A DNA stretch of 64,000 bases, from sequence record NC_024142.2. The stretch is one strand, 5' to 3'. The notes under the pieces were generated by a model. The model saw nothing but the letters and a program-made list of their open reading frames with translations. It had not been told where the DNA came from and did no database searches. This document shows positions 1 to 64,000 of the stretch, one piece after another; the stretch's first letter is position 1, and every line of letters begins with the position of its first letter. This DNA is from Escherichia phage Bp4. The translations under genes and the position numbers were made by a program.

Positions 1-2
1 TC

Positions 3-2015
3 TATTTTTCTGTAGGTGTAGACTTGGGTGGATACAAAGTCATTTATGATAAGACTACTCAACGCGCTTACTCATTGCCCGTACTTCCAGTAGGAACCAC
101 TGCTGTAAGTCTTAGTGAACATGCAGTCTTGGTTCATTCGGCAGGTACAGTTGATTTGGGTGAACTGGCTGCTGCACGTAGAGAGTTTGTATGCTTATCT
201 GATTCATTTACTACGGGCTTAGTAGTAAATACTCGAAATGAGCTTTTGATGCATAATGGTATTGGTTATACCTACTTAGGTTCTCTACCCGTAACTATTG
301 TTGAAGGGGCCAACCCTGTTGGCAACACGGATTGGAAGTCCCAAACGGATCCTAATTTGCGTGCTCAGTTGGCATCTCAGGATGGTATGACTTTAATTGG
401 TAGTGTACCCGACGTAACTGCCCTGGCTTCTGTTGGAGCAACAGTAGGGTCTAGTATAATGCTAGATTCGTACTCAGGCTCTTCCGTTGGTGGGGGTATT
501 ATGATTGCGGTTCCTAATACTACTCCTGTAGATGAAGTTGTAACTTTCACCGGTGCAGGAGTGGTCTGGAAGCGTAAGTTCTTTGATGGCACTGCTACGG
601 TATACGATGCAGGTTATACTGGTACGGGGGATATTGCCCCATTCATTAACAAGGTAAACTCTGCCGGTTACGATTGTCTTGTACCTACATCAGGGACTAT
701 TAGTACACCTATCTTACTGGATGTAGCTAAGGGGGCTTTAGTAGGAGCCAATAAGTGTACCCTTACGGAAATGGAAGGTGTAACAGGAGAGTATTATTTA
801 ACCGTAATCAATTCTAATACAGATTACACAGCCCGTGATGCCATTAATGCTACTGCCCTATTAACAGGTATTTCCTTTGTAGGTAAAGGTACTCGAAAGA
901 TGTGCTTGGGCAGTAGTACTGGAGGGGAGATAGCAGAATTACGTATATCTAACTGCGGGTTTATATCTACCGCAGGTATTGAGTTTAAAGATAATGCATA
1001 CCGTATCCTGTTTGATAAGTGCACCATTTCTCGCAGTTTTACTAACTCTGTAATCTTTAATTCCCCGGTTAATGCTGGTGAGGTTATAAAATTCAACCAC
1101 TGCTGGATGGTTGATAATGGGGGTCCATTTACATTTGAGAATGGGCAGTTCATCTTTGATTCATGCTCATTACCAGCAGGTAAAAAGGCAGGCTACTTCG
1201 ATCCAGTAGTGGCATTAAGTGATAATGCTACCTTAGTATTTGCTAACGGTAATATTGAGTATCAACCCGGGCAGAGTTTTGTAGGCTTTACTGTGAGTGG
1301 AAGCTCACGCCTCAGTATTAAAGATTCTACTATTCTGCTTCCAGAAGGCTACAGTACAGTGCCTATTGTTAGTAATGGTGATGGGGTAGTTAGTTTAAAT
1401 AACTGCTCATTGCCCCTCTACGGTAACACAACGATTGCTACTGGATTTGCTACAAGACAGTTGATAGGCGGTGCAAGTAAAAAAGTAATGTCCAGAGGGT
1501 GCTTCCCTCGTGCAGGATTTATTACAACTAACTGGAATCTAGGGAGCATTGTAAGCCCATATATTAATAGTATTAGCAATGGCTCAGGACAGTTTGGAAA
1601 TACATCTAACTGGACACTCTCGCAAACTGGAACAGGTGCTGTCACTGCTACTACAGCAAATGATGTTCCTAACGATTTAATGTTTACAACTTCTTTTGTT
1701 TTATCTGTACCATCAGCAGATGCAGCAGCTAACTTCACTCAAACAATCATTGATTGTGAACCGGGTCGTTATTTTCAGTTTGGTTTTTGGGCTAAAAATA
1801 CAACAACCACCTTGGCGTCAATTAGATTCCTGGACCAGCAAGGAAATGCTGTTGCGGATTCCATAGGATATATCATTCCAGTAGTAAACACGTTCAACTT
1901 TTACGCTTTGGTGGATTGCGTTCCTCCAGGAGCTTACAAAGCTGAAATTAATTTTAATGTTTCTTCAGTTGTTGGAGGCGTCGTAATACACAATGCAGTT
2001 TATGGATTGATTTAA
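3..2015 (+). CDS. tail fiber/tailspike-like structural protein, 5' end cut by window edge
   Basis: Frame is open from nt 3 with no upstream stop (ORF track 24..2015). Gly/Thr/Asn/Ser-rich, beta-rich sequence. Lies just upstream of the lysis cassette and is followed by a hairpin terminator. Confidence 0.5.
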   Translation, partial: YFSVGVDLGGYKVIYDKTTQRAYSLPVLPVGTTAVSLSEHAVLVHSAGTVDLGELAAARREFVCLSDSFTTGLVVNTRNELLMHNGIGYTYLGSLPVTIVEGANPVGNTDWKSQTDPNLRAQLASQDGMTLIGSVPDVTALASVGATVGSSIMLDSYSGSSVGGGIMIAVPNTTPVDEVVTFTGAGVVWKRKFFDGTATVYDAGYTGTGDIAPFINKVNSAGYDCLVPTSGTISTPILLDVAKGALVGANKCTLTEMEGVTGEYYLTVINSNTDYTARDAINATALLTGISFVGKGTRKMCLGSSTGGEIAELRISNCGFISTAGIEFKDNAYRILFDKCTISRSFTNSVIFNSPVNAGEVIKFNHCWMVDNGGPFTFENGQFIFDSCSLPAGKKAGYFDPVVALSDNATLVFANGNIEYQPGQSFVGFTVSGSSRLSIKDSTILLPEGYSTVPIVSNGDGVVSLNNCSLPLYGNTTIATGFATRQLIGGASKKVMSRGCFPRAGFITTNWNLGSIVSPYINSISNGSGQFGNTSNWTLSQTGTGAVTATTANDVPNDLMFTTSFVLSVPSADAAANFTQTIIDCEPGRYFQFGFWAKNTTTTLASIRFLDQQGNAVADSIGYIIPVVNTFNFYALVDCVPPGAYKAEINFNVSSVVGGVVIHNAVYGLI

Positions 2016-2024
2016 TTAAAACTA

Positions 2025-2048
2025 AGGCCCAAACTGGGCCTTTTCTTA
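2025..2048. terminator. bidirectional intrinsic terminator between convergent genes
   Basis: Hairpin AGGCCC-AAACT-GGGCCT followed by TTTTCTT on plus strand; sits between the plus gene ending 2015 and the minus gene ending 2046. Confidence 0.55.
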
Positions 2049-2699
2049 TATAGAGTTTACTGTTTGCATTACCTCAACCGATACTGCTGTTAGGGTAATT
2101 ACTTGCCCGGATAAGTTAAACATACCCAACTGAATACCATCTACCATGAAAGGGTCAGATGAACCAAGTGTGTAAGTAGCTAGTACGTTATCCCTATTAG
2201 CTATGTCCGTACCCTGTACCTTAACACTAGTGTCTGAACCAACTACTGTAGTTCCATTGGTTCGTCTTGTTTGTGTTCTCCATTCTCTTGCTGTACCAGC
2301 ACCTCCTGTAATAGTTCCTGATATACGTACACTGAACATTACCTGGGTATTCCTGGTTCTAATAGGGAATTTAAGATTACCTCCTTCAATTGTTAATGCT
2401 GCTGTACCCCCAGGTGATTTAGTTATCCATGGTAATGAAAAGTAATTGAGCCAGGACTGGTCATTTACTACCTGGCTCCCGGTCCATGTATACAAGTCCA
2501 GAAGGAAAGTATCTTCTAACTCTGTTGGTGGGATGGGTAGTAGTTCAGGGGGAAGCTCTGAAACGTTATTAGCAGAAACTATTCGTTCCCCATAGCTTCC
2601 CACGACCAACAAACCACCCTTCATTTTGCACACAACATCCTTACCACTTTGGAAAATATCTTTAATAGACATAGATACCTCGTAGTTGATACCAGACAC
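2046..2699 (-). CDS. hypothetical protein, convergent to tail gene
   Basis: 217-aa ORF with non-repetitive, protein-like composition. Internal ATG at 2675 is preceded by GAGG at correct spacing, so the true start may be 2675. Confidence 0.4.
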   Translation of the reverse strand: MSGINYEVSMSIKDIFQSGKDVVCKMKGGLLVVGSYGERIVSANNVSELPPELLPIPPTELEDTFLLDLYTWTGSQVVNDQSWLNYFSLPWITKSPGGTAALTIEGGNLKFPIRTRNTQVMFSVRISGTITGGAGTAREWRTQTRRTNGTTVVGSDTSVKVQGTDIANRDNVLATYTLGSSDPFMVDGIQLGMFNLSGQVITLTAVSVEVMQTVNSI

Positions 2700-2796
2700 T
2701 ATGTCTGGATGTACTCCATCATACTAAGTATTATCTAAGAGTCATCTTATGATACGACCCTATTGGGGTTTCTAACTTTACAACTACGGTAATATT

Positions 2797-3126
2797 ATGA
2801 ATGAATCGGGTGAACTGCTCCTAGTCAGACTGGAGGAACGATTGAAGACTCTGTTTGAGAACCATACAAGGGAAAGGCAGGACCGTGAGAAACTGGAGGA
2901 AACTCTGGTGGAACTACGGGATTCAATCAATGACATAGGCAATAGACTGAAAAATGTGGAGGATAGCTTAGCTAAGAATGAACCTACTATTGAAGAGTTC
3001 ATCACCATTAAGCATAAAGTTGTTGGTGCTGGAATTTTTGGTAAGTGGGTGTGGGCTGGGGCAGGTGCAATTATTGGTGTATTGGCTGCTGCAAGACGGG
3101 AGATATTCGCATGGTTCGCAGGCTAA
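2797..3126 (+). CDS. small coiled-coil protein with C-terminal hydrophobic segment (lysis cassette, holin/antiholin-like)
   Basis: 109-aa ORF; charged helical N-terminus and C-terminal stretch GAGIFGKWVWAGAGAIIGVLAAA. Confidence 0.4.
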   Translation: MNESGELLLVRLEERLKTLFENHTRERQDREKLEETLVELRDSINDIGNRLKNVEDSLAKNEPTIEEFITIKHKVVGAGIFGKWVWAGAGAIIGVLAAARREIFAWFAG

Positions 3127-3371
3127 AAAGAAAGGTAGAGCTAGTACCTAACTGGAAAAGATGCTGGAAGTGGGCATCCATCCAGATTAGTACGCTCGGG
3201 TTAATTATGTTTTCTGCCATAGATATCATTCAACCAATGCTGACAGGATTACCTCGTCACATCCTGGAAGATATTCCCCATGGCTCCAATATTGTAATCG
3301 CACTGTTTGCCTTAAACATCATAGGCAGATTAATACGATTCCGACCAAAGGAAGATTCACATGAAAGCTAA
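3111..3371 (+). CDS. putative holin with two predicted TM helices
   Basis: ATG at 3111 inside ORF track 3045..3371; two hydrophobic segments (ISTLGLIMFSAIDII and IVIALFALNIIGRLI); directly upstream of endolysin. Confidence 0.45.
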   Translation: MVRRLKRKVELVPNWKRCWKWASIQISTLGLIMFSAIDIIQPMLTGLPRHILEDIPHGSNIVIALFALNIIGRLIRFRPKEDSHES

Positions 3372-3996
3372 ACAGAAACTTGCTGCGAAAGGTGGTGCAG
3401 TGGGAGGGGTTGTCGCTGCTATCCTGGGGGCAGTGTTTTATATGGAAGGGGGATATGTAAATAATCCTCGTGACCCAGGTGGTGAAACCAATCATGGTAT
3501 TACCCAAGCTGTAGCTAAATCTCACAAAGAAGTTCTGGCTACTGAATACGGCTGGGATGGTTCTATGAAGGGTTTATCTAAAGAGATGGCTGCTGAGATA
3601 TACATTGATGACTACGTACTTAAGCCTAACTTCGTAGCCTTCGCTGATATATCTCCTGCTGTAACACATAAGCTGGTAGATGCTGGTGTTAATACGGGTG
3701 TAACCCGTCCTGCTAAGTGGTTACAGTTGTCTCTTAATGAAATGTCACGTAATGGCAAAGACTACCCTAAAATACAGGTTGATGGTAAAGTTGGTACAAG
3801 TACTGTTAATGCATATAAAGCATTACAGAAAAAACGAGGCAAAGTTGCAGCATGTCAGGTAATGATTAAGTTACTCGATGCTAAACAACTGAACCACTAC
3901 ACCTCATTAAACATGCCAGACTTTACGTATGGTTGGGTAGCTAACCGAATAGGCAATGTGCCACTGGAGGCATGTAATGAAGATGCTAATCTCTAA
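3361..3996 (+). CDS. endolysin, GH108-type N-acetylmuramidase with peptidoglycan-binding domain
   Basis: Motif EGGYVNNPRDPGGETNHGIT is typical of glycoside hydrolase family 108. N-terminal hydrophobic Gly/Ala/Val stretch suggests a signal-anchor-release (SAR) type. Position matches N4 gp61. Confidence 0.8.
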   Translation: MKAKQKLAAKGGAVGGVVAAILGAVFYMEGGYVNNPRDPGGETNHGITQAVAKSHKEVLATEYGWDGSMKGLSKEMAAEIYIDDYVLKPNFVAFADISPAVTHKLVDAGVNTGVTRPAKWLQLSLNEMSRNGKDYPKIQVDGKVGTSTVNAYKALQKKRGKVAACQVMIKLLDAKQLNHYTSLNMPDFTYGWVANRIGNVPLEACNEDANL

Positions 3997-4483
3997 AGGT
4001 TGGCCTTATCTTCTGGTGGTGGTCCTAGGGGCCACCATTTACTTTTGGGGTAATTCCAATGGGCAGTCTACTGTTCAAAAGAAGTGGGATGATCAAAAGG
4101 TTGAAGATCAAAAGGCAATGCAAAAACTACAGGACAAATACAATGCTCTCCAAAGAAACCATAGTTATGAAGTCGGGTTACTCACTTCCCGGTTGCAGAC
4201 GGCTGAGAGTAATTACGCAAGCGAGCTTGCTCGCGTTAGCAGTGATTATGACAGCCGGATGCAACAGTCTGAAAGACGAGCATCGGTATATAAACGTCAA
4301 GCCGAAGCCGGAACCTTTGAGTGCAGAAGTCTTGCAAGCCATGCAGCCAGACTCGACAACAGTCTTGAAGAAGGCAGACGTTTGGTTGAAGAACTCCGGG
4401 CAACTGTTAGACTCCGTGACAGCCAACTAATTGAGTTGGGTAAACAGATTCAGGCTGATCGTAAACTTTTTGAACAGGAATAA
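3956..4483 (+). CDS. i-spanin (Rz-like)
   Basis: N-terminal TM helix ([16 protein letters not shown]) followed by a charged coiled-coil domain; lies immediately after endolysin. Likely start is ATG at 3977. Confidence 0.6.
4167..4430 (+). CDS. o-spanin (Rz1-like) lipoprotein embedded in +1 frame of Rz
   Basis: ORF fully inside the Rz gene in another frame; signal-like [12 protein letters not shown] with Cys, then proline-rich KPKPEP. Start chosen at internal ATG of ORF track 4059..4430. Confidence 0.45.
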   Translation: MKSGYSLPGCRRLRVITQASLLALAVIMTAGCNSLKDEHRYINVKPKPEPLSAEVLQAMQPDSTTVLKKADVWLKNSGQLLDSVTAN

Positions 4484-4485
4484 CT

Positions 4486-6756
4486 ATGGAACACCAAGAC
4501 ACTTTTAAGCCTTTACCAGACCCGGTTCAATCAGAGAAGTTAACGGACTGGAAGAAGGAACCAAGTATCCAATTACTGAAGGGTGATTTGGAATCTGCTA
4601 AACCTGCTCACGATGCAATCATGGCTCAGATTCGTGAGTGGAATGACTTGATGGAAGTCAAGGGTAAGGCTAAACCCCCAAAGGTTAAAGGTCGCTCACA
4701 AGTCCAACCTAGACTGGTTCGCCGTCAGGCAGAGTGGCGTTATGCACCATTATCTGAACCATTTCTCTCATCTAATAAACTCTTTAAGGTAACCCCTGTT
4801 ACTTTTGAGGATGAGTTAGCTGCACGACAGAATGAATTAGTTCTTAACTACCAATTCCGTACCCAGCTTAATAAAGTAAAACTGGTGGATGATTACGTAC
4901 ATAGTGTCGTAGATGATGGTACTGGTATTGCCCGTATTGGTTGGGAACGTAAGACCGTTAAGATTAAAACAGAAACACCAGTCTTCCAGTTGTATCCAAT
5001 TGAGAACCAGGAACAAGCAGATATTCTTCAGCAGGCTTTACAGCTTCAGGCAGAAAATCCCCGTGAGTATGACGAAACAATGCCGGAAGATATTAAGGAA
5101 GCTGTTAACTACTTCAATGAAACTGGAGAAGCTACTTATGCAATCCAGACTGGAGTTACTGAGATAGAGGTAGAGAAGGCACTGGTTAACAGACCTACTG
5201 TTGAAATGCTTAATCCTAATAACGTAGTTATTGACCCGAGTTGTAATGGTGATTTGGACAAGGCTCTGTATGCAGTTATCTCATTTGAGACGTGCAAAGC
5301 AGACCTCATGAAGAACAAAGACCGTTATCACAATTTGGATAAGATTGACTGGGAAAGTTCCAGTCCTATGACTGACCCAGACCATGAAAGTAAAACTCCT
5401 GGTGACTTCCAGTTTAAAGATGCACTACGTAAGAAAGTAGTCGCTTATGAATACTGGGGATTTTACGACATTAATGATGATGGTTCACTGGAACCGATTG
5501 TTGCTACCTGGATTGGTTCTACTCTTATTCGTATGGAGAAGAACCCATTCCCTGATGGTAAGTTACCTTTGGTAGTTGTTCCATACATGCCACGTAAACG
5601 TGAACTCTACGGTGAAGCAGATGCAGAATTGTTAGGAGATAACCAAGCAATTCTTGGTGCAACTATGCGTGGGATGATTGACCTGTTAGGTCGAAGTGCA
5701 AACGGGCAGCGTGGTTATCCTAAAGGGATGTTAGATACTCTGAACCGACGTCGATATGATGACGGACAAGACTATGAGTATAACCCAATGCAGGGCAACC
5801 CTAGTCAGGCCATTATGGAACATAAGTTCCCTGAGTTACCTCAGTCGGCAATAGTTATGACTCAGATGCAGAACCAGGAAGCAGAAGCACTAACTGGTGT
5901 TAAAGCATTCTCTGGAGGTGTAACTGGTGCAGCTTATGGAGATGTGGCTGCTGGTATTCGTGGTGCACTCGATGCAGCATCCAAACGTGAGATGGCAATC
6001 CTTCGTCGATTAGCTAAGGGTATGGCAGACATTGGTACTAAGATTTGTGCAATGAATGCCGTATTCTTATCTGAGAAGGAAGTAGTACGTATTACCAATG
6101 AACAGTACGTAGAAATTAACCGTGAAGACCTTAAAGGTAATTTCGATATTGAGGTTGATATTAATACTGCTGAAATTGATAACCAGAAATCTCAGGACTT
6201 GAGCTTCATGGTTCAAACGTTAGGTAATACAGTTGACCAGACTATTACATTATCTCTCGTAGCTAAAATTGCAGAACTTAAGCGTATGCCAGACCTTGCT
6301 CATGAATTACGTACCTGGCGACCACAACCAGACCCTATGGAAGAACAGCTTAAGCAATTGGCAATTCAAAAAGCACAGCTTGAGAATGAAGAGTTGAAAA
6401 GTAAGATTGCACTCAATAATGCTAAGGCTAAAGAAGCTATTTCTAGTGGTGACCTTAAAGACCTGGATTATCTGGAACAGGAATCTGGTACTAAACATGC
6501 TCGTGATATGGAAAAACAAAAAGCACAATCTCAAGGAAACCAGAACCTTCAAATAACTAAGGCGTTGACAACACCTACTAAAGAAGGTGAAACTACCCCC
6601 AACATATCTGCTGCTGTCGGATATAACGCTTTGACTAACGGGAACTCTTTACAGGAACGTGACTTAGCTGCACAGCAAGACCCGACTTATTCACTTAGTT
6701 CCCAACATTATGACCCTAGCCAAGACCCAGCATCGGCTCTTGGTATGAACTTATAA
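4486..6756 (+). CDS. portal protein
   Basis: 756 aa, same size class as the N4 gp59 portal, at the conserved position between lysis genes and capsid genes. Confidence 0.6.
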
Positions 6757-6769
6757 GGCAGACCTTCAC

Positions 6770-7114
6770 ATGAGTAAAGAATCAACAATCGCAGGACTGG
6801 AACATCGACTGGAAGCTGCTAAAGGTGCAGTTGCACACGCAGAGGATGTACGTAAACTTCTGGAGAATCCACTGTTCCGTAAAGTAATCCTTCGACAGTT
6901 CTGTGTAGAAGATTGTGCACGTTACGTGCAGGAGTCTGGTGACCCACTGCTTGAACCGAATAACCGTGCAGATGCACTTAACATGGCTCAAGCTGCTGGT
7001 CACTTACGTCGTTGGCTCGACCTCGCCATTCGTATGGGTGAAAATGAAGCTGACGTTATTCTTCAGGTAGAAGAAGAACTCGATGCAGTTCGTGCTGAAC
7101 CCGAAGACGAATAA
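6770..7114 (+). CDS. hypothetical protein (head module)
   Basis: 114-aa ORF tightly packed between portal and scaffold-like gene. Confidence 0.45.
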   Translation: MSKESTIAGLEHRLEAAKGAVAHAEDVRKLLENPLFRKVILRQFCVEDCARYVQESGDPLLEPNNRADALNMAQAAGHLRRWLDLAIRMGENEADVILQVEEELDAVRAEPEDE

Positions 7115-7133
7115 TTAACCGGAGATATTTCCT

Positions 7134-8354
7134 ATGACTACGGAAGCTGCAACCACAGCTTCCGACATTCTCGCAATGTCGGATGATGAGATTCTGAATA
7201 TGGAAGCCCCAGCTATTATTGCTGAGGAAGATACTTCCACTCAGAACAACCCAGAAACCAACGGCGTACAGACTCCTGATGAAGAAGTTGACACCCCTGC
7301 TGTTGAAGAACTACCAACCGAAGAAACCTCCCCCGAAACTGACGCAGATGAAGATGATTCAGCAAATTCTTTAACTTCTGATAAAGTTGATGATAAAGTT
7401 GTTGACACAGAAGTTGATAGTAACGGTAAGCCGATTACTGAAGCTGAACCTTCTACTGCTGAACCAGGCCAGGAACAGAAAGAAGAAGGCAAACAGTCTG
7501 AAGGTCTGCCTGCTGACTTCAACTATAAGGAAGGTTATGAGAAGTTGATGGCTCCTTTTAAAGCTAACGGCAAAATGATTACTCCCCGTTCTCCGGAGGA
7601 GGCCATTAGCCTGATGCAGATGGGTGCTAACTATACTCGTAAGATGCAAGAACTTCAGCCGTACCGTAAGGTAATGCTGATGCTACAGAACAACGGTTTA
7701 ATGGATGAGGAAAAACTTTCTTTCCTGATTGACCTGGATAAGAAGAATCCTGAAGCCATTAAAAAGTTGTTGAAAGACTCTGGTACAGATCCTCTGGACT
7801 TTAATCCAGAAGAGGAAATTAACTACCAGGGTGGCAAACACCGTGTTACAGACACCGAAGCAGATTTTGCAACCGAAATTGACGACTTAAAGTCTACTCA
7901 AGAAGGACAAGCTACATTAGGTGTTATTAGCTCGACATGGGATGCTGCCAGTAAAGATGCTCTTTATCAGAATCGTGGCTTACTCCACACCATTCACGAA
8001 CAGCGTGAGAATGGTATTTATGACACCATTGCTAATGAAGTGAATCGTCTTCAGGTGTTAGGTCAGATTCCGGTAGGTACTCCGTTTATTCAGGCTTATA
8101 ACTACGTTGGTAACCTTCTTGCACAACAAGGAGCATTTAACCAAGTAGCTAAGCCTGAACCAGTACAAGCAGTTAAACCAGCAGTTCAGCCGGTAGTGCG
8201 TGTAGCACAACCTAAGCAGACTCTGGCTAACAGTGAGCAAGCTAAAGCAGCTTCCCTTAATCGGGCTGCTACACGTAAAGCAACACCTATTGTAAACCCA
8301 CTCGCTATGAGTGATGAAGATTTCGCTAAACTCCCAGTACCGGGTAGTCTTTAA
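7134..8354 (+). CDS. scaffolding-like protein with highly acidic N-terminal region
   Basis: 406 aa; long Asp/Glu/Thr/Pro-rich N-terminus, helical C-terminus; immediately upstream of the major capsid gene. Confidence 0.45.
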   Translation: MTTEAATTASDILAMSDDEILNMEAPAIIAEEDTSTQNNPETNGVQTPDEEVDTPAVEELPTEETSPETDADEDDSANSLTSDKVDDKVVDTEVDSNGKPITEAEPSTAEPGQEQKEEGKQSEGLPADFNYKEGYEKLMAPFKANGKMITPRSPEEAISLMQMGANYTRKMQELQPYRKVMLMLQNNGLMDEEKLSFLIDLDKKNPEAIKKLLKDSGTDPLDFNPEEEINYQGGKHRVTDTEADFATEIDDLKSTQEGQATLGVISSTWDAASKDALYQNRGLLHTIHEQRENGIYDTIANEVNRLQVLGQIPVGTPFIQAYNYVGNLLAQQGAFNQVAKPEPVQAVKPAVQPVVRVAQPKQTLANSEQAKAASLNRAATRKATPIVNPLAMSDEDFAKLPVPGSL

Positions 8355-8370
8355 ACAGGAATGAGATGAT

Positions 8371-9573
8371 ATGTTAAACTATAACGCTCCAATTGACGGT
8401 CAGAAATCTAGCATTGATGGTGCTGGTTCCGACCAGATGAATACCTATTACTGGCTGAAGAAGGCTATTATTCAGTCTCGTAAAGACCAGTATTTTATGC
8501 CTCTGGCTAACACCGTTAACATGCCGAAGAACTACGGTAAGACTGTTAAGGTGTACGAGTATGTTCCTTTGCTCGACGATAAGAACATTAACGACCAGGG
8601 TATTGATGCTAATGGTGCTACCATCGTTAACGGTAACCTTTATGGCTCTTCCAAAGACGTTGGTAACATCACTTCTAAACTGCCTCTGCTGTCAGAGAAT
8701 GGTGGTCGTGTTAACCGTGTAGGCTTTACTCGTCTGGCTCGTGAAGGCTCTATTCATAAATTCGGCTTCTTCTACGAATTTACTCAAGAGTCCTTGGACT
8801 TTGATTCTGATGACCAACTGAAAGAACACCTGTCTCGTGAACTGATGAACGGTGCTGTACAGTTGACTGAAGCTGTTCTCCAGAAAGACCTGCTGGCTGC
8901 TGCTGGTACTGTACTGTATGCAGGTGCTGCCGTCTCTGATGCTACCATTACTGGTGAAGGTTCTACCCCGTCTGTAGTTTCTTATAAGAACCTGATGCGT
9001 CTTGACCAGATTCTTACTGAGAACCGTACCCCGACCCAGACTACTATCATCACTGGTTCTAAACTGACAGATACCAAAGTACTCGGTGGTACTCGTGTAA
9101 TGTACGTTGGTTCTGAACTGGTTCCAGAACTGAAAGCGATGAAAGACCTGTTTGGTAATAAAGCATTCATCGAAGTTCAGCACTATGCTGATGCTGGTAC
9201 TCTGATGAATGGTGAAATTGGTTGTATTGATAAGTTCCGTATCATCCAGGTTCCAGAGATGCTGCATTGGGCAGGTGCTGGTGCTCAGGTTACTACTAAC
9301 CCGGGTTACCGTACCTCTATGGTATCTGGTCAGGAACACTACGACGTATTCCCGATGCTGGTAGTTGGTGATGACTCCTTCTCTACCATTGGCTTCCAGA
9401 CTGATGGTAAGTCTGTTAAGTTCACCATCATGACTAAGATGCCGGGTAAAGAAACTGCTGACCGTAATGACCCGTATGGCGAAACTGGCTTCAGTTCTAT
9501 CAAGTGGTACTATGGTATCCTGGTTAAACGTCCAGAACGTCTGGCTCTGATTAAGACTGTTGCTCCTCTGTAA
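8371..9573 (+). CDS. major capsid protein
   Basis: 400 aa, matching N4 gp56 size and position; high-expression-like codon usage; strong hairpin terminator follows. Confidence 0.6.
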
Positions 9574-9591
9574 TAGTCCGAAATAAAACAA

Positions 9592-9614
9592 GGGGGACAT
9601 AAGTCCCCCTCTTA
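9592..9614 (+). terminator. intrinsic terminator after capsid gene
   Basis: Hairpin GGGGGAC-ATAA-GTCCCCC followed by a T-containing tract. Confidence 0.5.
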
Positions 9615-9640
9615 ATAAAACTAAATGAACCACAGGAAAT

Positions 9641-10282
9641 ATGAACATGAGCATTAACGATAAACCGACCACTGACGTAGAAGTGAACGTACAGGGCAAC
9701 GAAGATACCGTTAACGATATTGCAATGCCTAGCGAACTTGAAGTTCTTAAGCAACGTGCAACGTTGATGAATATTAAGTTCTCTAACAACATTTCCGTTG
9801 AAAAGCTTCGTGAGAAGATTGAAGCTGCACAAGTAAAAGATGAACCAGTAGTAGAAGAAGCTGCTGTTAACCCATTGGGTGCTAAGCAGGAAACTGGTGT
9901 TAAGAAGATGACCCTGGGTCAGAAGATTCGTGCAGAACAGACTCGACTGATTCGTGTACGTATCCAGAACCTTGACCCTAAGAAGAAAGACCTGCCGGGT
10001 GAAATTATCACCGTAGCTAACGAATATATGGGTACTGTACGTAAGTTTGTTCCGTTCGGTGAAGTAACCGACAATGGTTATCATATTCCGTACTGTATCT
10101 ACGAGTTCCTTAAAGAACGTAAGTTCATTAACATTACTACTCGTAAAGGTAAGAATGGCTTACCGGACATTCGTGCAACAGAAGCACGTGAGTTCTCCAT
10201 TGAAGTACTGCCTCCGTTGACTGAAGCTGAATTGGCTCAGCTGGCTCAAGCACAGATTGCTGCTGGTAGCCTTAACGATTAA
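9641..10282 (+). CDS. hypothetical virion-associated protein
   Basis: 213-aa ORF in late operon downstream of capsid gene. Confidence 0.45.
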   Translation: MNMSINDKPTTDVEVNVQGNEDTVNDIAMPSELEVLKQRATLMNIKFSNNISVEKLREKIEAAQVKDEPVVEEAAVNPLGAKQETGVKKMTLGQKIRAEQTRLIRVRIQNLDPKKKDLPGEIITVANEYMGTVRKFVPFGEVTDNGYHIPYCIYEFLKERKFINITTRKGKNGLPDIRATEAREFSIEVLPPLTEAELAQLAQAQIAAGSLND

Positions 10283-10352
10283 CGTATAAGCTACAGTTCA
10301 ACACGGCTCACTGGGGTAACTCCGTGGGCCGTTTCTTTTTGAACCAAGAGGA

Positions 10353-11195
10353 ATGATTATGTCTTGTTCTGCTGAGGTAGAAGCTAACCGACTCCTAGAA
10401 GAGTTAACTAAGGGTGATGACTTTACCCTTCCTGATATTGATATGTCTGGTCCTGAATGGGATATCCCTGGTGGAGATGATTCTCCAATCTTTGGGGCTA
10501 TTACTAAAATAACCAATGAATCTCTTACTACCCGTGAAGTAGGAGGCAGTGGTACGTTTGATGCATTAATGGAATCTGCTCACAATCACCTTAAAGCTGA
10601 GTTTAAAGCTAACCGTATTACTGGTGGTGAATATACCAAAGCATACATTGCTATGATGGAATCATGCATGAGTAATGCTGTTCAGTTCTTACTTGGACGT
10701 GACCAGGCATACTGGGCTGCTGCTATGGCACAGATTCAGGCAGTTACTGCTCGTGTTCAACTGGCTACTTCTAAGGCTCAGTTTGTACTGGCTAAGATTC
10801 AGGCATTGTCTGCTAAGAGTGAATACGCTCTTACTAAGATGAAGATTGCTACTGAGTCTGAGACGTATTGTGCTGCATTGTTTAATGCTAATCAGATGTT
10901 ACCTCAACAGCTTAAGCTGATTACTGAGCAGACCGAAGCACAGCGTGCACAGACACTAGATACCCGTAGTGATGGTGCTACTGTTACTGGTTCTGTGGGT
11001 AAACAGAAAGAGTTGTACTCTCAACAGATTACTTCTTACCAACGTGATGCAGAAGTTAAAGCATCTAAGTTGTTTACTGATGCATGGATTACACAGAAGA
11101 CTATTGATGAAGGCTTGAATCCTCCTAATGGTTTCACTAACGCAAGTATTGATACCATTTTGACCAAGCTGAAGACTAACAACGGGCTGAACTAA
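10353..11195 (+). CDS. hypothetical virion protein
   Basis: 280-aa ORF in late operon. Confidence 0.45.
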
Positions 11196-11196
11196 T

Positions 11197-12333
11197 ATGG
11201 GCTTATTCAGTGGGAAGACTAAAGTATACGTAGCATCCTCTGTCTATAACATGGCAGGGGATATACACAAACGTCCTAACTATATGAAGACTGTAGTCAT
11301 CGGTAACATTGTTTCCAATACAGGATTCACTATGGCAGACACTATCTCTGATAGTTATCTGAATGGACCTGGTATTCGTATGCGATTGTTCTCCAGCTGG
11401 AGTAAGAACCACTATGATTCAGAAGTTGGTATGGCTGGTTCTTCGTTGGGTGTATTGGCTAAGATTGACCCTACTGTTATAGAGGGTCAAATTACACCAC
11501 CTGCTGGAGAGTCTGTCTATGTTCAGGCAGCAGAAATTGGCTTTGCTGACTTTGAGCAATGGTGTGACCAATATCTTTATGAAAATGCTCCTAGTCGAAT
11601 CATGGAACGATTCGACATAGACATCAATGAAGATACTAATGAAATTACTATGACCTCCCTGGATGGTGGTTCTACTATTAAATTCACACCTACTAACTTT
11701 GAACCAGGTGCTTTGTATCTCTATGCTGATTACTCATTCTATAAGTCCCCGTCTATCAATCCACCGGTAGAGGGACCGACTACTGTCTATGATGATGAGG
11801 ATGACTTACCTTCTACTTTGTTATGGACTACTGTTTCAAGTGATACAACAGCTAATACAACTAATCTCACTAAGACTATACAGACTCATTCTGTTTATTC
11901 TGATGGTAGACCAGATGAAGACAGTACTGTCACCGAACCAAGTGTAGATAACTGGAACTCTTACATTAAGGTTTACCGTAGAGGATTCACTGAAAAACCT
12001 GATGACGTAACTGTAGTTGTATCTGACAGGGTAATGACTCATAAAAAGTTTGGTGAGATTCAATCCAGTACTTCTGTAACTACCAATGTAGTTGATATAG
12101 GTGGTGGTGTTACTCGTACCGATACAATCACTACAACCACAGAGACACTGGTTCGTAAGTATTCCTCCCAGACTACTCGTACAGATACAGAGATGACTGC
12201 TGTTGGTACACCTAAGCTGCTTATCTATAAGCAGAACTCTGGTAACGTTGCACTAGACTCACTGTTCGATACCGAAGCTACTGATAACCGATTCTACCAT
12301 TCATTCCAATCAGGAATGATAAGCAATGGGTAG
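11197..12333 (+). CDS. virion protein, N-terminal part (probably continuous with 12525..13850 via a frame change)
   Basis: 378-aa ORF. The frame of the next ORF is open and protein-like from 12288, overlapping this ORF's 3' end. Confidence 0.5.
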   Translation: MGLFSGKTKVYVASSVYNMAGDIHKRPNYMKTVVIGNIVSNTGFTMADTISDSYLNGPGIRMRLFSSWSKNHYDSEVGMAGSSLGVLAKIDPTVIEGQITPPAGESVYVQAAEIGFADFEQWCDQYLYENAPSRIMERFDIDINEDTNEITMTSLDGGSTIKFTPTNFEPGALYLYADYSFYKSPSINPPVEGPTTVYDDEDDLPSTLLWTTVSSDTTANTTNLTKTIQTHSVYSDGRPDEDSTVTEPSVDNWNSYIKVYRRGFTEKPDDVTVVVSDRVMTHKKFGEIQSSTSVTTNVVDIGGGVTRTDTITTTTETLVRKYSSQTTRTDTEMTAVGTPKLLIYKQNSGNVALDSLFDTEATDNRFYHSFQSGMISNG

Positions 12334-12524
12334 AGAATGACCCAATCTATCCATACTGTAAGAAAGCTCTTTATAAAGCTACCGGTGGAAAAATTGATAA
12401 GGTAGTAACAGAGCTTAAGAAGAATGATGATATAGGTGATATTCAGTACATTTATGGCACATTTGGCGTATCTCTTAATACTCCTGAAGATACTGCTAAG
12501 GAATACATCTACCGTTTCTTTCAG

Positions 12525-13850
12525 ATGGCTACTGAAGCATTCCCACCTGACCCAACCTATCCAACCTTGGAGGCAGTGATTGCAGGTTATCAGGCAGCTA
12601 ATGATGCAGTTGATGCATATGTAGAATGGTGGAATAGGACTGAAGGGCACACTATTGGAACTCCTCCACCACTGCCAGAATACCCAGTCATACCTAAGAG
12701 AGAATTTAGGGTACATAGTAATAAGCATTACAAGTATGACATGACCATTGGTTGGAATTACGTATCTGAAACTACCCACTCAGGGCAAGCATGGTCTGGT
12801 GCTAAGCAAGGACAACTTCGAGCCAGGTATGCAGGGGATATAACTCTTACTCGCAAGAACATACGAACTGCTAGTAACTCCGGTTCAGCTAAGAAGTTAG
12901 AGGTTACCACTACATTCTATTCTATGCAGGAGTATGAACTGCTTTGGCAGGATGGTAATAACACTTACCGTAAACTCAGAGTACTGGGTCTAAATCACAA
13001 TAACAGGGTATATAAGAATAAGTCAGTGCATATTGATGTTGCCGAAGCAATGGGTGATGCAGAGGAGAGTGGGTTCATTATTCCACTACATACTAACATC
13101 TATCGTTCAATGTCACTGATTCGAAGTACTCAGCTATCCACTGCCTGCTCCTACTTAGTGATGAACTCATATAAGAAGGTTAAGCAGAAGTGGTATCAAA
13201 CATCTGCCTTTAAGATTGTGGTTGTTGTGGTTGCTGTCGTTGTATCCGTATTCACTATGGGTACTGGTGGTGCAGGTATACTTGGGGCATATGGAGCAGT
13301 TGGGGCGTCACTCGGTTTTGTTGGATTAGCTGCTGTAATAGTAGGTGCTGTAGCAAACGCCATTGCTGCAATGATTCTGGTATCTATTATCACTAAAGTA
13401 TCCACTTCACTCTTTGGTGATAAGCTAGGTTTTATCATTGCTGCTGTTGCTTCAATGGTAGCTATGAATGTTGGTACTGCTCTATCTACTGGTTCATCCT
13501 TATCTACCTTAGCCAGTGAAATGATGAATGCTCAGAACATCATGCAGCTTACCAGTTCAGTAGGTAATGGTATTAGCCAGTATATTAATGCATCTACGGC
13601 TGCTACTATTCAGAAAGCAGAGAAAGTAATGCAGCAGTACAATACTGATATGATGGCAATCAATAAGCAGTATGAAGAGATGTTTGGTACTGCTGGGCAG
13701 GGTGTAATTGACCCTATGCAATTTGTGTCAATGGAGTCGATGGATTCTTTCCTCTCACGTACTCTCATGACTGGTTCGGATATAGCTGACATGTCTTTAA
13801 ACATGATTGGAAGCTACTCTGATATGACTCTTAATACTGACCTTGTTTAA
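12525..13850 (+). CDS. virion protein with Gly/Ala/Val-rich membrane-like segment (possible internal/ejection protein)
   Basis: 441 aa; hydrophobic block VVVVVAVVVSVFTMGTGGAGILGAYGAVGASLGFVGLAAVIVGAV; open frame extends upstream to 12288 without a start codon. Confidence 0.5.
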   Translation: MATEAFPPDPTYPTLEAVIAGYQAANDAVDAYVEWWNRTEGHTIGTPPPLPEYPVIPKREFRVHSNKHYKYDMTIGWNYVSETTHSGQAWSGAKQGQLRARYAGDITLTRKNIRTASNSGSAKKLEVTTTFYSMQEYELLWQDGNNTYRKLRVLGLNHNNRVYKNKSVHIDVAEAMGDAEESGFIIPLHTNIYRSMSLIRSTQLSTACSYLVMNSYKKVKQKWYQTSAFKIVVVVVAVVVSVFTMGTGGAGILGAYGAVGASLGFVGLAAVIVGAVANAIAAMILVSIITKVSTSLFGDKLGFIIAAVASMVAMNVGTALSTGSSLSTLASEMMNAQNIMQLTSSVGNGISQYINASTAATIQKAEKVMQQYNTDMMAINKQYEEMFGTAGQGVIDPMQFVSMESMDSFLSRTLMTGSDIADMSLNMIGSYSDMTLNTDLV

Positions 13851-14307
13851 CAGGAGAATCCCTATGGATTTGTCATTCTTAACAGGCAACCAAACCCCAC
13901 AGCCAGCTGCTATGTCTTGGATGTCTAATAACAATCAGAATTTTAATACCCCAGCTATGAACTACAATCCGGGTGCAGCTATTGGTATGAATGCAGGTAC
14001 AGGAGTAGCCTCCCCTACTTCCTTCTTGTCTGGTTCAGCTAATCAGTTGGGTATGAATGTACCCACCTTCCAACTAGGACTCGGTGCACTTGGTTCCTTA
14101 GCTGGTATCTATAGTGGTTTCCAGGCTAACAAGTTAGCCAAAGACCAGCTGAACTTTACTAAGAGTGTTACTAACACTAACCTGAATAACCAGATTAAGT
14201 CTTATAACACTGCACTGGAAGACCGTGCTCGTAGCCGTGCTACAGCAGAAAATCGTGACCAGTCTTCGGCTGATGCTTATATTGCAGCCAATAAACTAAC
14301 CCGTTAA
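13843..14307 (+). CDS. hypothetical virion protein
   Basis: 154-aa ORF, Asn/Gln/Gly-rich. Confidence 0.4.
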   Translation: MFNRRIPMDLSFLTGNQTPQPAAMSWMSNNNQNFNTPAMNYNPGAAIGMNAGTGVASPTSFLSGSANQLGMNVPTFQLGLGALGSLAGIYSGFQANKLAKDQLNFTKSVTNTNLNNQIKSYNTALEDRARSRATAENRDQSSADAYIAANKLTR

Positions 14308-14319
14308 TAGGAAACCACC

Positions 14320-15186
14320 ATGGCTCAGATAACGTGGAGAAATGTTGATGCACCTAACTTCTCTGGAGTTGGTGACAGCATTCGCACATTTGGTAGCATG
14401 ATTGGTAACGCCACCTCCGGCTTAAGTGATGCACTGGGTAATTTCCAGAACGCTGCCAAGCAGGAGGCTGGCAATGCCGTCATGATGAATGCTATGCAGT
14501 ACCAAGACCCGAATGAGTACCGTAATGCTTTGGCATCTGGTGCACTGTTTCAGGGGGTTGATCCTTCACTGGTAAATCAGCGTACCCTCCAAAACCTGGA
14601 TGAACGAGCAGGTACATTACTGACACAACAAGGACAGCAGGGAACCAATGACTACATTGCTTATCGCTTTGGTCGTTTACAGGATACTAACACTGCATTA
14701 GATAATGCTTCCCCGGCTATTCGTTTACTGTCTGAGGCTTATCAGTCCGGTGACCAGAACCGTATTAATGCTGCATTAAGTCAGACCCGTGATGCACTGT
14801 CTGCACTCCCTGCTGACCAACAACTGGAGATGATGGGTCGTCTACAAGGTCAGGGTGGTCAGGCTATTAATCAGGCACAGAATCGTTTTGATTTAGGTGT
14901 TGCTCAACGTAATGATGCTGACAGTCAGGCAGCTATGGGTGTAATGTCACAGATTACCCGTGGTGCTGAGAACCTAATGATGCCCGTCTGTTGGCAGAAG
15001 CATACAGTAAGAACTTGTCCCCAGTTGCACAGGCACGTTTACAGAGTTTACTGGCTAGTACTTACCGGTGTATACGGCAATGGCGTAGGTGCTGCGTCTG
15101 CTCCTGGTACTGCTGGTACTCGTCAGGGTTCCCCTTACGATGTTACTTACCAGTTTGCCGGTACATCTACCCTATTACTCAAATGA
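14320..15186 (+). CDS. hypothetical virion protein
   Basis: 288-aa ORF; its stop overlaps the next start in an ATGA arrangement. Confidence 0.45.
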   Translation: MAQITWRNVDAPNFSGVGDSIRTFGSMIGNATSGLSDALGNFQNAAKQEAGNAVMMNAMQYQDPNEYRNALASGALFQGVDPSLVNQRTLQNLDERAGTLLTQQGQQGTNDYIAYRFGRLQDTNTALDNASPAIRLLSEAYQSGDQNRINAALSQTRDALSALPADQQLEMMGRLQGQGGQAINQAQNRFDLGVAQRNDADSQAAMGVMSQITRGAENLMMPVCWQKHTVRTCPQLHRHVYRVYWLVLTGVYGNGVGAASAPGTAGTRQGSPYDVTYQFAGTSTLLLK

Positions 15187-15446
15187 GTATTGGTGATGTA
15201 ATTAAACACCAGGATGGTATGAAGTCGAATCAAGGTGCTTCACCTGTTGGTGCATTCCAGATTAACCAAGCTACTCTGAAAGACTTCGCTCCCAAAGTTC
15301 TTGGTTCAGATTGGCAAAGCCAGCCTCTTTCTCCTGAGAACCAGGATAAGATTGGTAAGGCTATCTTCGAGTCTCGTAAGAACGGTAACCTTAAAGATAC
15401 TTGGGCTGCTCTGCCTAACTCTACCCAGGTGCTTATAAGGATATGA
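15183..15446 (+). CDS. hypothetical protein
   Basis: ATG at 15183 overlapping the upstream stop (ATGA); 87 aa reading MSIGDVIKHQ...; ORF track gives 14991..15446. Confidence 0.4.
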   Translation: MSIGDVIKHQDGMKSNQGASPVGAFQINQATLKDFAPKVLGSDWQSQPLSPENQDKIGKAIFESRKNGNLKDTWAALPNSTQVLIRI

Positions 15447-16279
15447 CTTGGGAACAGATTAAACCTGTTATTGCTCAAGCTGAAGTAGGGGCTGACCCAC
15501 TTGCTATGGTTCAGAATAATCAAGGTAATCAGGCAGTATCTACTCTGGCTCAGGGTATGATTGGTACTCGTTCTATGCAGGATAACACTGGTAGTCTTAA
15601 CACAGACTTCCTTGGTACTGTCACTGATAATACCCCAGTAGGTGAGATTGCTAATCGTTTGCTGGAGGGTGATTTTAAAGGTGCTGACCGTAACTGGGTA
15701 CTGAATCGACTGAACGATATTTCTCAACGTGGGAATATGTCACCTGCTATGGCTGCTGCTGTTATGCAACGTGCACAGACTGGTGTACCAGAGGGTTATA
15801 TTAGTCGTGCTATTGATGCAGTTAATCCATTCATTACCAATGAAGCAGGTAATGGTATGCGTCTTAATGACCGTCAGGTAGAACAGTTAATCGAGGGTGT
15901 GAAACGGGGTGAACCACTGGAAGGTAGTGTTCGTAACCTTGGTCGTGCTCAAGCTATGCAGAATATTCAGGCGGCACAGACTGCATATGATGCTGCTGTA
16001 GCTGCACTGGCAAATACCCAGAATAAGATTAACACCGGACAAAGCGGTCTTACTGCTCTTTTACCTGCACGTCAGGAGGCTGTTACTAAAGCTGCTGCAA
16101 TGCTCCAAGCTGCACAGGCACAAGTACAGGCTGACCCAGCTAACCTGGCTCCAAGAGGTTTCCAGTCACAGGCTAGTGTGGATAGAGCACGAGCCAAGGA
16201 AGATGAAGAACGTGCTGCACGGTACTTACGTCAGGCACAAGGACTGCCTGAGTATATGCAACCCAGACAAAATCGGTAA
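15443..16279 (+). CDS. hypothetical virion protein
   Basis: 278-aa ORF; start overlaps upstream stop (ATGA); terminator follows. Confidence 0.45.
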   Translation: MTWEQIKPVIAQAEVGADPLAMVQNNQGNQAVSTLAQGMIGTRSMQDNTGSLNTDFLGTVTDNTPVGEIANRLLEGDFKGADRNWVLNRLNDISQRGNMSPAMAAAVMQRAQTGVPEGYISRAIDAVNPFITNEAGNGMRLNDRQVEQLIEGVKRGEPLEGSVRNLGRAQAMQNIQAAQTAYDAAVAALANTQNKINTGQSGLTALLPARQEAVTKAAAMLQAAQAQVQADPANLAPRGFQSQASVDRARAKEDEERAARYLRQAQGLPEYMQPRQNR

Positions 16280-16287
16280 TACTAATA

Positions 16288-16310
16288 AAAGCCCTACGGG
16301 GCTTTTTCTT
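16288..16310 (+). terminator. intrinsic terminator upstream of vRNAP gene
   Basis: Hairpin GCCC-TACG-GGGC followed by TTTTTCTTT. Confidence 0.5.
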
Positions 16311-16354
16311 TAACTGGCTTACTGTAGAGTAAGTTACCTATATACGATATAAGT

Positions 16355-19300
16355 TTGAACAGGAAACATGCTATGTCAACATTTGACCGTCTGGCAGGTT
16401 TCGCAGACAGCATCACTAATGCTAAGCAAGTCGATGTCTCTACTGCAACCTCTCAGAAGCAAGCTGCACAAGGGCAAAGCCCTTTCCAATTAACCCCAGA
16501 GAATGCTTACAATCTCCAGACTGGACGAGTAGGTAATCTTGGAATCGGTGCATTCGAACCAGGTTCACTTCAGGCAGATTTCACTCAAGCCTCCCCATTA
16601 GAAATCATTAATAAGTACGGTAATGAGCAAGGTTTACAAATTCTTAATAGCCGAGCTAATGCTGCTGATGTTGTACGTCAGGACTTATCTAAACAACGTA
16701 CTAACGCAGAAGCATTTGGCGATACTCTTTCTGGTGTTGGTCTTGGTGTTGCTAATACCCTTGGGGGCATTGCTGCTCTTGGTACAGGCTTGGTCAATGA
16801 TAATGCCGGGGCATCCATTGCTTCCGGTCTTGACTGGTTGAATAAAGGTGTACACAACCTACAGTCTGATGCACTGAATGCTCGTCGTAATGTAGTACAG
16901 AACCAGAACGTAATATCTGCTCAAGAGAATGAGAAACTCTATAAGCAAGATATTGCTAAAGGAGAAAGTGAACTCGTTGCTTCTCTGTCTCGTATTGGAC
17001 GAGATGCCTATGATTCTGTTGCTAACACCCTGTCTAATGACATGGCTGCTACAGATGGCCTGGCTGAAGGTGTTGGTTCATTCTTTACTGGCGGTCCACT
17101 TATCCGTGGTGTATCTGCACTTGGTAAAGTAATGGTAGGTGGTGATAAAGCTGTTAAGGGTATTACCTTAGCTGCTGAATTAGGTTATCGTCCTGCACGT
17201 ATTGCACAGACTGCTGGTCGTGTTGCTGCACCTGCTATAGCAATTGGTGGTATGGAAGCTGGTGGTGCATACCAACAGACTGCTAATGAAATTATGGAAA
17301 TGCCATTCAGTGAACTGGCTGCTAAATCTCCTGTATACCAACAGCATATTAAAGACGGTCTGTCTCCTGAAGAAGCACGTCGCCAGACTGCATCTGAAAC
17401 AGGTATCACTGCTGCTGGCTTAACTGCTCCAGTTGCTGCTCTTACTGCTCCACTGGTATCCAAGTTTGAACTTAACCCACTTAAGGTAGGTTCACTGGCT
17501 GGTGCTGGTTCTAACATGCTGCGTGAGACTGTAGAAGAAGGTATCCAGTCTGGTACAAGTCAGTTTGCACAAAACAAGGCAATTCAGGGCAATGTAGATG
17601 CTGAGCGTGATTTGCTTAAAGGTGTGGGTGAACAAACTGGTCTGGGTGCATTGTATGGCTTCGGTTCTGCTGGAGTTGCTCAAGCTCCTGGTGCAACTGT
17701 TAAGGCTGCTGGTGCTGCCGTTGGTCCTGCTGTACGTACTACCCTGGCTGGTGCTTCTTTGGCTGGTAAGGCACTAGCAAAAGTAGCTTCACCTATTACT
17801 AACATCCTGGTTCAACGTGGGGAAGAAGTTGCTAAGCGTAATGAACAAGCATCCCCCGTATCTGATGCTACGGTTAACGCTGCTGCACAAGAAGCTACTG
17901 CTCAGGCAGAACAAGCTCAAGCAACTGTTCAGGAAGCAGTGGATGCAATGGATATTTCTCCAGAAGAGAAAGCTGCTGCTACCCAGTATGCTGCTGACTT
18001 AACTCAGGCAATGAAGTTTGACCCGGTAGAATTGGAACAAACTAACCCAGCAATCCGTGAAGCTGTTTCTGGTTCCACTAACCGTGTAGAAGCTATTCAG
18101 AAGATGGCTGACTTGGTTAATACTGCCGAAGACCCTAACGTTCAAATGGAAGCTGCAATCCAGATGTATGACAATATCATGTCTATGGATAGCTTCATTA
18201 ACCGTGACCCGGGTGCTTTGGCTAATCTGGAACAAGGTTCCCCTGCTGCTGCAATCGTAGACCAATTCTCCGGCCTGATGGCTAACGTACAGAATACCCC
18301 TAAAGTACTCCGTGCATTTCGTGCCATCCATTCCATGATTCAGGAACAGGCTGAAGCGGGTAAGCTGAAAGCTACTGAAGAAGCTAATCAAGCCCAAGCA
18401 AACAACATTGCTATGGCTGCTGATGTATCTCCAGAAGTGCTGGATGCAGATTCAGTGAACATGGTTCTGAAACATGCAAGTGAAGGTAAGATTACACTGG
18501 GGAATCGTCAACGTGCTGCCCTGCAATCTGCTGCTGCCTTATTACAGGGTGCACGAGAGTTCGACGCTAAAGCAGAAGAACTAGGCTTACGTCCTCAAGA
18601 TATTGTTAGTAAACAGATTAAAACCGATGAGTCTCGTTCTAATGAAGGACAGTACTCTGCGTTGCAACATGCGAAACGCATTCGTTCTGCGTATAACTCT
18701 GGTAACTTCGATTTGGCCTCCGCTTATCTGAGCGATTTTATGAAGTTCGCCCAGCACATGCAGAATAAGGTCGGAGCGTTGAATGAGCATCTGATTTCGG
18801 GGAATGCGGATAAGAATAAGTCTGTTCATTATCAGGCTCTCTCGCCTTCCCGTGAATGGGTACGTAGTCGTACTGGCCTCGGTGTCAATCCTTACGATAC
18901 CAAGTCTGTTAAGTTTGCCCAGCAAGTAGCACTGGAAGCTAAGACCGTAGCTGACATTGCTAACGCACTTGCTACGGCTTACCCGGAGCTTAATGTTTCT
19001 CATGTGAAAGTTACCTCGTTGGATTCACGTCTGAACAAGCCAGCTGCCCAGGTAGTTAAAGAGTTCCGTCAAGGTGGTCTTGATGCCACTCAGTCTCAAC
19101 AGACTAATGAACCAGTGAATCAGGTTGATGAAACTCCTGCACTAGTGCAAGAGGACACCACTACTGTACAGCCTAAAGATAAACTAGTGGTAGAAAATAA
19201 GACTGCTCCTACTAAAGAGACTAGTCCAAAAGCAGAAGAAGTCTCTACTACTGAATCTGAAAGAGATGCTTATGTGAAAGAAAATACTATTTCACAGGAA

Positions 19301-22300
19301 ATTCTTAATAAGAATGGTGACCGTAGAGAAAGCCCTTGGTTGTTTGCTGATGGTACTGTGGTTGGTTCTAATGGCGACCATATCAGCCTGTCCGACGTAT
19401 TTGGGCATGATGGTTATCGTGATATGTCTCTGGATACTGGTGCTATTCGCTCTACCTTCTATAAAGGTAGTGAGCAACCATTTGTATCTCTGCAACTGTT
19501 TGATAATCAGAAACTGACTGCTGAACAATTCAATACTGTTCAATCTTTCGTTGAAGCAAACAATGCACTGATTCAGGTTGGTGTAGATACGTCTGGGCGT
19601 AATACCAATAATGTTGAGAAGGAAGAAGTATCACTAGCTCAACTGAAAGCAGACTATACCGTCGGTGGTAAACCTCTATCGGAAATGGAAACAGTGTTCC
19701 CTGTTTATAACAATGACAAGACACCGAACCAGTTCATTAAATCATTCTCTCTTCCAGAAGAACCTAAGTCTCGTACCATTGGTTCCGAATCTCCTTTGAC
19801 TGATGTTAAGAAAGCACTGTCTTCTGCTGCTCGCTTTGAAGCATTTACTCAAAAAGAAAATAACGCTCTCACAAGTGATGTGATTAAGCGTTACCAGGAC
19901 TTATTTGAGTTTGGTGAAACTCTGAAGACTACTCTGTCTGACCGTCTGGCTAAGTTCCTTGCTAACAAGAACGTTGGTAAACGTTTTGCGGAAGGTACTG
20001 AGGCTAACCGTTGGGTAGGTGGTAAGTTACTTAACATCGTAGAGAAAGATGGTGACACCTTTAAGTTCAATGACCAGCTATTAGAAACTGCTGTACTTGC
20101 TGGTCTGCAATGGCGATTGACTGCTACACAGAATGCTGCTGTTAAAGACATGAAAGACGTAGCTGCTATTACTGGTGTGGAAGCATCTCTGCTACCAGAA
20201 GGTATTCTGGCTGACTTCGAGAATGCTCAGACCCTGGTTGAAGCTACTAACTCACTAGCTCAAAAGATTGAATCCTATTGGGGTTTGAATCGTAATCCTA
20301 ATGCACCTTTGGGGTATACCAAGGGTATCCCAATGGCAATGGCTACAGAGATTCTGTCTTCCCTTATTGAGATGGGTGAAGTTAAAGAGTCCATGTTAGA
20401 TGTGTCTGAGATTGACCCAGAATCTAATAAGACTGTTGGTCTGTATACCATTGAGAAGCTGGATGATAACGATGCCATTAATAAATTCCCTACTGCTATT
20501 GAGGAAACTGTCCTTTTAGAACCAGTAGAGAAATTGTATCTGGGTGATGACATTCCTTCCGTGGCTCAAACTCAGTTACGTAACCCGGCTGTTAAGAATA
20601 CCCCGGAACAGAAAGCTGCTCTCAAAGCAGAACAAGCTACTGAGTTTCGTGTACATATGCCGATGGTTAATTTCTATGAAGCATTGGGTCGTGACAACAT
20701 TCTGGAGTTAATGGGTGCTGGTGCTCTTAATCCAGAATTGCTGAATGTGAATACTGCTAAGTCTCTGGAAGGTAAAAACCTGTCCGTGTCCATGGCGTAT
20801 GATTCCTTGTTTGGTGTAATCAATCAAATTAAGGAACAGGAGAATGGACTGGATACACCTATTCACTATGGCTACAACATGACCCGTGTAGGTCGTATGC
20901 AGATGCTTGGTAAGAACAACCCACAGTCCAGCAAACTGGTACGTGAAGCAATCTTACCAACCTTCTCTACCATCGACTTGAGTAATGAAAACAGTCAAAC
21001 GTTCTCTGACTTCCAGTTAGGTCTGGCTCAGGCATTGGGCATCAAAGTTCATAAAATGTCCCGTGAAGTTATGTCGGATGAGCTGACTAAAGCTCTGGAA
21101 GGTAAATTGAAACCTGCCGTTGATATGATGGTCGAGTTTGATAAGTCTGGTCACTTACCTGCTGATGCAGTGGATATTCTGAAGACTTCCTTGGGGAATG
21201 ATAAATCATTCGTAGCTCTTATGGCCCTGATGGAATATGCCCGTTACCTGAATAGTGATGATCGTGCCAACTTTAATACCCCACTGTACGTTGAAGCCGA
21301 TGGTGTAACCAATGGACCAATTAACGCAATGGTATTAATGACTGGTGGTAAGTTTACTTCAGACTGGATTAAGAATACTGCTAAGGGTGGTTTGTTCTTT
21401 GGTAAAGCTGGCAAGACTATGAACGAACACCATTCGCACGAGGATAGTGTTGACCTGTATGAAGCATCCACTAATAGTCTGCAACAGGCACTGAATGAAT
21501 TACGTAATAATTACCGTAACAACGTTCCTGTTACGAATCAGATGAAGCATCTTCAGAAGTTAATGGACCTGTTCATTAAAGACTTCAATCTTAATGAAGA
21601 TGGTACTCTGGACCTGAAACGTGGTATCGCTAAAAACCCACTGACCATTACCATCTATGGTTCTGGTGCTCGTGGTATTGCTGGCAAAATGGTAAGTGCA
21701 ATTACTGATACCATCTACGAACGCTTCAGTGACGTTCTACAAGCCCGTGCTGCTGACCCTAGCATTTCCCCAGCTATGGCTATGTTTGGTAAGGAGGCTG
21801 CGTCTGAGGCTGATGCTCAGGCTATGCTGGATACTTTCCTTACTTCTATGGAAGCACTAACTGGTAATGTTCCGGTTATGCGTAAAGGTGAGTTGTCTAT
21901 TCAGCAGGTAGATGGTGCTCTGACTGGTAAGTTAGACCCTCAGAAGTTTACTGTATCCGGTAATGCTCTGAAGAACTTACAAGAGAACATGCTTCATCTG
22001 TTCGTTGAACCAATGCGTACTGGTATCCGAAATACCGTGGGTGAAGGTCTGATGTACTCTACTGAGAACTTGCAGAAAGCTACCCAGATTCAATCTCTGG
22101 TTCTGCAAGACATGTTCCAGCAACGTGTTCAGGAGAAACTGGCAGAAAAAGAAAAAGACCCAACATGGAAGAAGGGTGATTTCTTAACACAGAAAGAACT
22201 GAATGAAATCCAGGCTTCATTATCTCCACTGGCTCCAATGATTGAGACTGGTTCACAGACTTTCTACATTGCTGGTAGTGAGAATACTGATGTTGCTAAC

Positions 22301-25300
22301 CAAGTATTGGCTACCAACTTAGATGACCGTATGCGTGTGCCAATGAGCATCTATGCTCCTTCACAGGCAGGTGTAGCAGGTATTCCATTTATGACCATCG
22401 GTACAGGTGATGGCATGATGATGCAGACCCTTTCTACTATGAAAGGTGCTCCGAAGAATACCCTGAAAATCTTTGATGGTATGAACATTGGTATTAATGA
22501 CATTACTGATGCAAGCCGTAAAGCTAATGAGGCTGTATATACTTCCTGGCAGGGTAACCCTATCAAGAATGTTTATGACTCCTTTGCTAAGTTCATGAAG
22601 AACGTAGACTTCAGCAAACTGTCTGATGAAACCAAACAAGCTATCGCTAAATCTGCACTGGAATACGACCAACGTGAGGGTGCTACTGATGACCTGTTAC
22701 GTGTTGGTGCTGAACAGATTGAACGTAATCTGCGTAACATTGCTCTGGGTGTGGATATTCGTCATAAGGTAATGGACCAGGTACAGGTCACTGTTGACCA
22801 GATGGCTGCTGTTGGTGCTCCTTATGTGAACAACGGTAAAATCTCTCTGGAAGGTCTGACTGTAGACCAGCAAGTAGCTAAGCTGAACGAACTGTTTGAT
22901 GCTGAATTAAACAAGCGTCGTGATGCAGTACGTGCTGCTAAAGCAGAACCAGTGAAAGAAGTGCCAGCAATGGAACAGGTCGGTCGTGTACTGAAGTCTG
23001 GTGTACGTCTGCTGTCTAATGCTGCCATTACTAAACTGGCTAAAGAGATGTCCCCTGAACAACAAGCAGTACTGAAAGAAATACAGAAATCTCTTGCTGC
23101 TAAAGACTATAAGGTTGTTTATGGTACGCCTTCTCAACTGGATGCCTATGCTATTGAGAAGAACATTACTCGTCCAGCACCGGAAGATATTGAAGCTGCT
23201 GAAGCAGGTAATGCATATGGCTGGACTAACTTTGAAGATAAAACCATCTACTTAGTTACCCCTTCCTTAGAGACTCTGGTTCATGAATTGGTACATGCCT
23301 CTACTTTTGAATCTGTACTAGCTCACTACGAGGGTACTCCTAACGAAGCAGTCCAGAATATTGAAGACCTGATGAACCAGTTCCGTGCTCTTGATGTTAA
23401 GAATGAATCTCCGGCAGTACGTGAAGCATATGCCGATGCACTCAATACCATTAATGGCCACTTGTCCAATGGCTTTATTGAACCAGCAATGGCTAAAGCT
23501 GCTGCACTGAATGAGTACATGGCTTGGGGTTTAACTAACCGTGAACTTATAAGTAAGCAGAAGAAAACCACTGCACTTAAAACTATGGTTCAGGCTGTAT
23601 ATGAAGCAATCAAACGTCTGGTATTCGGACGTAAGAAAGCTCCTGCTAATGCAGATGATATGTTCTCTGGCTTACTGTTTAACTCTGCTGTAGTAATGCG
23701 TGGGCAGGCTCCTACTGCTGCTGTAGCCAAAGATACTACCTTGTTCCATAACAAAGCATACGGTGACAATACTCGTCTGGAAGAGCTAGGGAAAACCTTC
23801 GATAAGCTGATTACTAACTACATTGGTTCAGAACCAGTACAGCAAGTAATTCGTAAAGGTAAGTTCTCTGATGCAGTAGTAAAAGCAACTAAAGTAACTC
23901 GTGATGTTCAGGCTCATGGCTTCACCATGAATATGCAGGAACAGCGTCTCTTCACTAACATTGTTGCTGCACTAGCTACTGAGGCTGCTATTAACCCTGC
24001 TGCTATGGCTCGTGCACAGGAATACTACACGCATGTTACTAAGAACCTGACTGTTGAAGCGTTCATGGCTGACCCGGATAGTACTAACCCTGCTGACCGT
24101 TACTATGCACAGCAGAAGTTCGATACCATCATGGGTGCTAATAACATTGAGTTTGATGCACAGGGTCGTTCTTCCTTACTACCTACCTTTGTTGGTCTGG
24201 TAATGGTAAGTGAAGAAGTACGTAAGGTGCTGGCTGATATTTCTGTTATGAAAGCAGATAAAAAATCTGGCAATACTGTTGATGCAATGCTGACTAACAT
24301 CGGTACTGCTGCAATGGCTAGTCTGAATGCTCGTGTAGCAGGTGATACTAAAGCCACTAACGTACAGGAAGGTATGGATGCACTGGCTCAGACAATCATG
24401 CAGACCAGTCTTAACGCAGAATCCTTCTATGATTCCGTTGCTACTCCTACCGGTAATGCTATCGACCGTGCTAACCAGTATTTGGTGGACTCTATTGATG
24501 CATTGTCTACCCGTGCTTTAGAAGGTGCTCGTGAAGTTGCAGCTAATACCAAGAATCCATTGGTCAAAGGTGCTGCTCATGCTGCACAACTGGTAGCTGC
24601 TATTGCTACAGAGAAGAATGGTGCAATCGTAGCCGAAGGTGTTATGGCTGCAATGAACCAGGGTAAAGTATGGCAACCTTTCCATGACCTGGTTAATGAC
24701 ATAATTGGACGTACTAAGAGCAATGCTTCTGTATATGATTTGATTAAAGCAGTACGAGCACAAGTGCAGGCTGACCGTCAACAGTTCCGTGAACACTTGC
24801 CTACCACTATCGCATCCAAGTTCAGCCGTAAACTGACTAATGATGAGTGGAAAGCAATGCATACCGGTATGGGTAAAACTGACTTAGCTGTTCTGCGTGA
24901 CACTATGTCTTTGGATGAAATCCGTGACCTGCTGACTGACCAGAAGAATGTTGACCGTGAGGTTAATAAACTGGAAGCAGATTTGCAGAAACAAGCAGGA
25001 CGTAACTGGCCCCTGATTAACCGTAAATCTAAGCAACTGGCTCAGTATATGATTAACGGTACAGTCGGTAATAACCTGCTGCGTAATGCTACTGCAATTT
25101 CTCGTTTACTGGGTGAACGTAAGACTACACGTTCTGTTGTAGATGTAGCTCAGCTGGATAAACTGATTACCCTGTATGCACTGGAAGCAATGAGTAAGAC
25201 TGACCGTGAGGTGTTATCTTCACTGGCTCAGACAGAAGTTGAAGGCATGGACTTTGCTACTTCTTACCTGGTTGGTCAGCGTAAAGACGAAATGGCTAAA

Positions 25301-27085
25301 GCCAAGTCTGATAGCCGTGCAACCTTGAACCAGTACAAAGGATACATCCCAACTGAGAACAAACAGGGTGTTAACCTGATTGTTGCTGAAGATAATCAGT
25401 TTGCTGATTTGATTGAGAAATCCTATGTACGTCTTGGTACTTATCAGGGTAGCTCTGCTAACCGGGGTCCAGCACGTAGTTACTACTTTGCACCGGTACA
25501 GGCACAGGCTCCGTTCTCACAAGGTATCCTACAGAACGTTCGAAATACTGCTGGTGGTGTAGACCTTGGTACAGGCTTTACGATGGGAACCATGGTAGCT
25601 GGTCGTATTACTGACAAGCCTTCCGTAGACCGTATCACTAAAGCACTGGCTCGTGGTGAACGTGGCAATGAACCACTGCTGCCTGTATATGATGCTAATG
25701 GTAATGTAGTTGCTTATGAGCAATCTATTGACCCTAACATGCTGAAGCACATTGAGGGTGAGAATCATCTTGCTCGTGCAATCGGTGTATGGCGTGGTCG
25801 TCAGGTGGAAGAAGCTAAGGCTCAGCGTTTCAACGATATGCTAATTGAGAACCTGCATAGCATGTATGAGAACGACATTAAGATGTCTGCTTCTAATAAG
25901 TCCCAGTACGTTAACCTTCTTGGTTCTAAACTGGACCCAGTAACTGCCGATGCCCTTAAGCTGATGAACAGTGAAACTCGTCAGAAAGCAGAAAGTCTCT
26001 TTGGTCCAGGTGAATTGTGGGTGCGTCGTGACATGCTTAATGATGCTCTGGGTTATCGTGCAGCTTCTGTAGGAGATGCCTGGTCTGGTAATTCTCGTTG
26101 GTCACCAGAAACACTGGATACCTTCAAGAAAGCTATGTTGGGTGTATTCGGCAACCGTGCCTATAAGTATGTAATGGGTGGTGAGAACCTGGTTCAGAAC
26201 TTAGTTAAAGAAGCTAAGACCCTGATTGTAGTTAAGTCAGTAGTTGTACCTGCTGTTAACTTCCTGGCTAACCTTTACCAGATGGTTGCTCGTGGTGTAC
26301 CTGTTAAGAACATTGCTAAGAGCATCCCACAAAAAACTGCTGAGATTAACCAGTATCTGAAATCTCGTCTGCGTCAGGTAGATGCAGAAGCAGAATTACG
26401 TGCAGCTACTAACCCGAACCAGATTCGTAAACTCAAGGCTGAGATTCAGTCCATCTCTGATAGCCATAAACGTTTGAGTATCTGGCCTCTGTTGGAAGCT
26501 GGTGAGTTCTCTTCAATTGCAGATGCTGGTATTGGCCGTGATGACATCCTGATTACTGAAGGTAAACTCCACGAATACATGGAAAAGCTGGCTGATAAGC
26601 TGCCTAAGTCTGTTCGTAACGCAGGTCGCTATGCACTTATCACTAAGGATACTGCTCTCTTCCAGGGTATTCAGAAGACGGTTGAGTACTCTGACTTTAT
26701 TGCTAAAGCAATCATCTATGATGAACTGACTCAGCGTAAAGGTAAGACTCGTGAAGAAGCACTGGGGCGTGTAACGGAAGAGTTCATTAACTATGACCGT
26801 CTGCCTGGTCGATTCCGTGGGTATATGGAAAGTGTTGGTTTGATGTGGTTCTACAACTTTAAGATTCGTTCTGCAAAAGTTGCAGTGTCCATGATTCGTA
26901 ATAACCCAGTACATGCTGCTATGGCTATGTTGGCTCCAACCCCTACCATGTTTGGTAACGTTGGTCTTCCTATTCAGGACAACATCTTTAGTATTGCTGC
27001 ACAAGGCAATCTTGGTTACTCCTTTGGTTTCGGTCAAGGCTTACGTGCCCACAACCTGAACCCTTGGCTCAACCTTACTAACTAA
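16355..27085 (+). CDS. giant virion-encapsidated RNA polymerase (N4 gp50-like vRNAP)
   Basis: Single uninterrupted 3576-aa ORF (10.7 kb). This size is a hallmark of N4-like phages. Last gene of the late operon, followed by a strong terminator. Confidence 0.85.
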   Translation: MNRKHAMSTFDRLAGFADSITNAKQVDVSTATSQKQAAQGQSPFQLTPENAYNLQTGRVGNLGIGAFEPGSLQADFTQASPLEIINKYGNEQGLQILNSRANAADVVRQDLSKQRTNAEAFGDTLSGVGLGVANTLGGIAALGTGLVNDNAGASIASGLDWLNKGVHNLQSDALNARRNVVQNQNVISAQENEKLYKQDIAKGESELVASLSRIGRDAYDSVANTLSNDMAATDGLAEGVGSFFTGGPLIRGVSALGKVMVGGDKAVKGITLAAELGYRPARIAQTAGRVAAPAIAIGGMEAGGAYQQTANEIMEMPFSELAAKSPVYQQHIKDGLSPEEARRQTASETGITAAGLTAPVAALTAPLVSKFELNPLKVGSLAGAGSNMLRETVEEGIQSGTSQFAQNKAIQGNVDAERDLLKGVGEQTGLGALYGFGSAGVAQAPGATVKAAGAAVGPAVRTTLAGASLAGKALAKVASPITNILVQRGEEVAKRNEQASPVSDATVNAAAQEATAQAEQAQATVQEAVDAMDISPEEKAAATQYAADLTQAMKFDPVELEQTNPAIREAVSGSTNRVEAIQKMADLVNTAEDPNVQMEAAIQMYDNIMSMDSFINRDPGALANLEQGSPAAAIVDQFSGLMANVQNTPKVLRAFRAIHSMIQEQAEAGKLKATEEANQAQANNIAMAADVSPEVLDADSVNMVLKHASEGKITLGNRQRAALQSAAALLQGAREFDAKAEELGLRPQDIVSKQIKTDESRSNEGQYSALQHAKRIRSAYNSGNFDLASAYLSDFMKFAQHMQNKVGALNEHLISGNADKNKSVHYQALSPSREWVRSRTGLGVNPYDTKSVKFAQQVALEAKTVADIANALATAYPELNVSHVKVTSLDSRLNKPAAQVVKEFRQGGLDATQSQQTNEPVNQVDETPALVQEDTTTVQPKDKLVVENKTAPTKETSPKAEEVSTTESERDAYVKENTISQEILNKNGDRRESPWLFADGTVVGSNGDHISLSDVFGHDGYRDMSLDTGAIRSTFYKGSEQPFVSLQLFDNQKLTAEQFNTVQSFVEANNALIQVGVDTSGRNTNNVEKEEVSLAQLKADYTVGGKPLSEMETVFPVYNNDKTPNQFIKSFSLPEEPKSRTIGSESPLTDVKKALSSAARFEAFTQKENNALTSDVIKRYQDLFEFGETLKTTLSDRLAKFLANKNVGKRFAEGTEANRWVGGKLLNIVEKDGDTFKFNDQLLETAVLAGLQWRLTATQNAAVKDMKDVAAITGVEASLLPEGILADFENAQTLVEATNSLAQKIESYWGLNRNPNAPLGYTKGIPMAMATEILSSLIEMGEVKESMLDVSEIDPESNKTVGLYTIEKLDDNDAINKFPTAIEETVLLEPVEKLYLGDDIPSVAQTQLRNPAVKNTPEQKAALKAEQATEFRVHMPMVNFYEALGRDNILELMGAGALNPELLNVNTAKSLEGKNLSVSMAYDSLFGVINQIKEQENGLDTPIHYGYNMTRVGRMQMLGKNNPQSSKLVREAILPTFSTIDLSNENSQTFSDFQLGLAQALGIKVHKMSREVMSDELTKALEGKLKPAVDMMVEFDKSGHLPADAVDILKTSLGNDKSFVALMALMEYARYLNSDDRANFNTPLYVEADGVTNGPINAMVLMTGGKFTSDWIKNTAKGGLFFGKAGKTMNEHHSHEDSVDLYEASTNSLQQALNELRNNYRNNVPVTNQMKHLQKLMDLFIKDFNLNEDGTLDLKRGIAKNPLTITIYGSGARGIAGKMVSAITDTIYERFSDVLQARAADPSISPAMAMFGKEAASEADAQAMLDTFLTSMEALTGNVPVMRKGELSIQQVDGALTGKLDPQKFTVSGNALKNLQENMLHLFVEPMRTGIRNTVGEGLMYSTENLQKATQIQSLVLQDMFQQRVQEKLAEKEKDPTWKKGDFLTQKELNEIQASLSPLAPMIETGSQTFYIAGSENTDVANQVLATNLDDRMRVPMSIYAPSQAGVAGIPFMTIGTGDGMMMQTLSTMKGAPKNTLKIFDGMNIGINDITDASRKANEAVYTSWQGNPIKNVYDSFAKFMKNVDFSKLSDETKQAIAKSALEYDQREGATDDLLRVGAEQIERNLRNIALGVDIRHKVMDQVQVTVDQMAAVGAPYVNNGKISLEGLTVDQQVAKLNELFDAELNKRRDAVRAAKAEPVKEVPAMEQVGRVLKSGVRLLSNAAITKLAKEMSPEQQAVLKEIQKSLAAKDYKVVYGTPSQLDAYAIEKNITRPAPEDIEAAEAGNAYGWTNFEDKTIYLVTPSLETLVHELVHASTFESVLAHYEGTPNEAVQNIEDLMNQFRALDVKNESPAVREAYADALNTINGHLSNGFIEPAMAKAAALNEYMAWGLTNRELISKQKKTTALKTMVQAVYEAIKRLVFGRKKAPANADDMFSGLLFNSAVVMRGQAPTAAVAKDTTLFHNKAYGDNTRLEELGKTFDKLITNYIGSEPVQQVIRKGKFSDAVVKATKVTRDVQAHGFTMNMQEQRLFTNIVAALATEAAINPAAMARAQEYYTHVTKNLTVEAFMADPDSTNPADRYYAQQKFDTIMGANNIEFDAQGRSSLLPTFVGLVMVSEEVRKVLADISVMKADKKSGNTVDAMLTNIGTAAMASLNARVAGDTKATNVQEGMDALAQTIMQTSLNAESFYDSVATPTGNAIDRANQYLVDSIDALSTRALEGAREVAANTKNPLVKGAAHAAQLVAAIATEKNGAIVAEGVMAAMNQGKVWQPFHDLVNDIIGRTKSNASVYDLIKAVRAQVQADRQQFREHLPTTIASKFSRKLTNDEWKAMHTGMGKTDLAVLRDTMSLDEIRDLLTDQKNVDREVNKLEADLQKQAGRNWPLINRKSKQLAQYMINGTVGNNLLRNATAISRLLGERKTTRSVVDVAQLDKLITLYALEAMSKTDREVLSSLAQTEVEGMDFATSYLVGQRKDEMAKAKSDSRATLNQYKGYIPTENKQGVNLIVAEDNQFADLIEKSYVRLGTYQGSSANRGPARSYYFAPVQAQAPFSQGILQNVRNTAGGVDLGTGFTMGTMVAGRITDKPSVDRITKALARGERGNEPLLPVYDANGNVVAYEQSIDPNMLKHIEGENHLARAIGVWRGRQVEEAKAQRFNDMLIENLHSMYENDIKMSASNKSQYVNLLGSKLDPVTADALKLMNSETRQKAESLFGPGELWVRRDMLNDALGYRAASVGDAWSGNSRWSPETLDTFKKAMLGVFGNRAYKYVMGGENLVQNLVKEAKTLIVVKSVVVPAVNFLANLYQMVARGVPVKNIAKSIPQKTAEINQYLKSRLRQVDAEAELRAATNPNQIRKLKAEIQSISDSHKRLSIWPLLEAGEFSSIADAGIGRDDILITEGKLHEYMEKLADKLPKSVRNAGRYALITKDTALFQGIQKTVEYSDFIAKAIIYDELTQRKGKTREEALGRVTEEFINYDRLPGRFRGYMESVGLMWFYNFKIRSAKVAVSMIRNNPVHAAMAMLAPTPTMFGNVGLPIQDNIFSIAAQGNLGYSFGFGQGLRAHNLNPWLNLTN

Positions 27086-27092
27086 ATGAAAA

Positions 27093-27120
27093 AGCCCCTC
27101 TAATGAGGGGCTTTTATTTT
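27093..27120. terminator. bidirectional intrinsic terminator after vRNAP
   Basis: Hairpin AGCCCCTC-TAAT-GAGGGGCT followed by TTTTATTTT; lies between convergent genes. Confidence 0.6.
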
Positions 27121-27638
27121 TACTGAGCTAACACCCAATCTTCTGCTAATACATCTGATTGAGATGGAACCCATGGCATAAACTGGTTATCAACGGTTTT
27201 AATACCCAGCCAATCCCGTTTCTCACAAACGGTATTTTCATGTTTATCCATGGCCCAATTTTCACCAGATACTAAGGTGATATACATTCCTTTTCCGTTC
27301 CAACCTTTACGGGTCATTCTAAAGCCTGATTTGAGAATCTCTACTGCATGACCAAAGGTACAACCTTTTTCTACGTCACGGTATGCAGCTTCGAATGTAG
27401 CTTTAGGTGACCAGCTAATATAGCCACGGAATTGGGGATGGTTGGACTTAGAGTCTGGATACTCGACTAAGTAGCCTTCTTCTAGCGGGTCTTCATCTGC
27501 TGGTACATCCCAACCACGAAGTTTGCAGTATGTTTCTTTGCTCATCGGGAAACCATTTACACACTTGGTTCCAATGTAGTTGGTGAAATGGACTTTAATT
27601 TCTTCTGACATAACTACCTCAAATGAGAAAGCCCTCAC
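27120..27638 (-). CDS. hypothetical protein with DUF2829-like motifs (candidate Tad2-like anti-defence protein)
   Basis: 172-aa ORF. Motifs RKGWNGKGMYITL and C-terminal WVPSQSDVLAEDWVL resemble DUF2829 as recalled; unverified. Confidence 0.45.
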   Translation of the reverse strand: MRAFSFEVVMSEEIKVHFTNYIGTKCVNGFPMSKETYCKLRGWDVPADEDPLEEGYLVEYPDSKSNHPQFRGYISWSPKATFEAAYRDVEKGCTFGHAVEILKSGFRMTRKGWNGKGMYITLVSGENWAMDKHENTVCEKRDWLGIKTVDNQFMPWVPSQSDVLAEDWVLAQ

Positions 27639-27660
27639 TAGGAGGGCTTGTTTTGTTTTG
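27630..27660. terminator. hairpin terminator between minus-strand genes
   Basis: GCCCTC-ACTAG-GAGGGC followed by TTGTTTTGTTTT on plus strand. Confidence 0.45.
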
Positions 27661-27729
27661 GCTTCATGAGCTTACTACTTTGTCGGGTAGTTCAGTACCT
27701 TTCGGTAAAAACTACCATACACCTTTGAA

Positions 27730-28122
27730 TCAAATTGTACAACCACCACCATCACAGGTATTGTTTTCTGCAAAGGAAGCCAAAGCTTTAGCAGTCTCTT
27801 CCTTCTCATGCAGTGCCTGACGTAGTAGGTAGCCCTCTAATTCCCAAATCTTATTGAATGCATTTTCATATGCATACTGGCGACCTAACTGCTCATCATA
27901 GATAGTTGGGTCTACGCAAGCAGATACACCTTCAACTTTAAAATTGTTTTCCAGAATGATAACACAATAGGTTACCAGACCCAGGTTAGCCAAATCATCT
28001 GCCGGGAGTGCAGAAGGATCAACGAATGCAGATTTCACTGCATCAGCACCATTAAAATAGTAAACGCTCTTAATCTTAGCTTCGATTGCTTCTTTACTTA
28101 CTGTTGCCATTATTAGCCTCAT
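27730..28122 (-). CDS. hypothetical protein
   Basis: 130-aa ORF; likely start ATG at 28110 preceded by GAGG. Confidence 0.45.
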   Translation of the reverse strand: MRLIMATVSKEAIEAKIKSVYYFNGADAVKSAFVDPSALPADDLANLGLVTYCVIILENNFKVEGVSACVDPTIYDEQLGRQYAYENAFNKIWELEGYLLRQALHEKEETAKALASFAENNTCDGGGCTI

Positions 28123-28170
28123 AGAGTGGTTTGAATTTGTACTTAAGCATGATTGCGTTCATCAATACTC

Positions 28171-28198
28171 AAATAAAAAAGTCCCTCCGAAGAGGGAC
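28171..28198 (-). terminator. intrinsic terminator downstream of tRNA region (minus-strand sense)
   Basis: Hairpin GTCCCTC-CGAA-GAGGGAC followed on the minus strand by TTTTTTATTT. Confidence 0.55.
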
Positions 28199-28426
28199 TT
28201 AGTAGCTTTAACGCAGCTAACGAGGCTAGGCCAGTTAACTATTACCACCGGTGCTTGTACCAGCAAACAGGATTGATAGTCCGATAATAGTTAACTGTAA
28301 TTGAGCATTATAGTCTGCTCATACTCACACCGTTAGGTATGTTTTCAATAATTAGAGTGCCGGACTGTCTCACCGGCATTGTCTTTAGAGTGCAATGCAA
28401 TCAGGACTATGTTCTCTATTAATAAG

Positions 28427-28500
28427 TACCCACTACTGGATTTGAACCAGTGACCTTCCGATTATTAGTCGGTTGCTTTCCCCGTCTAAGCTAAGTGGGC
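28427..28500 (-). tRNA. tRNA with apparent anticodon AAU (Ile-like), 74 nt, CCA not encoded
   Basis: Hand-folded cloverleaf on minus strand: acceptor GCCCACU/AGUGGGU, D-stem GCUU/AAGC, anticodon stem ACCGA/UCGGA with loop CUAAUAA, T-stem ACUGG/CCAGU with loop UUCAAAU. Confidence 0.55.
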
Positions 28501-28945
28501 ATAAATGAGTGAGTCATGCCAGACTTTAACTGGCTCCTTCTTCGCAATCCTTACATACCCCTACATAATTATTGCGTTAAGCTTATATTGTTTAAGTTTA
28601 AGTGAAGGCGTTCTTGCTGACTCATAATAGGGTGGGCGTTTGACGAATGACTAGTTCGTTACTACCCGTTTGCCATAAGTACCTGGCGACTTTGGTTTGA
28701 GGCGGGAGTCCGAGTCCTGTACAGCCTTACCGTTCACACATTGGCAGCGTATCTAGAATAGCACTTCCGGCAACTGGATTTAACTGTTACACCCCAAATC
28801 TGGTAGGGGCGTCCAGAAGTCTCATCTGGTACTTACGCCGTCGTATGGTTACGACTTACCCCCATAATCTTTCTAATTCAAAGTAGCACTGCTCCATGTT
28901 TGGCCTTTGAACTCCGGGATGGATTAGTGCAATGCTACTTTGAAT

Positions 28946-29137
28946 TGGTTACCAGTGAGGGATTCGAACCCCCGGTTGGAGTCTATAGCTTACCGCAGCA
29001 GCTCTCCAATCTAGCGGTGTCACACTTAGTCCAAACTTGAACATATCAAGCTATCTCGTGCAACTGATAATTGGTTCCGGCGTCTGGACTCGAACCAGAA
29101 CACTTATGCCGTGCACGACACTAGTACCTACACCGGA
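28946..29137 (-). other. tandem tRNA-like elements that do not fold into a canonical cloverleaf by hand
   Basis: Minus-strand T-arms GGGGG-UUCGAAU-CCCUC and UCUGG-UUCGAGU-CCAGA, each followed by acceptor 3' strand, discriminator A and encoded CCA; matching 5' acceptor strands lie at non-canonical distances (about 124 and 66 nt). Confidence 0.3.
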
Positions 29138-29204
29138 ATTAATTGCCAGGGATTCCACCTGGTCCATCTGTTTTTATAGTCACTCAGATATCGTCTGGAC
29201 TGTA

Positions 29205-29282
29205 GGCATGGGTGGGAATCGAACCCACAAACCATTCAGCACTGTAGCCTCACGCTCTACCTATTTGAGCTATCACACACCA
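29205..29282 (-). other. tRNA-like element (good T-arm and D-arm, imperfect acceptor and anticodon stems)
   Basis: Minus strand: D-arm GCUC-AAAUAGGUA-GAGC and T-arm GUGGG-UUCGAUU-CCCAC; acceptor pairs 6 of 7; anticodon stem pairs poorly. Confidence 0.3.
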
Positions 29283-29572
29283 TTGATTAACTCCCCGTTT
29301 CTAATACACGGACGAGGACACTCCATGGTCGTTTGATAATCAGGACGACTCACTCCCGACTGACGCTTGGCTTATTAGGCTGCCATCAGAACAACATCAT
29401 CGTTTGCATTTATGTTATTGGTTCGTTTCTAAAAAACCGCATAATCGCTTACGAAAACTATCAAAGAGTACACTAAGCACAGGTAGCTACCCTGCCGTCT
29501 TCTCCACCTACACCGGCTACAGTGTAAACCTCCGCACGTTAGCTTAATGTACTCATTGATAGGATGTCAGTA

Positions 29573-29642
29573 GGTCGGGGGCTGGATTCGAACCAGCGAG
29601 AGAAGTAGCGACCATCTGCACATGCCTACGTGCTACCTCGAC
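29573..29642 (-). other. tRNA-like element (about 70 nt, short anticodon region)
   Basis: Minus strand: acceptor GUCGAGG/CCCCGAC (6 of 7), D-arm GCAC-GUAGGCAU-GUGC, T-arm GCUGG-UUCGAAU-CCAGC; anticodon/variable region 2-3 nt shorter than canonical. Confidence 0.3.
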
Positions 29643-30027
29643 CATTATAATAGGAGGGAGGGGACGAGTCCTCCCTTTATACCCTATATTGCATGTAAGA
29701 CCTAACAATTCGATGCTGTAGGTAGCTATGCTATCCGACATTTAACCCAGCCATATAGGGCTTATGTGATTAAAATGCTCAACATTGAGCGGTTAGTTTG
29801 ATAAGGGATCTGAAGCCTTATCCCAAAGATACTAACCTTTGGGATATAGCCTATCATTCAGAAATGGCCCCTATAGGGAGAGGCCATTGATTAACCCGAA
29901 TGTTGCTTTACATTTTCTGTGATAACCCATTCTTAAAATAGTTTACCTGACGGATGGGGGCCACCCCTAGCGTCAGTGCCATACGGCAAAGATTAAGTTA
30001 AGAAAGGTTATGATAGGAGTTCCTATC

Positions 30028-30228
30028 TCAAAGGATTCTAACAGAACCCTTCACGATATTAACTACTCTTTTTAATGCTTCTACTTCACCCTCTCTATAC
30101 CAAGCATATGGTACTAAGATTTTGCAGCCTTCTGATTCAATGTGAAATGCTTTCTTTCCTTCAACGGGTTCTCCACCCATGAAAGAACTAACCTTTCCAT
30201 TGAGCCAGTGAATAGTAAATTTGTTCAT
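30028..30228 (-). CDS. hypothetical small protein
   Basis: 66-aa ORF at the 5' side of the minus-strand replication block. Confidence 0.35.
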   Translation of the reverse strand: MNKFTIHWLNGKVSSFMGGEPVEGKKAFHIESEGCKILVPYAWYREGEVEALKRVVNIVKGSVRIL

Positions 30229-30462
30229 ATTAGTCTCAGTTGAACCAATGGACTTCGGAGAGTATTAAAGTCCACTGGTTCGGTTGTTGTTGTTACTCTG
30301 GCGGCTTGTCACCACCGTGTTTACCACTGCATTTCCACAGGATAATGACAGTGATGATAAAAGCTATGTATGGAGCCGACACGTCTATAATCCTGACCAG
30401 TAGTAGCATTAGGACTATAAACACTACCACACCTAGCAGCAGCTTCTGAGCCACCTACCAGA

Positions 30463-30903
30463 TTAACTACGTTTAAGGCCAGCGAACAGTGAAGGCTTAG
30501 TAGCAGGTTTCTCTGCTGGTTCTTCAGCCTTAGCCTCTTCCTGCACAACTTCTTCTTGTGCTTCTGGTTCAGATACTGCTTCTTCTTCAGGTTCCGGCGT
30601 AGAACTCTCGTTCTGACCACCAGTAGAGGTCTGGGTTTCTTCTACCTTTACCTCTTCAACTACTTCTTCCGGCTCTGGTTCTACCGGACGATGTTTAGCT
30701 TCCTGTGGGTTCTTACGAGAACGACGAGTTTTCTTCTCTACTCCCACGGGTGGAGTATCTTCATGAACCTCTTCGTTGATACCAACGGAAGCTGTACCGT
30801 CTGCATTGATGACAATATTGATGTCACCAGCAAGATTGATTTGATCATCGACATAAGCCTGTACAGCAGCTTCTACTTCGGACTGGTTCAAAATGATTTG
30901 CAT
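30463..30903 (-). CDS. hypothetical protein with acidic Pro/Glu-rich C-terminal half
   Basis: 146-aa ORF; structured N-terminus then PEPEEVVEEVKVEE-type low-complexity region. Confidence 0.45.
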   Translation of the reverse strand: MQIILNQSEVEAAVQAYVDDQINLAGDINIVINADGTASVGINEEVHEDTPPVGVEKKTRRSRKNPQEAKHRPVEPEPEEVVEEVKVEETQTSTGGQNESSTPEPEEEAVSEPEAQEEVVQEEAKAEEPAEKPATKPSLFAGLKRS

Positions 30904-30904
30904 G

Positions 30905-31459
30905 TTACGCCTTTATTAAATTAAGGAGGTTTTGGAAAGCTGGGAGATTTACACCAGCATGGATTGCACCGATTGCATCAGCTAAGTGCTCATTCTTATT
31001 CAGAAGTTTGCCCTTCTTATCTGTGAGCCAGTTGGCTTCAGGATAGATGGCATGAGCAGCACGAATCATCGTGTCCTTAGATGCAGTTTTATCACCGACC
31101 AGTGCAAGTTTGTTTTCAATTGGGGATACTTCAAAGATTGGACAACCCAATGCACGAAATGCACCTATTAATCCTACGCATACGCCATAGGATTTCATAC
31201 CGTTAGCAGACTGAGAGCCTACTGGTACTTCTACGAATACTGCTTTAGCAGACCGTAACCATTCCTCACAACCAAGAAACAAATCGTGAGCGGCTTGTAT
31301 ATCTTTGGAGTTGGTTCGAACTTGTTTGTTGTGGTCAACTTCAGTTTGAACCAGTTTAAGTTCGACCTGCTCGAAGACGCCGGACTCAATGTCCAGCATC
31401 CCACGAGCTAAACCCCAATTGCGGAGACTAATGTCTGCACCGACAATTGGGATTTTCAT
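30905..31459 (-). CDS. RuvC-like Holliday junction resolvase (putative)
   Basis: N-terminal IVGADISLRNWGLA and C-terminal HLADAIGAIHAG resemble the RuvC catalytic motifs (IDPG...G and DAADALAIA). Confidence 0.5.
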   Translation of the reverse strand: MKIPIVGADISLRNWGLARGMLDIESGVFEQVELKLVQTEVDHNKQVRTNSKDIQAAHDLFLGCEEWLRSAKAVFVEVPVGSQSANGMKSYGVCVGLIGAFRALGCPIFEVSPIENKLALVGDKTASKDTMIRAAHAIYPEANWLTDKKGKLLNKNEHLADAIGAIHAGVNLPAFQNLLNLIKA

Positions 31460-32262
31460 TAACGTTTACCGAACAGTGATTTACCACTAGCAGGAGTAGT
31501 ACCAGTGCCAGCACCTGCACCTGGTTTAGGAGGCAAGCCACCTTTACCATTACCACCAGCAGAACTCTTAGTCTTGTCACGAGTTTTGCCTTTGTTCTTT
31601 TCCAGCCATGCTGCATAGAATACAGCCAGTTCTGGGGTTAGTTCTTTTTCAGCCTTCTCTGCTTCCTGAGCCTCGACGACTGTGACCAGCAGTTCCGGGT
31701 GAAACACTTTCTGAATCTCGTTTACTTCACGAGTTTCGTCAGAGTCTACATAACCGTTGTCGCCTTTAACCTGCTTGTTTTCCAGAACTTTTTCCAGAGC
31801 GAAGGTAACAGTCTGGCCTACCAGGTCAACTGGAACCATGACAGATTTATTAACTTCTGCTTTAGCGTCGTAGTCGTAGACTTTAACAATCTTCTCTTCG
31901 AAGTCTGCTTCAGGCAGTTCAGTACCAGTAGCCATCAGCATCATGTCGTTAATGACAGTGTAGCCAGGCAGGAAGTACTCTTTACCATTTTTCTCGTAAG
32001 TCGGCTTGTTGCCTTTAGCATTACCAGAAGTGAAGTACACCTGAGCACGGAACTCGCCAGCAGGCACGCCATCAGAGTTTTTCAGGTCTTCAATAATTAA
32101 CTGCATCCAGTCTGCACCAGAATCAGCTTTGCCTACGTAAGCTACTTTTACAGTACCAGTGTAGATATCGGTTTCTTTTGCACCGAAGCCACCACCACCC
32201 AGAGAGTCTTTAGCAGCTTCAACGTTTTTGGTTTTTTCTTTCAGATTACTGAACAATGACAT
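31459..32262 (-). CDS. putative single-stranded DNA-binding protein (N4 gp45-like by size and position)
   Basis: 267 aa with Gly-rich tail; assigned by synteny only, no classic OB-fold motif recognised by eye. Confidence 0.35.
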   Translation of the reverse strand: MSLFSNLKEKTKNVEAAKDSLGGGGFGAKETDIYTGTVKVAYVGKADSGADWMQLIIEDLKNSDGVPAGEFRAQVYFTSGNAKGNKPTYEKNGKEYFLPGYTVINDMMLMATGTELPEADFEEKIVKVYDYDAKAEVNKSVMVPVDLVGQTVTFALEKVLENKQVKGDNGYVDSDETREVNEIQKVFHPELLVTVVEAQEAEKAEKELTPELAVFYAAWLEKNKGKTRDKTKSSAGGNGKGGLPPKPGAGAGTGTTPASGKSLFGKR

Positions 32263-32301
32263 ATGATTTTCCTAATAAGTGATTAACAACCAGACAAACG
32301 C

Positions 32302-33054
32302 TTAAGCGTAGTATTCAGCCAGGTGGTCTAAGAGTTTCTGGGCATCGTTATCAATGTAAGTCTCGGACTTATCGAACATACCCATAGGAGAACGAAGTCG
32401 TTTACCAACAGACTTCTTGGTTGGACGGGTCTGGAATACATGTTTATAGCCTAAATCACGTTCTTCCTCCGTAATTTCAAGCATCTTGTTTCCATACTTC
32501 TCCAGTTCTTTAATGTCTACACGTTCTGCGTAAACCACTGTAGAGAAGTAGGCTTCAAGCCCGTTATTCTTCAGAGAGCCTTTCACTGGGATGAACGTTT
32601 TCATCACACCAGCAGCTTCATCCAGTTCGTCTTTAGCATGAGCAGTAATGATTACTGGCTTACCAAACTTAACGACTTTTTGTTGCAGCAGTATCTTAAA
32701 GAACTGTGCAAAATCCCCCCATGCCTTTTGCGTGTTTGCAGAAGGCAGAACATACTGGGATTCCAGCATATCCATCATAAAAGTTGCTGAGTCAATGATG
32801 ATACCATCAACATCATCTGCCATTTCTCCACCAGGAGATGCAACATCAAATGCTTCCCAGATTTGGTATGGGTCTTCGATGTTGTAGGTATTGAACTTGT
32901 TACGGAAAGGTAGACGTTTACCTGCCTCAGTGTTCAGATAGAGCCAGCGTTCCTGGTTCCTGATGTTACGCAGTGATGCTGATTTACCACTCGCTGAGAA
33001 TCCTGCAATCAGGATTAGCTGAGTGTTCATATCATTGGGAATTACTTCGGACAT
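32302..33054 (-). CDS. P-loop NTPase
   Basis: Walker A motif GFSASGKSAS near N-terminus; 250 aa. Confidence 0.5.
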   Translation of the reverse strand: MSEVIPNDMNTQLILIAGFSASGKSASLRNIRNQERWLYLNTEAGKRLPFRNKFNTYNIEDPYQIWEAFDVASPGGEMADDVDGIIIDSATFMMDMLESQYVLPSANTQKAWGDFAQFFKILLQQKVVKFGKPVIITAHAKDELDEAAGVMKTFIPVKGSLKNNGLEAYFSTVVYAERVDIKELEKYGNKMLEITEEERDLGYKHVFQTRPTKKSVGKRLRSPMGMFDKSETYIDNDAQKLLDHLAEYYA

Positions 33055-33110
33055 TATTTTTCCTCATTTAATTTAGGAGTCCTTCAAACCAAAGAAAGAC
33101 TCCTGTTTGC

Positions 33111-35003
33111 TTATTTGCCAGCGAAGCGTTTAGCCACGGTGACCATTACGGTTGCATTCAATTCATCATCTGGTAATGGATTAGCCAGTTTCTTATTGAA
33201 TGAGTGGACGGCTTGCTGTACTTGGGCAAAATCCCAACCACTGTCAACCAATGCCAGTGCGTACTTAATCATTTGATTATTACGATTACCGGTAGCAATA
33301 CGACTAGCGAACCAACGCTCCAGATTATCCAACGACTGTACTTCCTTCATCTGGTTCTGGAACTGCTCGTTCTTACTAGTACGAGGAATAAAGTCACGCA
33401 CGTCCAACAGATTTGCTTCAAGATTGTAATGATAGGAACCAGTCTCACAGGACATCCATTTCTTGGCTCGCTGGTTAGCAGATTCATCCGTTTCGAACGG
33501 TAGCCAAGACATAACGTTATTCATAAACTCTTTGTATTCCTCAGTGTCGAGGTGTAACTCATAGTTCATTGGAATAATCAGTCGGAAGCGGTTCTCTTCA
33601 TCAGAATGACGTTTAGTGGTATAGGTCATGAACTTATATTCCTTCATCAGTTCATGGCACGTATGCAGTGGTACTCCACCATCACAGTCAATAACAATCA
33701 TGTTAAATCCTGGAATAACGTTCTCTTCAGAACGATGTCCATTCTTCATGTGATGGTTTACCCAGTGCATACCGGGAGCTTGGGTTAATACATGCAACTG
33801 GTCGAACGGTACACGTTCACCAATGTAGTCATAAGCAAAGCTATCACTATATGCCACTATCATCTCATTGATGTCAGTTTCTTTCAGAGTCTCACCACGG
33901 AAGAACTCAATACCTTCATTAAAAGTCTTCTTAATGATGATGTGCTGTTTGTAGCCCCATGCTGTAGCAAGAGTCATCATCTCATTACGAGCTGCATTGC
34001 CACTCTTATAGAATGGCAATGACTCCACCAAGTCAGCATGAGTTACTTCTTTACCTACAGAAGCAATGTATTTAGCCAGCTTCACATAAGCCTTCTCACG
34101 ATTGAGGATTGTCTGGAATGCTGCTCCAGATTCTTCTACAAGCAGAATTGCTTGTTTAAGGTGAGTCATCTCAATGAATGAACTCTGGTCAACAAACGCC
34201 AGTGCTCCTGCCAGTTTAAGTGCTTTGAAATAACGGTGGGAAATTTCAGCTTTACGAATTTCTTCGTGGTCAGCCATAGCTTCTGCTTGTTTCTCACAAT
34301 CAATTTTGTAAGCAATCAGAGCAATACCCACTGCATCTTCCACAACCATCTTAAAACCAAACAGGTTTGGATCAGCCAGACTATGGAAATGGTTAGCCCA
34401 CTTACCAAGAGTCTGTACGTTATCTTGTTTAATCAAGTTACGGTAGATTTCTTCCGGGGTTAGTGTTGCATGTGCTCTTTTGTCTAAGTGACCAGTGGCA
34501 AACAGACAGCGACGTGCATACCCTATATCAAGAAAGCCATAGAACTGGTCTTCAGTCTGACCACCATCCAGTAGCTTACTTGGTGTACCAAACAGCAGCA
34601 GGTTAGTTGGAGTTTTGCCATCCAATTCTTCACCACGAACGCTTTCAGCAGTATTCTTGGTTAGCTTCTGTTTTACTTTTCCCTGGTCATATAACTCCAG
34701 GAACAGGGTTAGTACATCCATGTTAGCCAACAGGTTCGAACCAATTTCATCAATCTGAAGATTGATTGAACCACATCCAGCCATTAATAGTTTATGGCGT
34801 AGTTGTTTAACTGCTGGTGGAGTACCTGAGTCAAACGTAAACGGATATGCCCCTGCACGTTTATACTCTGCCTCAACTTTATCAAACTCTTCCTGCTGGT
34901 CAGTACCCTGCCGTGCAGAGCGTTCGTTAGCAATCTTCCATAGACGATCATTTGCAATGACGGGCATGGTGTCTTCCATAAAGCGTTTACGGAAGCCAGT
35001 CAT
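33111..35003 (-). CDS. putative DNA primase / primase-polymerase-like protein
   Basis: 630 aa; acidic motif VIDCDGG; position between ATPase and nuclease genes resembles the N4 primase locus. Confidence 0.4.
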   Translation of the reverse strand: MTGFRKRFMEDTMPVIANDRLWKIANERSARQGTDQQEEFDKVEAEYKRAGAYPFTFDSGTPPAVKQLRHKLLMAGCGSINLQIDEIGSNLLANMDVLTLFLELYDQGKVKQKLTKNTAESVRGEELDGKTPTNLLLFGTPSKLLDGGQTEDQFYGFLDIGYARRCLFATGHLDKRAHATLTPEEIYRNLIKQDNVQTLGKWANHFHSLADPNLFGFKMVVEDAVGIALIAYKIDCEKQAEAMADHEEIRKAEISHRYFKALKLAGALAFVDQSSFIEMTHLKQAILLVEESGAAFQTILNREKAYVKLAKYIASVGKEVTHADLVESLPFYKSGNAARNEMMTLATAWGYKQHIIIKKTFNEGIEFFRGETLKETDINEMIVAYSDSFAYDYIGERVPFDQLHVLTQAPGMHWVNHHMKNGHRSEENVIPGFNMIVIDCDGGVPLHTCHELMKEYKFMTYTTKRHSDEENRFRLIIPMNYELHLDTEEYKEFMNNVMSWLPFETDESANQRAKKWMSCETGSYHYNLEANLLDVRDFIPRTSKNEQFQNQMKEVQSLDNLERWFASRIATGNRNNQMIKYALALVDSGWDFAQVQQAVHSFNKKLANPLPDDELNATVMVTVAKRFAGK

Positions 35004-35320
35004 GAACCCGTCTTCAATGATATTACTGAGTGACCTTTACCGAAACCAGATGTAGCCAACGCTATAGCGTAGATGTTTACCGGCAGGTCACCACGATCTT
35101 TAGTTACGATGGTTGCACCCATGCAGGATGCCATTTTAGCCAAGAAGTAGGCTACTTCGACACGGAAAAATCCCCGGTCATTATTCTGGGTTTTATTGCA
35201 GAGCACATCTACGATTTCTTCAATCGCCGGATGATGCACTACTCCGGTAAGGTCAATACTCATGATGGAAAATATCTCTCTCTTTGTTTGCAAATGGACG
35301 CGACAGGGCAGTATAGACAA
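35000..35320 (-). CDS. hypothetical protein
   Basis: 106-aa ORF; stop overlaps downstream start (ATGA). Confidence 0.4.
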   Translation of the reverse strand: MSILPCRVHLQTKREIFSIMSIDLTGVVHHPAIEEIVDVLCNKTQNNDRGFFRVEVAYFLAKMASCMGATIVTKDRGDLPVNIYAIALATSGFGKGHSVISLKTGS

Positions 35321-36240
35321 CGCTTAACCTGCCCCTCCACGACCTTGATAGCACCCTTGCCACCTTTTTCAGCCATGAAGATACGAGCAGATGCCATATC
35401 GTCAAATTTTTTGGTACTTCTGGCTCCAGGTACATCTACCTTAGAAGCATCAGAGAAGTATTTGAACTGTGGCTCTGTTCGCCACAACTCCTCATCAGTA
35501 CATTCAGGAATTTCCTCTTCTGGTGCATTCCAGTACTTCTCAATGAGGTGAATCTTCTCTTCTACCCAACGTTCAGTCTTCTCAACAGATAGCAACGGAA
35601 TATCCTTATGCATAATACGATTAGCAGGATAGTTTGGATTGCTATTAGCCATATGCTTCATGAAGTCAGTGAAGATGTAGTTAATACGGATTACATCCTC
35701 GGTAATGATGTCGTTGTGAATCCAACGGTACAAGCTGCCTTGCATCTTGTGTTCATCATCACGGGAACCAGCAACCCAGGAATAGGTTGAGGTAGACTTA
35801 AAGTCCTGCAACAGACCTTCTGTTACGATGTCGAACTTACCACCGATAGTCCAACCCTTAACTACCCTGGTTCCACGCTGTTCAATGTAGATTGGGATAA
35901 GGTCAGGGTTAGCATCAAAGTCTGCTTTGGTTGGGTTAATAACTACTGCATCAATTACTCGTTGAGGATAACCCAACTTCTTCAATGCAGTCTTATGACC
36001 CAGCTTCCAGGCTTTCTCGATAGAATCATGTAAACCAGTACCCATTGATGTGGAGACGAAATCCATAACATCAATTGACTGATCACTTAAATCTACACGA
36101 TGCTTCATGACGATTTGCTTAATGGGCTTAAGCAATGTGGTAACAGACAGATACTTAGGGTTATCTACATAGTCATAATCATCCGTTACAAGCCATACAG
36201 CTAGTGCAAGACTAACGTCGTGTTTGTTGGTAAGTTTCAT
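35260..36240 (-). CDS. PD-(D/E)xK-type nuclease with C-terminal Cys cluster (Cas4/RecB-like exonuclease, putative)
   Basis: Motif GGKFDIVTEGLLQDFKSTS (D...D/E-x-K) and C-terminal RCLYCPVASICKQ. Confidence 0.45.
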   Translation of the reverse strand: MKLTNKHDVSLALAVWLVTDDYDYVDNPKYLSVTTLLKPIKQIVMKHRVDLSDQSIDVMDFVSTSMGTGLHDSIEKAWKLGHKTALKKLGYPQRVIDAVVINPTKADFDANPDLIPIYIEQRGTRVVKGWTIGGKFDIVTEGLLQDFKSTSTYSWVAGSRDDEHKMQGSLYRWIHNDIITEDVIRINYIFTDFMKHMANSNPNYPANRIMHKDIPLLSVEKTERWVEEKIHLIEKYWNAPEEEIPECTDEELWRTEPQFKYFSDASKVDVPGARSTKKFDDMASARIFMAEKGGKGAIKVVEGQVKRCLYCPVASICKQRERYFPS

Positions 36241-36734
36241 AACAGTCCCAATTGCTTATTAGTTTTAGCAAACTCACCATAATGAGTTATAGCAGCTTCA
36301 TCATAGAGAACAGCAGCTTCTCTTGGGTCATCTGTAAAACCTAATGTAATTGGTTTACTGTTAACCCAAATAGTTGCTCTGTATTTACCTAAATTCTTTG
36401 AAAAGGATACCCCCTTAAATCCAGATGTGTTTGTTTTAGATAAAACAGCACTCTGGTTATTCTGCTTGTGGGTCGCTTCTCTGAGGTTATCTATCCAGTT
36501 GTGATGGCGAATATTGTCCTTATGGTCAATCCTATCCGTAGGCCATACACCGTGCACATAGAACCATGCAAGGATATGCCCATAGTACAACACACTATCT
36601 ACACGGAGTTGAACGTAACCACTCTTCATTAGGTAACCAGATACCTTTCCGGTATTCCTACGAGTAAAAATCCCGGAAATAGGGTCATAACTAACAAGCT
36701 GTAAAAGCCTGTCATGGGCAATCCTCTGTTTCAT
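36237..36734 (-). CDS. HNH homing endonuclease with AP2 DNA-binding domain
   Basis: HNH motif DHKDNIRHHNWIDNLREATHKQN plus AP2-like GVSFSKNLGKYRATIWVNSKPITLGFTDDPREAAVLYDEAA. Confidence 0.8.
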   Translation of the reverse strand: MKQRIAHDRLLQLVSYDPISGIFTRRNTGKVSGYLMKSGYVQLRVDSVLYYGHILAWFYVHGVWPTDRIDHKDNIRHHNWIDNLREATHKQNNQSAVLSKTNTSGFKGVSFSKNLGKYRATIWVNSKPITLGFTDDPREAAVLYDEAAITHYGEFAKTNKQLGLL

Positions 36735-36805
36735 AATTAGTTACTCGTCATGCAATAGCCATACAGCCAGGGCCAGTGATACATCATGGTTGTTGGTTAT
36801 CTTCA

Positions 36806-37282
36806 TTAGTAAGTAATCCTGTATCTGTGAACCCAGTTCCACTTAATTTCACTTAGCTGATTGAAGTTATACGAGTAAATTTCATCTCGTTCATCTTTAT
36901 AAACAATCTCAATGAATGAAAATTCTTTAGTGAAGTGAGGTTTACCATTGTTTGTATGGTGCCAATAACTACCAACGGTATTTACATTCGTAGCAGGATC
37001 CGGAAATAACTCACTAGCTAACTTCTCCTTAGCAAGAATACGATTAGCATAATGAACCAGCTTCTCTGCATCGTAAACAGCAGTGTTTCCAGGTTTACCA
37101 TTACCCATACGGGCAGCAGCATTTCGCCATAGAGCTTTAAAGGCACAACCTTCATCGAAGGTCATGCCCAGTGCTTGGATAATATCCTCACACTCTGCTT
37201 GGTATGGCTCTTGCTCTTTCCGTTGAGGGTGCTTAACTGGTACTACATACCAGTTATTCAATCCACCGGAGAGCTTAGCCAT
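36806..37282 (-). CDS. hypothetical protein
   Basis: 158-aa ORF. Confidence 0.4.
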   Translation of the reverse strand: MAKLSGGLNNWYVVPVKHPQRKEQEPYQAECEDIIQALGMTFDEGCAFKALWRNAAARMGNGKPGNTAVYDAEKLVHYANRILAKEKLASELFPDPATNVNTVGSYWHHTNNGKPHFTKEFSFIEIVYKDERDEIYSYNFNQLSEIKWNWVHRYRITY

Positions 37283-37587
37283 TATTTCTCCTTGGGAATC
37301 ATGTTTGCCTGGAACTCTGGTTCAGACATCAGACCCAGGTTGCTAAGAGACAGATAAACGATGTCTTTCAAGTCAACTGAAGTGTCGAAACGCTGGTCCA
37401 GACTGATTTTCAGAGAGTGATTGGCACGAGCCAAATCTTTATAGGTCACGTAAGGTTCATCTGTGAGCAACATTGTGTTCATGGTAAGCAGGGAACCATC
37501 ATCCACTTTAGGGAGTTGGAAGACTACCTGTGCTGCTACCATCCAATGATATTTTCTGACTACAGTTTCTTTAGTACTTTTGGTCAT
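37282..37587 (-). CDS. hypothetical protein
   Basis: 101-aa ORF. Confidence 0.4.
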   Translation of the reverse strand: MTKSTKETVVRKYHWMVAAQVVFQLPKVDDGSLLTMNTMLLTDEPYVTYKDLARANHSLKISLDQRFDTSVDLKDIVYLSLSNLGLMSEPEFQANMIPKEK

Positions 37588-38078
37588 GCGAATGCCTTTT
37601 GAATTATTTGATGAACTTCTTCTGGGGTAGCGTGATTTGGAATTTCAATCTCGTTAGCCCACGTTGGGTAAAACAAGGATAGTTCCCCACCCAAACCAAC
37701 TTCTGGGTGAGCAATATCAGGATGGTCTTGCCAGTTAACGGCTTCAACCAAGTGCTTGTTCGTGAATTGCAAAGTATCCATGTTGTCACGAATCATGAAG
37801 TACTGAGCATCATGAATATGAATACTAGGACGAATATCTAACCTGAACTCACTGGCTCTGACTTTACGCATAAACTCTGAACCAGCACGGTTATTTAGTA
37901 GACACCAGCTTTGCCCTAAAGCATTACCAGCAGTTCTGCCTTCTGCTTCTGCTTCATACGGAGTCTTACATGTCCCACGTAATACTTGAGCCAGTAAAGG
38001 AGTACGCACTCTCAAACCGAATGCGGCAGTAACATAACCAGTTTTGGCAGCTTCGTCTAGCTTAGCCTGAACCCACAT
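37584..38078 (-). CDS. family A DNA polymerase, C-terminal fragment (palm, motif C region)
   Basis: Contains GYVTAAFGLR and IHIHDAQYF (motif C-like HD). Frame is protein-like upstream to about 38150, where it meets the middle fragment. Confidence 0.75.
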   Translation of the reverse strand: MWVQAKLDEAAKTGYVTAAFGLRVRTPLLAQVLRGTCKTPYEAEAEGRTAGNALGQSWCLLNNRAGSEFMRKVRASEFRLDIRPSIHIHDAQYFMIRDNMDTLQFTNKHLVEAVNWQDHPDIAHPEVGLGGELSLFYPTWANEIEIPNHATPEEVHQIIQKAFA

Positions 38079-38086
38079 GTCGCTAA

Positions 38087-38560
38087 CTACATAGAGGTCG
38101 TGATAACGTTTCTCTGTAGTCTTAGCCTTCTCTTCTGAGAAGCCACAGTTTTCATTAAGCCCATATATGTACCACCATAGGTAAGCAGGAAGGTTGGAGC
38201 CTTCGAGTCACTACGCAATGATTTGTACTTATGCTGAATGGAGTTAATGGATTCTACCGTGTCTTCTATGTCCGGCATCTGCTCACCAAAGTAAGCATAT
38301 GCACGAAGACTGTGACCATCATAACCATCGGTATATACCTTGAGCTTCTGCGGATCTTTAGTAGTTAAAGCTGAGATACGGTCTTCAAGGCTTGCAAAGT
38401 CCAGTCCACAAAAGATCCAACCCGGTGGTGCTTCGAAGCATTTCTTAATCTTCTTGGCGTATTTGGAACCAGATGGAATGGTTTGCAGGTTTGGCTCAGA
38501 GGCAGATAATCTACCAGAAACCGTTCCCCCAAATTGAGGTTGCCGAATAGGTAGTGCCAT
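38087..38560 (-). CDS. family A DNA polymerase, middle fragment (motifs A and B)
   Basis: TVSGRLSASEPNLQTIP and GLDFASLEDR (motif A), KAPTFLLTYGGTYMGL (motif B-like); separated from flanking fragments by -1 frame changes. Confidence 0.8.
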   Translation of the reverse strand: MALPIRQPQFGGTVSGRLSASEPNLQTIPSGSKYAKKIKKCFEAPPGWIFCGLDFASLEDRISALTTKDPQKLKVYTDGYDGHSLRAYAYFGEQMPDIEDTVESINSIQHKYKSLRSDSKAPTFLLTYGGTYMGLMKTVASQKRRLRLQRNVITTSM

Positions 38561-40050
38561 CCATCCGGACCAGGTTGGGCATTTCTAAAGGCCGGGATGA
38601 AGCTAGTGATAATCTTATCCACAAGCTTATAGTCGATAAGCGCATTGAGCAGTTCCTTAACATCTTCGCTCTGCGTATGTGTACGCAGTGCTTTAATGGT
38701 GTCACCATCAGTAGCAGGTTGCTTACTCTTAGTAAGACCAAGAACCGGTAAGCCAATATAGTCAAATAACAGCTTCTGTAATTGTGGACCGGAGTTAGGA
38801 TTAAACTCGATGTCACAATCAGCAAGCGTTACCTGTTTCTTCTTGAGCTTAGCATTCTTATCATCTACCCATTCCTGACGAAGCATCAGGGTGAAGTTCT
38901 TCATGAGCTTAGACTCACGAATAGTTTTCAGAGCCTGGTTCCTGTCAGTTTCCATCTCCTTAGCTACTTGGTTAACGGTATCCATATTCATGGGCATACC
39001 GGTTAACTGCATCTGGATTATGTCTTCACATGCTGGTTTAAAGATGTTGTTGTAAACATCTAATTGGTCATCAGCAATGAGAGTATCCCAGTGCTTCTCA
39101 TAGGTGTACCAGGTACACAAACCGTCAATGAGGTTGTAGCGTAACAGTTGCTCATTAGGAATAAGACGAATGTCTTTAATGTCATCCTGAGCATAGTTAC
39201 CAGCATACTCCTGAGCCTGGTCTTTTAGACTAAGGTGATTACCAGCACAACTGTTAGTAGCCAGGTAGGTGATTAACTTAGTACAGTCCCAGTTGCGTAG
39301 CATGATTTCCATACCATGCAGTAAGCCTTCTGTATCAATCAGGTTATCCATGAATAACTGATAGATAAGCACATACACGTCGTAGCTAATGTTGTGATAC
39401 ATCTGCCGTTGAGTGTACTTAATGAAGAACTCACGAAGAAGATTTCGAACAACATCATTTCTGTTGATACGCCCGTATGGTGCTTCAGTAGCTCCAGGAA
39501 TCGGCTCGTAGTCCACATTAAAGGCTATGCCTTGTGTCTTACTCCAACAGAACGTAATTGTTCCTATACCTGCGTTATAGTGCTTTAAACCGAATGCCTC
39601 GATGTCTATAGCCAGTGGCTTATTCATCTCAAGCAGTTGGTCTAGCCAGGCTTTAATCTTCTCTGGGGTATCTGGATAAGCCTCAAACTCAATGATTCCC
39701 TGACCTGGTTCTGCATACTGCCCACGTATGTGGTTAAGTAATGCATCCATACCCTGAGCAATCTTAGATTTCACTACAGGAGGGTCATAAAAGACCTGTC
39801 TGTAGCTAGGTGCATAGATAACCTTCTGCTTACCCCATACTGAATCACAAACGTAGCCGAGGTTAGCCTCTGCTTTTGCTTCTTTAGTCAGTATTTTGAA
39901 GTAGTCAGAATCGGTACAGATAATGTATTGAGTCTCTGCATCGTCCAGTACTTGTTGCAACTCCTGCTGTATGAACTCCTTAATCTCCCTTGCAGGAGTC
40001 TTCTTCTTGCCGGGGGCAGAATGAAGTTCGATGAAGATGAAATCTTCCAT
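38365..40050 (-). CDS. family A DNA polymerase, N-terminal fragment (3'-5' exonuclease domain and fingers)
   Basis: Exo I motif LAIDIEAFGL; sequence PDGWHYLFGNLNLG just before the frame break resembles the conserved region preceding TGRLSS in Pol A enzymes. Confidence 0.8.
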   Translation of the reverse strand: MEDFIFIELHSAPGKKKTPAREIKEFIQQELQQVLDDAETQYIICTDSDYFKILTKEAKAEANLGYVCDSVWGKQKVIYAPSYRQVFYDPPVVKSKIAQGMDALLNHIRGQYAEPGQGIIEFEAYPDTPEKIKAWLDQLLEMNKPLAIDIEAFGLKHYNAGIGTITFCWSKTQGIAFNVDYEPIPGATEAPYGRINRNDVVRNLLREFFIKYTQRQMYHNISYDVYVLIYQLFMDNLIDTEGLLHGMEIMLRNWDCTKLITYLATNSCAGNHLSLKDQAQEYAGNYAQDDIKDIRLIPNEQLLRYNLIDGLCTWYTYEKHWDTLIADDQLDVYNNIFKPACEDIIQMQLTGMPMNMDTVNQVAKEMETDRNQALKTIRESKLMKNFTLMLRQEWVDDKNAKLKKKQVTLADCDIEFNPNSGPQLQKLLFDYIGLPVLGLTKSKQPATDGDTIKALRTHTQSEDVKELLNALIDYKLVDKIITSFIPAFRNAQPGPDGWHYLFGNLNLGERFLVDYLPLSQTCKPFHLVPNTPRRLRNASKHHRVGSFVDWTLQALKTVSQL

Positions 40051-40169
40051 GCTTAGGTCATTAGGCAGCAGGTAGGTTTAATCATCTCCTCCCTTCGGAT
40101 TTGATGACCGAGGATAGCAATAGGATACTTACCCGTATCCTGAGAGGTGATGTAACGCATAGCCTTACC

Positions 40170-40700
40170 TTAGAAAATCAGATGGGAAGCTGCATAGTAC
40201 TCAATAGAGGGAAGAATCTTCTCATACTGTTTTATTGCCATAGGATCACCAGCAAGTGTCCAGGCTGCTTCACGAGTACGTGGCAGTTCCTTGTACTTAC
40301 CAGTCTGGTCCTGGGCTACCAGGCATTCAGGTAAAGCATCACGTACATCCTGATAGGACATACAACCACGAACCAGGCGATATACAGTCTGGTTCACAAG
40401 GTGTACTTCCATAATCAGGCGACTGGAGGCTTTCAGATACTTGTCCATTGCAGGCCAAAGTTCTGGATTAAGTGTTAATCGTTCACCGTAGGTTGGAGGT
40501 CTGGCAGCATTAGAACGCTGATAGAACTCCCCTTGATAAAGAAATCCAGCCGATATATCAATACCATTGATACGGTCGTTCTTATCAATGATACCGTTTA
40601 ACACACTATCAAGACGAACCAGTTCTGCTAAGAACAGGTGTTTGACTATCTCACTGCTATTGGCAACCTGACCAATAGTCGCTGAACCAATCTGAGGCAT
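40170..40700 (-). CDS. hypothetical protein
   Basis: 176-aa ORF upstream of DNA polymerase. Confidence 0.45.
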   Translation of the reverse strand: MPQIGSATIGQVANSSEIVKHLFLAELVRLDSVLNGIIDKNDRINGIDISAGFLYQGEFYQRSNAARPPTYGERLTLNPELWPAMDKYLKASSRLIMEVHLVNQTVYRLVRGCMSYQDVRDALPECLVAQDQTGKYKELPRTREAAWTLAGDPMAIKQYEKILPSIEYYAASHLIF

Positions 40701-40710
40701 ATATCCTCCC

Positions 40711-42021
40711 TTAGAAAGTTAGACCACCATACTTACTGGCAAGATTGCCATAAAACACTACTCGCTTACGGGCACGAGACACAGCGACGTAAAGCAGACG
40801 AGCAACCATATCCGGTTGGCGACAGCTTGAGAGGTCATCTGCATCAATGAAGATTGTGTCGTAAGTAGAGCCTTGTGATTTATGGACAGTACATGCATGA
40901 GTAGCACGTAGGTCTGGAATGGTTTCTTTAAGACGGAAGTAAGGTTCCCAGTTCTTCTCCTTACCTAGCCACTTAACCAAACGGTTGAAGTATTCTGGGT
41001 CGGTAGGTACTGGGACTTCACTTACAATACCACCATAGCCAAGGTCCAGAGTACTATCACGGACTTCCAGTTCCAGGTCACCTGTAACCTGAATCATGCG
41101 AGTACTGCTATCCTGGTCGATGAGTTTTACGTCTTGCTCGATAGACAGACGGTCTTCCACACCTAAGCGAACAGCAGAGTTAGAAACTAACTGTTCACCG
41201 ATGGAGTACTCACCCACGTAACCATTGGCTTCACGAATGTAGTTATTGTAATTAATAACCTGGTCATTTGTGTAAGCAACAATACGGCTGTTGGTGGGTT
41301 GAGTGAAGTGACTGAGAACCAGTTTCTCCATCTCTTCTCCCTGTACCCAGTCAATAATGCCTGGAATACACTTAATAGGCAGGAAACCTGTCTTACCTTC
41401 CACCGTATCACGTAATTGTTGGTTCAATGCTTTGAGTTCAGGTACATCGGTACGCATCTGTTCAGTCAGATAGTGTGTTGGGATATTACCTGCATATACC
41501 GGAGACTTATTCTCTTTAACAGGCAGAAGCTGAGAAGCATCACCTACGAATACCAGCTTACACTGGTGAGTACCTTCACGAGCATACTTAAGTAACTGAC
41601 GGTCAATCATGGATGCTTCGTCTACGAAGATGATTTTGTTCTTCTTAATATTGAATGATTTGGACGGTACGACATTAGCCTCACCAGTCTTAAAGTCATT
41701 CTTAACAATCAATCCCTGGAAGGAATGATAGGTAGATGTTGGACGCCCAGTAGCTTGAGCCAGAACTTCAGCAGCCTTGTTCGTGGTCGCAGTCATAACG
41801 ACTTCGTTATACAGGGGCTTGGTTCCCATAAGGGAGCAAGTTTCCATATATGCAGGCATAGTGTCATCAATGAGGTGCGACATCAGGAATGTCTTGCCAG
41901 TTCCCCCTGGGCCACTAATATTGAATTCGGTAGCATTAGGGTCGAGCAGGAAGTCGAAGAACTTCTTCGCAACCGCTTCTTGCCCCTTGTTCAGTGGGGC
42001 TTTGGTAGGTTTGGAAAACAT
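40711..42021 (-). CDS. DNA helicase (P-loop, Dda/RecD-like)
   Basis: Walker A GPGGTGKTF near N-terminus, 436 aa, helicase-like downstream motifs; adjacent to DNA polymerase. Confidence 0.65.
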   Translation of the reverse strand: MFSKPTKAPLNKGQEAVAKKFFDFLLDPNATEFNISGPGGTGKTFLMSHLIDDTMPAYMETCSLMGTKPLYNEVVMTATTNKAAEVLAQATGRPTSTYHSFQGLIVKNDFKTGEANVVPSKSFNIKKNKIIFVDEASMIDRQLLKYAREGTHQCKLVFVGDASQLLPVKENKSPVYAGNIPTHYLTEQMRTDVPELKALNQQLRDTVEGKTGFLPIKCIPGIIDWVQGEEMEKLVLSHFTQPTNSRIVAYTNDQVINYNNYIREANGYVGEYSIGEQLVSNSAVRLGVEDRLSIEQDVKLIDQDSSTRMIQVTGDLELEVRDSTLDLGYGGIVSEVPVPTDPEYFNRLVKWLGKEKNWEPYFRLKETIPDLRATHACTVHKSQGSTYDTIFIDADDLSSCRQPDMVARLLYVAVSRARKRVVFYGNLASKYGGLTF

Positions 42022-42054
42022 TAAAATCTCCAGTAAAAAACCCTCCGTAGAGGG

Positions 42055-42522
42055 TTAGATGTAAGGGGTTAAATCCGGGGGAGTGTAGTCTTTCCCTTTC
42101 ATAACTTTCTTATTCTCATTGAAGACAGGTTCACCATCTTCAAACTTAGAATAGTTTGAGCGATTGACTTCAGCCAATGCTCCAGGGACATTCATCCCAA
42201 GGAAAGTACCGACGCCAGTTGCTGTAACAATCTGGTCTGCCAGTGAATCCAGCAAAGCCAAGCGATTGCTATTTGCTGGGAAGATAGCCATGTGGTCTGC
42301 TTTCATCAGCAGAGATAATTTACCCAAAGCAGCCTGTGCATCGGCTAACACTTGCATACTATCCTCGCAGGATGGGGTCAACTCATCTAACATTTCACAT
42401 ACTTCTTCCAGATGACAACCAATCTGGGTACTAATGTTCTTACTTGTTGGATTTGCTACTGCTTTCCGGAACCAGGCTTCCGTATTTGCCAGCGTACAAA
42501 CGGATGAACTTGTCATGCTCAC
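42055..42522 (-). CDS. hypothetical protein (possible MazG-like NTP pyrophosphohydrolase)
   Basis: 155-aa ORF; EEVCEMLDEL resembles the MazG/HisE EExxEL motif; weak. Confidence 0.35.
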   Translation of the reverse strand: MSMTSSSVCTLANTEAWFRKAVANPTSKNISTQIGCHLEEVCEMLDELTPSCEDSMQVLADAQAALGKLSLLMKADHMAIFPANSNRLALLDSLADQIVTATGVGTFLGMNVPGALAEVNRSNYSKFEDGEPVFNENKKVMKGKDYTPPDLTPYI

Positions 42523-42835
42523 TCTCTTGGTTAAGGTGGCGATTATTATATGCCTCCAGAATCAAGTCTCTTACATATGAGCGAATCTCATAAGCAGGAC
42601 CAACTTGTTCTGACAGCCAATCAGCCACATGGGTTGGTAAAGGTCGTAATACGTTTTCCATGAACGTCCGACGTGTGTCGGCTGGTTCAATGTTTAGAGA
42701 ACGCAATCGCAAAGTGACTGTGGTTGGGTGAACCCCCAACGTCTTAGCGATAGTTGCGAGGGACAGACCAACAGCATTCATACGAATGATGTCTTCATCA
42801 GTTGCTTTGCGATTACTTCTGAATACTTTAGACAT
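42440..42835 (-). CDS. helix-turn-helix DNA-binding protein
   Basis: HTH-like segment GLSLATIAKTLGVHPTTVTLRL; 131 aa. Confidence 0.5.
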   Translation of the reverse strand: MSKVFRSNRKATDEDIIRMNAVGLSLATIAKTLGVHPTTVTLRLRSLNIEPADTRRTFMENVLRPLPTHVADWLSEQVGPAYEIRSYVRDLILEAYNNRHLNQESEHDKFIRLYAGKYGSLVPESSSKSNK

Positions 42836-42897
42836 AGCTTATTTCCTCTTCAAAGATAGCCTCACTTTATTATAAGTGAGGCTATTTGAACAGGCTA

Positions 42898-44946
42898 TTA
42901 CTTAAGGTGGTGCTTCAGCTTATCAATGGCTTTGCACTCTTCTTCAGTAAGACCCATAGCAGCATAAGACTTCTTAGCTGCATGTTTCAGGTCATGAATG
43001 GAGTGGGCTTTCTGATAATCAGACATACCACTATCTGCTAGATAACCTCTGATGATGTTGGCATTAGTACTATTAATAGCAGGCTTAGATTTAGTAGGTT
43101 TAACTGTCTTATCCTGCTTAACAGCTTTAGGTTTACCAATAGGCTTAGCTGTATAGGTAGCACGTACATCAGCAATCTTAGCTACTACATCATTACCCAC
43201 ATCGAATGCAGCCCAAGGCTTACGAGCTTTACCACGCAGTTCTACCAGAAGGTCAGCAGCAGCTAACTTATCTTCTGGGGTTGTTGCAGTAAGGAACTCT
43301 TTGACCAGTTCCTGGATTTGTTCTTTCACAGTAGGAGCCTTCTTAATAACAGGTTTAAGGTCAGTAGCCTTCACTGGTTCAGCAGCTACAGCTTCATTCA
43401 GTGACTCTTCCATGTTCAGTGCTTCTTTGCTAGCAACTGTACGGAATTGTTCTACAGAACCAGATGTGAGATTAGTGTATTTGAGGTTAGTACCATAATG
43501 ACCCCCAACCATAATAAGTGTGGTAGGTGAGCTATGGTTCCCAACGATGGCATCATTAAGCAATTTCTTACCTACTTCTGTCTTAGACAGGTAGATACCA
43601 TTATTAACATTATTACGTTCCTCTTCCGGTAGTTCAGCAATAATATGATATGCAGATACACGCATTTTATTGGTGCTGTACTGAGGAACAGCAAATACAT
43701 CTTCCGGTGCTACTTTACCAAGGATGGTCACATTACCACCGAAGCCACGTAGATAGCTCATGGATGCTACGTGCAGACCGTTAGAGCAATCCTGACGACG
43801 GTCAGGGTCTACCAGGTCTTCACGTACCTGCACTTTACAGCCTACCCATTGACGAATGTTACCCGAGTGACAGTCAACGAATACACGTTTACCGTTTTCT
43901 ATACCACTAGACTTAAGGCGTTTGAGGAACAGGATTGAACCATCATCGGCAATAGGCAGTTCAGCAGTTTCCATGAACTTCATCAGGTCTTCTACTGAGT
44001 GCAGACGGTCTTTAATAACCGGAGCCAGACGTTCAAGGAACTTAGTAAAGCCCTTGTAGTCTTTCAGCTTGGCAGACTGACGTAAGTGACGTTGCAGGTT
44101 CTCAACTCCGGGGATAACCCCATTGTTGGTAACAGCAACAACCACTTCATCTTCCTTCACATCGGTGTGGAAGTTAGCGTTATCAGTACTAATAGCACCC
44201 AATGCAGCTAGTTTCTCCGAGGCAGCAGCCAGCTTATCCTGGTTCGTAACTTTAGTTACTTCAATGTAAGGTGGTGGGGTATGTTTACGACTGGTGAATA
44301 CAACATGAACCCCTTTGATGTGTTCGGCTTGTTTAGCAAACTCACCCATTTCATCATCAGATACTGCACGAACTGCAACAGGCCATTCTTGTTTGAGCAT
44401 GGTGTTAGTATGTTCATACCCACAACCCATTACGTCGTTAATAAAACGAACCAGTGCAGGATGGTTATGGTCTTTGTCCCAGCCAGTAACCCACATCAGG
44501 TTGTCACGTTTGTCGTAATAACCATCTGTTACAGTTACTTCTGGTTCATTAGCCTGTACAGCCAGGAAGGTATCCATAGCTTTAGACACTAATGTTTTGG
44601 TTGGATTGCCTAGCTTAATATCAGAAATGATACGGTCAGGTTGAGTACCTGTACCATCCTGGAAGAACTCTTTCAGTTTAGCTTTAGCTACCTTGAAGAA
44701 ACGGACGAATCCGTTAGTGTTCTTCTCTGCTTCCAGATATTCAGTACGCAGGTTTACTTCTGGTGCAATGTTTACTTCTATCTGGTCTTTGGTAGTTCCC
44801 AGACCTTTGGTTTGTGCTTCAGATACAATACGAGCAACCCGTGGGTCGCTCTGAGGATATACAATCGTGGAGCCATCAGGCTTCCACAGTGTAAGGTTAC
44901 GACTGTCAACTGCCAGTGCGATGATAGAAATCAGTTCGATTTTCAT
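42898..44946 (-). CDS. large hypothetical protein (possibly rIIB-like by position)
   Basis: 682-aa ORF immediately downstream of the rIIA-like gene; no motif recognised. Confidence 0.4.
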   Translation of the reverse strand: MKIELISIIALAVDSRNLTLWKPDGSTIVYPQSDPRVARIVSEAQTKGLGTTKDQIEVNIAPEVNLRTEYLEAEKNTNGFVRFFKVAKAKLKEFFQDGTGTQPDRIISDIKLGNPTKTLVSKAMDTFLAVQANEPEVTVTDGYYDKRDNLMWVTGWDKDHNHPALVRFINDVMGCGYEHTNTMLKQEWPVAVRAVSDDEMGEFAKQAEHIKGVHVVFTSRKHTPPPYIEVTKVTNQDKLAAASEKLAALGAISTDNANFHTDVKEDEVVVAVTNNGVIPGVENLQRHLRQSAKLKDYKGFTKFLERLAPVIKDRLHSVEDLMKFMETAELPIADDGSILFLKRLKSSGIENGKRVFVDCHSGNIRQWVGCKVQVREDLVDPDRRQDCSNGLHVASMSYLRGFGGNVTILGKVAPEDVFAVPQYSTNKMRVSAYHIIAELPEEERNNVNNGIYLSKTEVGKKLLNDAIVGNHSSPTTLIMVGGHYGTNLKYTNLTSGSVEQFRTVASKEALNMEESLNEAVAAEPVKATDLKPVIKKAPTVKEQIQELVKEFLTATTPEDKLAAADLLVELRGKARKPWAAFDVGNDVVAKIADVRATYTAKPIGKPKAVKQDKTVKPTKSKPAINSTNANIIRGYLADSGMSDYQKAHSIHDLKHAAKKSYAAMGLTEEECKAIDKLKHHLK

Positions 44947-44950
44947 CAGA

Positions 44951-45196
44951 TTAGTTACCTTTCAGTTTATTTAGACGATTACGGTAGAGGGACTTAAACC
45001 CAGGAATATCCTCTGGATTCTTCTTAAGGTGTTTGACCAAACTACCTAAGTCCAGCGTCTGTAGGATGTCATTTTTATTCCAGCTATAACTGAATAATTC
45101 TTTGTAATCATTAAGTATTTTAAAGTACTTATGATTACGCGGATTAGTCATTATTGCATATGGCTCTAAGTCATCCACTGACTTAATACAACCCAT
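44951..45196 (-). CDS. hypothetical protein
   Basis: 81-aa ORF. Confidence 0.35.
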   Translation of the reverse strand: MGCIKSVDDLEPYAIMTNPRNHKYFKILNDYKELFSYSWNKNDILQTLDLGSLVKHLKKNPEDIPGFKSLYRNRLNKLKGN

Positions 45197-45297
45197 TTCA
45201 ACAAGTTTTTCTTTGTTGTCGTGTGGTCGATTCCGTAGAAAGTCATATGCCCATTCATATTCTGGTTTAAAAATCAGATTCTGTAATGGTTTGAAGG

Positions 45298-46680
45298 TTA
45301 GACCAGTATGTCTAGGATTTCCCAGTATTCCCTGTCATCCAGTCCTACGTATTCCAGAATACCAATACGGTGTTCAGTAACATATTTCTTGAAGCCTTTA
45401 CTGGTAATAACTGGCATCAGCTCCATAAAGCGAACATCATCAATGTGGATAGCACCTCTCCGTTTGGCCTTGTTAGCTTCGATTTGATTACGGCAGACAA
45501 CAGTCTCTGCTCTCATCTCATCAGATAACTCATACCATTTCCACATGGTTCCAATTCGAGCAGTTACTGGGCTACCTGAACCAACCTGATTGGCTAGTAC
45601 GTAGTACTTAGGTTGCTCTACTTCAACGAAACCAGACTTATCATGGCGACTTGGGTCTGCAAATTCCTTCTGAATATAAGGCTTTGGTTCCCAATCCCCA
45701 TTTTTATTCCGTATTTGGGTAGCACCAAGAACTGCATTCAATGAAATCAGAGAATTAGTTTTACCTCCTGCCTTGGTTTTATTGGCAGCGATTGTCTTAG
45801 ACCGTTTCTCAGCAGCTATCTTAGCTTTCTCTCTACGGAAGTTAGTTGGTTTGTCCCACTCATTATATTGAGTAAGGTCGATTACCCGATAACCCATAGC
45901 AGTGAACTTAGCCACAGCTTCTTCTGCTGCACCCTTCTTAGGTCCAACGACGTGAACAAAAGCTGTACGCTCCAGGTCACCTCGATCGTACTCAGGGAAG
46001 TACGAGAAAGAGTCTGCACAGTCAGACAAACGTCGGGTAACTACAACGTTTTTGGTAGTGAATATGCCAATACTTTGGTGGGAGTTATTGTATATCCTAA
46101 AGTAGTCAGTAAGTTTACCTTTTACCAAGTCAACACGGTTACCTTGATTCATTATGTAACCAGACCACTTAATACCAGAGGTTTTCAAAGCAGCCAGCTG
46201 AGGTAAGTGCAGATGGCGATATACTAATTCCGAGAATGGGGAGTATGTACTTTCTTCACGAGTATCCTTAAGAGCACGCATAGCCTTACCATACAGTTTC
46301 TTAAGACCTGCGTATTCAGGACGAGCTAATAATGCCTTATTGGATAAATTACGCCAGTGCTTGATGTAATGCTTACGTTGCTTAGCCCACAAACTAGAGG
46401 ACATATAGCGTTGAACAGTTCTGTCTGTAACAGCACCCAGGAATGATGGATACTCCCAGAAGCGAGTAGAGGATTTAGAAGCATATTCTTCAACCTGCTT
46501 AATGGCTTCAGGAATCTTAGCCTTAATCTCTTTCTCCATACGGTCTACTAAATCTACACATAGAGTAGTAATACCATCGTCGGTTAACTTCTGGTTAGAC
46601 AGCGTTTCTCGACTAGGAGCAATAGCTAAAGTGTCTGGTGCAGCCTGAACTACTAGATTAGAAGCACCAATAATATTCAT
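45298..46680 (-). CDS. rIIA-like protein, C-terminal part
   Basis: 460-aa ORF; its frame is open and protein-like for about 40 codons upstream of its ATG, overlapping the end of the GHKL-domain ORF. Confidence 0.5.
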   Translation of the reverse strand: MNIIGASNLVVQAAPDTLAIAPSRETLSNQKLTDDGITTLCVDLVDRMEKEIKAKIPEAIKQVEEYASKSSTRFWEYPSFLGAVTDRTVQRYMSSSLWAKQRKHYIKHWRNLSNKALLARPEYAGLKKLYGKAMRALKDTREESTYSPFSELVYRHLHLPQLAALKTSGIKWSGYIMNQGNRVDLVKGKLTDYFRIYNNSHQSIGIFTTKNVVVTRRLSDCADSFSYFPEYDRGDLERTAFVHVVGPKKGAAEEAVAKFTAMGYRVIDLTQYNEWDKPTNFRREKAKIAAEKRSKTIAANKTKAGGKTNSLISLNAVLGATQIRNKNGDWEPKPYIQKEFADPSRHDKSGFVEVEQPKYYVLANQVGSGSPVTARIGTMWKWYELSDEMRAETVVCRNQIEANKAKRRGAIHIDDVRFMELMPVITSKGFKKYVTEHRIGILEYVGLDDREYWEILDILV

Positions 46681-46697
46681 GAAGTTGAGGATAAGGC

Positions 46698-47516
46698 CTA
46701 CAGCTTCTTCACTAGCTGGGCTGGATACAATTGGTACATTACATTACCGTAGCGAACGTATATGTTACTGCTACCCATATAGCCTTGATACCATCTATCA
46801 GACATATCATATGAACCAGGTTCAAATGGCATGCCTAGTGTATCCAGTAGAGTGTAGTCGCCTTGTTGAATACTATTACTCTCGTCTGTTCTAATGAGTT
46901 TGGGAGTACTTAGCTCAGCTTTAATTTCACCGTTAAACACAATTGATTTGATGTAATGAATAAAGGTATTTAAATCATGTTTGCCTAACTGGAATTTAAC
47001 TTCCAGACCAGATTCCTCAGTAGGAATACCAGTAATAATAGGAACAATACCAGGCTTACCATCATTCTCAATTGCAGCCTTAGCTACGTTATATACCGAC
47101 ATCTTCCCCTGGTTCCATGAAGTAACCTGGAAGCTATCTGTATAAGCGAATGGAGATTTACATCCCAGACCAAAGCCACCAGTAGCACTACTGTTGGCTT
47201 TCTTAGTAGATGCACCATAGACACCATAAATGGAACCAATGAGTTCATCTGGAATACCACTACCGTAATCACGGAAGGTAATAAAGTTGTCTGTATCAAT
47301 GGTGATACGAATAGGGGTATCAGTTTTACCTGCCTCAATATGAGCATCCCAGCTGTTACATATAGTCTCACGAACTACTGCCAGAGTAGGATTGTTATAC
47401 AGGGAAGTACTTAATACATGGAAGAATGCCGGGTCATCAGAGATGCCAAAGGCAATTGTTTCTTTGCCACCCAGTGTCGCTGAGGTAGCTATTTCGTTGG
47501 TATCTGCAACTAACAT
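46698..47516 (-). CDS. rIIA-like protein, N-terminal GHKL ATPase-like domain
   Basis: GHKL boxes: ETICNSWDAH (N-box), FRDYGSGIPDE (G1), GGFGLGCKS (G2). Confidence 0.6.
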   Translation of the reverse strand: MLVADTNEIATSATLGGKETIAFGISDDPAFFHVLSTSLYNNPTLAVVRETICNSWDAHIEAGKTDTPIRITIDTDNFITFRDYGSGIPDELIGSIYGVYGASTKKANSSATGGFGLGCKSPFAYTDSFQVTSWNQGKMSVYNVAKAAIENDGKPGIVPIITGIPTEESGLEVKFQLGKHDLNTFIHYIKSIVFNGEIKAELSTPKLIRTDESNSIQQGDYTLLDTLGMPFEPGSYDMSDRWYQGYMGSSNIYVRYGNVMYQLYPAQLVKKL

Positions 47517-47543
47517 TTATTTACTCTCCAGATTAAATGTTGC

Positions 47544-47792
47544 TTACATTAGAACTTGTTTACACTTATCAAAAATAGCTTTACGAAGTTCAGCTTCTTC
47601 CCGTGGTTCATCATTAGGATGGTGACCTACAGGACTATTTTGAAAAGCATTCATTAGGAATAAGACCTGATACTCGGTTAAACCATTAATCTGAATGCTA
47701 TACGTTTTCTCTGAGGCGATATTTACATTAGCCATTGCGTTTACCTGCCATTGCTTGTAATACAAACACAGCCATATCTGATGCCATGTCAT
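47544..47792 (-). CDS. hypothetical protein
   Basis: 82-aa ORF. Confidence 0.35.
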   Translation of the reverse strand: MTWHQIWLCLYYKQWQVNAMANVNIASEKTYSIQINGLTEYQVLFLMNAFQNSPVGHHPNDEPREEAELRKAIFDKCKQVLM

Positions 47793-48102
47793 CTGTTATA
47801 TCGTTGACCGTTCCATATGGTAGTGGGCCGTTCTCTTCCCAGTTATCTAACGTGTTTTGTACTTCAGCTAAACCAGCCTGAATCATTTCCTTGCTTGGTT
47901 CCAGCCATAACTTACGTTCCTCTGCTAGTGCAGCGATGCATATGCATAGAGAGGCAATGTTAGCTGGACAAGCAGCAATATCACCAGTTACTGCAATCTC
48001 ACTGAGTGGGACAGCCTTACCGGTTTTACTATGAATTACTTCAGGGTTAATCATGAATTTGCTCCAGGTTATGGGCAGGAATAGGGAAGCATGGATAGTC
48101 AC
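47728..48102 (-). CDS. hypothetical protein
   Basis: 124-aa ORF. Confidence 0.35.
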   Translation of the reverse strand: MTIHASLFLPITWSKFMINPEVIHSKTGKAVPLSEIAVTGDIAACPANIASLCICIAALAEERKLWLEPSKEMIQAGLAEVQNTLDNWEENGPLPYGTVNDITDDMASDMAVFVLQAMAGKRNG

Positions 48103-48259
48103 CGGTAGGGTCCAGTGTTACTGACACATGCAGTGTATTTGTCATTTGGGTTAGCATCTGAGCAGCATTGAAATCATCCTGGATACAGGCATATACAATG
48201 TCGCCCTTCTCACCCTCACACATTACGGGTGTGTCTTTGATACGGTATTTAGCAGGCAT
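48047..48259 (-). CDS. hypothetical protein
   Basis: 70-aa ORF. Confidence 0.3.
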   Translation of the reverse strand: MPAKYRIKDTPVMCEGEKGDIVYACIQDDFNAAQMLTQMTNTLHVSVTLDPTGDYPCFPIPAHNLEQIHD

Positions 48260-48285
48260 ATGCCCTCCTGAAAGAGTTAATTGAA

Positions 48286-48313
48286 ACCAAAAAAGACCTC
48301 CCGGAGGAGGTCT
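48286..48313 (-). terminator. intrinsic terminator (minus-strand sense)
   Basis: 8-bp stem AGACCTCC/GGAGGTCT with loop CGGA, followed on the minus strand by TTTTTT. Confidence 0.55.
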
Positions 48314-48318
48314 TAGGT

Positions 48319-48573
48319 TTACTTACGATTTTGTTCTACAAATCGTATCATTTGTTTTTTCACTTCTTCTTGCTCACGAATTGCTTCGTAGTCACGAGCA
48401 AAGTAGTAAACACACCATAAACCAATCTCGCTTACAAAGAACAGAATACTAGCTCGAATGAACTGCATATCTGTTTCTACGACAAAGGCAACTTTGTATG
48501 CGTAGGTCAGTGTTAGTAGGGTACTAATTAGCATTGCGTATAGAGCTAGTTTTTCATTCAGTAATAGTCTCAC
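48319..48573 (-). CDS. small membrane protein
   Basis: 84 aa with two hydrophobic helices. Confidence 0.4.
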   Translation of the reverse strand: MRLLLNEKLALYAMLISTLLTLTYAYKVAFVVETDMQFIRASILFFVSEIGLWCVYYFARDYEAIREQEEVKKQMIRFVEQNRK

Positions 48574-49498
48574 CAGGAATTAATTTACGGAATTGGATAA
48601 AGTGGAGCAGGTTACCTGAGTACAGATTCCCTTCTTTATCCATGGATGTAACACCTTGTTCCCAGGTAACTGGGTTCATGTTATTCACATACTTCTCACC
48701 AAGGTTCATAGGCGTAGCTTGATGTTCCGTTGGGGAAGCATGAATAGGTTGGTTTTCCACTAACTTAGCAAATAAGCCAAGGTCTTCCTCAATAGTAGAG
48801 GGACGTCCCTCAAAGTTGTTATAGGAAGCACGAGCACAGCGTGCAGCACTTACCTTGAGAAGTAGTCCATGCACTTCTGCATCACTTGGTTCATCGCGTG
48901 TAATTCGATTACGTTTGCAGAAATTGTAAGCCCCAACACGGTCAATATGAGCAATATATGGCAAATGCCATTGCCCATACGGTAATGCTCTTGGTGTGCT
49001 TTCTTCGTGTGCCTTACGCATTGCTTGAGCCAGTTCACGAATCTCCGGTTGTGCATCTTTGTGGTCACGCAGTCCATAGAAATTAGCCCAGCTAGTTGAA
49101 GTTACCACTACACGGATATGTGTGAATGGTTCCAGAATACGGTTAACAATTTGCTTATGTACTTGCCCACGACGAAGGATTTCAGCATAGATAGCTGCAC
49201 TTGTGGCAGCTTGTTGCCATGCAAATGTAGCGTCTACAATCTCCAAAGGGGTGAGTTCTTCCTCTGCTTGCATACCTTTCTGGTTCTTACCCCAGTGACT
49301 TGGCATCACTGGTTCATTACGAACCTGTTCGATGAACTTAGCGGTAGGGATAGCACGACTACTTGAAGCATTGCGGTTGAATACACGGTGAGTCATAAAC
49401 TCACTGTGAATGAATCGGGGATAAACCAATTCAAAAGTTGTGATACGAGTTCCTGTTTCTGGATGAACGGAATCTGCAATTACTGATGCCTTAATCAT
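48554..49498 (-). CDS. thyX: flavin-dependent thymidylate synthase (ThyX)
   Basis: ThyX signature RHR-x7-S: FMTHRVFNRNASSSRAIP; 314 aa. Confidence 0.75.
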   Translation of the reverse strand: MIKASVIADSVHPETGTRITTFELVYPRFIHSEFMTHRVFNRNASSSRAIPTAKFIEQVRNEPVMPSHWGKNQKGMQAEEELTPLEIVDATFAWQQAATSAAIYAEILRRGQVHKQIVNRILEPFTHIRVVVTSTSWANFYGLRDHKDAQPEIRELAQAMRKAHEESTPRALPYGQWHLPYIAHIDRVGAYNFCKRNRITRDEPSDAEVHGLLLKVSAARCARASYNNFEGRPSTIEEDLGLFAKLVENQPIHASPTEHQATPMNLGEKYVNNMNPVTWEQGVTSMDKEGNLYSGNLLHFIQFRKLIPGETITE

Positions 49499-49941
49499 TA
49501 GAATGACCTTAGATAGTTGGTGATACCACTTCTCGTCTCTGTGATTCTCTTAACCTGAACATATACCAGCTTAAACTCACTACGAGGTAGTTCTTGTAAT
49601 ACTGCTACACCTTCAGTAAGAGCCACAGAACACGCTACAGCGGTTTCTTCTTTAAAGGAGTACAAGTCTTCATACATGAGGGCTTCATACTCTTTACGGA
49701 GCATACAGAGAGCATTTCTTGCTTTATCACTTACTTCTTGTGAACCAGCAGACATAGCTAAGCTGTATATGATAAAGACTTGTTCAAAAACAAAGTCCAG
49801 TAATCTATCAGGGTTGTTAGCCCCCATAAATAATTTTGTTGTGTAGGAACGAGCTTTACGGTTGAGTTCATACTCATCCTCTATGCCTTTATTATACAGA
49901 ACAGGATTTCGTTTCCTTTTTCTTAGGAATGGGATACGCAT
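49498..49941 (-). CDS. hypothetical protein
   Basis: 147-aa ORF; start overlaps upstream stop. Confidence 0.4.
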   Translation of the reverse strand: MRIPFLRKRKRNPVLYNKGIEDEYELNRKARSYTTKLFMGANNPDRLLDFVFEQVFIIYSLAMSAGSQEVSDKARNALCMLRKEYEALMYEDLYSFKEETAVACSVALTEGVAVLQELPRSEFKLVYVQVKRITETRSGITNYLRSF

Positions 49942-50321
49942 TAGTATTTACTACCTCTTCTATACCAGGGGTAGTGATGAGTAGTGCTCTTACCTTTGAA
50001 CACATCCTTGGTATAAGGATTCTTTTGTATTTGAGCCAAGTAAAGATGCATTTCGTCATAACACGGGCTAAGCCAGAACTTATCTATGATTCGGTCTACC
50101 TTAGATTTCAGATGGGGTTCTGGAGGAATGTATGAATGAAAAGGTCTGCTAGTAACCCATCCTTTCTGAACAAGAGCCTGCATTGTTGTGTAAAGATCTA
50201 ATTCAATTTCATTATCTACTTGATCATGTACAGCTTTACCTAAGGTGAGCATTGCAGTTTGTTCCAGCTTACCGAAGTCCAGTCCTTGTAGGATAGACTT
50301 ACCATTTCGTCTGTTTGACAT
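49941..50321 (-). CDS. hypothetical protein
   Basis: 126-aa ORF. Confidence 0.4.
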   Translation of the reverse strand: MSNRRNGKSILQGLDFGKLEQTAMLTLGKAVHDQVDNEIELDLYTTMQALVQKGWVTSRPFHSYIPPEPHLKSKVDRIIDKFWLSPCYDEMHLYLAQIQKNPYTKDVFKGKSTTHHYPWYRRGSKY

Positions 50322-50476
50322 AAGAGTACCTATAATTAAAAAAGCCCACGGGTTAGGTGGGCTTGGGTTAGGAGATGGATAAGCAATGAGCTGGAAGCAA
50401 CTTCCACAAGCATCACTATGTAATGATGCTTAGGTTAGTTACTCTGCTTTACTACCACCGTTGGTTTGTACAACAG

Positions 50477-50716
50477 TTACATTTGTAACCTGGTTCTGCC
50501 TTTGTTGGACAGTGACCAAATCAGTGCTACTACCCAGAATACCAGTGACCAGCCTAATACTATATTAAGCACGCCAATGCCCCACTTAGAGGCATGGCCT
50601 CGTGCAAAAGCAATGATAGTAGGGATAAGGTATACAGCTAATATAAACAACATAACAAGGATTGCTGCTAAAGATTCCATGATGGTTCCTATGTGGGGTT
50701 GAGTTAGTTTCTTCAC
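50477..50716 (-). CDS. small membrane protein
   Basis: 79 aa, two hydrophobic segments. Confidence 0.4.
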   Translation of the reverse strand: MKKLTQPHIGTIMESLAAILVMLFILAVYLIPTIIAFARGHASKWGIGVLNIVLGWSLVFWVVALIWSLSNKGRTRLQM

Positions 50717-50753
50717 AAATAGCCCAACAATGCTGGGCTATTTAGGCAGCTAC

Positions 50754-50963
50754 TTACTCAGCGTCTTTGCTTGCAGGAGCAAGAGCTTTCTTCAGGTAAT
50801 TACGTACTGAACGATAGGTTTCTTTGGTATCCATAGTACTATCATTTACGAATGTGATACGTGCACAATCAGACAGTGGAATTTGTTCCACTCCTACTAC
50901 ATTTGCAGCATTAATGGTTACACGTACATCTGAGGTTGCATGAGTTACTTGAAATACTGACAT
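50754..50963 (-). CDS. hypothetical protein
   Basis: 69-aa ORF. Confidence 0.35.
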   Translation of the reverse strand: MSVFQVTHATSDVRVTINAANVVGVEQIPLSDCARITFVNDSTMDTKETYRSVRNYLKKALAPASKDAE

Positions 50964-50972
50964 GTTGTTTCC

Positions 50973-51479
50973 TTATTTACTGCTTCTTGCAGCTACTGGT
51001 TTGTTTTCCTGGTTCTGATACTTGCCATTGTAATTAGCAGGTTCCTGAACCAGATGAAATAATACTTGAGCTATCCCAGAACCAGCCGGGATATGCAGTT
51101 TCTTACGACCGTGATAGACAAGTTCGAGGGTAAGATACCCTTTCCATCCTGGTTCTATTACGGTATTGAACACAGATAATGCACGTCTTGCCCAGGTAGA
51201 CTTATCGTGAACGATGGCTACACAGGAAGGAGACATGTTGAACTTCTCAATTGCTGAAGCCAATGTGAACTTACCGAGATGGCGTGATACTTGATTTCCA
51301 TCAACGACTTTCACCATTGGAATCAACCCAAATAAGCGATAGAAGGTAATATCTTGTTTGATACGAATATCATAACCAGCTTCACCCAATCCATAGCTTA
51401 CACCATGCTCGGATACCTTACGGTCTGGGACATCCAGCAACTGAGATGAACGATAAAGAGAATTACCATTAACAACCAT
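50973..51479 (-). CDS. dCTP deaminase / dUTPase-family protein
   Basis: Motifs VSYGLGEAGYDIRI and PAGSGIAQV resemble the dCTP deaminase/dUTPase fold; 168 aa. Confidence 0.5.
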   Translation of the reverse strand: MVVNGNSLYRSSQLLDVPDRKVSEHGVSYGLGEAGYDIRIKQDITFYRLFGLIPMVKVVDGNQVSRHLGKFTLASAIEKFNMSPSCVAIVHDKSTWARRALSVFNTVIEPGWKGYLTLELVYHGRKKLHIPAGSGIAQVLFHLVQEPANYNGKYQNQENKPVAARSSK

Positions 51480-51997
51480 TATTTCATTCCTTTAGGGATA
51501 TGAACTACCTCCCCAAAAGGTACGGTAGCATTAGGATTATTCAGAACACACCAGATGATAGGAATATCAAATGGTAATTCTTTCATTGGGCGAACATACA
51601 TATCGGAGAATATGATTGCAGCGGTTGGCTTATTCTTAATAATCCAATCACGTACTGGTTCAAGGCTTGTACCACCACGACCAGTAATCTTAATCTCTTC
51701 AAAAGTATCTTCTTCAGTGATGTCTATTTCTTCCTGGATAATATCGTCGAAGGTAATTAGTGACATCTTCTTAGGATTGAACTGACTTTTAACGTAGGCG
51801 ACTTCTGAGTTAAAACGCAGAGAGTCAGCACTACTAATAGAACCAGATACATCCTCAAAGTAGGCTAAGTGACGTAGACGTCCTTCATCATCTTCTAAGG
51901 AAGGTAGATAGATGTCAGTGTAACGACGGTTGGGTCTGGCCCACGTATAATGTGTGTCATCAATGTCGGTAAAAAGTTCATCAGAACTTCCTGCCAT
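51479..51997 (-). CDS. von Willebrand factor A (vWA) domain protein
   Basis: MIDAS-like DVSGSIS and GRGGTSL motifs. Confidence 0.55.
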   Translation of the reverse strand: MAGSSDELFTDIDDTHYTWARPNRRYTDIYLPSLEDDEGRLRHLAYFEDVSGSISSADSLRFNSEVAYVKSQFNPKKMSLITFDDIIQEEIDITEEDTFEEIKITGRGGTSLEPVRDWIIKNKPTAAIIFSDMYVRPMKELPFDIPIIWCVLNNPNATVPFGEVVHIPKGMK

Positions 51998-52051
51998 GGA
52001 ACCACTGGTTTAAGGAATTGGGTAATAACCTCTTCCATACGACCAGCACCT

Positions 52052-52651
52052 TTACCAGGCATCTGTCCACCAGCCATTTTCTGGCTCTGCATTGCACGTA
52101 CTACGTTGTTGACAACAGCACCCTGGGACTGCCCGAAGTGGGGATTTCATGTCGCCAGCAAGACCTGCTCCAGCACCCCCTGACGGCTTCTGCCTTTTCT
52201 GAGGGTTCTTCATCAGGTCATCGTAGATGTCTTCTTCGACCCATCCTTTATATTGAGGGTCTTTGCAAATGCCTTCATCAATGCCAGTGAACTTGTAACC
52301 ATCTTCTTCTAACTGAAGGTTAATGAAGTGGTCACAAGCCTGGTTCCAGACTTCTGGGTCACGGCTTCCACGTCGGATGTCGTGTAGATATGCCACATGC
52401 CATAATTCATGCATAAGCACTGTTTCTCTTACATCTGGACACATCCAGATAAAGAAATCTGGGTTGAAATGGAGTTCTATCCCATCAGTACATGCAGTGG
52501 GACAATCCTCACGTTTCCATGAGAATTTAAGACTACACAGTAATGAACCAAAGAAGGCTGCGCTGCGACCTAAAAAAGCCTGCGCTTGGATTCTATCGTA
52601 CTCCCTCATTAGCTGCTCATCTGTGAGACTATGCGTAGGTATACTGTTCAT
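52052..52651 (-). CDS. putative zinc metallopeptidase-like protein (HExxH)
   Basis: HELWHVAYLH motif; partners with the vWA gene; C-terminal 30 aa look non-protein-like. Confidence 0.5.
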   Translation of the reverse strand: MNSIPTHSLTDEQLMREYDRIQAQAFLGRSAAFFGSLLCSLKFSWKREDCPTACTDGIELHFNPDFFIWMCPDVRETVLMHELWHVAYLHDIRRGSRDPEVWNQACDHFINLQLEEDGYKFTGIDEGICKDPQYKGWVEEDIYDDLMKNPQKRQKPSGGAGAGLAGDMKSPLRAVPGCCCQQRSTCNAEPENGWWTDAW

Positions 52652-52983
52652 TAGGGTGCTCCATGATTGGGGTGATAGCCATACAGTTTTTCAGCCGCTT
52701 TTCTGGCGTCTATGGCATCTTGCTTGTCTGCAAAAGTGCCCAAACTTACCAGACGTGTTCCATCAGATATAGCTGCATACCAGATGGAATCACGCTTGTG
52801 CCAGTACACACCAGTAACACCACTGGAATTAGTTACCCGTTTCTTTTGGTTTCTGGTGTTAGTTCTGCTGTCTACTAATCTAAAGTTACTTAGAAGGTTA
52901 TTAACCCTATTGTGGTCTAGGTGATCAATCTGCATACCTTTCGGGATAGGTCCATTGTGCATTTCCCATATGACACGGTGCAC
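52651..52983 (-). CDS. HNH homing endonuclease with AP2-like domain
   Basis: HNH box QIDHLDHNRVNN and AP2-like GVYWHKRDSIWYAAISDGTRLVSLGTFADKQDAIDARKAAEKLYG. Confidence 0.75.
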   Translation of the reverse strand: MHRVIWEMHNGPIPKGMQIDHLDHNRVNNLLSNFRLVDSRTNTRNQKKRVTNSSGVTGVYWHKRDSIWYAAISDGTRLVSLGTFADKQDAIDARKAAEKLYGYHPNHGAP

Positions 52984-53136
52984 TTTGTAACTTTTGCCCT
53001 TATAGTTGAAGCATAAATAACCATCGCTATTTAGATTACCTACCTTTTTCCAGCAATGCCTCTGGAGGCTACTGTAACTTTCCAGAATAGCTCCCCATTT
53101 ATGTAAACGAGTATGTCATTCCAGTTCATGTTGTGA

Positions 53137-53637
53137 TTACCCGTGAATGTAGCGAGAGATATTAGCAGCAGCCTTACGCCATTCAGGGGTAGCCTGAAGA
53201 TCTGGTAATGCATTGCCTACTGTACGGAAGTACAGAATCTTATGGGTGAACGTTTTAAAGCGTTCAATATACTGAAGAACATCAGCAAAGTTTTCTTCAG
53301 TAGTTTTGTTAGCCAGATGGTTAACGGTAGCCCAACACAGGTTGTTATCTTCTGGTAGTGCACAACCCATAGGGTCTTTGACTACTTTTTCAATCGTAAT
53401 GATACGATTGTATACCTGAGTGAACTGAACAAACTCTGTAGCCTTACCAGCAGTAACGTGACCTGAATAGTAGATAGAATCTTCATCAGGAAGAGCACCT
53501 TCTGGTAAGTTCTTGAGGTCTTTATTAACAAAGTCCCAAGTACGAGGGCAACAGAACGTTTTGTTCTTATGTGCTGGGTCGAAGTCATGCAGATAACCAG
53601 GGTTAGCATGTAAGAATGCAACCAGACGTTCATCCAT
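53137..53637 (-). CDS. AAA+ ATPase, C-terminal part (after frame change)
   Basis: 166-aa ORF whose frame is open from about 53645; continues the ATPase in the -1 frame. Confidence 0.5.
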   Translation of the reverse strand: MDERLVAFLHANPGYLHDFDPAHKNKTFCCPRTWDFVNKDLKNLPEGALPDEDSIYYSGHVTAGKATEFVQFTQVYNRIITIEKVVKDPMGCALPEDNNLCWATVNHLANKTTEENFADVLQYIERFKTFTHKILYFRTVGNALPDLQATPEWRKAAANISRYIHG

Positions 53638-54188
53638 TGCTGAGGAATCATTACATCTTCAACAAAGATGTCGAAGTTAAGTTCCATTTCAAAGTGAACC
53701 ACACGAGACTGCATTGCAGTACCCAGTGGGTTAACAATGGCACGGTCAGTAGCTTTGTTACCAGCACAGACAATCATCACATTAGGATGAAGTTTTTTCT
53801 GACCAGTCATACGGTCTAGAATCAGTTTATATGCAGCAGCTACTACTTCTTTCTTAGCTGAGTTGAACTCATCAAGGAATAAGAGCCAGCCATTATACCC
53901 TTCTGGTAATTCATCTCCCTCAATTGGGAATAAGTCAGCGAATGGAATAAACTCTGCACGGTCACCATTACGGAATGGTAAGCCAGAAAGGTCTTCCGGG
54001 GCAGAAGTTGACAGACGATGGTCTATCAACTTCATACCAAATTCTTCTGCAATAGAACGAATGATTGCAGATTTACCCATGCCAGGTGATGAAGTCAGGA
54101 ACGGTACGTTACCTGCTTTCAAAGCACGGATAATAAAGTTACGAGCTTGACGTGAATTACATACGGTCAAGGAGTCAATGCTTGCCAT
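53382..54188 (-). CDS. AAA+ ATPase, N-terminal part (real coding probably ends near 53640)
   Basis: Walker A SSPGMGKSAI and Walker B LLFLDEFN; after VHFEMELNFDIFVEDV the ORF becomes low-complexity (likely out of frame). Confidence 0.6.
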   Translation of the reverse strand: MASIDSLTVCNSRQARNFIIRALKAGNVPFLTSSPGMGKSAIIRSIAEEFGMKLIDHRLSTSAPEDLSGLPFRNGDRAEFIPFADLFPIEGDELPEGYNGWLLFLDEFNSAKKEVVAAAYKLILDRMTGQKKLHPNVMIVCAGNKATDRAIVNPLGTAMQSRVVHFEMELNFDIFVEDVMIPQQWMNVWLHSYMLTLVICMTSTQHIRTKRSVALVLGTLLIKTSRTYQKVLFLMKILSTIQVTLLLVRLQSLFSSLRYTIVSLRLKK

Positions 54189-54222
54189 TTACTTACTCTC
54201 CTAAAGCTAATGGAATTACTGA

Positions 54223-54552
54223 TTAAGATTTAGTGCAGGGATAGGCCTTGTGTACTGAGTACACAACAATTTGAGATGTATTCTTCATCTTGAGGATTGC
54301 AGAGTCATAAATAACCACTTTGGCAATCTTAGGCAGAATGACCGAATATTTAATACCTTCTGGAACACAGTTATCTGTGCTCTCGATGTAAGAGATCATA
54401 CTGCCCATGAAGAAACCTTGTCCGAACGCATCACGAGTGTCATCCAGGTAAGCCTGAGCACCTTCCAGAATTGGTTCTGGTTCAATTGCTTGTGCACTTG
54501 GGGCTAAAGCTATCAGTGCAGCTACTGCAATACCTTTAAGTAAAGTTTTCAT
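54223..54552 (-). CDS. secreted/periplasmic small protein with signal peptide
   Basis: N-terminal MKTLLKGIAVAALIALAPSAQA signal-like sequence; 109 aa. Confidence 0.45.
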   Translation of the reverse strand: MKTLLKGIAVAALIALAPSAQAIEPEPILEGAQAYLDDTRDAFGQGFFMGSMISYIESTDNCVPEGIKYSVILPKIAKVVIYDSAILKMKNTSQIVVYSVHKAYPCTKS

Positions 54553-54738
54553 TTAGTTACCTTTCATTTCATTGAGTTTAAGTACACCGATAGGGGTTAA
54601 TGACCACCCAAGACCAGCATTGAACTGAACTAAGCCCAGCTTCTTAAGAGACTGTGCGGTTTTGTTATTACGGTTGCTGGTGGCAGAACCACCTTGAACC
54701 ATACGAAGGAAGATTGCTTGGGACTGAGTTAATTTCAA
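54553..54738 (-). CDS. hypothetical small protein
   Basis: 61-aa ORF, abuts neighbours. Confidence 0.35.
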   Translation of the reverse strand: MKLTQSQAIFLRMVQGGSATSNRNNKTAQSLKKLGLVQFNAGLGWSLTPIGVLKLNEMKGN

Positions 54739-54944
54739 AGGTAATATCCTTCCAGGTTTATTGGTGTTACAAATGTATTTGCTGATAGATAGAATGATTT
54801 ACCAGTTTCTACAGCAACAGCAGCAGGTTTGCCTTCAGGTAGGTGAATCTTTAAACACACTGTCTGGTTATAAATAAAACCATTAGCAGGCTCTACATCA
54901 CCGAAAGTTACTTCATTGTTCTCAGAACGATTTGTTACTTTCAC
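54735..54944 (-). CDS. hypothetical small protein
   Basis: 69-aa ORF, overlapping start/stop with neighbours. Confidence 0.35.
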   Translation of the reverse strand: MKVTNRSENNEVTFGDVEPANGFIYNQTVCLKIHLPEGKPAAVAVETGKSFYLSANTFVTPINLEGYYL

Positions 54945-55201
54945 TCATCTTCTCCTTCATCCGGTAGCGGTGATAAATCTACACCTAAATGCTTCAGGCG
55001 TTTCTCTAAGTCATCTACCTTATTTTGATAAAATGACAGTAGCTCAGGTAGTATTCTTGTACGAGCTTGCGGTCCTAAATCCTTATCGTAAAAGGATACT
55101 TTCACCATATGTGGAGCTTTCTTCAAACTAGCTAATTGCTGTCGGTTGTCGTTGTATTCTTCATACAATTTCTCAACCAAATGTAGATTGTGGATATTCA
55201 T
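54941..55201 (-). CDS. hypothetical protein
   Basis: 86-aa ORF. Confidence 0.35.
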   Translation of the reverse strand: MNIHNLHLVEKLYEEYNDNRQQLASLKKAPHMVKVSFYDKDLGPQARTRILPELLSFYQNKVDDLEKRLKHLGVDLSPLPDEGEDE

Positions 55202-55386
55202 TTCTTCTCCGGTACGAACTGCATTACACAGCTTTGATTACGAGGGATATTAAGTTCACATTCATGCTTGAGGGTTTGTGTTACAGAGTTTGGAGTAGAA
55301 CCAAAATAGGTATTGGAGATAGCTACGAATCCTGCACCTATTAAACCACCTAGTAAGAATGAGAAGAATGCAATCTCTTTATACAT
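55198..55386 (-). CDS. small membrane protein
   Basis: 62 aa with one hydrophobic helix. Confidence 0.35.
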   Translation of the reverse strand: MYKEIAFFSFLLGGLIGAGFVAISNTYFGSTPNSVTQTLKHECELNIPRNQSCVMQFVPEKK

Positions 55387-55446
55387 TTCCTGGCTCCAGA
55401 TGTAGAAAACCCAGTCAATGCTGGGGTTTATCTATCAGTTTATACT

Positions 55447-55707
55447 TTATAGACCATGTGGTCGGCATAGACTACCCGAACCAAACGAACGGTGTCCAAG
55501 TCGGCCCAGGATTAGATTGCTTACTTCAGCAGCAGCACGACTGAATGCTTTAAAGTCAAAAACTACGATACCAAAGAGTGGGGCTGCAATAGCAGCTACC
55601 ATGATTGGAGTCAGGTCAACCAGTGACATACCCAAGATTAAGTGAGCAGCGTAGGCAATAATACCCATTCCAACACCACAACCATATCCAATAGCAATTT
55701 TACGCAT
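55447..55707 (-). CDS. small membrane protein
   Basis: 86 aa, Gly/Ala/Ile-rich hydrophobic segments. Confidence 0.4.
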   Translation of the reverse strand: MRKIAIGYGCGVGMGIIAYAAHLILGMSLVDLTPIMVAAIAAPLFGIVVFDFKAFSRAAAEVSNLILGRLGHRSFGSGSLCRPHGL

Positions 55708-55777
55708 AGTTACCTTCTTAGTTAGTAAGTTGATTTACATATTCATATAACAGACAAACAATAGTCAAAAAAGACTC

Positions 55778-55802
55778 CCTTCAATAGGGAGGTCAAGCTT
55801 GA
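55778..55802 (-). terminator. intrinsic terminator (minus-strand sense)
   Basis: Hairpin GACCTCCC-TATTGAA-GGGAGTC followed on the minus strand by TTTTTT. Confidence 0.5.
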
Positions 55803-55844
55803 GGGTTTTATTTCAGGGTTTATAACCCCAAACAAAGGATACTC

Positions 55845-56723
55845 TTATTCTGCAACAGTAACAGGGATAGTTACATCGACCGTACCATTGGTAACTACTA
55901 CAGAAGTAGCTTCACCAGCAGCCACTGGTTTAACTGTCAGTACGTTACCAGCAATGGTAGCCGTAGCACGAGCAGAATCTGGAGCAGTCTTGATAGACAA
56001 AGTACCAGCAGATGAACCAACGGGCATAGCAACAATTGTTACGGTCTTACCAGCAGCAAGATCATCAGCAACAGACAGAGCCAGTGAAGCAGGAGTAGCT
56101 ACCAGTGAACTTGCTTCGTAATAGCCTACAGCTAATAGTGATTCATCCTCTACCGTGGTTCCATTAGCATCAGTAACAATCACTTTGTAAGTACCAGCAG
56201 AAGTAGCTGTTACGTCATTAAGAGTCAGTGTTGCAGTAGCAGCGGATTCGTTCTCACCTGAATCAATATCAGCGAATGCTGCTCCAGCAGTATCAGCTTT
56301 GAATTGCCATTTATAAGTAAATGGTGCTTTCCCACCTGCTACATCAACGTGCCAGTTGATGTCTTCACCTTCGATAGTAGAGACTACACGAGGCAGTTTG
56401 GTAGCAATAGTCAGTCGTGGGGTAGCTTTCATATCAATAGAGATAGACTGCATATCCACAATGTTGTTAGGCCAGAAGCCTGCTTTACTTGGGTCTTTAG
56501 CAGAACGTTTATACAGCAGGTCACGAACACCATGATAGATAACTAAGCTATCTGGGTAAGTGGCATCTGGGTGTTCAAAAGTTCCTACTTCTATGGAACC
56601 ACCTGGGATAGAACCACTGGCATCCAGTACAGTTGCAACATTAGTGGTTTTGTTAAAACCTACTTTCAAAGTTGGCATATCAATTTCCTCATAAGTAAAT
56701 AGCAGAGTTAGTATACATGACAT
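55845..56723 (-). CDS. Ig-like domain protein (capsid decoration protein candidate, N4 gp17-like by position)
   Basis: Thr/Ala/Val-rich beta-strand repeats (TYKVIVTDANGTTVE, TVTIVAMPVGSSAGT); located right after the RNAP II genes. Confidence 0.45.
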   Translation of the reverse strand: MSCILTLLFTYEEIDMPTLKVGFNKTTNVATVLDASGSIPGGSIEVGTFEHPDATYPDSLVIYHGVRDLLYKRSAKDPSKAGFWPNNIVDMQSISIDMKATPRLTIATKLPRVVSTIEGEDINWHVDVAGGKAPFTYKWQFKADTAGAAFADIDSGENESAATATLTLNDVTATSAGTYKVIVTDANGTTVEDESLLAVGYYEASSLVATPASLALSVADDLAAGKTVTIVAMPVGSSAGTLSIKTAPDSARATATIAGNVLTVKPVAAGEATSVVVTNGTVDVTIPVTVAE

Positions 56724-56727
56724 GTAA

Positions 56728-56756
56728 AAAATAAACCCTCCGTTAGGAGGGTTAGT
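56728..56756 (-). terminator. intrinsic terminator (minus-strand sense)
   Basis: Hairpin AACCCTCC-GTTA-GGAGGGTT followed on the minus strand by TATTTTTT. Confidence 0.5.
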
Positions 56757-56967
56757 TGTTTACACAGTAGATAGCAAAAGCTATCCATCCTGCCATTACA
56801 AAGCAGCCTAGTGAGTATGCTCCATAGTAGTAATAAGCAAACTTAGATTTGTGGGCATGAACTATTGTAGACAGAACCAGTACAGATAAAACTATCAGTA
56901 TTAACTGAGAGATTACTTCAAAAGGGATTAGCATAGTTGTTACCTCCAAGCAAAAAATATGCCTCAC
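56752..56967 (-). CDS. small membrane protein
   Basis: 71 aa, two hydrophobic helices. Confidence 0.4.
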   Translation of the reverse strand: MRHIFCLEVTTMLIPFEVISQLILIVLSVLVLSTIVHAHKSKFAYYYYGAYSLGCFVMAGWIAFAIYCVNN

Positions 56968-56991
56968 TCCCGAAGGAATGAGGCTAGTTTA

Positions 56992-58239
56992 TTAACTCAA
57001 CGCATAGTCTGTTTCAAGAATGTCCTGCCAGAGGCTGTCATCCAGCTTACCAGCAGAGAACTCTTGCCCCAGTACCTGAGACAGGATGAAGCCCAGTAGG
57101 TCACTCTTAGCAATATCAGACAGGATCTGATTGTACTGACGACGCAGGTCATTACCGTAGTTAGGATGGCAACGGAAGCAGTCATGTACAGTCATTACAG
57201 GGAATGGTTTCTTAGGCAGAGTGTCAATCATATCTGCTACTACCTGACGGTCTACATAAGCAATAGTACATGGGTCAAGATAGTCCAGGATGGATAAAGA
57301 TAAGAAGCCAGACTTCTCATAATGGCTCCATAGCTCTTGTACCTTCTCCAGATTACCTGCAATCTCCCCATATTCTGATGGACCTTCATCACAGAGTTCT
57401 CGCACAGCTTCCACTAAGTCACGGTCGAAGTTACAACGACGCAGCATCTCACGTACCACCATCCCATCAATAGAGTGGGTGATGTTAGCAGAGAGCATAC
57501 GAGTCTTCTCTTCAGTACCCTGAACCATACGAGTAATGTCGAACGGTTTGCCTAAGAAGTTAACAGTCTGTACTTCTGGAACCATGACCTTAATGACAGC
57601 GTGGAAGTTGTCAGGAAGTATCCATATGTAACGGTTGGCATCTGGATTACCACATTGCAGTAAGAACTTGTTCAATGCCCAAGGACCACTAGCAACAGTT
57701 TCCATTACATTCTCAAAAGTCTTGAGACGAATACCTTCACCGAATACTTCTTTAGGCTTGGCTTCTGAGCCGTAGAACGCAGTCATAACTGCCTGCTTAG
57801 TGTCACTACGTTTAATACGAGATGCTTCACCAAGGATGTCCAACATCTTGTGATAGATGACTGTATAAGCATCACGACGTAATGGCTTACCATTCTCACC
57901 CATGTAATTAACTACGTTACACAGTTCAGCAGCAGAGCGGTCACCCGTCAGACAAGCCAGTAATTGCAAGCCAGATGATGTAGCATCCAGAGCTACGGCA
58001 TAACCAATAGGCTTACCTGCTTTCATATCTTTCCATGCATTTACACCAGCATAGAACAGTGCAGAATCTTCAGCTTCATCTACCAGATTAAGCAGGTTAG
58101 CTTCGTTCTCATCGAACCAGGCAATACGCTCATCCCATGTCTTTTTATCCAGACCATAGTTATTGGCGATATCTACTTTCAGGTATTGTTTAGCGGTTAA
58201 CAGTTGCATTTTATGTTCCTTTTGCTTCTTGCTCCCCAC
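56992..58239 (-). CDS. phage RNA polymerase II large subunit (T7-like single-subunit RNAP catalytic half, N4 gp16-like)
   Basis: T7-like motifs: ALDATSSGLQLLA (motif A), RSDTKQAVMTAFYGS (motif B), TVHDCFRCH (motif C). Confidence 0.8.
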   Translation of the reverse strand: MGSKKQKEHKMQLLTAKQYLKVDIANNYGLDKKTWDERIAWFDENEANLLNLVDEAEDSALFYAGVNAWKDMKAGKPIGYAVALDATSSGLQLLACLTGDRSAAELCNVVNYMGENGKPLRRDAYTVIYHKMLDILGEASRIKRSDTKQAVMTAFYGSEAKPKEVFGEGIRLKTFENVMETVASGPWALNKFLLQCGNPDANRYIWILPDNFHAVIKVMVPEVQTVNFLGKPFDITRMVQGTEEKTRMLSANITHSIDGMVVREMLRRCNFDRDLVEAVRELCDEGPSEYGEIAGNLEKVQELWSHYEKSGFLSLSILDYLDPCTIAYVDRQVVADMIDTLPKKPFPVMTVHDCFRCHPNYGNDLRRQYNQILSDIAKSDLLGFILSQVLGQEFSAGKLDDSLWQDILETDYALS

Positions 58240-58415
58240 TATGGAGAGCCTGCTTATTGGATGGTTAGGCAGTTACTACGTCGGCAGATAGTTTATAAAT
58301 AATGGTTTTACTCTCAGGGTTTTGAAGCTTGTAAAGCTTCTCAAAGTATAAGCACTTCACATATGTACCTGAGTAGACACACTCTTCATTAACCCATAAT
58401 TCATAGGAGCCAATG

Positions 58416-59234
58416 TTAGTCTTCATTTACTAACTCCTTATCAGCGAACTCCAGTACAGCTTTGTTGTAGCTGGTTCCCTGATAGTTGATGTGGTAGCCA
58501 CAGGCATATGTACGCCCACGTTTGTCATATTTGTGAGCCAGTGAGAAGTTATTACCTTCCTTGGTCACTAACTCCATTACCTCTTTAGCTGTACGGCTGT
58601 ACTTTTCAAAGGCTTTAACACGTTTCTCATAGTCCTGACGGGTTTCACCTTCTTTGGGTTTATCCATGTTAGGACGAGAGTCTTTTACATAGTTAGCAAC
58701 GTCCCAGTTAATACAGAGACGTTGGTTATTCATACGGTTAATGTGGTCAAGACAGACATCCATTTCATGATGGTTCTTCTTGAGAATGATGCTACCCCTG
58801 CTTTCGTAGTAACCAGTATCACGGTTACATAGAACAGGCTTAGGAGCACTTACGATAGGCAATGGATACTGGAATGCTTCCAGTTCCATCTGTACATCTT
58901 CACTAATCTCATAAATAACACCGAACTTGTCGATGGTAGGGTCATAGTTGAAGCAGTCATTCTCTGCCATCTTATACAGACAGTCAGCGATGTACTGAGC
59001 ATCATCTGAGTGACTCATGAGAGAGCCAATCATAGTTTGGATGTCAGCACGTTTATGTAGGGCAATCTGCACCATTGCATCAATGAGCAGCTTATAATCA
59101 ATTTCTAAATAGGCAGCGAATGCCTTAAAGTCAATTTCTTCGGAGTCCTCGAATTCCTTCCTCATGCGAGGGAGTAATTGATTCTTGTTGAAAAGGATTT
59201 CAAGTTGCTTCTGATGTTCAATAGATGAGTACAT
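58416..59234 (-). CDS. phage RNA polymerase II small subunit (N-terminal half of split T7-like RNAP, N4 gp15-like)
   Basis: 272 aa directly upstream of the catalytic subunit; the split arrangement is characteristic of N4 RNAP II. Confidence 0.65.
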   Translation of the reverse strand: MYSSIEHQKQLEILFNKNQLLPRMRKEFEDSEEIDFKAFAAYLEIDYKLLIDAMVQIALHKRADIQTMIGSLMSHSDDAQYIADCLYKMAENDCFNYDPTIDKFGVIYEISEDVQMELEAFQYPLPIVSAPKPVLCNRDTGYYESRGSIILKKNHHEMDVCLDHINRMNNQRLCINWDVANYVKDSRPNMDKPKEGETRQDYEKRVKAFEKYSRTAKEVMELVTKEGNNFSLAHKYDKRGRTYACGYHINYQGTSYNKAVLEFADKELVNED

Positions 59235-59267
59235 CGCTTATTCTCCTAAATGTGATTAATAACCAAA

Positions 59268-59282
59268 AGCTGCGGAGCAGCT
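59268..59282 (-). promoter_or_regulatory. hairpin promoter candidate (N4 vRNAP-type), template-strand hairpin AGCTGC-GGA-GCAGCT
   Basis: 6-bp stem, 3-nt GGA loop on the plus (template) strand, about 35 nt upstream of the RNAP II small subunit start; shares the GCGGAGC core with two other hairpins. Confidence 0.45.
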
Positions 59283-59287
59283 ATTAC

Positions 59288-59548
59288 CTAACGCTTAGTC
59301 CAAAAGGCAATACGAATACTGTTCTCTTGACCAAGATAGTTAATACGTACATATAATCCATTACCATTAAATTCTTTTCTTTTTTCTTGATAAGGCCATA
59401 CCAGACTACGCATAGGTATATTAACAAAACCTGATATGTGACCTAACTTAGTACGACCTTTTAGTTCGTTTTGTAATGCACAATAGATATCATGTCGTGT
59501 AAGTGCTCTGGCTCTGACTTGAGCAGACCACAGTTCTTCATATGTCAT
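59288..59548 (-). CDS. hypothetical early protein
   Basis: 86-aa ORF. Confidence 0.4.
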   Translation of the reverse strand: MTYEELWSAQVRARALTRHDIYCALQNELKGRTKLGHISGFVNIPMRSLVWPYQEKRKEFNGNGLYVRINYLGQENSIRIAFWTKR

Positions 59549-59934
59549 GAGAAGGTTCCCCAGTAGATATAGTCATCTCCCAGAATAGGCTTCCAGGCTT
59601 CGTCAAACATGACATTGCCTGTAGCATTGGCAAACATAGGAGCAATATCTTCATCCTTATAACCAGCTAATCCACAACCAATACGTGTTACTTTAAAGTC
59701 CCACTCTGGGTGGGCTGCTGCGTATAGAATGAAGGATGCTACGAATGTCTTAATGTCCTTTAACGGCATAGTCTTGATTGACTGGTCTTTGGTTGGGATT
59801 GCATAGCTGCAACCATAATGGCCTACGCCCATACCCCAACGAGCACCATGCTTCTTATATGCAACTTTCGCTGCACCAGCGCCGTGACGTCCTGCTAAAT
59901 TACTTCCGAATACGAAGATTTCTTTCATTTGCAC
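59545..59934 (-). CDS. hypothetical protein with Gly-rich nucleotide-binding-like motif
   Basis: FVFGSNLAGRHGAGAAKVA and GCSYAIPTKD motifs; 129 aa. Confidence 0.4.
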   Translation of the reverse strand: MQMKEIFVFGSNLAGRHGAGAAKVAYKKHGARWGMGVGHYGCSYAIPTKDQSIKTMPLKDIKTFVASFILYAAAHPEWDFKVTRIGCGLAGYKDEDIAPMFANATGNVMFDEAWKPILGDDYIYWGTFS

Positions 59935-60105
59935 AATTTCCTGTTGTAGTTGTAAGCCTCTTGTTGAGTCATACTTGTATTAGCATGAGTTAGCTCCAAA
60001 TACGTCAGAGCATATTCATGTCACGCTGTTCCTTCTTGGTTCGGCAATGACCACATTTACCATCCCATTGGGATACATGGCCTTTACCACATTTGCATTG
60101 TTTGT

Positions 60106-60369
60106 TCATTTAAAAGTACTCCATGGTATGGACTCCAAGTAATTAATTTTGTAAATAATCTTACTTCTTATTTCTCCACCAACATCTTGTACATGGATTA
60201 GGTTTAACCTTTGTGCTTGGGTTATAGTAGCTGCAAGAGTTCTCCCCATAATATTTGATATTTCTATAAAAGATTTATTGGATTCTACTAGTATCTTTAA
60301 ATTAGTATTATCTAAGTTACTCCACTCTTTAGAATGATTTGCTGGCTTATCCATTAGGATTCTCCACAA
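60106..60369 (-). CDS. hypothetical early protein
   Basis: 87-aa ORF. Confidence 0.4.
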   Translation of the reverse strand: MWRILMDKPANHSKEWSNLDNTNLKILVESNKSFIEISNIMGRTLAATITQAQRLNLIHVQDVGGEIRSKIIYKINYLESIPWSTFK

Positions 60370-60727
60370 AATAGTTATACATAGCTTTTACTAGTTTCTC
60401 TTTAATAACCTCACCATGACAAGGTTTCGGATAACAGAAGCACTGTAAGGCTAACCCTTTTTCGTCAATGGCTTTATTACCCAGACGATTAAGTTCATCC
60501 AGTACAACTGGATTCTTTCTCATTATTTGCTCATTAAGCCATACTCGATACTTGGCTATAACCTGTTCTCTTGAACCGTCTTTACCAATAACGAATGGAT
60601 TGCCTAATGGTGAGCCACGTCCAATATACTCACCGGATTTACCGTGATGTTTATTAACAATGTTAATTGGACGGGCAGATACACCTAGTAAAGCATTGGT
60701 GTCATCACCTAAAGAGATAATCTTCAT
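60347..60727 (-). CDS. hypothetical protein (DUF4326-like motif pattern)
   Basis: GRGSPLGNPF and CFCYPKPCHGE motifs; 126 aa. Confidence 0.4.
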   Translation of the reverse strand: MKIISLGDDTNALLGVSARPINIVNKHHGKSGEYIGRGSPLGNPFVIGKDGSREQVIAKYRVWLNEQIMRKNPVVLDELNRLGNKAIDEKGLALQCFCYPKPCHGEVIKEKLVKAMYNYFVENPNG

Positions 60728-61038
60728 GGTTTAAGTACCTGGAATGGGAATACAGGACGTTTACTACGCCACTGGTTCATAGCTAATTCACTAGTTTCAG
60801 AACCATCATGTAAGTCATAGATAAATGAGATTACATAGTCTGGTTCTTCCGGGAAGTTCTCTATAGAGAACGGTAGACCTGATTCTTTAAGGATGGTAAC
60901 CAGTGGTGATTCAGCATTACAGTAAAGGGTAAACTCTTCATTGAATGCTTGGCTTGTCTGAGATACATAATCAATATTACGCATCATCTTATCTACATCA
61001 GTAAACGTAGAATCATGGATTACTAGAATAGTTTTCAT
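60724..61038 (-). CDS. hypothetical early protein
   Basis: 104-aa ORF; overlapping start/stop with neighbours. Confidence 0.4.
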   Translation of the reverse strand: MKTILVIHDSTFTDVDKMMRNIDYVSQTSQAFNEEFTLYCNAESPLVTILKESGLPFSIENFPEEPDYVISFIYDLHDGSETSELAMNQWRSKRPVFPFQVLKP

Positions 61039-61226
61039 ACTGGCTCCCTGCCTGTAAATGCTACTACTTTTCCTGACATATTCCGTAGGGTTACCTGTGC
61101 TGAGTTAACATCAGCAAATTGCTCTGCAACCCAGTTAAGCATCTCAGGGTCATTATTTAATTGTTTGTTAATCACAGTTTTACTGTCTGCTGTTACTAAA
61201 GTGATTTCATAATTTTCAATATTCAT
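61035..61226 (-). CDS. hypothetical small protein
   Basis: 63-aa ORF. Confidence 0.35.
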   Translation of the reverse strand: MNIENYEITLVTADSKTVINKQLNNDPEMLNWVAEQFADVNSAQVTLRNMSGKVVAFTGREPV

Positions 61227-61480
61227 GCTACTTTCTCCAGCGTTAGGTAAACGTTATTATTGACAATACTCAAATCACAAAAACCAATCTCTTCTTGTCT
61301 CCCAGAGGATACCCAGATATTGTTTTCTGTTAGCTTAGGTTTTTTAGAGAATCCTATTAGTGAGGTATTAGCACTCTTATATTGACGAGGTAGTAATGCT
61401 ATATACTTAACCCAGTGAGGCACTTGAATAGTATGCTTCATATATTCCACAGTCTTGCCTGTAGGATATGCAATAATCAT
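61223..61480 (-). CDS. hypothetical early protein
   Basis: 85-aa ORF. Confidence 0.4.
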   Translation of the reverse strand: MIIAYPTGKTVEYMKHTIQVPHWVKYIALLPRQYKSANTSLIGFSKKPKLTENNIWVSSGRQEEIGFCDLSIVNNNVYLTLEKVA

Positions 61481-61698
61481 TTCTGATACCCCTGTATATA
61501 GTTAATACGGCGAATACGTTGAGTAGATGCTTTAACAGCCATCTGTTGATTCTCTTCTTTATGCTGATTATTCAGCACCTTATCCCATTCTTTCTGATTC
61601 CGTTGTTTCTGTAATATACGACTACACTTCTTATGATTAGCAACTCCTCTTCCTTTATTGCAAATTGGGCAAATACCATAATTAGTGCTGAACAACAT
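61477..61698 (-). CDS. small zinc-ribbon-like protein
   Basis: CPICNKGRGVANHKKC Cys pattern; 73 aa. Confidence 0.4.
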   Translation of the reverse strand: MLFSTNYGICPICNKGRGVANHKKCSRILQKQRNQKEWDKVLNNQHKEENQQMAVKASTQRIRRINYIQGYQK

Positions 61699-61703
61699 TT
61701 TGT

Positions 61704-61934
61704 TTATTCCTTAGTAATGTGATTGGCAGTATAGAAGTCATTAATCTCTGATTGGGTAGTATCAGCATAACCGGATACACCGGTTTCTTTATTAACCCAT
61801 TTATCGAAGCACTCACTGTGTCCATGTGTACTAACTTTTACCCATGTACTGGTTCCAAAGAATGTTTTTTTCTCTACTTCTGCACCAATACCACGTTCAT
61901 TATCTGCAAAGCGTATTACCTTATATTTAGCCAT
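61704..61934 (-). CDS. hypothetical early protein
   Basis: 76-aa ORF. Confidence 0.4.
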   Translation of the reverse strand: MAKYKVIRFADNERGIGAEVEKKTFFGTSTWVKVSTHGHSECFDKWVNKETGVSGYADTTQSEINDFYTANHITKE

Positions 61935-62235
61935 TTAATGCCTCCATTAATATTTTACGAATAACGTTAACATCAGACTCTGTACCAATTAAGCCAACAG
62001 GCTTGCCTGTACTATCTGTTACAAAGGATGCAATCCTTTCCATCTCTGCTGTAATTAGTTTGTCCCCACTAATAAGACGATTACGGAGGTAAGCTTCATA
62101 AGCTACCTCTACATCTTCTACTGTGGTTCTTTCATTACGAGTGAATGGATTACTTAATTGAAAGGGTAAGTGGATACGGATATTCCTGTCAGCTATCTTA
62201 GCTGATTGAGGAAGTATACAAACAATTTCATTCAA
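61927..62235 (-). CDS. hypothetical early protein
   Basis: 102-aa ORF. Confidence 0.4.
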   Translation of the reverse strand: MNEIVCILPQSAKIADRNIRIHLPFQLSNPFTRNERTTVEDVEVAYEAYLRNRLISGDKLITAEMERIASFVTDSTGKPVGLIGTESDVNVIRKILMEALNG

Positions 62236-62426
62236 GGTTATTTCTCCTATTTAAATACATATCTAACTATTCAGGAATAAAAAATAGAAGCCCTCCTAAT
62301 GGAGGACTCCTAGTTACTTGATACATGAATGGTTGAAGGTAACAATCTTACGTACTGGTTCAGACGTCTGTTTCTTAGCAACCAGACGTTCTTTCATCTT
62401 TTGCACGTCTTCTCTGGTTCCCATGA

Positions 62427-62609
62427 TTAATGATTTACGCATGATTTAGTACTCCACATAAAGTTAAAAGGTTTATTCTTACGTACAATTCTTACAACCA
62501 TTTGATAGCCATTGAGTTGTACAACACCATAGTGTCGTTTCTGTACACCAGTGTGATACCTACGAAAGATACATTCTTCAATGGCATCATCTATGTTAGT
62601 GAATATCAC
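62427..62609 (-). CDS. hypothetical small protein
   Basis: 60-aa ORF. Confidence 0.3.
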   Translation of the reverse strand: MIFTNIDDAIEECIFRRYHTGVQKRHYGVVQLNGYQMVVRIVRKNKPFNFMWSTKSCVNH

Positions 62610-62794
62610 TGGTTCCTCTTTGCAAACTCTTCTGCTTGTTGCTTGTAGTACTGAGTCATTGCTTTCTTGTGTTTAATACTAGCAATGAGACACTCGATAG
62701 TAACGAATGGCAGTTTAGCAATAAGCAACCATTTATGACGTAACTTCCAACCCAGAAAGTAGAAGATTACACAGAAAGCGATGAAGTCTAACAT
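62606..62794 (-). CDS. small membrane protein
   Basis: 62 aa with hydrophobic helix. Confidence 0.35.
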   Translation of the reverse strand: MLDFIAFCVIFYFLGWKLRHKWLLIAKLPFVTIECLIASIKHKKAMTQYYKQQAEEFAKRNQ

Positions 62795-62896
62795 GGTTAA
62801 TTCCTCTTCTAATATAAATCTATATCTATCTGGTTACTGTTTCAGTACCCTTCGTCTAAAGATACTCAAAAAGTAGAAATAGCTTATCGTCTAGTT

Positions 62897-62926
62897 AAAA
62901 ATAAAAGACTCCCCGAAGGGAGTCTA
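62897..62926 (-). terminator. intrinsic terminator (minus-strand sense)
   Basis: Hairpin AGACTCCC-CGAA-GGGAGTCT followed on the minus strand by TTTTATTTTT. Confidence 0.55.
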
Positions 62927-62934
62927 TTGGTTGA

Positions 62935-63408
62935 TTAGAAAGTCAGTTTACGAGCATATTTATTCTCGTCTGCTGGGATGTCAGCAGCCTCTGCTTTCAC
63001 ACGACGAAGTTGAACTTGCAGGTTTATGATACCTTCTTCACCTGGTTCCAGGTTCTGAGCATACTCAATTAACTGTTCCAGCAAGTCGTTCTGTGCACAA
63101 CGCATAGCACGGAAGTCAGCATTGCTGCTGTTAGTAGGCAGCGGTTCCTGAGTATCCAGTGGAATACCAGTAGGCAGAGAGATGAATTTCTCATCATCAG
63201 AGCCTTCATTAGCTACATAACCAATGTTCAACCAGAACTGAGCTTTTGGTTTATCAGTTTTAGCAGTGGTAGCAGCAGCGTTAGATTGACCGAAAGTGAA
63301 TTTTTGAATAGCCATTTTGTACTCTCCAGATTTATGTGATTTACGGGTGAACTCGTCGGTGAGAACACCCAAACAAAGGGATAAAAGTTCAATGATTAGT
63401 GGATGCAT
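62935..63408 (-). CDS. hypothetical early protein
   Basis: 157-aa ORF starting about 15 nt downstream of a hairpin promoter candidate. Confidence 0.45.
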
Positions 63409-63421
63409 TTACATCATCCAT

Positions 63422-63438
63422 AAGACGCGGAGCGTCTT
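63422..63438 (-). promoter_or_regulatory. hairpin promoter candidate (N4 vRNAP-type), AAGACGC-GGA-GCGTCTT
   Basis: 7-bp stem with 3-nt GGA loop on the template (plus) strand, immediately upstream of the gene starting at 63408. Confidence 0.5.
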
Positions 63439-63533
63439 GGTTTTTAGAAGTAGAAGTAAAGTAGATAGTTATCTACTTTTGACTATCTATCTAATGTTCA
63501 AAACAGGAGACTCCGAAGAGCCTCCCAGGTGAC

Positions 63534-63857
63534 TTAGTCTTTAGTCAGGATGTCGATTACTTTGGAATATTCTGCGTTATAGATACGAGCGTTCTCTGAA
63601 TCCTTGCAGAATTCCTCGATACTTTTCTTACGCAGAGTCTCAGTCATAGCTGTTTCCTCTGCCAGTTTATTAACAAAGGTATGCATTTCTAATTTAGTAC
63701 GAATGGCTTGTTTCTCTGCCATAGTACTTACATATGAATTAAGCATACCTACTGCTTTAGTTGCTGTACCGAAGGTATCTGCAACAGTAGTAGCAGCTGA
63801 GTTAACAGTACCAAGTAAAGTTCCTGCGGTCATACGTACAGTAGCTTGAGTAGTCAT
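63534..63857 (-). CDS. hypothetical early protein
   Basis: 107-aa ORF, Ala/Thr-rich helical protein. Confidence 0.4.
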   Translation of the reverse strand: MTTQATVRMTAGTLLGTVNSAATTVADTFGTATKAVGMLNSYVSTMAEKQAIRTKLEMHTFVNKLAEETAMTETLRKKSIEEFCKDSENARIYNAEYSKVIDILTKD

Positions 63858-63899
63858 GATGATAGCTCCAATAGTTGATGATAGGACGACATGTCCATA

Positions 63900-63914
63900 A
63901 CATGCGGAGCATGT
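63900..63914 (-). promoter_or_regulatory. hairpin promoter candidate (N4 vRNAP-type), ACATGC-GGA-GCATGT
   Basis: 6-bp stem, GGA loop, same GCGGAGC core; about 45 nt upstream of the gene starting at 63857. Confidence 0.45.
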
Positions 63915-64000
63915 GTAACGTGTAAGGTGGGGTAGGGTAGTGGCTACACCGTCAACATACCGGGGGGGATGGTTGAGTGTAAGGGTGTAGCCCCAGCCAC

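Follow-up and report, generated by a model that had tools for sequence, protein, structure and literature searches.

A non-coding RNA island of an N4-like coliphage encodes conserved tRNA-like RNAs and a tmRNA-like RNA predicted to pair with host tmRNA

Introduction

The small phage RNA described here, termed the tag RNA, can be compared with the mRNA-like domain of bacterial tmRNA (SsrA, RF00023). The two share a GCA resume codon with U/A at positions -5/-4, a frame of about 10 codons (AN[DE]...AA) that lacks a start codon and shows substitutions of the coding type, a stop codon placed in a hairpin, and H-type pseudoknots downstream. In contrast to SsrA, the tag RNA lacks both an alanine-identity tRNA-like domain (TLD; G3:U70 acceptor, T-arm, CCA) and PK1, has two downstream pseudoknots only, carries a 5′ end that is antisense to host tmRNA, and scores below every tmRNA gathering threshold.

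Two-piece (circularly permuted) tmRNAs are known from Alpha- and Betaproteobacteria and from cyanobacteria (PMC11915505). In these molecules (RF04321, RF01849-51) both pieces come from one gene of one organism and are joined via the acceptor stem and helix 2. They resemble the situation proposed here in that template and acceptor reside on separate base-paired RNAs, and they provide the best weak Rfam match of the tag RNA. The proposed partner of the tag RNA, however, is the intact one-piece tmRNA of the host, which it would pair with antisense to the host template.

Mycobacteriophage DS6A encodes a tmRNA that consists of the TLD only and is thought to inhibit tmRNA; like other phage tmRNAs (Bxz1-like, Bacillus phage G), it is derived from tmRNA and presumably disturbs or complements trans-translation in the host, as is proposed for the tag RNA (PMC4131195). 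DS6A is nevertheless its mirror image, having the tRNA-like domain without the tag, whereas the tag RNA keeps the tag without the tRNA-like domain. No enterobacterial phage is named among the phages with tmRNA in two tmRNA surveys (PMC4131195, PMC11915505), and no description of a tmRNA-like or anti-tmRNA RNA from an enterobacterial phage was found in the open-access literature searched. The trans-antisense sRNAs of prophages of the DicF type share with the tag RNA an extended, imperfect antisense match to a host RNA; the target of the tag RNA, in contrast, is the non-coding tmRNA rather than an mRNA, and its antisense domain is fused to a translatable tmRNA-type template.

The tRNA cluster of phage T4 includes stable RNAs (species 1 and 2), and tRNAs without a D-arm occur in metazoan mitochondria. 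One element of the locus described below, E3, is similar to the former as a small structured RNA inside a phage tRNA cluster, and to the latter in its acceptor, anticodon-like arm and T-arm. Unlike the mitochondrial molecules, E3 has a bacterial host and its aminoacylation is only conjectural.

Results

A non-coding RNA island with canonical and non-canonical tRNA-like elements

The DNA analysed (the window) is a stretch of 64,000 nt from Escherichia phage Bp4 (NC_024142.2). Its segment from 30027 to 28171 on the minus strand, to which all element coordinates refer, constitutes a non-coding RNA island; the phage is an N4-like coliphage (Gamaleyavirus) and essentially PD38. The initial annotation had described a 1.8-kb ORF-free region here. 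From the end of the gene at 30028 to the terminator (28200-28171) there are no ORFs other than short ones; the longest, encoded on the opposite strand, has 99 aa, and their annotation in relatives is inconsistent or absent; the region is therefore effectively ORF-free. The island contains one canonical tRNA and four non-canonical tRNA-like elements (E1-E4), with long covarying stalk hairpins between them and a strong terminator at its end:

29647-30027, minus strand: block A, a conserved non-coding leader with several hairpins (89-95% identity across Gamaleyavirus relatives; the next segment is swapped among them)
29573-29643, minus strand: E1, a near-cloverleaf tRNA-like element, anticodon loop GUCGCUA, no encoded CCA (ARAGORN 'Ala-cgc', 71 nt)
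29458-29562, minus strand: M1, a long candidate processing-stalk hairpin with a variable insert (arms 29562-29542 and 29478-29458)
29201-29281, minus strand: E2, a tRNA-derived element whose D-arm and T-arm are good and whose anticodon stem is weak, ending 3′ in UACA (ARAGORN 'Cys-aca', 81 nt)
29072-29137, minus strand: E3, a 66-nt tRNA-like RNA without D-arm, encoded ACCA (covariation in 9 sequences; conserved in N4)
28946-29069, minus strand: E4, a 124-nt tRNA-like RNA with 7-bp acceptor, T-arm and encoded ACCA (covariation in 11 sequences)
28875-28946, minus strand: M2, a second long stalk hairpin with a variable insert (18-nt inverted repeat, 94% complementary)
28543-28576, minus strand: H3, a hairpin with the conserved loop UAUGUAGGGGUAUGUAAGG (same loop and covarying stems in relatives)
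28427-28500, minus strand: canonical tRNA-Ile, anticodon AAU (Rfam tRNA, 64.8 bits; ARAGORN call)
28232-28297, minus strand: M3, a third stalk hairpin (13-bp perfect arms)
28171-28200, minus strand: intrinsic terminator closing the island (9-bp GC-rich stem, then a U-run)

The window matches PD38 except for five 1-nt deletions (29162, 29750, 29757, 29955 and 30068), none of which lies inside E1-E4 or the tag RNA, and it differs from ECBP1 at 20 positions, some of them compensatory. The sequences of E1-E4 are identical in PD38 and nearly so in the independently sequenced genomes of ECBP1 and Uz-1, and E3 and/or E4 are also identical or nearly so in N4, IME11 and KP8. The region as a whole is a cassette mosaic among relatives, with ordinary tRNAs at the same locus in N4 (Asn, Ser, Thr, Pro) and KP8 (Asn, Pro, Gln, Leu). 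Differences between window and ECBP1 in block A fall in hairpins, where gain or loss of a paired C and G lengthens or shortens a stem by one base pair.

Textbook T-arms had been reported on the minus strand, and the T-loop pattern GGTTCRANTCC indeed occurs five times in the 64-kb window, always within 28438-29594 and divided between the canonical tRNA-Ile (one) and E1-E4 (four), against 0.13 expected from 100 dinucleotide shuffles (none reached five). The same annotation had listed one clean tRNA and four non-canonical elements, two of them with an encoded ACCA 3′ end. All of this was confirmed: 28500-28427 alone reaches the Rfam tRNA gathering score, the measured lengths of E1 to E4 (71, 81, 66 and 124 nt) match those given, and the ACCA ends belong to E3 and E4. 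None of the four reaches the threshold of the canonical tRNA model (RF00005, 29 bits) or combines a canonical D-arm with an anticodon arm of 5-bp stem and 7-nt loop. With relaxed thresholds in Rfam/Infernal, E1 scored 26.3 bits against the tRNA-Sec model and E2 matched any model through its T-arm alone, all of E1-E4 remaining below gathering scores; ARAGORN called E1 and E2 and left E3 and E4 uncalled.

E1 and E2 form an acceptor and a T-stem with one mismatch each in the window (A:C in E1, U:C in E2); their anticodon stems are mismatched and convincing covariation is absent. E1 is an insertion of ~85 nt relative to most relatives, present in the window, ECBP1, Uz-1, L137 and L004 and absent from L002, L003, L005 and L138-L141. 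In L137 and L004 the substitution A6→G repairs the acceptor mismatch, and the anticodon stem is a perfect 5 bp. E2 is confined to the closest relatives, its single variant (G4→A) still pairs with U69, and its folding z-score is -0.1. E1 and E2 may be decaying tRNAs.

E3 and E4 are conserved structured RNAs

Both E3 and E4 have the 7-bp acceptor of a tRNA and a 5-bp T-stem with a UUCRANY loop, and their pairs covary. E3 is laid out as a 7-bp acceptor, an invariant 9-nt linker UAGGUACUA, a 5-bp stem with loop GUGCAC(A), a T-arm and ACCA; the loop has 6 nt in the window and 6-7 nt across the sequences, with C at position 37. In a set of 9 distinct sequences, pairing holds in 99.3% of cells and compensatory changes are seen in 6 of the 17 pairs. 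Among 500 shuffles none reached the pairing or the covariation score and two reached the compensatory-pair count. The unannotated N4 copy (EF056009, 32861-32937) is identical at 65 of 66 positions (98.5%), compared with only 47% amino acid identity between window and N4 in the adjoining gp48 homologue. In phage SPSP, tRNAscan labels E3 'Undet'.

In E4 the D region and the anticodon loop are replaced by large structured inserts. Pairing holds in 99.7% of cells (11 distinct sequences), five of 32 pairs, in the acceptor, the T-stem and an internal hairpin, are compensatory, and none of 500 shuffles was as good; a G→A change at 28952 in ECBP1 converts an acceptor U:G into U:A. Taken together, these results rule out sequencing artefacts for E3 and E4 and show purifying selection on their structure. 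The suggestion that the region holds a different kind of tRNA-like structured RNA is thus supported for these two, by covariation and by extreme conservation. Covariance models (E <= 10) found no match to a group I intron core or other intron family in 27900-30400. The E3 linker also matches tmRNA over 7 nt; this was dropped as chance, because a sliding 24-nt duplex scan of the island against tmRNA was dominated by GC-rich windows and uninformative.

The arms of M1 form a 21-nt inverted repeat (90% complementary), and the 3′ arm runs 5 nt into the tag RNA, which starts at 29462. The arms of 10 relatives pair at 16-17 of 17 positions, with compensatory exchange between CAA/UUG and CGG/CCG and a recurrent single mismatch at position 8; the insert is swapped wholesale among relatives. 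The M1 insert and E2 share a perfect 10-nt inverted repeat, which was judged to be chance, since a compensatory hairpin change breaks it in ECBP1. The M2 arm motif (...GCAUUG / CAGUGC...) is common to the stalk modules of prophages and P1, and the H3 loop is found in N4 as well as 3′ of the tag RNA unit in C1 (stem CCGUAAU/AUUACGG) and L027 (CAUCCU/AGGAUG). No match to YrlA (RF02553) was found in the stalk modules of the window, P1, C1, Ag3, L024, L030, L039 or L068, the sole match overlapping two true P1 tRNAs (25.6 bits, gathering score 69).

The tag RNA carries a domain complementary to host tmRNA

The most unusual part of the island, a tmRNA-like RNA that is also antisense to tmRNA, lies between E1 and E2 and had gone unseen in the initial annotation. 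This tag RNA spans ~170 nt (29462-29291, minus strand) between E1/M1 and E2:

29419-29462, minus strand: 5′ domain, predicted to be antisense to host tmRNA nt 56-107 (RNAduplex against E. coli ssrA)
29375-29418, minus strand: 11-nt A/U-rich linker AUAACAUAAAU and tmRNA-type frame (weak Rfam tmRNA_permuted match; codon statistics)
29291-29359, minus strand: two consecutive H-type pseudoknots, PK2 (29359-29328) and PK3 (29326-29291) (covariation, C1-type subfamily)

The 5′ 44 nt are predicted to form a duplex of -41.5 kcal/mol with E. coli ssrA, against -24.1 ± 2.9 for shuffles (z about -5.5); pairing of this domain with the tag RNA's own tag region is far weaker (only -22.5). The target, host nt 56-107, reaches from the 3′ portion of PK1 through the frame-setting linker and the resume codon to codons 2-6. 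Three helices are predicted: UAGUUUUCGU with host 97-106, GCGAUUA with host 85-91, across the resume codon at 90, and UGCGGUUUUUUA with host 68-79. Minus-strand BLAST of the window gives a perfect 10-11-mer to host 106-96; for relatives such as C1 and L030 it gives three collinear blocks (106-96, 81-75 and 74-68). Sense-strand homology to E. coli ssrA is confined to matches at the start and end of the tag. One motif, AGUUUUCGUC, is invariant across the family and exactly complementary to host codons GAC GAA AAC U.

In 22 of 24 family members the best predicted duplex falls at tmRNA nt 56-107 (36-43 bp, -40 to -50 kcal/mol, z -2.6 to -8.6). The short-type members L039 and L071 pair with nt 79-107 only, at non-significant energies (z about -0.5). 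The L027 variant UUGUUCGUC is predicted to pair better with ANDEQYALAA-type tmRNAs than with that of E. coli, whereas the window and C1 behave in the opposite way, favouring E. coli tmRNA over the ANDEQYALAA type. Scans of genome contigs and phage BLAST returned no host for the L027-type variant, matching at most an adjacent tRNA-Arg, so that a host-matched covariation has no anchor here. All of these RNA-RNA pairings are in silico predictions; the predicted complementarity to host tmRNA is extended, significant relative to shuffles and conserved in relatives, and is the best-supported feature of the tag RNA.

Two other assignments were rejected. The GUUUUCGUC motif had been considered as an analogue of the tmRNA D-loop and is the exact complement of host tag codons. 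The M1 stalk had been considered as a circularly permuted acceptor with G3:U70; L140 and L085, however, lack the wobble pair, the discriminator is variable, no CCA follows, and P1, C1 and Ag3 have no such stalk.

A tmRNA-type reading frame followed by two pseudoknots

Following the linker, the frame reads GCA AAC GAU GAU GUU GUU CUG AUG GCA GCC UAA (ANDDVVLMAA*). It has no start codon, an in-frame UAG lies upstream, U/A occupies -5/-4 in the linker, and the stop codon sits in a hairpin. Rfam tmRNA_permuted matches the tag at 33.4 bits (E = 2e-4), below its gathering score of 47, and the best-scoring relative, L068, reaches 39 bits. All 20 distinct sequences analysed have a frame of 10 codons, with 11 in one divergent relative, and family tags are always ssrA-degron-like (AN[DE]x...[AV]A). 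Differences between close pairs lie at third codon positions in 69 of 83 cases (83%), and 64 are synonymous and 19 not in the tag frame against 6/74 and 11/69 in the other two frames, the pairs being non-independent and the sequences having been collected by patterns that fix the first four codons. These statistics indicate coding constraint on a start-codon-less, Ala-first tag frame with a hydrophobic ...AA/VA end.

PK2 and PK3 pair in 98.5% of cells in the C1-type subfamily (20 sequences), with compensatory changes in 11 of 20 pairs; none of 500 shuffles was as good, and slid controls pair in <=45%. The window subtype has the same pseudoknot architecture, its stems (UCGGGA/UCCUGA, UCAGGG/CCCUGA, ACGGGG/CCCCGU) having been read by eye. 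The two downstream pseudoknots are thus strongly supported; PK1 is absent, the antisense domain lying in its place. No alanine-type tRNA-like domain (G3:U70) was found in cis: none of the four tRNA-like elements in the window has G3:U70 or is positioned to pair with the tag RNA, no such domain is consistently present near 50 family members, many of which have no T-arm from -200 to +750 nt, and C1 has no tRNA-like element in its whole 46.7-kb genome.

Distribution of the tag RNA family

Members of the tag RNA family are found in P1, N4-like phages, Ag3 (Ackermannviridae), Salmonella phage 7-11 and C1-like phages (siphoviruses), and in prophages of 171 of 5426 complete E. coli genomes (3%). They are unannotated in every record inspected and fall below all Rfam gathering scores. 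Several members come with a dedicated sigma70 promoter whose start point lies ~5 nt upstream of the antisense motif, and the C1 tag RNA has both its own promoter and its own terminator. The family occurs in lytic-cycle contexts: in the ban leader of P1, where a dicF-like antisense element lies immediately upstream, and between Q and holin in lambdoid prophages. N4 has E3 without a tag RNA, and C1 and P1 have a tag RNA without E3; tRNA-like elements and tag RNA are therefore no obligate pair.

Discussion

Overall, the locus is probably best explained as a conserved RNA island whose tag RNA acts on host tmRNA by docking and tag replacement, and the initial interpretation of the region is partly supported. 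The whole island would be made as a single precursor, in which RNase P and RNase Z/BN cleave at the tRNA-like elements while RNase III cleaves at the stalks, freeing stable small RNAs. Leading ideas for the released tRNA-like RNAs are that they act as processing punctuation and/or as tRNA mimics. The tag RNA species would be expected at ~170-190 nt, with its 5′ end at or just upstream of GAUAGUUUUCG. We infer that it docks on host tmRNA by its antisense domain, with AGUUUUCGU expected to be needed for the duplex, that docking masks the host resume codon, and that the tag RNA then blocks or, more likely, replaces the host tag template. The phage resume codon would lie ~11 nt from the duplex, equal to the distance of the host codon from PK1; this argument from linker geometry is only suggestive. 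Ribosomes rescued by host Ala-tmRNA/SmpB would then add AANDDVVLMAA instead of AANDENYALAA. We know of no mechanism by which a tag template could be loaded in trans after the host TLD has entered the ribosome. The complete proposal, a 'tmRNA hijacker' in which an RNA of enterobacterial phages and prophages pairs across the tmRNA resume codon and puts a resume signal, a 10-codon tag and pseudoknots of its own in place of the host's, is put forward tentatively.

A simpler alternative is that the tag RNA is a mere antisense inhibitor or sponge of host tmRNA, blocking the resume codon and so shutting off tagging or trans-translation, without its tag frame ever being translated. The antisense complementarity as best-supported feature, the missing cis TLD, the dicF-like antisense RNA adjoining the P1 member and the precedent of the TLD-only DS6A molecule, already thought to inhibit tmRNA (PMC4131195), are all consistent with it. 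An inhibitor, however, needs neither a near-constant 10-codon frame with 83% third-position differences and degron-like tags, nor conserved U/A at -5/-4, a stop-codon hairpin and two downstream pseudoknots, and rescued ribosomes would be trapped if the template were blocked and nothing took its place; we consider this alternative somewhat unlikely. The island might instead encode a self-contained split tmRNA, with E3 or E4 as acceptor piece and the tag RNA as coding piece. E3 is built like a tmRNA TLD (an acceptor, an unpaired linker, a short helix, a T-arm and ACCA), two-piece tmRNAs are known (PMC11915505), and IMG/VR sequences L165, L166, L172 and L202 have a D-arm-less element (G3:U70, A73, CCA) ~120 nt downstream of the tag RNA. 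G3:U70 is nevertheless missing here (C3:G70 in E3, U/C3:G70 in E4), inspection revealed no complementarity that would join E3 or E4 to the tag RNA, N4 keeps E3 without a tag RNA while C1 has a tag RNA and no tRNA-like element in 46.7 kb, and the antisense match to host tmRNA would be left unexplained, all of which makes a split tmRNA distinctly improbable.

The remaining alternatives, each raised in the initial annotation, concern the tRNA-like elements themselves. The non-canonical T-arm elements could be decaying, functionless tRNA pseudogenes in a recombination-prone region of tRNA cassettes. This fits the cassette mosaic, with E1 an insertion and E2 in the closest relatives only, the ordinary tRNAs at the same locus in N4 and KP8, and the weak anticodon stems and sub-threshold Rfam scores of E1 and E2, whose presence varies among close relatives; it is possible for these two only. 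E3 and E4, in contrast, pair at >=99% with compensatory changes, have invariant single-stranded segments and encode ACCA, and E3 is 98.5% identical across genera where the neighbouring protein is 47% identical, so that decay is an unlikely account of the set. E4 might also be a tRNA whose introns or insertions are removed to give a normal molecule, in keeping with its normal 7-bp acceptor, T-arm and ACCA and its ~50 extra nt in two places. This is very unlikely: neither a group I nor another intron family matches at E <= 10, the inserts are short paired hairpins conserved as structure, with compensatory change, and no recognisable anticodon loop is left once they are taken out. That ordinary tRNAs were corrupted by single-base indel errors of the window, as its five 1-nt deletions relative to PD38 might suggest, is refuted, with a probability close to nil, by the position of the deletions outside E1-E4 and the tag RNA and by the occurrence of the elements in PD38 and in the independently sequenced ECBP1 and Uz-1.

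Annotations usually reduce phage tRNA clusters to "tRNAs plus junk"; the non-canonical elements here are conserved structured RNAs. E3, which has no D-arm and is conserved in phages from N4 to the G7C-like group, poses a puzzle of its own. A two-part RNA family combining a tmRNA-type template with a predicted anti-tmRNA domain lies hidden in textbook phages such as P1. If the proposed docking and substitution is true, the tag RNA would be the first natural in-trans template for trans-translation and the first natural antisense RNA aimed at tmRNA. Docking would mean that the main pathway of ribosome rescue and protein tagging is reprogrammed or silenced by one small RNA, and it would explain old genetics tying ssrA to phage growth. 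It would also make resume-codon selection testable by means of an in-trans template, and offer a natural scaffold for engineered trans-translation tags. Even on the minimal reading, a natural antisense RNA against tmRNA would be a new class of phage counter-host factor.

An RNA island in an N4-like phage

Over the 2 kb around the RNA island, the window shows 99.8% identity to Escherichia phage PD38 and 99.0% identity to ECBP1, both N4-like members of the Schitoviridae (genus Gamaleyavirus). In relatives the locus holds ordinary tRNAs (Asn, Ser, Thr and Pro in N4; Asn, Pro, Gln and Leu in KP8), and the whole island region is a cassette mosaic with sharp boundaries. Overlapping ORFs are all short, in agreement with the ORF-free region described in the initial annotation. 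We regard the following anatomy as highly probable.

Features of the island and its neighbourhood
Small gene ending at 30028 and N4 gp48 homologue at 28122-27730: flanks of the island, which lies between them on the minus strand
29643-29573, minus strand: E1, T-loop element below the Rfam tRNA threshold
29562-29542 and 29478-29458, minus strand: arms of M1, a long hairpin
29462-29291, minus strand: tag RNA
29281-29201, minus strand: E2, T-loop element below the Rfam tRNA threshold
29137-29072, minus strand: E3, tRNA-like element of 66 nt with an ACCA end
29069-28946, minus strand: E4, tRNA-like element of 124 nt with an ACCA end
28946-28875, minus strand: M2, a long hairpin
28500-28427, minus strand: canonical tRNA (Rfam, 64.8 bits), anticodon AAU
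28297-28232, minus strand: M3, a long hairpin
28200-28171, minus strand: strong terminator, ending the island unit
16355-27085, plus strand: ORF of 3576 aa adjoining the island and converging on its gene block; its size is as expected for an N4-type virion(-encapsidated) RNA polymerase, and the corresponding N4 neighbourhood is annotated as virion RNA polymerase

Across the 64 kb of the window there are five matches to the T-loop pattern GGTTCRANTCC (0.13 expected), all of them on the minus strand and between 28438 and 29594. As first noticed, these comprise four non-canonical copies besides one canonical tRNA; the reported lengths match E1-E4 exactly, the ACCA ends belong to E3 and E4, and the proposed Rfam scan placed each of E1-E4 below the tRNA threshold. 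The suspected indel problem is itself real, because the window carries five single-base deletions relative to PD38 (29162, 29750, 29757, 29955 and 30068, plus-strand coordinates), which are the sole differences between the two. The majority fall in short homopolymer runs, and all appear to be errors in the sequence of the window. The deletion at 29162 costs the hairpin GCCAGG...CCUGGC, whole in PD38, ECBP1 and N4, one base pair; that at 30068 lies inside a small ORF (30028-30228). None falls within E1-E4, whose sequences are the same in PD38 and differ from ECBP1 by substitutions only, and sequencing damage is therefore rejected as their origin. The suggestion of indel-damaged tRNAs was thus mistaken, while that of a different tRNA-like structured RNA holds for E3 and E4.

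tRNA-like elements, stalks and other conserved segments

E3 folds into three arms and lacks a D-arm. Its acceptor has 7 bp and is followed by the invariant linker UAGGUACUA; a 5-bp stem capped by the loop GUGCAC(A) comes next, then the T-arm and the ACCA end. Five genera supplied nine distinct E3 sequences, in which 99.3% of cells are paired and 6 of 17 pairs show two-sided changes; none of 500 shuffles reached the observed percentage paired or covariation score, two of 500 reached the compensatory-pair count, and slid controls paired at no more than 46%. Phage N4 holds an unannotated copy with 65/66 identity, while the adjacent gp48 homologue shows only 47% protein identity. E4 is 99.7% paired, with five compensatory pairs spread over the acceptor, T-stem and internal hairpin; in its acceptor stem, a G-to-A change at 28952 in ECBP1 makes U:G into U:A. 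E1 is an ~85-nt insertion missing in most relatives, E2 is restricted to the closest relatives, and both have weak anticodon stems; the evidence that either is functional is thin. The AAU anticodon of the canonical tRNA corresponds to Ile and is unusual in bacteria and phages, where GAU or modified CAU is the norm. Labels in relatives vary (Ile, Xle or Val), and this tRNA is ~80% similar to E. coli O157 prophage tRNA-Ile/Met genes.

In ten relatives, 16-17 of 17 positions of M1 are paired; compensatory changes occur, a single mismatch recurs, and the apical insert has been swapped wholesale. The stalk layout (outer 6-7 bp, mismatch, inner ~13 bp) is also found in P1, Ag3, N4 and enteric prophages, often enclosing a T-arm-containing tRNA-like insert. 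We infer a processing role for both kinds of element, with M1-M3 as RNase III-type stalks and the tRNA-like elements as RNase P/Z punctuation; the region is a phage RNA island whose transcript would be processed.

Other segments are also conserved. A leader of 380 nt that precedes E1 (30027-29647, minus strand) is conserved at 89-95%; its hairpins show compensatory changes between the window and ECBP1 (e.g. a paired C/G insertion, 29761/29753), and a TATAAT-like box ends 4 nt ahead of E1. The motif GUCCAGACGAUAUCUGAGUGACUAUAAAAACAGAUGGA(G)CCAGGUGGAAUCCCUGGC of the spacer 29202-29144 (minus strand) is also conserved in N4 (L143, ~1745-1810), at unannotated E. coli chromosomal sites and in the RNA islands of enteric prophages (e.g. 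L157). An ~290-nt block (28870-28580, minus strand; GGGGUGUAACAGUUAAAUCCAGUUGCCGGAAGUGC...) is common to the window and N4. N4, phage C1 and L027 also share the next hairpin (28576-28543, minus strand), whose loop is UAUGUAGGGGUAUGUAAGG and whose stems covary; this segment is probably a further structured RNA without a matching Rfam family. A recurrent stalk module, CACAAC-A-GGUAAGGGCAUUG ... CAGUGCUCUUUCC-GUUGUG, is found in P1 (L013, 2200-2330 and 2610-2700) and in the flanks of the relatives L030, L024 and L039, with several copies per prophage RNA island; it often holds the hairpin GGCGA-CGUCGGAGA-UCGCC plus the T-arm GAGGGUUCGAAUCCCUA. In L030 and L024 there is, in addition, a degenerate stretch resembling a tmRNA 3' end, with a T-arm and then CAGCUCCACGA. 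Sub-threshold matches to the Salmonella sRNA family STnc100 (24-34 bits against a gathering score of 47) lie in P1 (L013, 3182-3301), Ag3 (L015, 2699-2808) and the terminator region of the window (28252-28169).

A widespread tag RNA resembling the mRNA-like half of tmRNA

In a relaxed Rfam scan, the permuted-tmRNA model matched 29478-29375 at 33.4 bits, below its gathering score of 47. The underlying sequence, AUAAAU GCA AAC GAU GAU GUU GUU CUG AUG GCA GCC UAA UAA, reads ANDDVVLMAA followed by two stops. The ~190-nt tag RNA block has matches in 313 phage records, and its conservation reaches far past N4-like phages to P1 (68899-69062, in the ban leader, flanked by a 'dicF-like region' and trnA), Deseoctovirus C1, Ackermannviridae (Ag3, Det7, PhaxI), Salmonella phage 7-11, Erwinia phages and HK633; IMG/VR scans yielded ~70 more copies. 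Of 5426 complete E. coli genomes, 171 contain it. All 15 of the matches listed are unannotated, and the single case inspected sits in a lambdoid prophage, between its Q antiterminator and its holin genes. Rfam gave no family at threshold for seven relatives (P1, C1, Ag3, L024, L030, L039 and L068).

The tag is 10 residues long in nearly all copies and ends in AA or VA (also seen: ANDDLMMVAA, ANDDLMLMAA, ANDEQFLAVA, ANEEMYLAVA, ANDNVFLAVA, ANEERFLMAA, ANDSEMRVAA and others). Its first codon is GCA (Ala) in nearly all, and GCU in one divergent member. Among close pairs of 20 distinct tag ORFs, 69 of 83 differences occupy the third codon position; 64 are synonymous and 19 are not, compared to 6/74 and 11/69 in the other two frames. 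Judged by this substitution pattern, the tag frame is coding. It has no start codon, is preceded by an in-frame UAG at a distance of eight codons, and has U/A at positions -5/-4, matching U85 and A86 of E. coli tmRNA. Two H-type pseudoknots follow on the 3' side (98.5% of cells paired, 11 of 20 pairs compensatory; 0/500 shuffles reached the observed values and slid controls gave at most 45%). These frame features together with downstream pseudoknots are hallmarks of the tmRNA mRNA-like domain.

The tag RNA shares this half with tmRNA but is not itself a tmRNA, because it lacks the tRNA-like domain (TLD). In many copies the interval from -200 to +750 nt is free of T-arms, and neither a tRNA nor a tmRNA nor a convincing tRNA-like element is present in the complete C1 genome. 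Several copies come with a terminator and a sigma70 promoter of their own, the latter firing ~5 nt ahead of the conserved 5' motif. The 5' motif and the M1 stalk could not be read as a permuted acceptor/D-loop. Four IMG/VR contigs (L165, L166, L172 and L202; 87-94 kb, tRNA-rich) carry a D-arm-less tRNA-like element ~120 nt downstream of the tag RNA. This element, 82 nt long (~2115-2196 in L165), has a C1:G72, G2:C71, G3:U70 acceptor, A73, CCA, an anticodon-like loop CUUCUAA and a compensatory stem change (G:C to U:A); its alanine-identity features are present, yet ARAGORN makes no call.

Two surveys of phage tmRNAs name those of Bxz1-like mycobacteriophages and Bacillus phage G and the TLD-only molecule of DS6A, with no enterobacterial phage among them (PMC4131195; PMC11915505). 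The open-access full text searched yielded no description of a natural antisense RNA to tmRNA or of a TLD-less tag RNA.

An antisense domain against host tmRNA

Duplex folding of the tag RNA 5' domain with E. coli ssrA (NC_000913.3) gave a single dominant predicted duplex at tmRNA nt 56-107. For the window its energy is -41.5 kcal/mol (shuffles, -24.1 +/- 2.9), and 22 of 24 family members are predicted to form 36-43 bp at -40 to -50 kcal/mol on a constant target site (z from -2.6 to -8.6, median ~ -4.8). Host codons GAC GAA AAC UA have their exact reverse complement in the invariant motif (U)AGUUUUCGU(C), GCGAC is complementary to host GUCGC across the resume codon, and UUUGCGG(n)UUUUU is complementary to host AAAAAGCCGCAAA, which is the PK1 3' strand plus linker. 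Minus-strand BLAST matched three collinear host segments (106-96, 81-75 and 74-68) to relatives, C1 and L030 among them; for the window it reported just the segment at 106-96, as a perfect 10-mer. Self-pairing of the tag RNA is much weaker (-20 to -31 kcal/mol), because the phage template (AUAAAU, then GCA AAC GAU GAU) differs from that of the host (AUAGUC, then GCA AAC GAC GAA AAC) exactly at the antisense-paired positions.

In the divergent member L027, a tRNA-Arg is followed directly by the tag RNA, which carries UUGUUCGUC, the complement of GACGAACAA in natural ANDEQYALAA-type tmRNAs (L228-L236). Its predicted duplex energy is -25 to -27 with these tmRNAs versus -20.4 with E. coli tmRNA, while the window and C1 show the opposite preference. 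This is at most suggestive of an antisense domain matched to the host tmRNA. The targeting mode is similar to that of prophage antisense sRNAs such as DicF, but the tag RNA additionally bears a translatable template.

Possible modes of action

The account that we favour, and put somewhat short of probable, is that the tag RNA hijacks host tmRNA. Docking would open PK1 and cover the host resume codon, and the phage resume codon would be set 11 nt from the duplex end; the host has the same 11-nt spacing, from resume codon nt 90 to PK1 end nt 78. Ribosomes holding host Ala-tmRNA/SmpB would then go on along the phage template. Alternatively, the tag RNA may be a pure inhibitor whose frame is never translated, which accounts for the antisense domain but not for the degron-like tags, the coding signature or a frame length that hardly varies. 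In a self-contained two-piece tmRNA, E3 or E4 would be the acceptor piece, and the G3:U70, A73 and CCA of the elements near the tag RNA in the four IMG/VR contigs fit such an arrangement. However, G3:U70 is absent from both E3 and E4, E3 occurs in N4 without the tag RNA, and the tag RNA occurs in C1 without any tRNA-like element; the two-piece model is therefore disfavoured. The most remarkable member of the island is a previously unannotated, widespread RNA that is tmRNA-like and antisense to host tmRNA, and that may divert the host molecule to a phage-encoded tag.

Follow-up and report, generated by a model that had tools for sequence, protein, structure and literature searches.

Wobble adenosine in bacterial and phage tRNAs

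The eukaryotic tRNA-Ile, in which the anticodon AAU is edited to IAU, and the bacterial tRNA-Arg, in which ACG is edited to ICG, have in common with the phage tRNA that is the subject of this article an encoded A34 within a loop of the type C32-U33-A34...A37-A38. These tRNAs, edited by ADAT2/3 or TadA, differ from the phage tRNA in that the anticodon of the latter is not of the ANG type accepted by E. coli TadA (PMC11066159). Outside tRNA-Arg(ACG), A34 is rare in bacteria, as the sequence-only reading that is followed up here had maintained: non-ACG ANN tRNA genes make up 695 of about 246,000 bacterial tRNA genes (preprint 10.64898/2026.05.15.725136). Why bacteria have almost no anticodons that start with A is still a puzzle, and in a 2026 preprint such tRNAs were built artificially in E. 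coli in order to study it.

Schmitt, Tittle & Fisk (2024; PMC11066159) placed 15 ANN anticodons into a C32-U33-NNN-A37-A38 loop, which is identical to that of the phage tRNA, and expressed the resulting tRNAs in E. coli. Inosine was found only with the anticodons ACG, AUG and AAG and, at a detection limit of about 5%, not with AAU; decoding by the AAU anticodon amounted to 4.5% for AUU, 0.43% for AUC, a roughly tenfold difference, and 0.27% for AUG, and was below detection for AUA. Over-expression of an Ile-tRNA(AAU) led to a higher growth rate and yield of E. coli (Raval et al., 2026, preprint), modification of the tRNA not being measured there. For the Phe-tRNA(AAA) of a two-codon box, however, A-to-I conversion in E. 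coli was inferred in the same preprint, which indicates that the specificity of TadA may be looser than found in the 2024 study. The engineered ANN tRNAs of both studies resemble the phage tRNA in that AAU was used in the same loop context and in the same host species, where it was tolerated or mildly beneficial and AUU-selective. They differ in that they were either built on an archaeal tyrosine tRNA body or obtained as G34A mutants of host genes, whereas the phage tRNA is natural and conserved and has what appears to be an Ile2-type body. Coliphages with a conserved tRNA-Ile(AAU) provide a natural test case in the same host.

As an object, the phage gene is already known from GenBank records and from one paper. 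It was annotated in 2012 in ECBP1, where the tRNA and the flanking sequence match at 100% identity, as tRNA-Ile (R0002), and it is found as "tRNA-Ile-AAT" in SP5M, as "tRNA-Ile(aat)" in KKP 3715 and as "tRNA-Xle" in Uz-1 and PhAPEC7; in PD38, the closest genome, the gene is present and unannotated. The paper lists tRNA-Ile-AAT for the UE phages (UE-S5a/b, UE-M3/M6) and invokes only generic codon compensation (PMC11927229). A literature search for a discussion of phage tRNA-Ile(AAU) returned a bare listing and tool citations only, and no comment on A34 itself. The annotated Gamaleyavirus tRNA-Ile genes (ECBP1, SP5M, KKP 3715, UE phages) are the same gene at the same locus with no structural difference, but the records and the paper are silent on the A34 anticodon, its origin and its decoding. 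What the present analysis adds is the probable ancestry from tRNA-Ile2 (CAU), the independent recurrence of AAU in other phage lineages, and the link to the E. coli experiments, which predicts an unedited, AUU-specific reader.

The tRNA-Ile(AAU) gene

The window that was analysed is a stretch of 64,000 nucleotides from Escherichia phage Bp4 (NC_024142.2), a coliphage of the N4-like type that belongs to Gamaleyavirus (Schitoviridae). Two features are considered here:

28427..28500, minus strand: tRNA-Ile(AAU) gene, 74 nt (ARAGORN, Rfam RF00005, homologue pair counts)
28462..28468, minus strand: anticodon loop CUAAUAA (direct reading and Infernal alignment)

A canonical tRNA with the anticodon AAU had been proposed for this position from the letters alone; its coordinates are right, and the gene lies on the minus strand, which had been left unstated. 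ARAGORN calls a tRNA-Ile(aat) at 28426-28500(-). Infernal aligns the sequence with the full length of Rfam model RF00005 (positions 1-71 of 71) at 64.8 bits, compared with a gathering score of 29, and with an E value of 8e-12; the covariance-model fold has the same AAU anticodon, and the posterior probability is high across the anticodon arm. The two programs agree on the loop CUAAUAA and on the anticodon, which corresponds to 28464-28466 of the plus strand. The loop has seven nucleotides (C32 U33 A34 A35 U36 A37 A38), with U33 and a purine at position 37.

Written as RNA, the 5' half is GCCCACU UA GCUU AGACGGGGA AAGC A ACCGA CUAAUAA UCGGA, and the 3' half continues with AGGUC ACUGG UUCAAAU CCAGU AGUGGGU A. 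The acceptor stem has 7 bp (with G1.U72 in this phage), the D stem 4 bp, the anticodon stem 4 bp plus A27.A43, and the T stem 5 bp closing the loop TTCAAAT. Apart from the mismatch A27.A43, which tops the anticodon stem, the cloverleaf is regular. No CCA is encoded, the gene ending with ...GTGGGTA followed by CTT, and we infer that the CCA end is added by the host enzyme.

Conservation among relatives

Between 27600 and 30400 the window shares 99.8% identity with Escherichia phage PD38 and 98.7% with ECBP1. When the homologous region was taken from 16 relatives, the tRNA was present in 14, every time with the anticodon aat. Mean column identity is 97% within the tRNA, and the identity of the flanks goes down to about 85%. 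In the 13 distinct homologues 95.2% of the pair cells are standard, every stem substitution keeps pairing, and compensatory double changes are seen at three pairs (2-71 U-A/C-G, 29-41 C-G/U-A and 30-40 G-C/A-U), in a sample of close relatives whose statistical power is modest; slid-register controls gave 16-46% pairing and zero double changes. All seven bases of the anticodon loop are invariant across these 13 distinct sequences, which come from independently sequenced relatives. A scan of IMG/VR for the same tRNA body with any nucleotide at position 34 yielded six contigs, all six with A34, and a CAU or GAU version of the exact body was not found in IMG/VR. The invariant loop and the compensatory changes in the stems make both a sequencing error and a decaying pseudogene unlikely. 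An alternative fold was likewise rejected, the two independent tRNA finders being in agreement.

The neighbourhood of the gene is common to 212 records, a subset of which has a match to the tRNA. In HK2, pSb-1 and Bas96 the site equivalent to 28427-28500 is occupied by a non-canonical element:

HK2 1531-1615; pSb-1; Bas96 34329-34413: 85-nt replacement elements at the homologous site

The 85-nt element shares its T arm with tRNA-Ile(AAU) and also its acceptor stem, in which the variation is compensatory. Its D arm is more canonical, and the anticodon arm is swapped for a sequence that is about 11 nt longer and has no canonical anticodon loop. In Bas96 the element is annotated as tRNA-Val; ARAGORN makes no call unless an intron is allowed, in which case a Pro(agg) is forced. 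The tRNA-Ile(AAU) gene is accessory and dispensable within the genus.

Relationship to tRNA-Ile2

In a comparison with 5,426 E. coli genomes, the best matches to the phage tRNA were tRNA-Ile genes with a CAT anticodon that lie in lambdoid prophages beside a tRNA-Arg(tct). The identity is 79% to the prophage copy and 76% to ileX (CAU) of strain K-12; ileT (GAU) is 72% identical and has a far lower alignment score. Nucleotide 34 is the sole difference between the anticodon stem-loop CGACUAAUAAUCG of the phage and the Ile2-type stem-loop CGACUCAUAAUCG, as is apparent from the arm core CGACU-A-AUAAUCG, where it alone departs from the Ile2 type. The T arm CUGGUUCAAAUCCAG is identical to that of the prophage tRNA-Ile copies, and the 27-43 pair is weak or mismatched both in the phage tRNA and in Ile2-type genes. 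From these likenesses, within a molecule of 74 nt, we infer that the phage tRNA has the body of a tRNA-Ile2 (CAU, lysidine type) in which C34 was changed to A.

The phage tRNA and tRNA-Ile2 (ileX and the ileZ-type genes of lambdoid prophages) have C4-G69, U12-A23, C29-G41 and A73 in common. They differ in position 34, which is A in the phage tRNA and C in tRNA-Ile2, where it is the lysidine site of the CAU anticodon. With A34 in place of C34 there can be no lysidine, and the phage tRNA should not be a substrate of MetRS and should read AUU rather than AUA. Because of A34 it is filed here as a derivative of the Ile2 family and not as a member of it.

Recurrence of the AAU anticodon in other phages

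A scan of IMG/VR with a loop-plus-T-arm pattern gave at least 120 matches. Among the matches listed, ARAGORN called tRNA-Ile(aat) in at least 45 loci, which form 28 sequence clusters. Four of the six known Gamaleyavirus contigs were among the first 120 matches listed, and a rough capture estimate suggests that there are fewer than ~200 pattern matches in IMG/VR, roughly 40% of them true tRNA-Ile(aat). Several of the AAU clusters are giant-virus contigs, in which an AAU tRNA of the eukaryotic type is unsurprising; in many others, which are phage contigs, it is the only tRNA. The by-catch of the scan, again among the matches listed, included 264 tRNAs with three-base anticodons, and only 4 of these have a non-ACG A34, which indicates that A34 is rare in viral tRNAs generally and that the isoleucine case stands out somewhat.

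A tRNA-Ile(AAU), here with an encoded CCA, was also found in 99 records of Skatevirus/seszw-type siphophages of Salmonella and E. coli. Its anticodon arm has the same core, CCGA-CUAAUAA-UCGG, again with a mismatched 27-43 pair, and, as in Gamaleyavirus, it is the only tRNA of phages with enterobacterial hosts. The Skatevirus/seszw-type phages differ, however, in belonging to an unrelated lineage, and their tRNA differs in its acceptor, D and T arms and in the encoded CCA. Another AAU tRNA, from IMG/VR contigs (L060), agrees fully in its acceptor, D and T arms with a tRNA annotated as Met(cat) in the P22-like Proteus phage Brookers, and thus shows a switch between CAU and AAU in orthologues. 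Since the switch from CAU to AAU recurs in phages that are unrelated, selection seems a likelier cause than accident.

A different starting point is conceivable as well. The tRNA-Ile(AAU) at 545-621(-) of a further IMG/VR contig (L139), AGGTCTGTAGCTTAGTTGGTTAGAGCGCATCCCTAATAAGGATGAAATCGGTGGTTCGAGTCCACTCAGACCTACCA, resembles by eye ileT (GAU) of E. coli and not Ile2; G34A on a body of the Ile1 type may thus be a further route to AAU.

Charging, editing and decoding

The identity set of E. coli IleRS reportedly comprises A35, U36, (t6)A37, A38, A73, C4-G69, U12-A23 and C29-G41. By direct reading, all of these are present in the phage tRNA, and in the homologue alignment they are invariant except for C29-G41, which is U-A in one phage. 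The wobble base A34 is unlike that of both host isoleucine isoacceptors, which have G34 or lysidine-34.

The only deaminase encoded in the window is a dCTP deaminase of the dUTPase fold (DCD) at 50973-51479. A TadA-like or CDA-fold deaminase was not found in the window by phmmer and tblastn with E. coli TadA as the query, or by the motif H/C-A-E...PCxxC. Neither the ORFs nor the annotation of the complete Bas96 genome, through which alone the last ~8 kb of the phage genome beyond the window were covered, revealed a TadA/CDA motif or such an enzyme. A tRNA deaminase encoded by the phage was rejected on these grounds. With an anticodon outside the ANG type and no deaminase for it found, editing is not expected. 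The claim of the sequence-only reading that A34 would imply A-to-I editing is not supported, considering both these searches and the finding that AAU is unmodified in E. coli tests (PMC11066159). Its alternative, unusual decoding, survives in a mild sense only, namely that unmodified A34 makes a near-AUU-specific reader.

Isoleucine codon usage

The shares of the three isoleucine codons are as follows:

This phage, all ORFs: ATT 59%, ATC 28%, ATA 13%
This phage, late genes: ATT 67%, ATC 24%, ATA 9%
This phage, early/middle genes: ATT 55%, ATC 31%, ATA 14%
15-gene K-12 sample: ATT 46%, ATC 48%, ATA 6%
Bas96 (without the canonical tRNA): ATT 57%, ATC 30%, ATA 13%

ATT is the fourth most used of all codons in this phage, and a comparison of the late genes, which had been proposed together with the AAU reading, shows that AUU rises from 59% of the isoleucine codons overall to 67% of those in late genes. 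This codon use fits a tRNA-Ile(AAU) that reads AUU. It should be noted, however, that Bas96 has the same isoleucine codon usage without the canonical tRNA; any benefit in codon supply must therefore be modest, and codon usage is not shaped by it. A strong co-adaptation is not supported, and codon usage was dropped as a discriminator. Classical codon compensation would favour a reader of AUA, contrary to the AAU that is found: the share of ATA is about twice that of the host sample (13% versus about 6%), and yet the change from CAU to AAU gives up the reading of AUA.

Genomic neighbourhood

The gene is the last element of an ORF-poor RNA island at the end of the block of genes on the early/middle strand. 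The ORF of the virion RNA polymerase (3576 aa) is at 16355-27085. The elements of the region around the tRNA are:

28501..29750, minus strand: ORF-poor RNA island that immediately precedes the tRNA, which it shares its strand with
29572-29643, minus strand: tRNA-Ala(cgc) as called by ARAGORN
29202-29280, minus strand: tRNA-Cys(aca) as called by ARAGORN, a second A34 anticodon, directly following a tmRNA-like block
28179..28200, minus strand: intrinsic-terminator-like hairpin AAGTCCCTCTTCGGAGGGACTT with T run (consensus scan), ~230 nt downstream of the tRNA
27730-28122, minus strand: gene of the N4 gp49 / Sf6 gp66 family (Pfam PF13876, 90 bits)
27120..27638, minus strand: gene with a Tad2-like (Thoeris anti-defence 2-like) domain (Pfam PF11195, 82 bits)

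With respect to transcription, the island is preceded by the gene of an SSB-like protein and by small ORFs. The island itself holds degenerate tRNA-like pieces and the tmRNA-like tag element, and is mosaic between relatives. The hairpin at 28179..28200 came from a scan that found 9 terminator-like sites where 2.0 are expected, and the records of PhAPEC5 and PhAPEC7 have annotated terminators at the corresponding position; the transcript with the RNA island probably ends at this hairpin. The Tad2-like gene lies two ORFs downstream of the tRNA and is labelled DUF2829, "anti-CRISPR" or Tad2-like in relatives.

The elements called tRNA-Cys(aca) and tRNA-Ala(cgc) had to be considered as further unusual tRNAs and were rejected as such for want of Rfam tRNA support: neither matches RF00005 even at an E value of 10, and the Ala(cgc) element scores 26 bits as tRNA-Sec, compared with a gathering score of 47. 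In the ECBP1 record the Cys(aca) element is labelled "tRNA-Pseudo-ACA"; other records and papers give real Cys or Ala tRNAs. Both elements look like degenerate tRNA-like pieces.

Two more pieces, in both of which the T arm is canonical and an ACCA end is encoded, were read by eye. One, of about 70 nt at ~29066-29137(-), has the sequence UCCGGUG...UCUGG UUCGAGU CCAGA CGCCGGA ACCA and has not the length that a full cloverleaf requires; the other, of about 125 nt at ~28945-29069(-), reads UAUCAGU...GGGGG UUCGAAU CCCUC ACUGGUA ACCA. Neither is called by ARAGORN or Rfam. Modules ending with ...ACCAAUU appear shuffled in relatives.

Function of tRNA-Ile(AAU)

We consider it rather probable that the gene encodes a functional accessory tRNA-Ile, derived from Ile2 by the change of C34 to A34, that is unmodified and near-AUU-specific and supplements the GAU tRNA of the host. 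The tRNA would be transcribed during infection, trimmed, and provided with its CCA end by the host enzyme. As it keeps the set of E. coli isoleucine identity elements, it would be charged by the IleRS of the host, and A34 would stay unmodified in E. coli, because E. coli TadA needs an anticodon of the ANG type. With A34 unmodified, the tRNA would be a Watson-Crick reader of AUU, with minor reading of AUC and essentially none of AUA. It would thereby supplement host tRNA-Ile(GAU), which reads AUU only by G.U wobble, and the target of the supplementation would be AUU as the most used isoleucine codon of the phage. Unlike its CAU ancestor, it should need no modification by host TilS for its isoleucine identity. 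As a gene, it is ordinary, already annotated and dispensable in the genus, and the likeliest mechanism is unexciting.

A34 might instead be deaminated to inosine, whether by host TadA acting promiscuously or by some enzyme that escaped recognition. This would yield a eukaryote-like tRNA-Ile(IAU) able to read AUU, AUC and AUA, to replace both host isoacceptors and to bypass TilS. Natural A34 is almost always converted to I; C32, U33, A37 and A38 are kept in the loop, as in tRNA-Arg2; the phage, whose tRNA probably descended from an AUA reader, uses ATA twice as much as the host sample; and the I34 inferred for Phe-tRNA(AAA) in the preprint suggests that TadA is flexible. We nevertheless regard inosine formation as unlikely, since AAU was without inosine and did not read AUA when tested directly in E. 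coli (PMC11066159), and since neither the window nor the complete genome of a relative encodes a CDA-fold deaminase. Quite unlikely, in our opinion, is the broader proposition that phages repeatedly turn tRNA-Ile2 (CAU) into AAU and that I34, or superwobble favoured by the unpaired 27-43 position, extends the reading to AUA. The "extended superwobble" ascribed to a 4-bp anticodon stem (PMC13092985) concerns C34 tRNAs and is for A34 speculation only. If such reading were true, one tRNA, independent of TilS, would serve all codons of the isoleucine box, ANN tRNAs would be natural and selectable, and phages would tolerate or exploit a mode of decoding that their hosts avoid.

The tRNA could also act mainly as a device of counter-defence or host takeover instead of in codon supply, either as a tRNA-Ile that, having neither G34 nor lysidine-34, escapes an anticodon-loop nuclease or a modification-dependent attack, or as a tRNA-shaped decoy among the other tRNA-like RNAs of the island. 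The evasion of anticodon nucleases by phage tRNAs is a known principle, the gene is part of a mosaic island of tRNA-like RNAs that adjoins a Tad2-like anti-defence gene, solo AAU tRNAs recur in unrelated phages, and some relatives have swapped the anticodon domain and kept the acceptor and T arms, as if shape mattered more than decoding. Ordinary decoding, however, is favoured by a canonical 7-nt loop that never varies and by an IleRS identity set that is complete. In a mosaic region, moreover, the proximity of Tad2 says little, and a defence nuclease directed at tRNA-Ile is not known to us, which also counts against such a role; we therefore hold it to be decidedly improbable. Least credible of all is a neutral relic, that is, a horizontally acquired tRNA-Ile2 that was disabled by C34A and is decaying like its tRNA-like neighbours. 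It would agree with the neighbouring "tRNA-Cys(aca)" and "tRNA-Ala(cgc)" being sub-threshold pseudo-tRNAs, with the absence or replacement of the gene in part of the genus, and with codon usage that is equal with and without it. It does not agree with the contrast between flanks of ~85% and a tRNA of 97% mean column identity, with stem pairing that is always kept, three pairs having changed doubly, or with the maintenance of the AAU state in 99 Skatevirus-type records. The accessory, AUU-reading tRNA is the explanation that we prefer.

A tmRNA-like tag element upstream of the tRNA

The non-coding stretch adjacent to the tRNA gene holds, to judge by its sequence, an unannotated tmRNA-like tag element that is common to phage P1 and many enterobacterial phages. 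This putative element may deserve attention of its own more than the tRNA-Ile(AAU). Its parts in the window are:

29290-29475, minus strand: tmRNA-like conserved block, ~190 nt, upstream of tRNA-Ile(AAU)
29407-29375, minus strand: tag reading frame GCAAACGAUGAUGUUGUUCUGAUGGCAGCCUAAUAA, encoding ANDDVVLMAA, then two stops

The SsrA tag of E. coli is ANDENYALAA. The codons of the phage frame are GCA AAC GAU GAU GUU GUU CUG AUG GCA GCC UAA UAA, and the peptides predicted for relatives and for unrelated phages are:

Window, ECBP1, Uz-1, PBM-3: ANDDVVLMAA
IME11 (synonymous changes only): ANDDVVLMAA
E20, phiG17, Mimir124, KKP 3715, PhAPEC5: ANEEAYLMVA
Phage P1: ANDDLMMVAA
Serratia phage 3M: ANDNAFLMAA

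Across these phages the frame and the stop are kept, and the SsrA-like peptides differ. On the 3' side of the tag there is a covarying helix (CAGGA/UCCUG, GGGG/CCCC, GAGGG/CCCUU), the loop of which can pair downstream to form a predicted pseudoknot. Rfam tmRNA_permuted scores the block at 33.4 bits, below the gathering score of 47 (E 3.5e-4), and standard tmRNA finders make no call for it (ARAGORN run on the window; PMC4131195). An alanine-accepting tRNA-like domain was sought around the block, and none was identified there.

In a census of 2014, mycobacteriophages were the only RefSeq phages in which ssrA was found (PMC4131195), and a literature search for tmRNA in N4-like phages returned only a bare listing and tool citations. 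By blastn the block was found in 313 phage records from widely differing families, which include N4-like, P1-like, SSU5-like, Vi1-like and T1-like phages, and among the matches listed it is almost always unannotated. P1 and 3M carry further motifs of the GGAAGCC type after the block.

Follow-up and report, generated by a model that had tools for sequence, protein, structure and literature searches.

A conserved hairpin in the tRNA-like RNA array of an N4-like Escherichia phage encloses exchangeable RNA modules and may serve as a processing site

The inverted repeat at 28875-28946 of the window, the 64,000-nucleotide stretch of Escherichia phage Bp4 (NC_024142.2) analyzed here, forms a real RNA-compatible helix that is conserved with compensatory changes and is under selection. 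On sequence comparison this hairpin, S2, is one member of a widespread class of conserved stems, about 18 bp long and interrupted by a single internal mismatch, that hold an exchangeable structured RNA, and the enclosed sequences are exchanged as a whole between phages. By analogy with known RNA-processing stems we propose, with a probability of roughly 40%, that S2 is a leader-trailer processing or 'clamp' helix that surrounds an exchangeable RNA module, punctuates the precursor RNA and is probably where RNase III enters.

The 2-kb region around S2 is 99.8% identical to Escherichia phage PD38 and 99.0% identical to ECBP1, and by its sequence the window can be assigned to the genus Gamaleyavirus of the Schitoviridae (N4-like phages). 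A plus-strand open reading frame of 3576 aa at 16355-27085 presumably encodes the virion RNA polymerase (vRNAP) of about 3500 aa that is the hallmark of N4-like phages, and we take it to mark the window as N4-like. From 27120 upward every ORF lies on the minus strand, and between 28130 and 30030 there is no credible ORF. This gene-free stretch of 1.9 kb carries, on its minus strand, an array made up of tRNAs, tRNA-like RNAs and a tmRNA-like tag frame. S2 is one module of the array, in agreement with a suggestion in the earlier note, made from the letters of the window, that the repeat might belong to a larger non-coding RNA. ARAGORN finds three tRNAs in the region 28130-30030, all on the minus strand and with unusual anticodons (Ile-aat, Cys-aca and Ala-cgc), of which Ile-aat is the only one to pass the Rfam tRNA model. 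The genes and tRNAs flanking S2 are all on the minus strand, and a terminator at 28200-28179 closes the array, with further RNA genes lying on the same strand between it and S2. Reading of the minus strand yields a tRNA-like RNA ending in ACCA at 29137-29072 and, downstream of S2, a mini tRNA-like RNA of 63 nt that also ends in ACCA ('module 8', 28801-28863); the spacer between S2 and module 8 is AGAAAGAUUAU. In phage Jgk1 the acceptor stem of module 8 is a full 7 bp (GGGGGCG/CGCCCCU), and other relatives carry a different module in its place. A short direct repeat, AACCAAUU, forms the end of each tRNA-like module. The RNA locus is unannotated in the GenBank records of relatives, and our literature searches found no description of it.

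The inverted-repeat search places the arms of S2 at 28875-28892 and 28929-28946. They are 18 nt long, 17/18 complementary (94%) and 36 nt apart, which bears out the arms of about 18 bp, with 17 of 18 positions complementary and about 36 nt between them, that the earlier note had reported. Three inverted repeats with an 11-nt seed and arms of at least 15 nt within 200 nt of each other occur in the 64-kb window, one being the bidirectional terminator at 27078-27127, and the window contains no second copy of the S2 arm motif. The odd pair is a C.A mismatch on the plus strand and a U.G wobble on the minus-strand RNA, so that the latter is paired at 18/18 positions. In the RNA sense the 5' arm is AAUUCAAAGUAGCAUUGC (28929-28946, minus strand) and the 3' arm is GCAGUGCUACUUUGAAUU (28875-28892, minus strand). 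Between them the 36-nt interior, which we call type A (28893-28928, minus strand; defined from the fold and by comparison with relatives), consists of a 5-nt bulge (ACUAA), an inner stem UCCAU/AUGGA (28923-28919 and 28897-28893) and a 21-nt loop, CCCGGAGUUCAAAGGCCAAAC; the nested TCCAT...ATGGA pointed out previously is thus present as a 5-bp stem in the minus-strand fold. Structure prediction on the minus strand gives the hairpin as the MFE structure, at -29.5 kcal/mol against -15.6 ± 2.9 kcal/mol for 200 dinucleotide shuffles (z = -4.7, 0/200), and it is retained in both the MFE and the centroid structure when folded with 281 nt of context. The plus strand of S2 folds equally well.

Being stable and placed where an RNA gene ends, the hairpin might act as an intrinsic terminator or attenuator of the tRNA-like transcript, and termination was among the functions that had been proposed for the repeat. 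We consider this very improbable. Intrinsic terminators have a G+C-rich stem that runs directly into a U tract; the S2 stem is A/U-rich and is followed by AAUUAGAAAGAUUAUGG without a U tract. It is missed by a scan that finds real terminators at 27090-27115 and 28200-28179, and between S2 and the second of these the same strand carries additional RNA genes. The early-promoter hairpins of the N4 virion RNA polymerase, found at the early genome end, have a stem of 5-7 bp and a loop of 3 nt; we rejected this candidate, as S2 has an 18-bp stem and a 36-nt interior and lies at the distal end of the minus-strand block beside the vRNAP gene.

Directly upstream of S2 in the RNA sense lies a tRNA-like RNA of 124 nt, 'module 6' (28946-29069, minus strand), corresponding to the ACCA-ending tRNA-like element that the earlier note had placed next to the repeat. 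Its acceptor stem of 7 bp (UAUCAGU/ACUGGUA) is accompanied by two long extra arms, by a T arm with a 5-bp stem (GGGGG/CCCUC) and a UUCGAAU loop, and by a discriminator A and CCA. Neither ARAGORN nor the Rfam tRNA model calls it. In ten distinct relatives the acceptor pair 3:118 varies in a compensatory manner (CG in seven, UA in two and UG in one), as does the T-stem pair 99:111 (AU in six and GC in four), and because these acceptor and T-stem pairs covary we regard module 6 as a selected structure. Base 28946 is at once the terminal A of its CCA and the first base of the S2 stem; in many relatives the 3' flank of S2, GAAUUGG, pairs with both C residues of the CCA and lengthens the stem. S2 itself is not a tRNA, as neither ARAGORN nor RF00005 makes a call at 28875-28946 and the interior is only 36 nt; versions of S2 in relatives that carry a cloverleaf receive no tRNA call either. 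We also rejected a permuted tRNA or tmRNA with the ACCA-ending part as its 3' half, S2 as the intervening sequence and the downstream UACCAG as its 5' strand, as module 6 has a covarying 5' strand of its own, UAUCAGU at 29069.

The hairpin is conserved in relatives, where the earlier note had proposed to look for it. Its short form is found in 44 phage records; 13 records, some of them the same, have a long form of 120 nt that contains a cloverleaf. All carriers are Gamaleyaviruses or unclassified Gamaleyavirus-like phages save the Salmonella phage TR2 (genus Triduovirus). In IMG/VR the pattern CCAATTCAAAGTAGCA returns mostly chance matches, with 5/22 being real Gamaleyavirus contigs (including L024, L026, L036 and L038). 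We compared 21 annotated genomes and several IMG/VR contigs, and built an arms-only alignment of 17 distinct sequences from the first 20 and last 20 nt of each, joined by AAAA, in which differences in interior length are harmless. Standard pairs occupy 91.8% of the arm cells in this alignment, and 5/18 pairs show changes on both sides: 15:30 (CG/UG/UA), 17:28 (GC/CG), 18:27 (UA/CG/GU), and 5:40 and 6:39 (both in phage E20). The observed pairing or covariation score was reached in 0/500 shuffles, and when the partner was slid by 1-3 columns pairing fell to 22-45%. The changes in E20 can be set beside those in phage PD205, where an altered 3' arm, CUUCUAAUU, produces two mismatches; E20 has the 3' arm of PD205 together with an altered 5' arm, AAUCAGAAG, by which 6/7 central positions are paired and the mismatches of PD205 are repaired.

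The first 14 nt of the 5' arm are invariant in 16/17 distinct sequences, and among the 20 loci that share module 6 upstream the mean pairwise divergence is 4.1% in the 5' arm, 10.8% in the 3' arm and 2.9% in module 6. Because the 3' arm drifts fast and pair 7:38 is an A.C mismatch in 12/17 sequences, the outer helix is only loosely constrained, a point against the processing role proposed below. Relatives place S2 after any of four different elements and ahead of at least four distinct downstream modules, and S2 is retained where neighboring modules are deleted or replaced.

What the arms enclose is also exchanged. Among relatives the S2 arms hold five unrelated interiors, namely types A, B and C, a tRNA-like cloverleaf of 90-92 nt (in PD205, IME11, F22, E20 and Bas96) and the type found in phage PhAPEC7. 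Types A-C have in common only a loop motif, CCCGGnrUUYAAAG. A few records annotate short ORFs over S2; these lack conservation, as other phages have unrelated sequence of another length in place of the interior. A possible kissing interaction between the loop and a tRNA-like RNA (AGGCCAAACAUG/CAAGUUUGGACU, 10/12 complementary) is absent in types B and C though the partner is invariant, and is probably a chance match. Only 1/14 interior types matched E. coli genomes, and that match is a prophage element of the same kind; we therefore dropped a host-genome origin of the interiors.

A second stem in the array, S1, is built in the same manner and is probably, to judge by sequence, a paralogue of S2. 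Its arms, CUAUCAAUGAGUACAUUAAGC and GCUUAGUGUACUCUUUGAUAG (29458-29478 and 29542-29562, minus strand), are 21 nt long with 90% complementarity and enclose 63 nt, and it lies between the tRNA-Ala(cgc)-like gene and the tmRNA-like tag frame. It shares the layout of S2, with a base of 7 bp, a single conserved non-pair, an upper helix of 9-10 bp and then a variable insert. The non-pair of S1 is U.U, with C.U at one locus, and relatives carry at least 13 unrelated versions of the S1 insert. In a more distant contig (L052) the upper helix is wholly different yet fully complementary (GGUGAAUACG/CGUAUUCACC). Within the window the likeness of S1 and S2 is confined to the arms and the layout, and paralogy over the whole region was rejected (Smith-Waterman score 32, against 29 ± 5 for shuffles). 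The link between them rests on a shared cloverleaf cassette. The cloverleaf of phage TR2 and the S2 insert of F22 agree at 90% of 90 nt, with compensatory changes (CAUAG/CUAUG to CACAG/CUGUG, and GCAGU/ACUGC to GCAAU/AUUGC), and in TR2 it is held in an S1-type stem, GAGUACA.../...UGUACUC, directly 5' of the tmRNA-like tag frame. One S1 insert loosely resembles the E. coli I-E CRISPR repeat, and we set aside mimicry of this repeat, as the insert has no equivalent of its hairpin.

These observations bear on the possibility that S2 is an evolutionary relic, the leftover acceptor stem and leader-trailer pairing of a decayed tRNA or tRNA-like gene that has no present function. The locus is filled with degenerate tRNA-like genes, and even close relatives differ in the genes it contains. 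In size the core GCAUUGC/GCAGUGC matches an acceptor stem of 7 bp, cloverleaf or T-arm-like hairpins lie inside some versions, and the 3' arm drifts. We nevertheless regard a relic as unlikely, since the pairing is kept with double compensatory changes, the hairpin outlasts deletion of its neighbors, and similarly built stems are conserved across genera, the L052 helix being fully covaried. In addition, local alignment of interiors A, B and C to the cloverleaf gives scores at chance level in both orientations, and we rejected them as decayed forms of it.

The same comparisons allow the question of whether the element acts as RNA or as DNA to be addressed. Summed over the sequences, S2 has 24 mismatches on the minus strand and 21 on the plus strand; counts this close mean that wobbles alone do not fix the strand of S2, which we assigned from context. 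Such symmetry would suit a DNA-level element whose cruciform or hairpin extrusion makes it a recombination or replication hot spot and also generates the turnover of inserts. The PhAPEC7 interior points the same way, as when reverse-complemented it is similar to the cloverleaf in the T arm and the 3' acceptor strand (z = 5.2, 0/300 shuffles) and an inverted 3' half is expected from recombination between inverted arms; the end points of rearrangements, moreover, coincide with the borders of the hairpin. This reading seems to us quite unlikely. S1 tolerates G.U pairs on the RNA-sense strand only in the loci examined, the T-arm match of PhAPEC7 could derive from any tRNA, and no recombinase or nuclease gene is associated with the RNA locus among the ORFs of the window or in annotated relatives. 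The module junctions also coincide with the direct repeat AACCAAUU, which explains the end points equally well, and deletion between such repeats can account for the junctions. Integron attC sites resemble S2 in being imperfect inverted repeats with conserved ends and a variable 20-100-nt center; however, the S2 arms read AATTCAAAGTAGCA ... TGCTACTTTGAATT without RYYYAAC/GTTRRRY cores and come with neither an integrase nor ORF cassettes, and we rejected this identification.

The family extends beyond the N4-like phages. The S1 insert of contig L036 has a counterpart, with 92% identity over 74 nt, in 92/5426 complete E. coli genomes; in E. coli HS the matching sequence is part of a lambdoid prophage, where it follows closely on the late terminator and is located between the Q and holin genes. 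There it is enclosed by a third type of stem, S0, with different arms, GGUAAGAGCA.../...UGCUCUUUCC. The S0 arm pattern occurs at at least 120 loci in IMG/VR, and the matches listed comprise 79 distinct elements with about 45 unrelated interiors of 40-69 nt, as measured between the fixed ends of the pattern; the one S0 locus examined in an annotated context is a lambdoid prophage. A GTTCGA-type, T-loop-like word is present in 10/45 of these listed interiors. Some Gamaleyaviruses also carry S0, placed after the tag frame, and S0 and S2 have in common the core GCAYUG...CAGUGC. Near-identical inserts (90% and 92%) are thus held by different stems in different phage lineages. Rfam has no family matching S2 (at E ≤ 1), S1 or the prophage S0 region.

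We infer a punctuation or processing role for S2 because the helix is selected, sits at the exact 3' end of a CCA-ending RNA, and is both independent of its neighbors and tolerant of different inserts. Double-stranded RNA of two turns within a polycistronic precursor of stable RNAs is a classical substrate of RNase III, with precedents in the stems of rRNA operons, the intervening sequences (IVS) of 23S rRNA, the T7 early mRNA sites and the precursor of the T4 tRNA cluster. S2 has this geometry, its 18 bp being stacked coaxially on the 5-bp inner stem across a 5-nt bulge in one strand to give about two turns. According to the proposed mechanism the helix, of 18 bp or, together with the stacked inner stem, 23 bp, would form co-transcriptionally and would be a punctuation site for a double-strand-specific endonuclease, most likely RNase III of the host. 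Staggered cleavage would separate off the upstream tRNA-like RNA, which exonucleases would trim back to the CCA; it would also give RNase P access to the 5' leader of the following module, and would release or discard the enclosed mini-RNA. It counts against the involvement of RNase III that tRNA 3' maturation in E. coli normally proceeds through RNase E and exonucleases and does not need this enzyme.

Among known elements the nearest kind, by analogy of anatomy, would be an RNase III processing stem or IVS in a non-rRNA context. As in the rRNA operons and the 23S IVS, a long helix flanks an RNA segment within a polycistronic stable-RNA precursor. The enterobacterial 23S rRNA IVS are excised by RNase III and their conserved stem tolerates any insert; likewise, the S2 family combines a helix of about two turns with an internal mismatch and a conserved closing stem with highly variable, sporadic content (five types in S2, at least 13 in S1 and about 45 in S0). 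Unlike these elements, S2 lies outside rRNA, in a phage tRNA-like array without an rRNA match, it is known here from sequence comparison, and we infer its cleavage. The S2 family also differs from IVS in that its inserts include a conserved structured RNA, the cloverleaf, and in that near-identical inserts move between stems with different arms. The RNase III site of the T4 tRNA cluster and the R sites of the T7 early mRNA are, like S2, phage hairpins that punctuate a polycistronic transcript, which in T4 carries tRNAs. They have no sequence similarity to S2, and the T7 sites have an asymmetric internal loop and no variable insert.

The main rival of the processing reading is a protective scaffold without cleavage, in which a nuclease-resistant stem presents the enclosed module, a stem-loop of 36 nt in the window and a tRNA-like cloverleaf in other phages, as a functional decoy or regulator and the interiors are diversified by diversifying or frequency-dependent selection; we regard it as possible, if doubtful. 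It is favored by much of what the stems enclose. The cloverleaf is 90% conserved across genera with compensatory changes, the S0 interiors (among the matches listed) have 56% G+C and their sub-hairpins covary within clusters, types A-C share their loop motif, and an N4-like phage has one insert in common with lambdoid prophages, at 92% identity, despite differing arms. Conserved and covarying interiors of this sort fit a functional cargo better than a discarded spacer. Against the scaffold, the interiors as a set fold no better than shuffles (mean z = -0.3), and within type A the interior diverges by 6.5%, compared with 1.5% for the arms and 3.1% for module 6, so that it evolves about twice as fast as the neighboring RNA. 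Nor was a target found, either through the single match to E. coli or in the phage itself: the S1 and S2 interiors have complementary words of 9-11 nt at most to the window's own transcripts, no better than shuffles, and we dropped antisense targets in the phage genome. This complementarity at chance level also separates S2 from the C4 RNA of P1/P7 and the CI RNA of P4, antisense RNAs of phage immunity that mature in the manner of tRNAs and are likewise small phage RNAs with an acceptor-like closing stem and variable specificity loops that are cut from a longer transcript. S2 has no Rfam C4 match at E ≤ 1 and no 3' CCA, and we rejected an antisense RNA of this kind. By analogy with the rRNA stems, which flank functional RNA, the processing and scaffold readings would be compatible with each other.

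If S2 is a processing site, it would explain the maturation of a dense phage tRNA-like array, and dependence on rnc would provide a handle for its study. The comparative pattern matters more, in that one type of stem is found with dozens of unrelated structured inserts in both lytic N4-like phages and lambdoid prophages. Such a pattern points either to a spacer that is tolerated or to a functional cargo that can be exchanged, and in the latter case phages would have a new means of diversifying their small RNAs.

The tag frame that accompanies these stems suggests a further connection, with tmRNA. At 29375-29407 on the minus strand, reading of the sequence and comparison with relatives reveal the frame GCA AAC GAU GAU GUU GUU CUG AUG GCA GCC UAA (ANDDVVLMAA*), which lacks an in-frame start codon and ends in a hydrophobic ...AA tail, as is characteristic of tmRNA tags. 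The window and TR2, which belong to different genera, differ within it at three positions, all synonymous, and the frame is under purifying selection. In this the locus resembles tmRNA (ssrA, including its two-piece and CDS-less phage forms), and S2 occupies the position of the 3' trailer hairpin, with the adjoining module 6 showing short, colinear but weak matches to the 3' end of E. coli ssrA. Unlike tmRNA, the locus receives no ARAGORN tmRNA call, and RF04321, whose threshold is 47 bits, gives 30.6-34.7 bits for the five loci that match it most clearly and 23.1 bits for one more. The G3:U70 acceptor pair is absent from all ACCA-ending stems read in the window, and the architecture is that of no described form. 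In a broader and more speculative reading, which we hold to be rather unlikely, S2, S1 and S0 would be the docking stems of an undescribed enterobacterial phage cassette system for structured small RNAs with the core GCAYUG...CAGUGC, exchanging modules of 36-90 nt with precise boundaries across lytic N4-like and temperate lambdoid lineages. In the N4-like phages they would form part of a non-canonical, possibly multi-piece tmRNA, with the ACCA-ending RNA that abuts S2 as its tRNA-like part, and the variety of inserts would reflect an arms race (over decoys or specificity determinants) and not the neutral turnover of spacers. Standard tmRNA finders miss the tag frame, and phage interference with, or use of, ribosome rescue is directly testable in this system. 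Variants of the tag in relatives read ANEEAYLMVA, ANDQTFLAVA and ANDDVVLMVA.

The inverted repeat of S1, a stem in the window built similarly to the main conserved stem S2 and probably its paralogue, spans 29458-29562 (21 nt, 90%) and encloses a 63-nt interior, which relatives have swapped for at least 13 unrelated sequences. The mismatch within the S1 stem is itself conserved as U.U, with C.U at one locus, and in contig L052, from a more distant relative, the upper helix has fully covaried. A related stem family of viral contigs, S0, which has a core in common with S2, was present at at least 120 IMG/VR loci (L056-L134 and others) and has the stem sequence GGUAAGAGCAYUG ... CAGUGCUCUUUCC. In E. 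coli HS, a lambdoid prophage carries one such stem downstream of its late terminator (L055 4001-4074; NC_009800.1 308644-308717). Among the matches listed, the interiors of S0 are rich in G+C and fall into about 45 unrelated sequences, 40-69 nt long when counted between the fixed ends of the pattern; one insert matches that of S1 in an N4-like phage at 92% identity but is held by different arms.

Each tRNA-like module of the minus-strand array has AACCAAUU or ACCA at its 3' end. ARAGORN called three tRNAs on the minus strand, tRNA-Ile (anticodon AAU, 28426-28500), tRNA-Cys (ACA, 29202-29280) and tRNA-Ala (CGC, 29572-29643), and only tRNA-Ile passed the Rfam tRNA model; tRNA-Cys and tRNA-Ala are annotated as pseudo or 'OTHER' in relatives. 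A34 anticodons such as AAU and ACA are not known as normal decoders in bacteria. Direct reading of the minus strand added two ACCA-ending mini tRNA-like RNAs of 66 nt (29072-29137) and 63 nt (28801-28863), both of which have an acceptor stem and T arm, with a single long or short hairpin replacing the D and anticodon arms.

The array also holds a tmRNA-like tag frame, GCAAACGATGATGTTGTTCTGATGGCAGCCTAA, on the minus strand at 29375-29407 (context about 29290-29560), which encodes ANDDVVLMAA* and has no in-frame start codon. The frame of TR2, a phage of another genus, differs from that of the window at three positions, all three synonymous in frame, and relatives encode the tag peptides ANEEAYLMVA, ANDQTFLAVA and ANDDVVLMVA. 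ARAGORN called no tmRNA at this locus, and tag-frame loci scored 31-35 bits against Rfam tmRNA_permuted, below its threshold of 47 bits. A search of the locus for a G3:U70 acceptor stem found none, and we therefore rule out a canonical tmRNA identity for the tag-frame RNA.

The 124-nt tRNA-like RNA shows, at 28959-29034 (minus), short colinear matches to the 3' end of E. coli ssrA, comprising UUGGACUAAG and CGGGGGUUCRAAUCCC; their E-values are weak (0.5 and 0.03). From this colinearity, the 124-nt RNA could possibly be the tRNA-like piece of a phage tmRNA-like system.

In L052, a perfect 16-bp stem (CACAACUGAGUGGCGG / CCGCCACUCAGUUGUG), about +130 to +270 nt past its tag frame, contains two T-arm-like hairpins and is a further case of a long clamp enclosing tRNA-like pieces. 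A third long inverted repeat in the window, CAGTTAACTATTA / TAATAGTTAACTG (28232-28297; 13 bp, perfect, 40 nt apart), is positioned between tRNA-Ile and the terminator at 28200-28179. The sequence that it encloses is conserved, and the arm changes in phage Uz-1 keep the pairing (one compensatory pair, two G.U wobbles); it thus looks like a separate structured RNA. Another terminator, a bidirectional hairpin (AAAAGCCCCTC-TAAT-GAGGGGCTTTT) at 27078-27127, lies where the vRNAP gene on the plus strand meets the converging block of minus-strand genes, and the turning point of the cumulative GC skew coincides with it.
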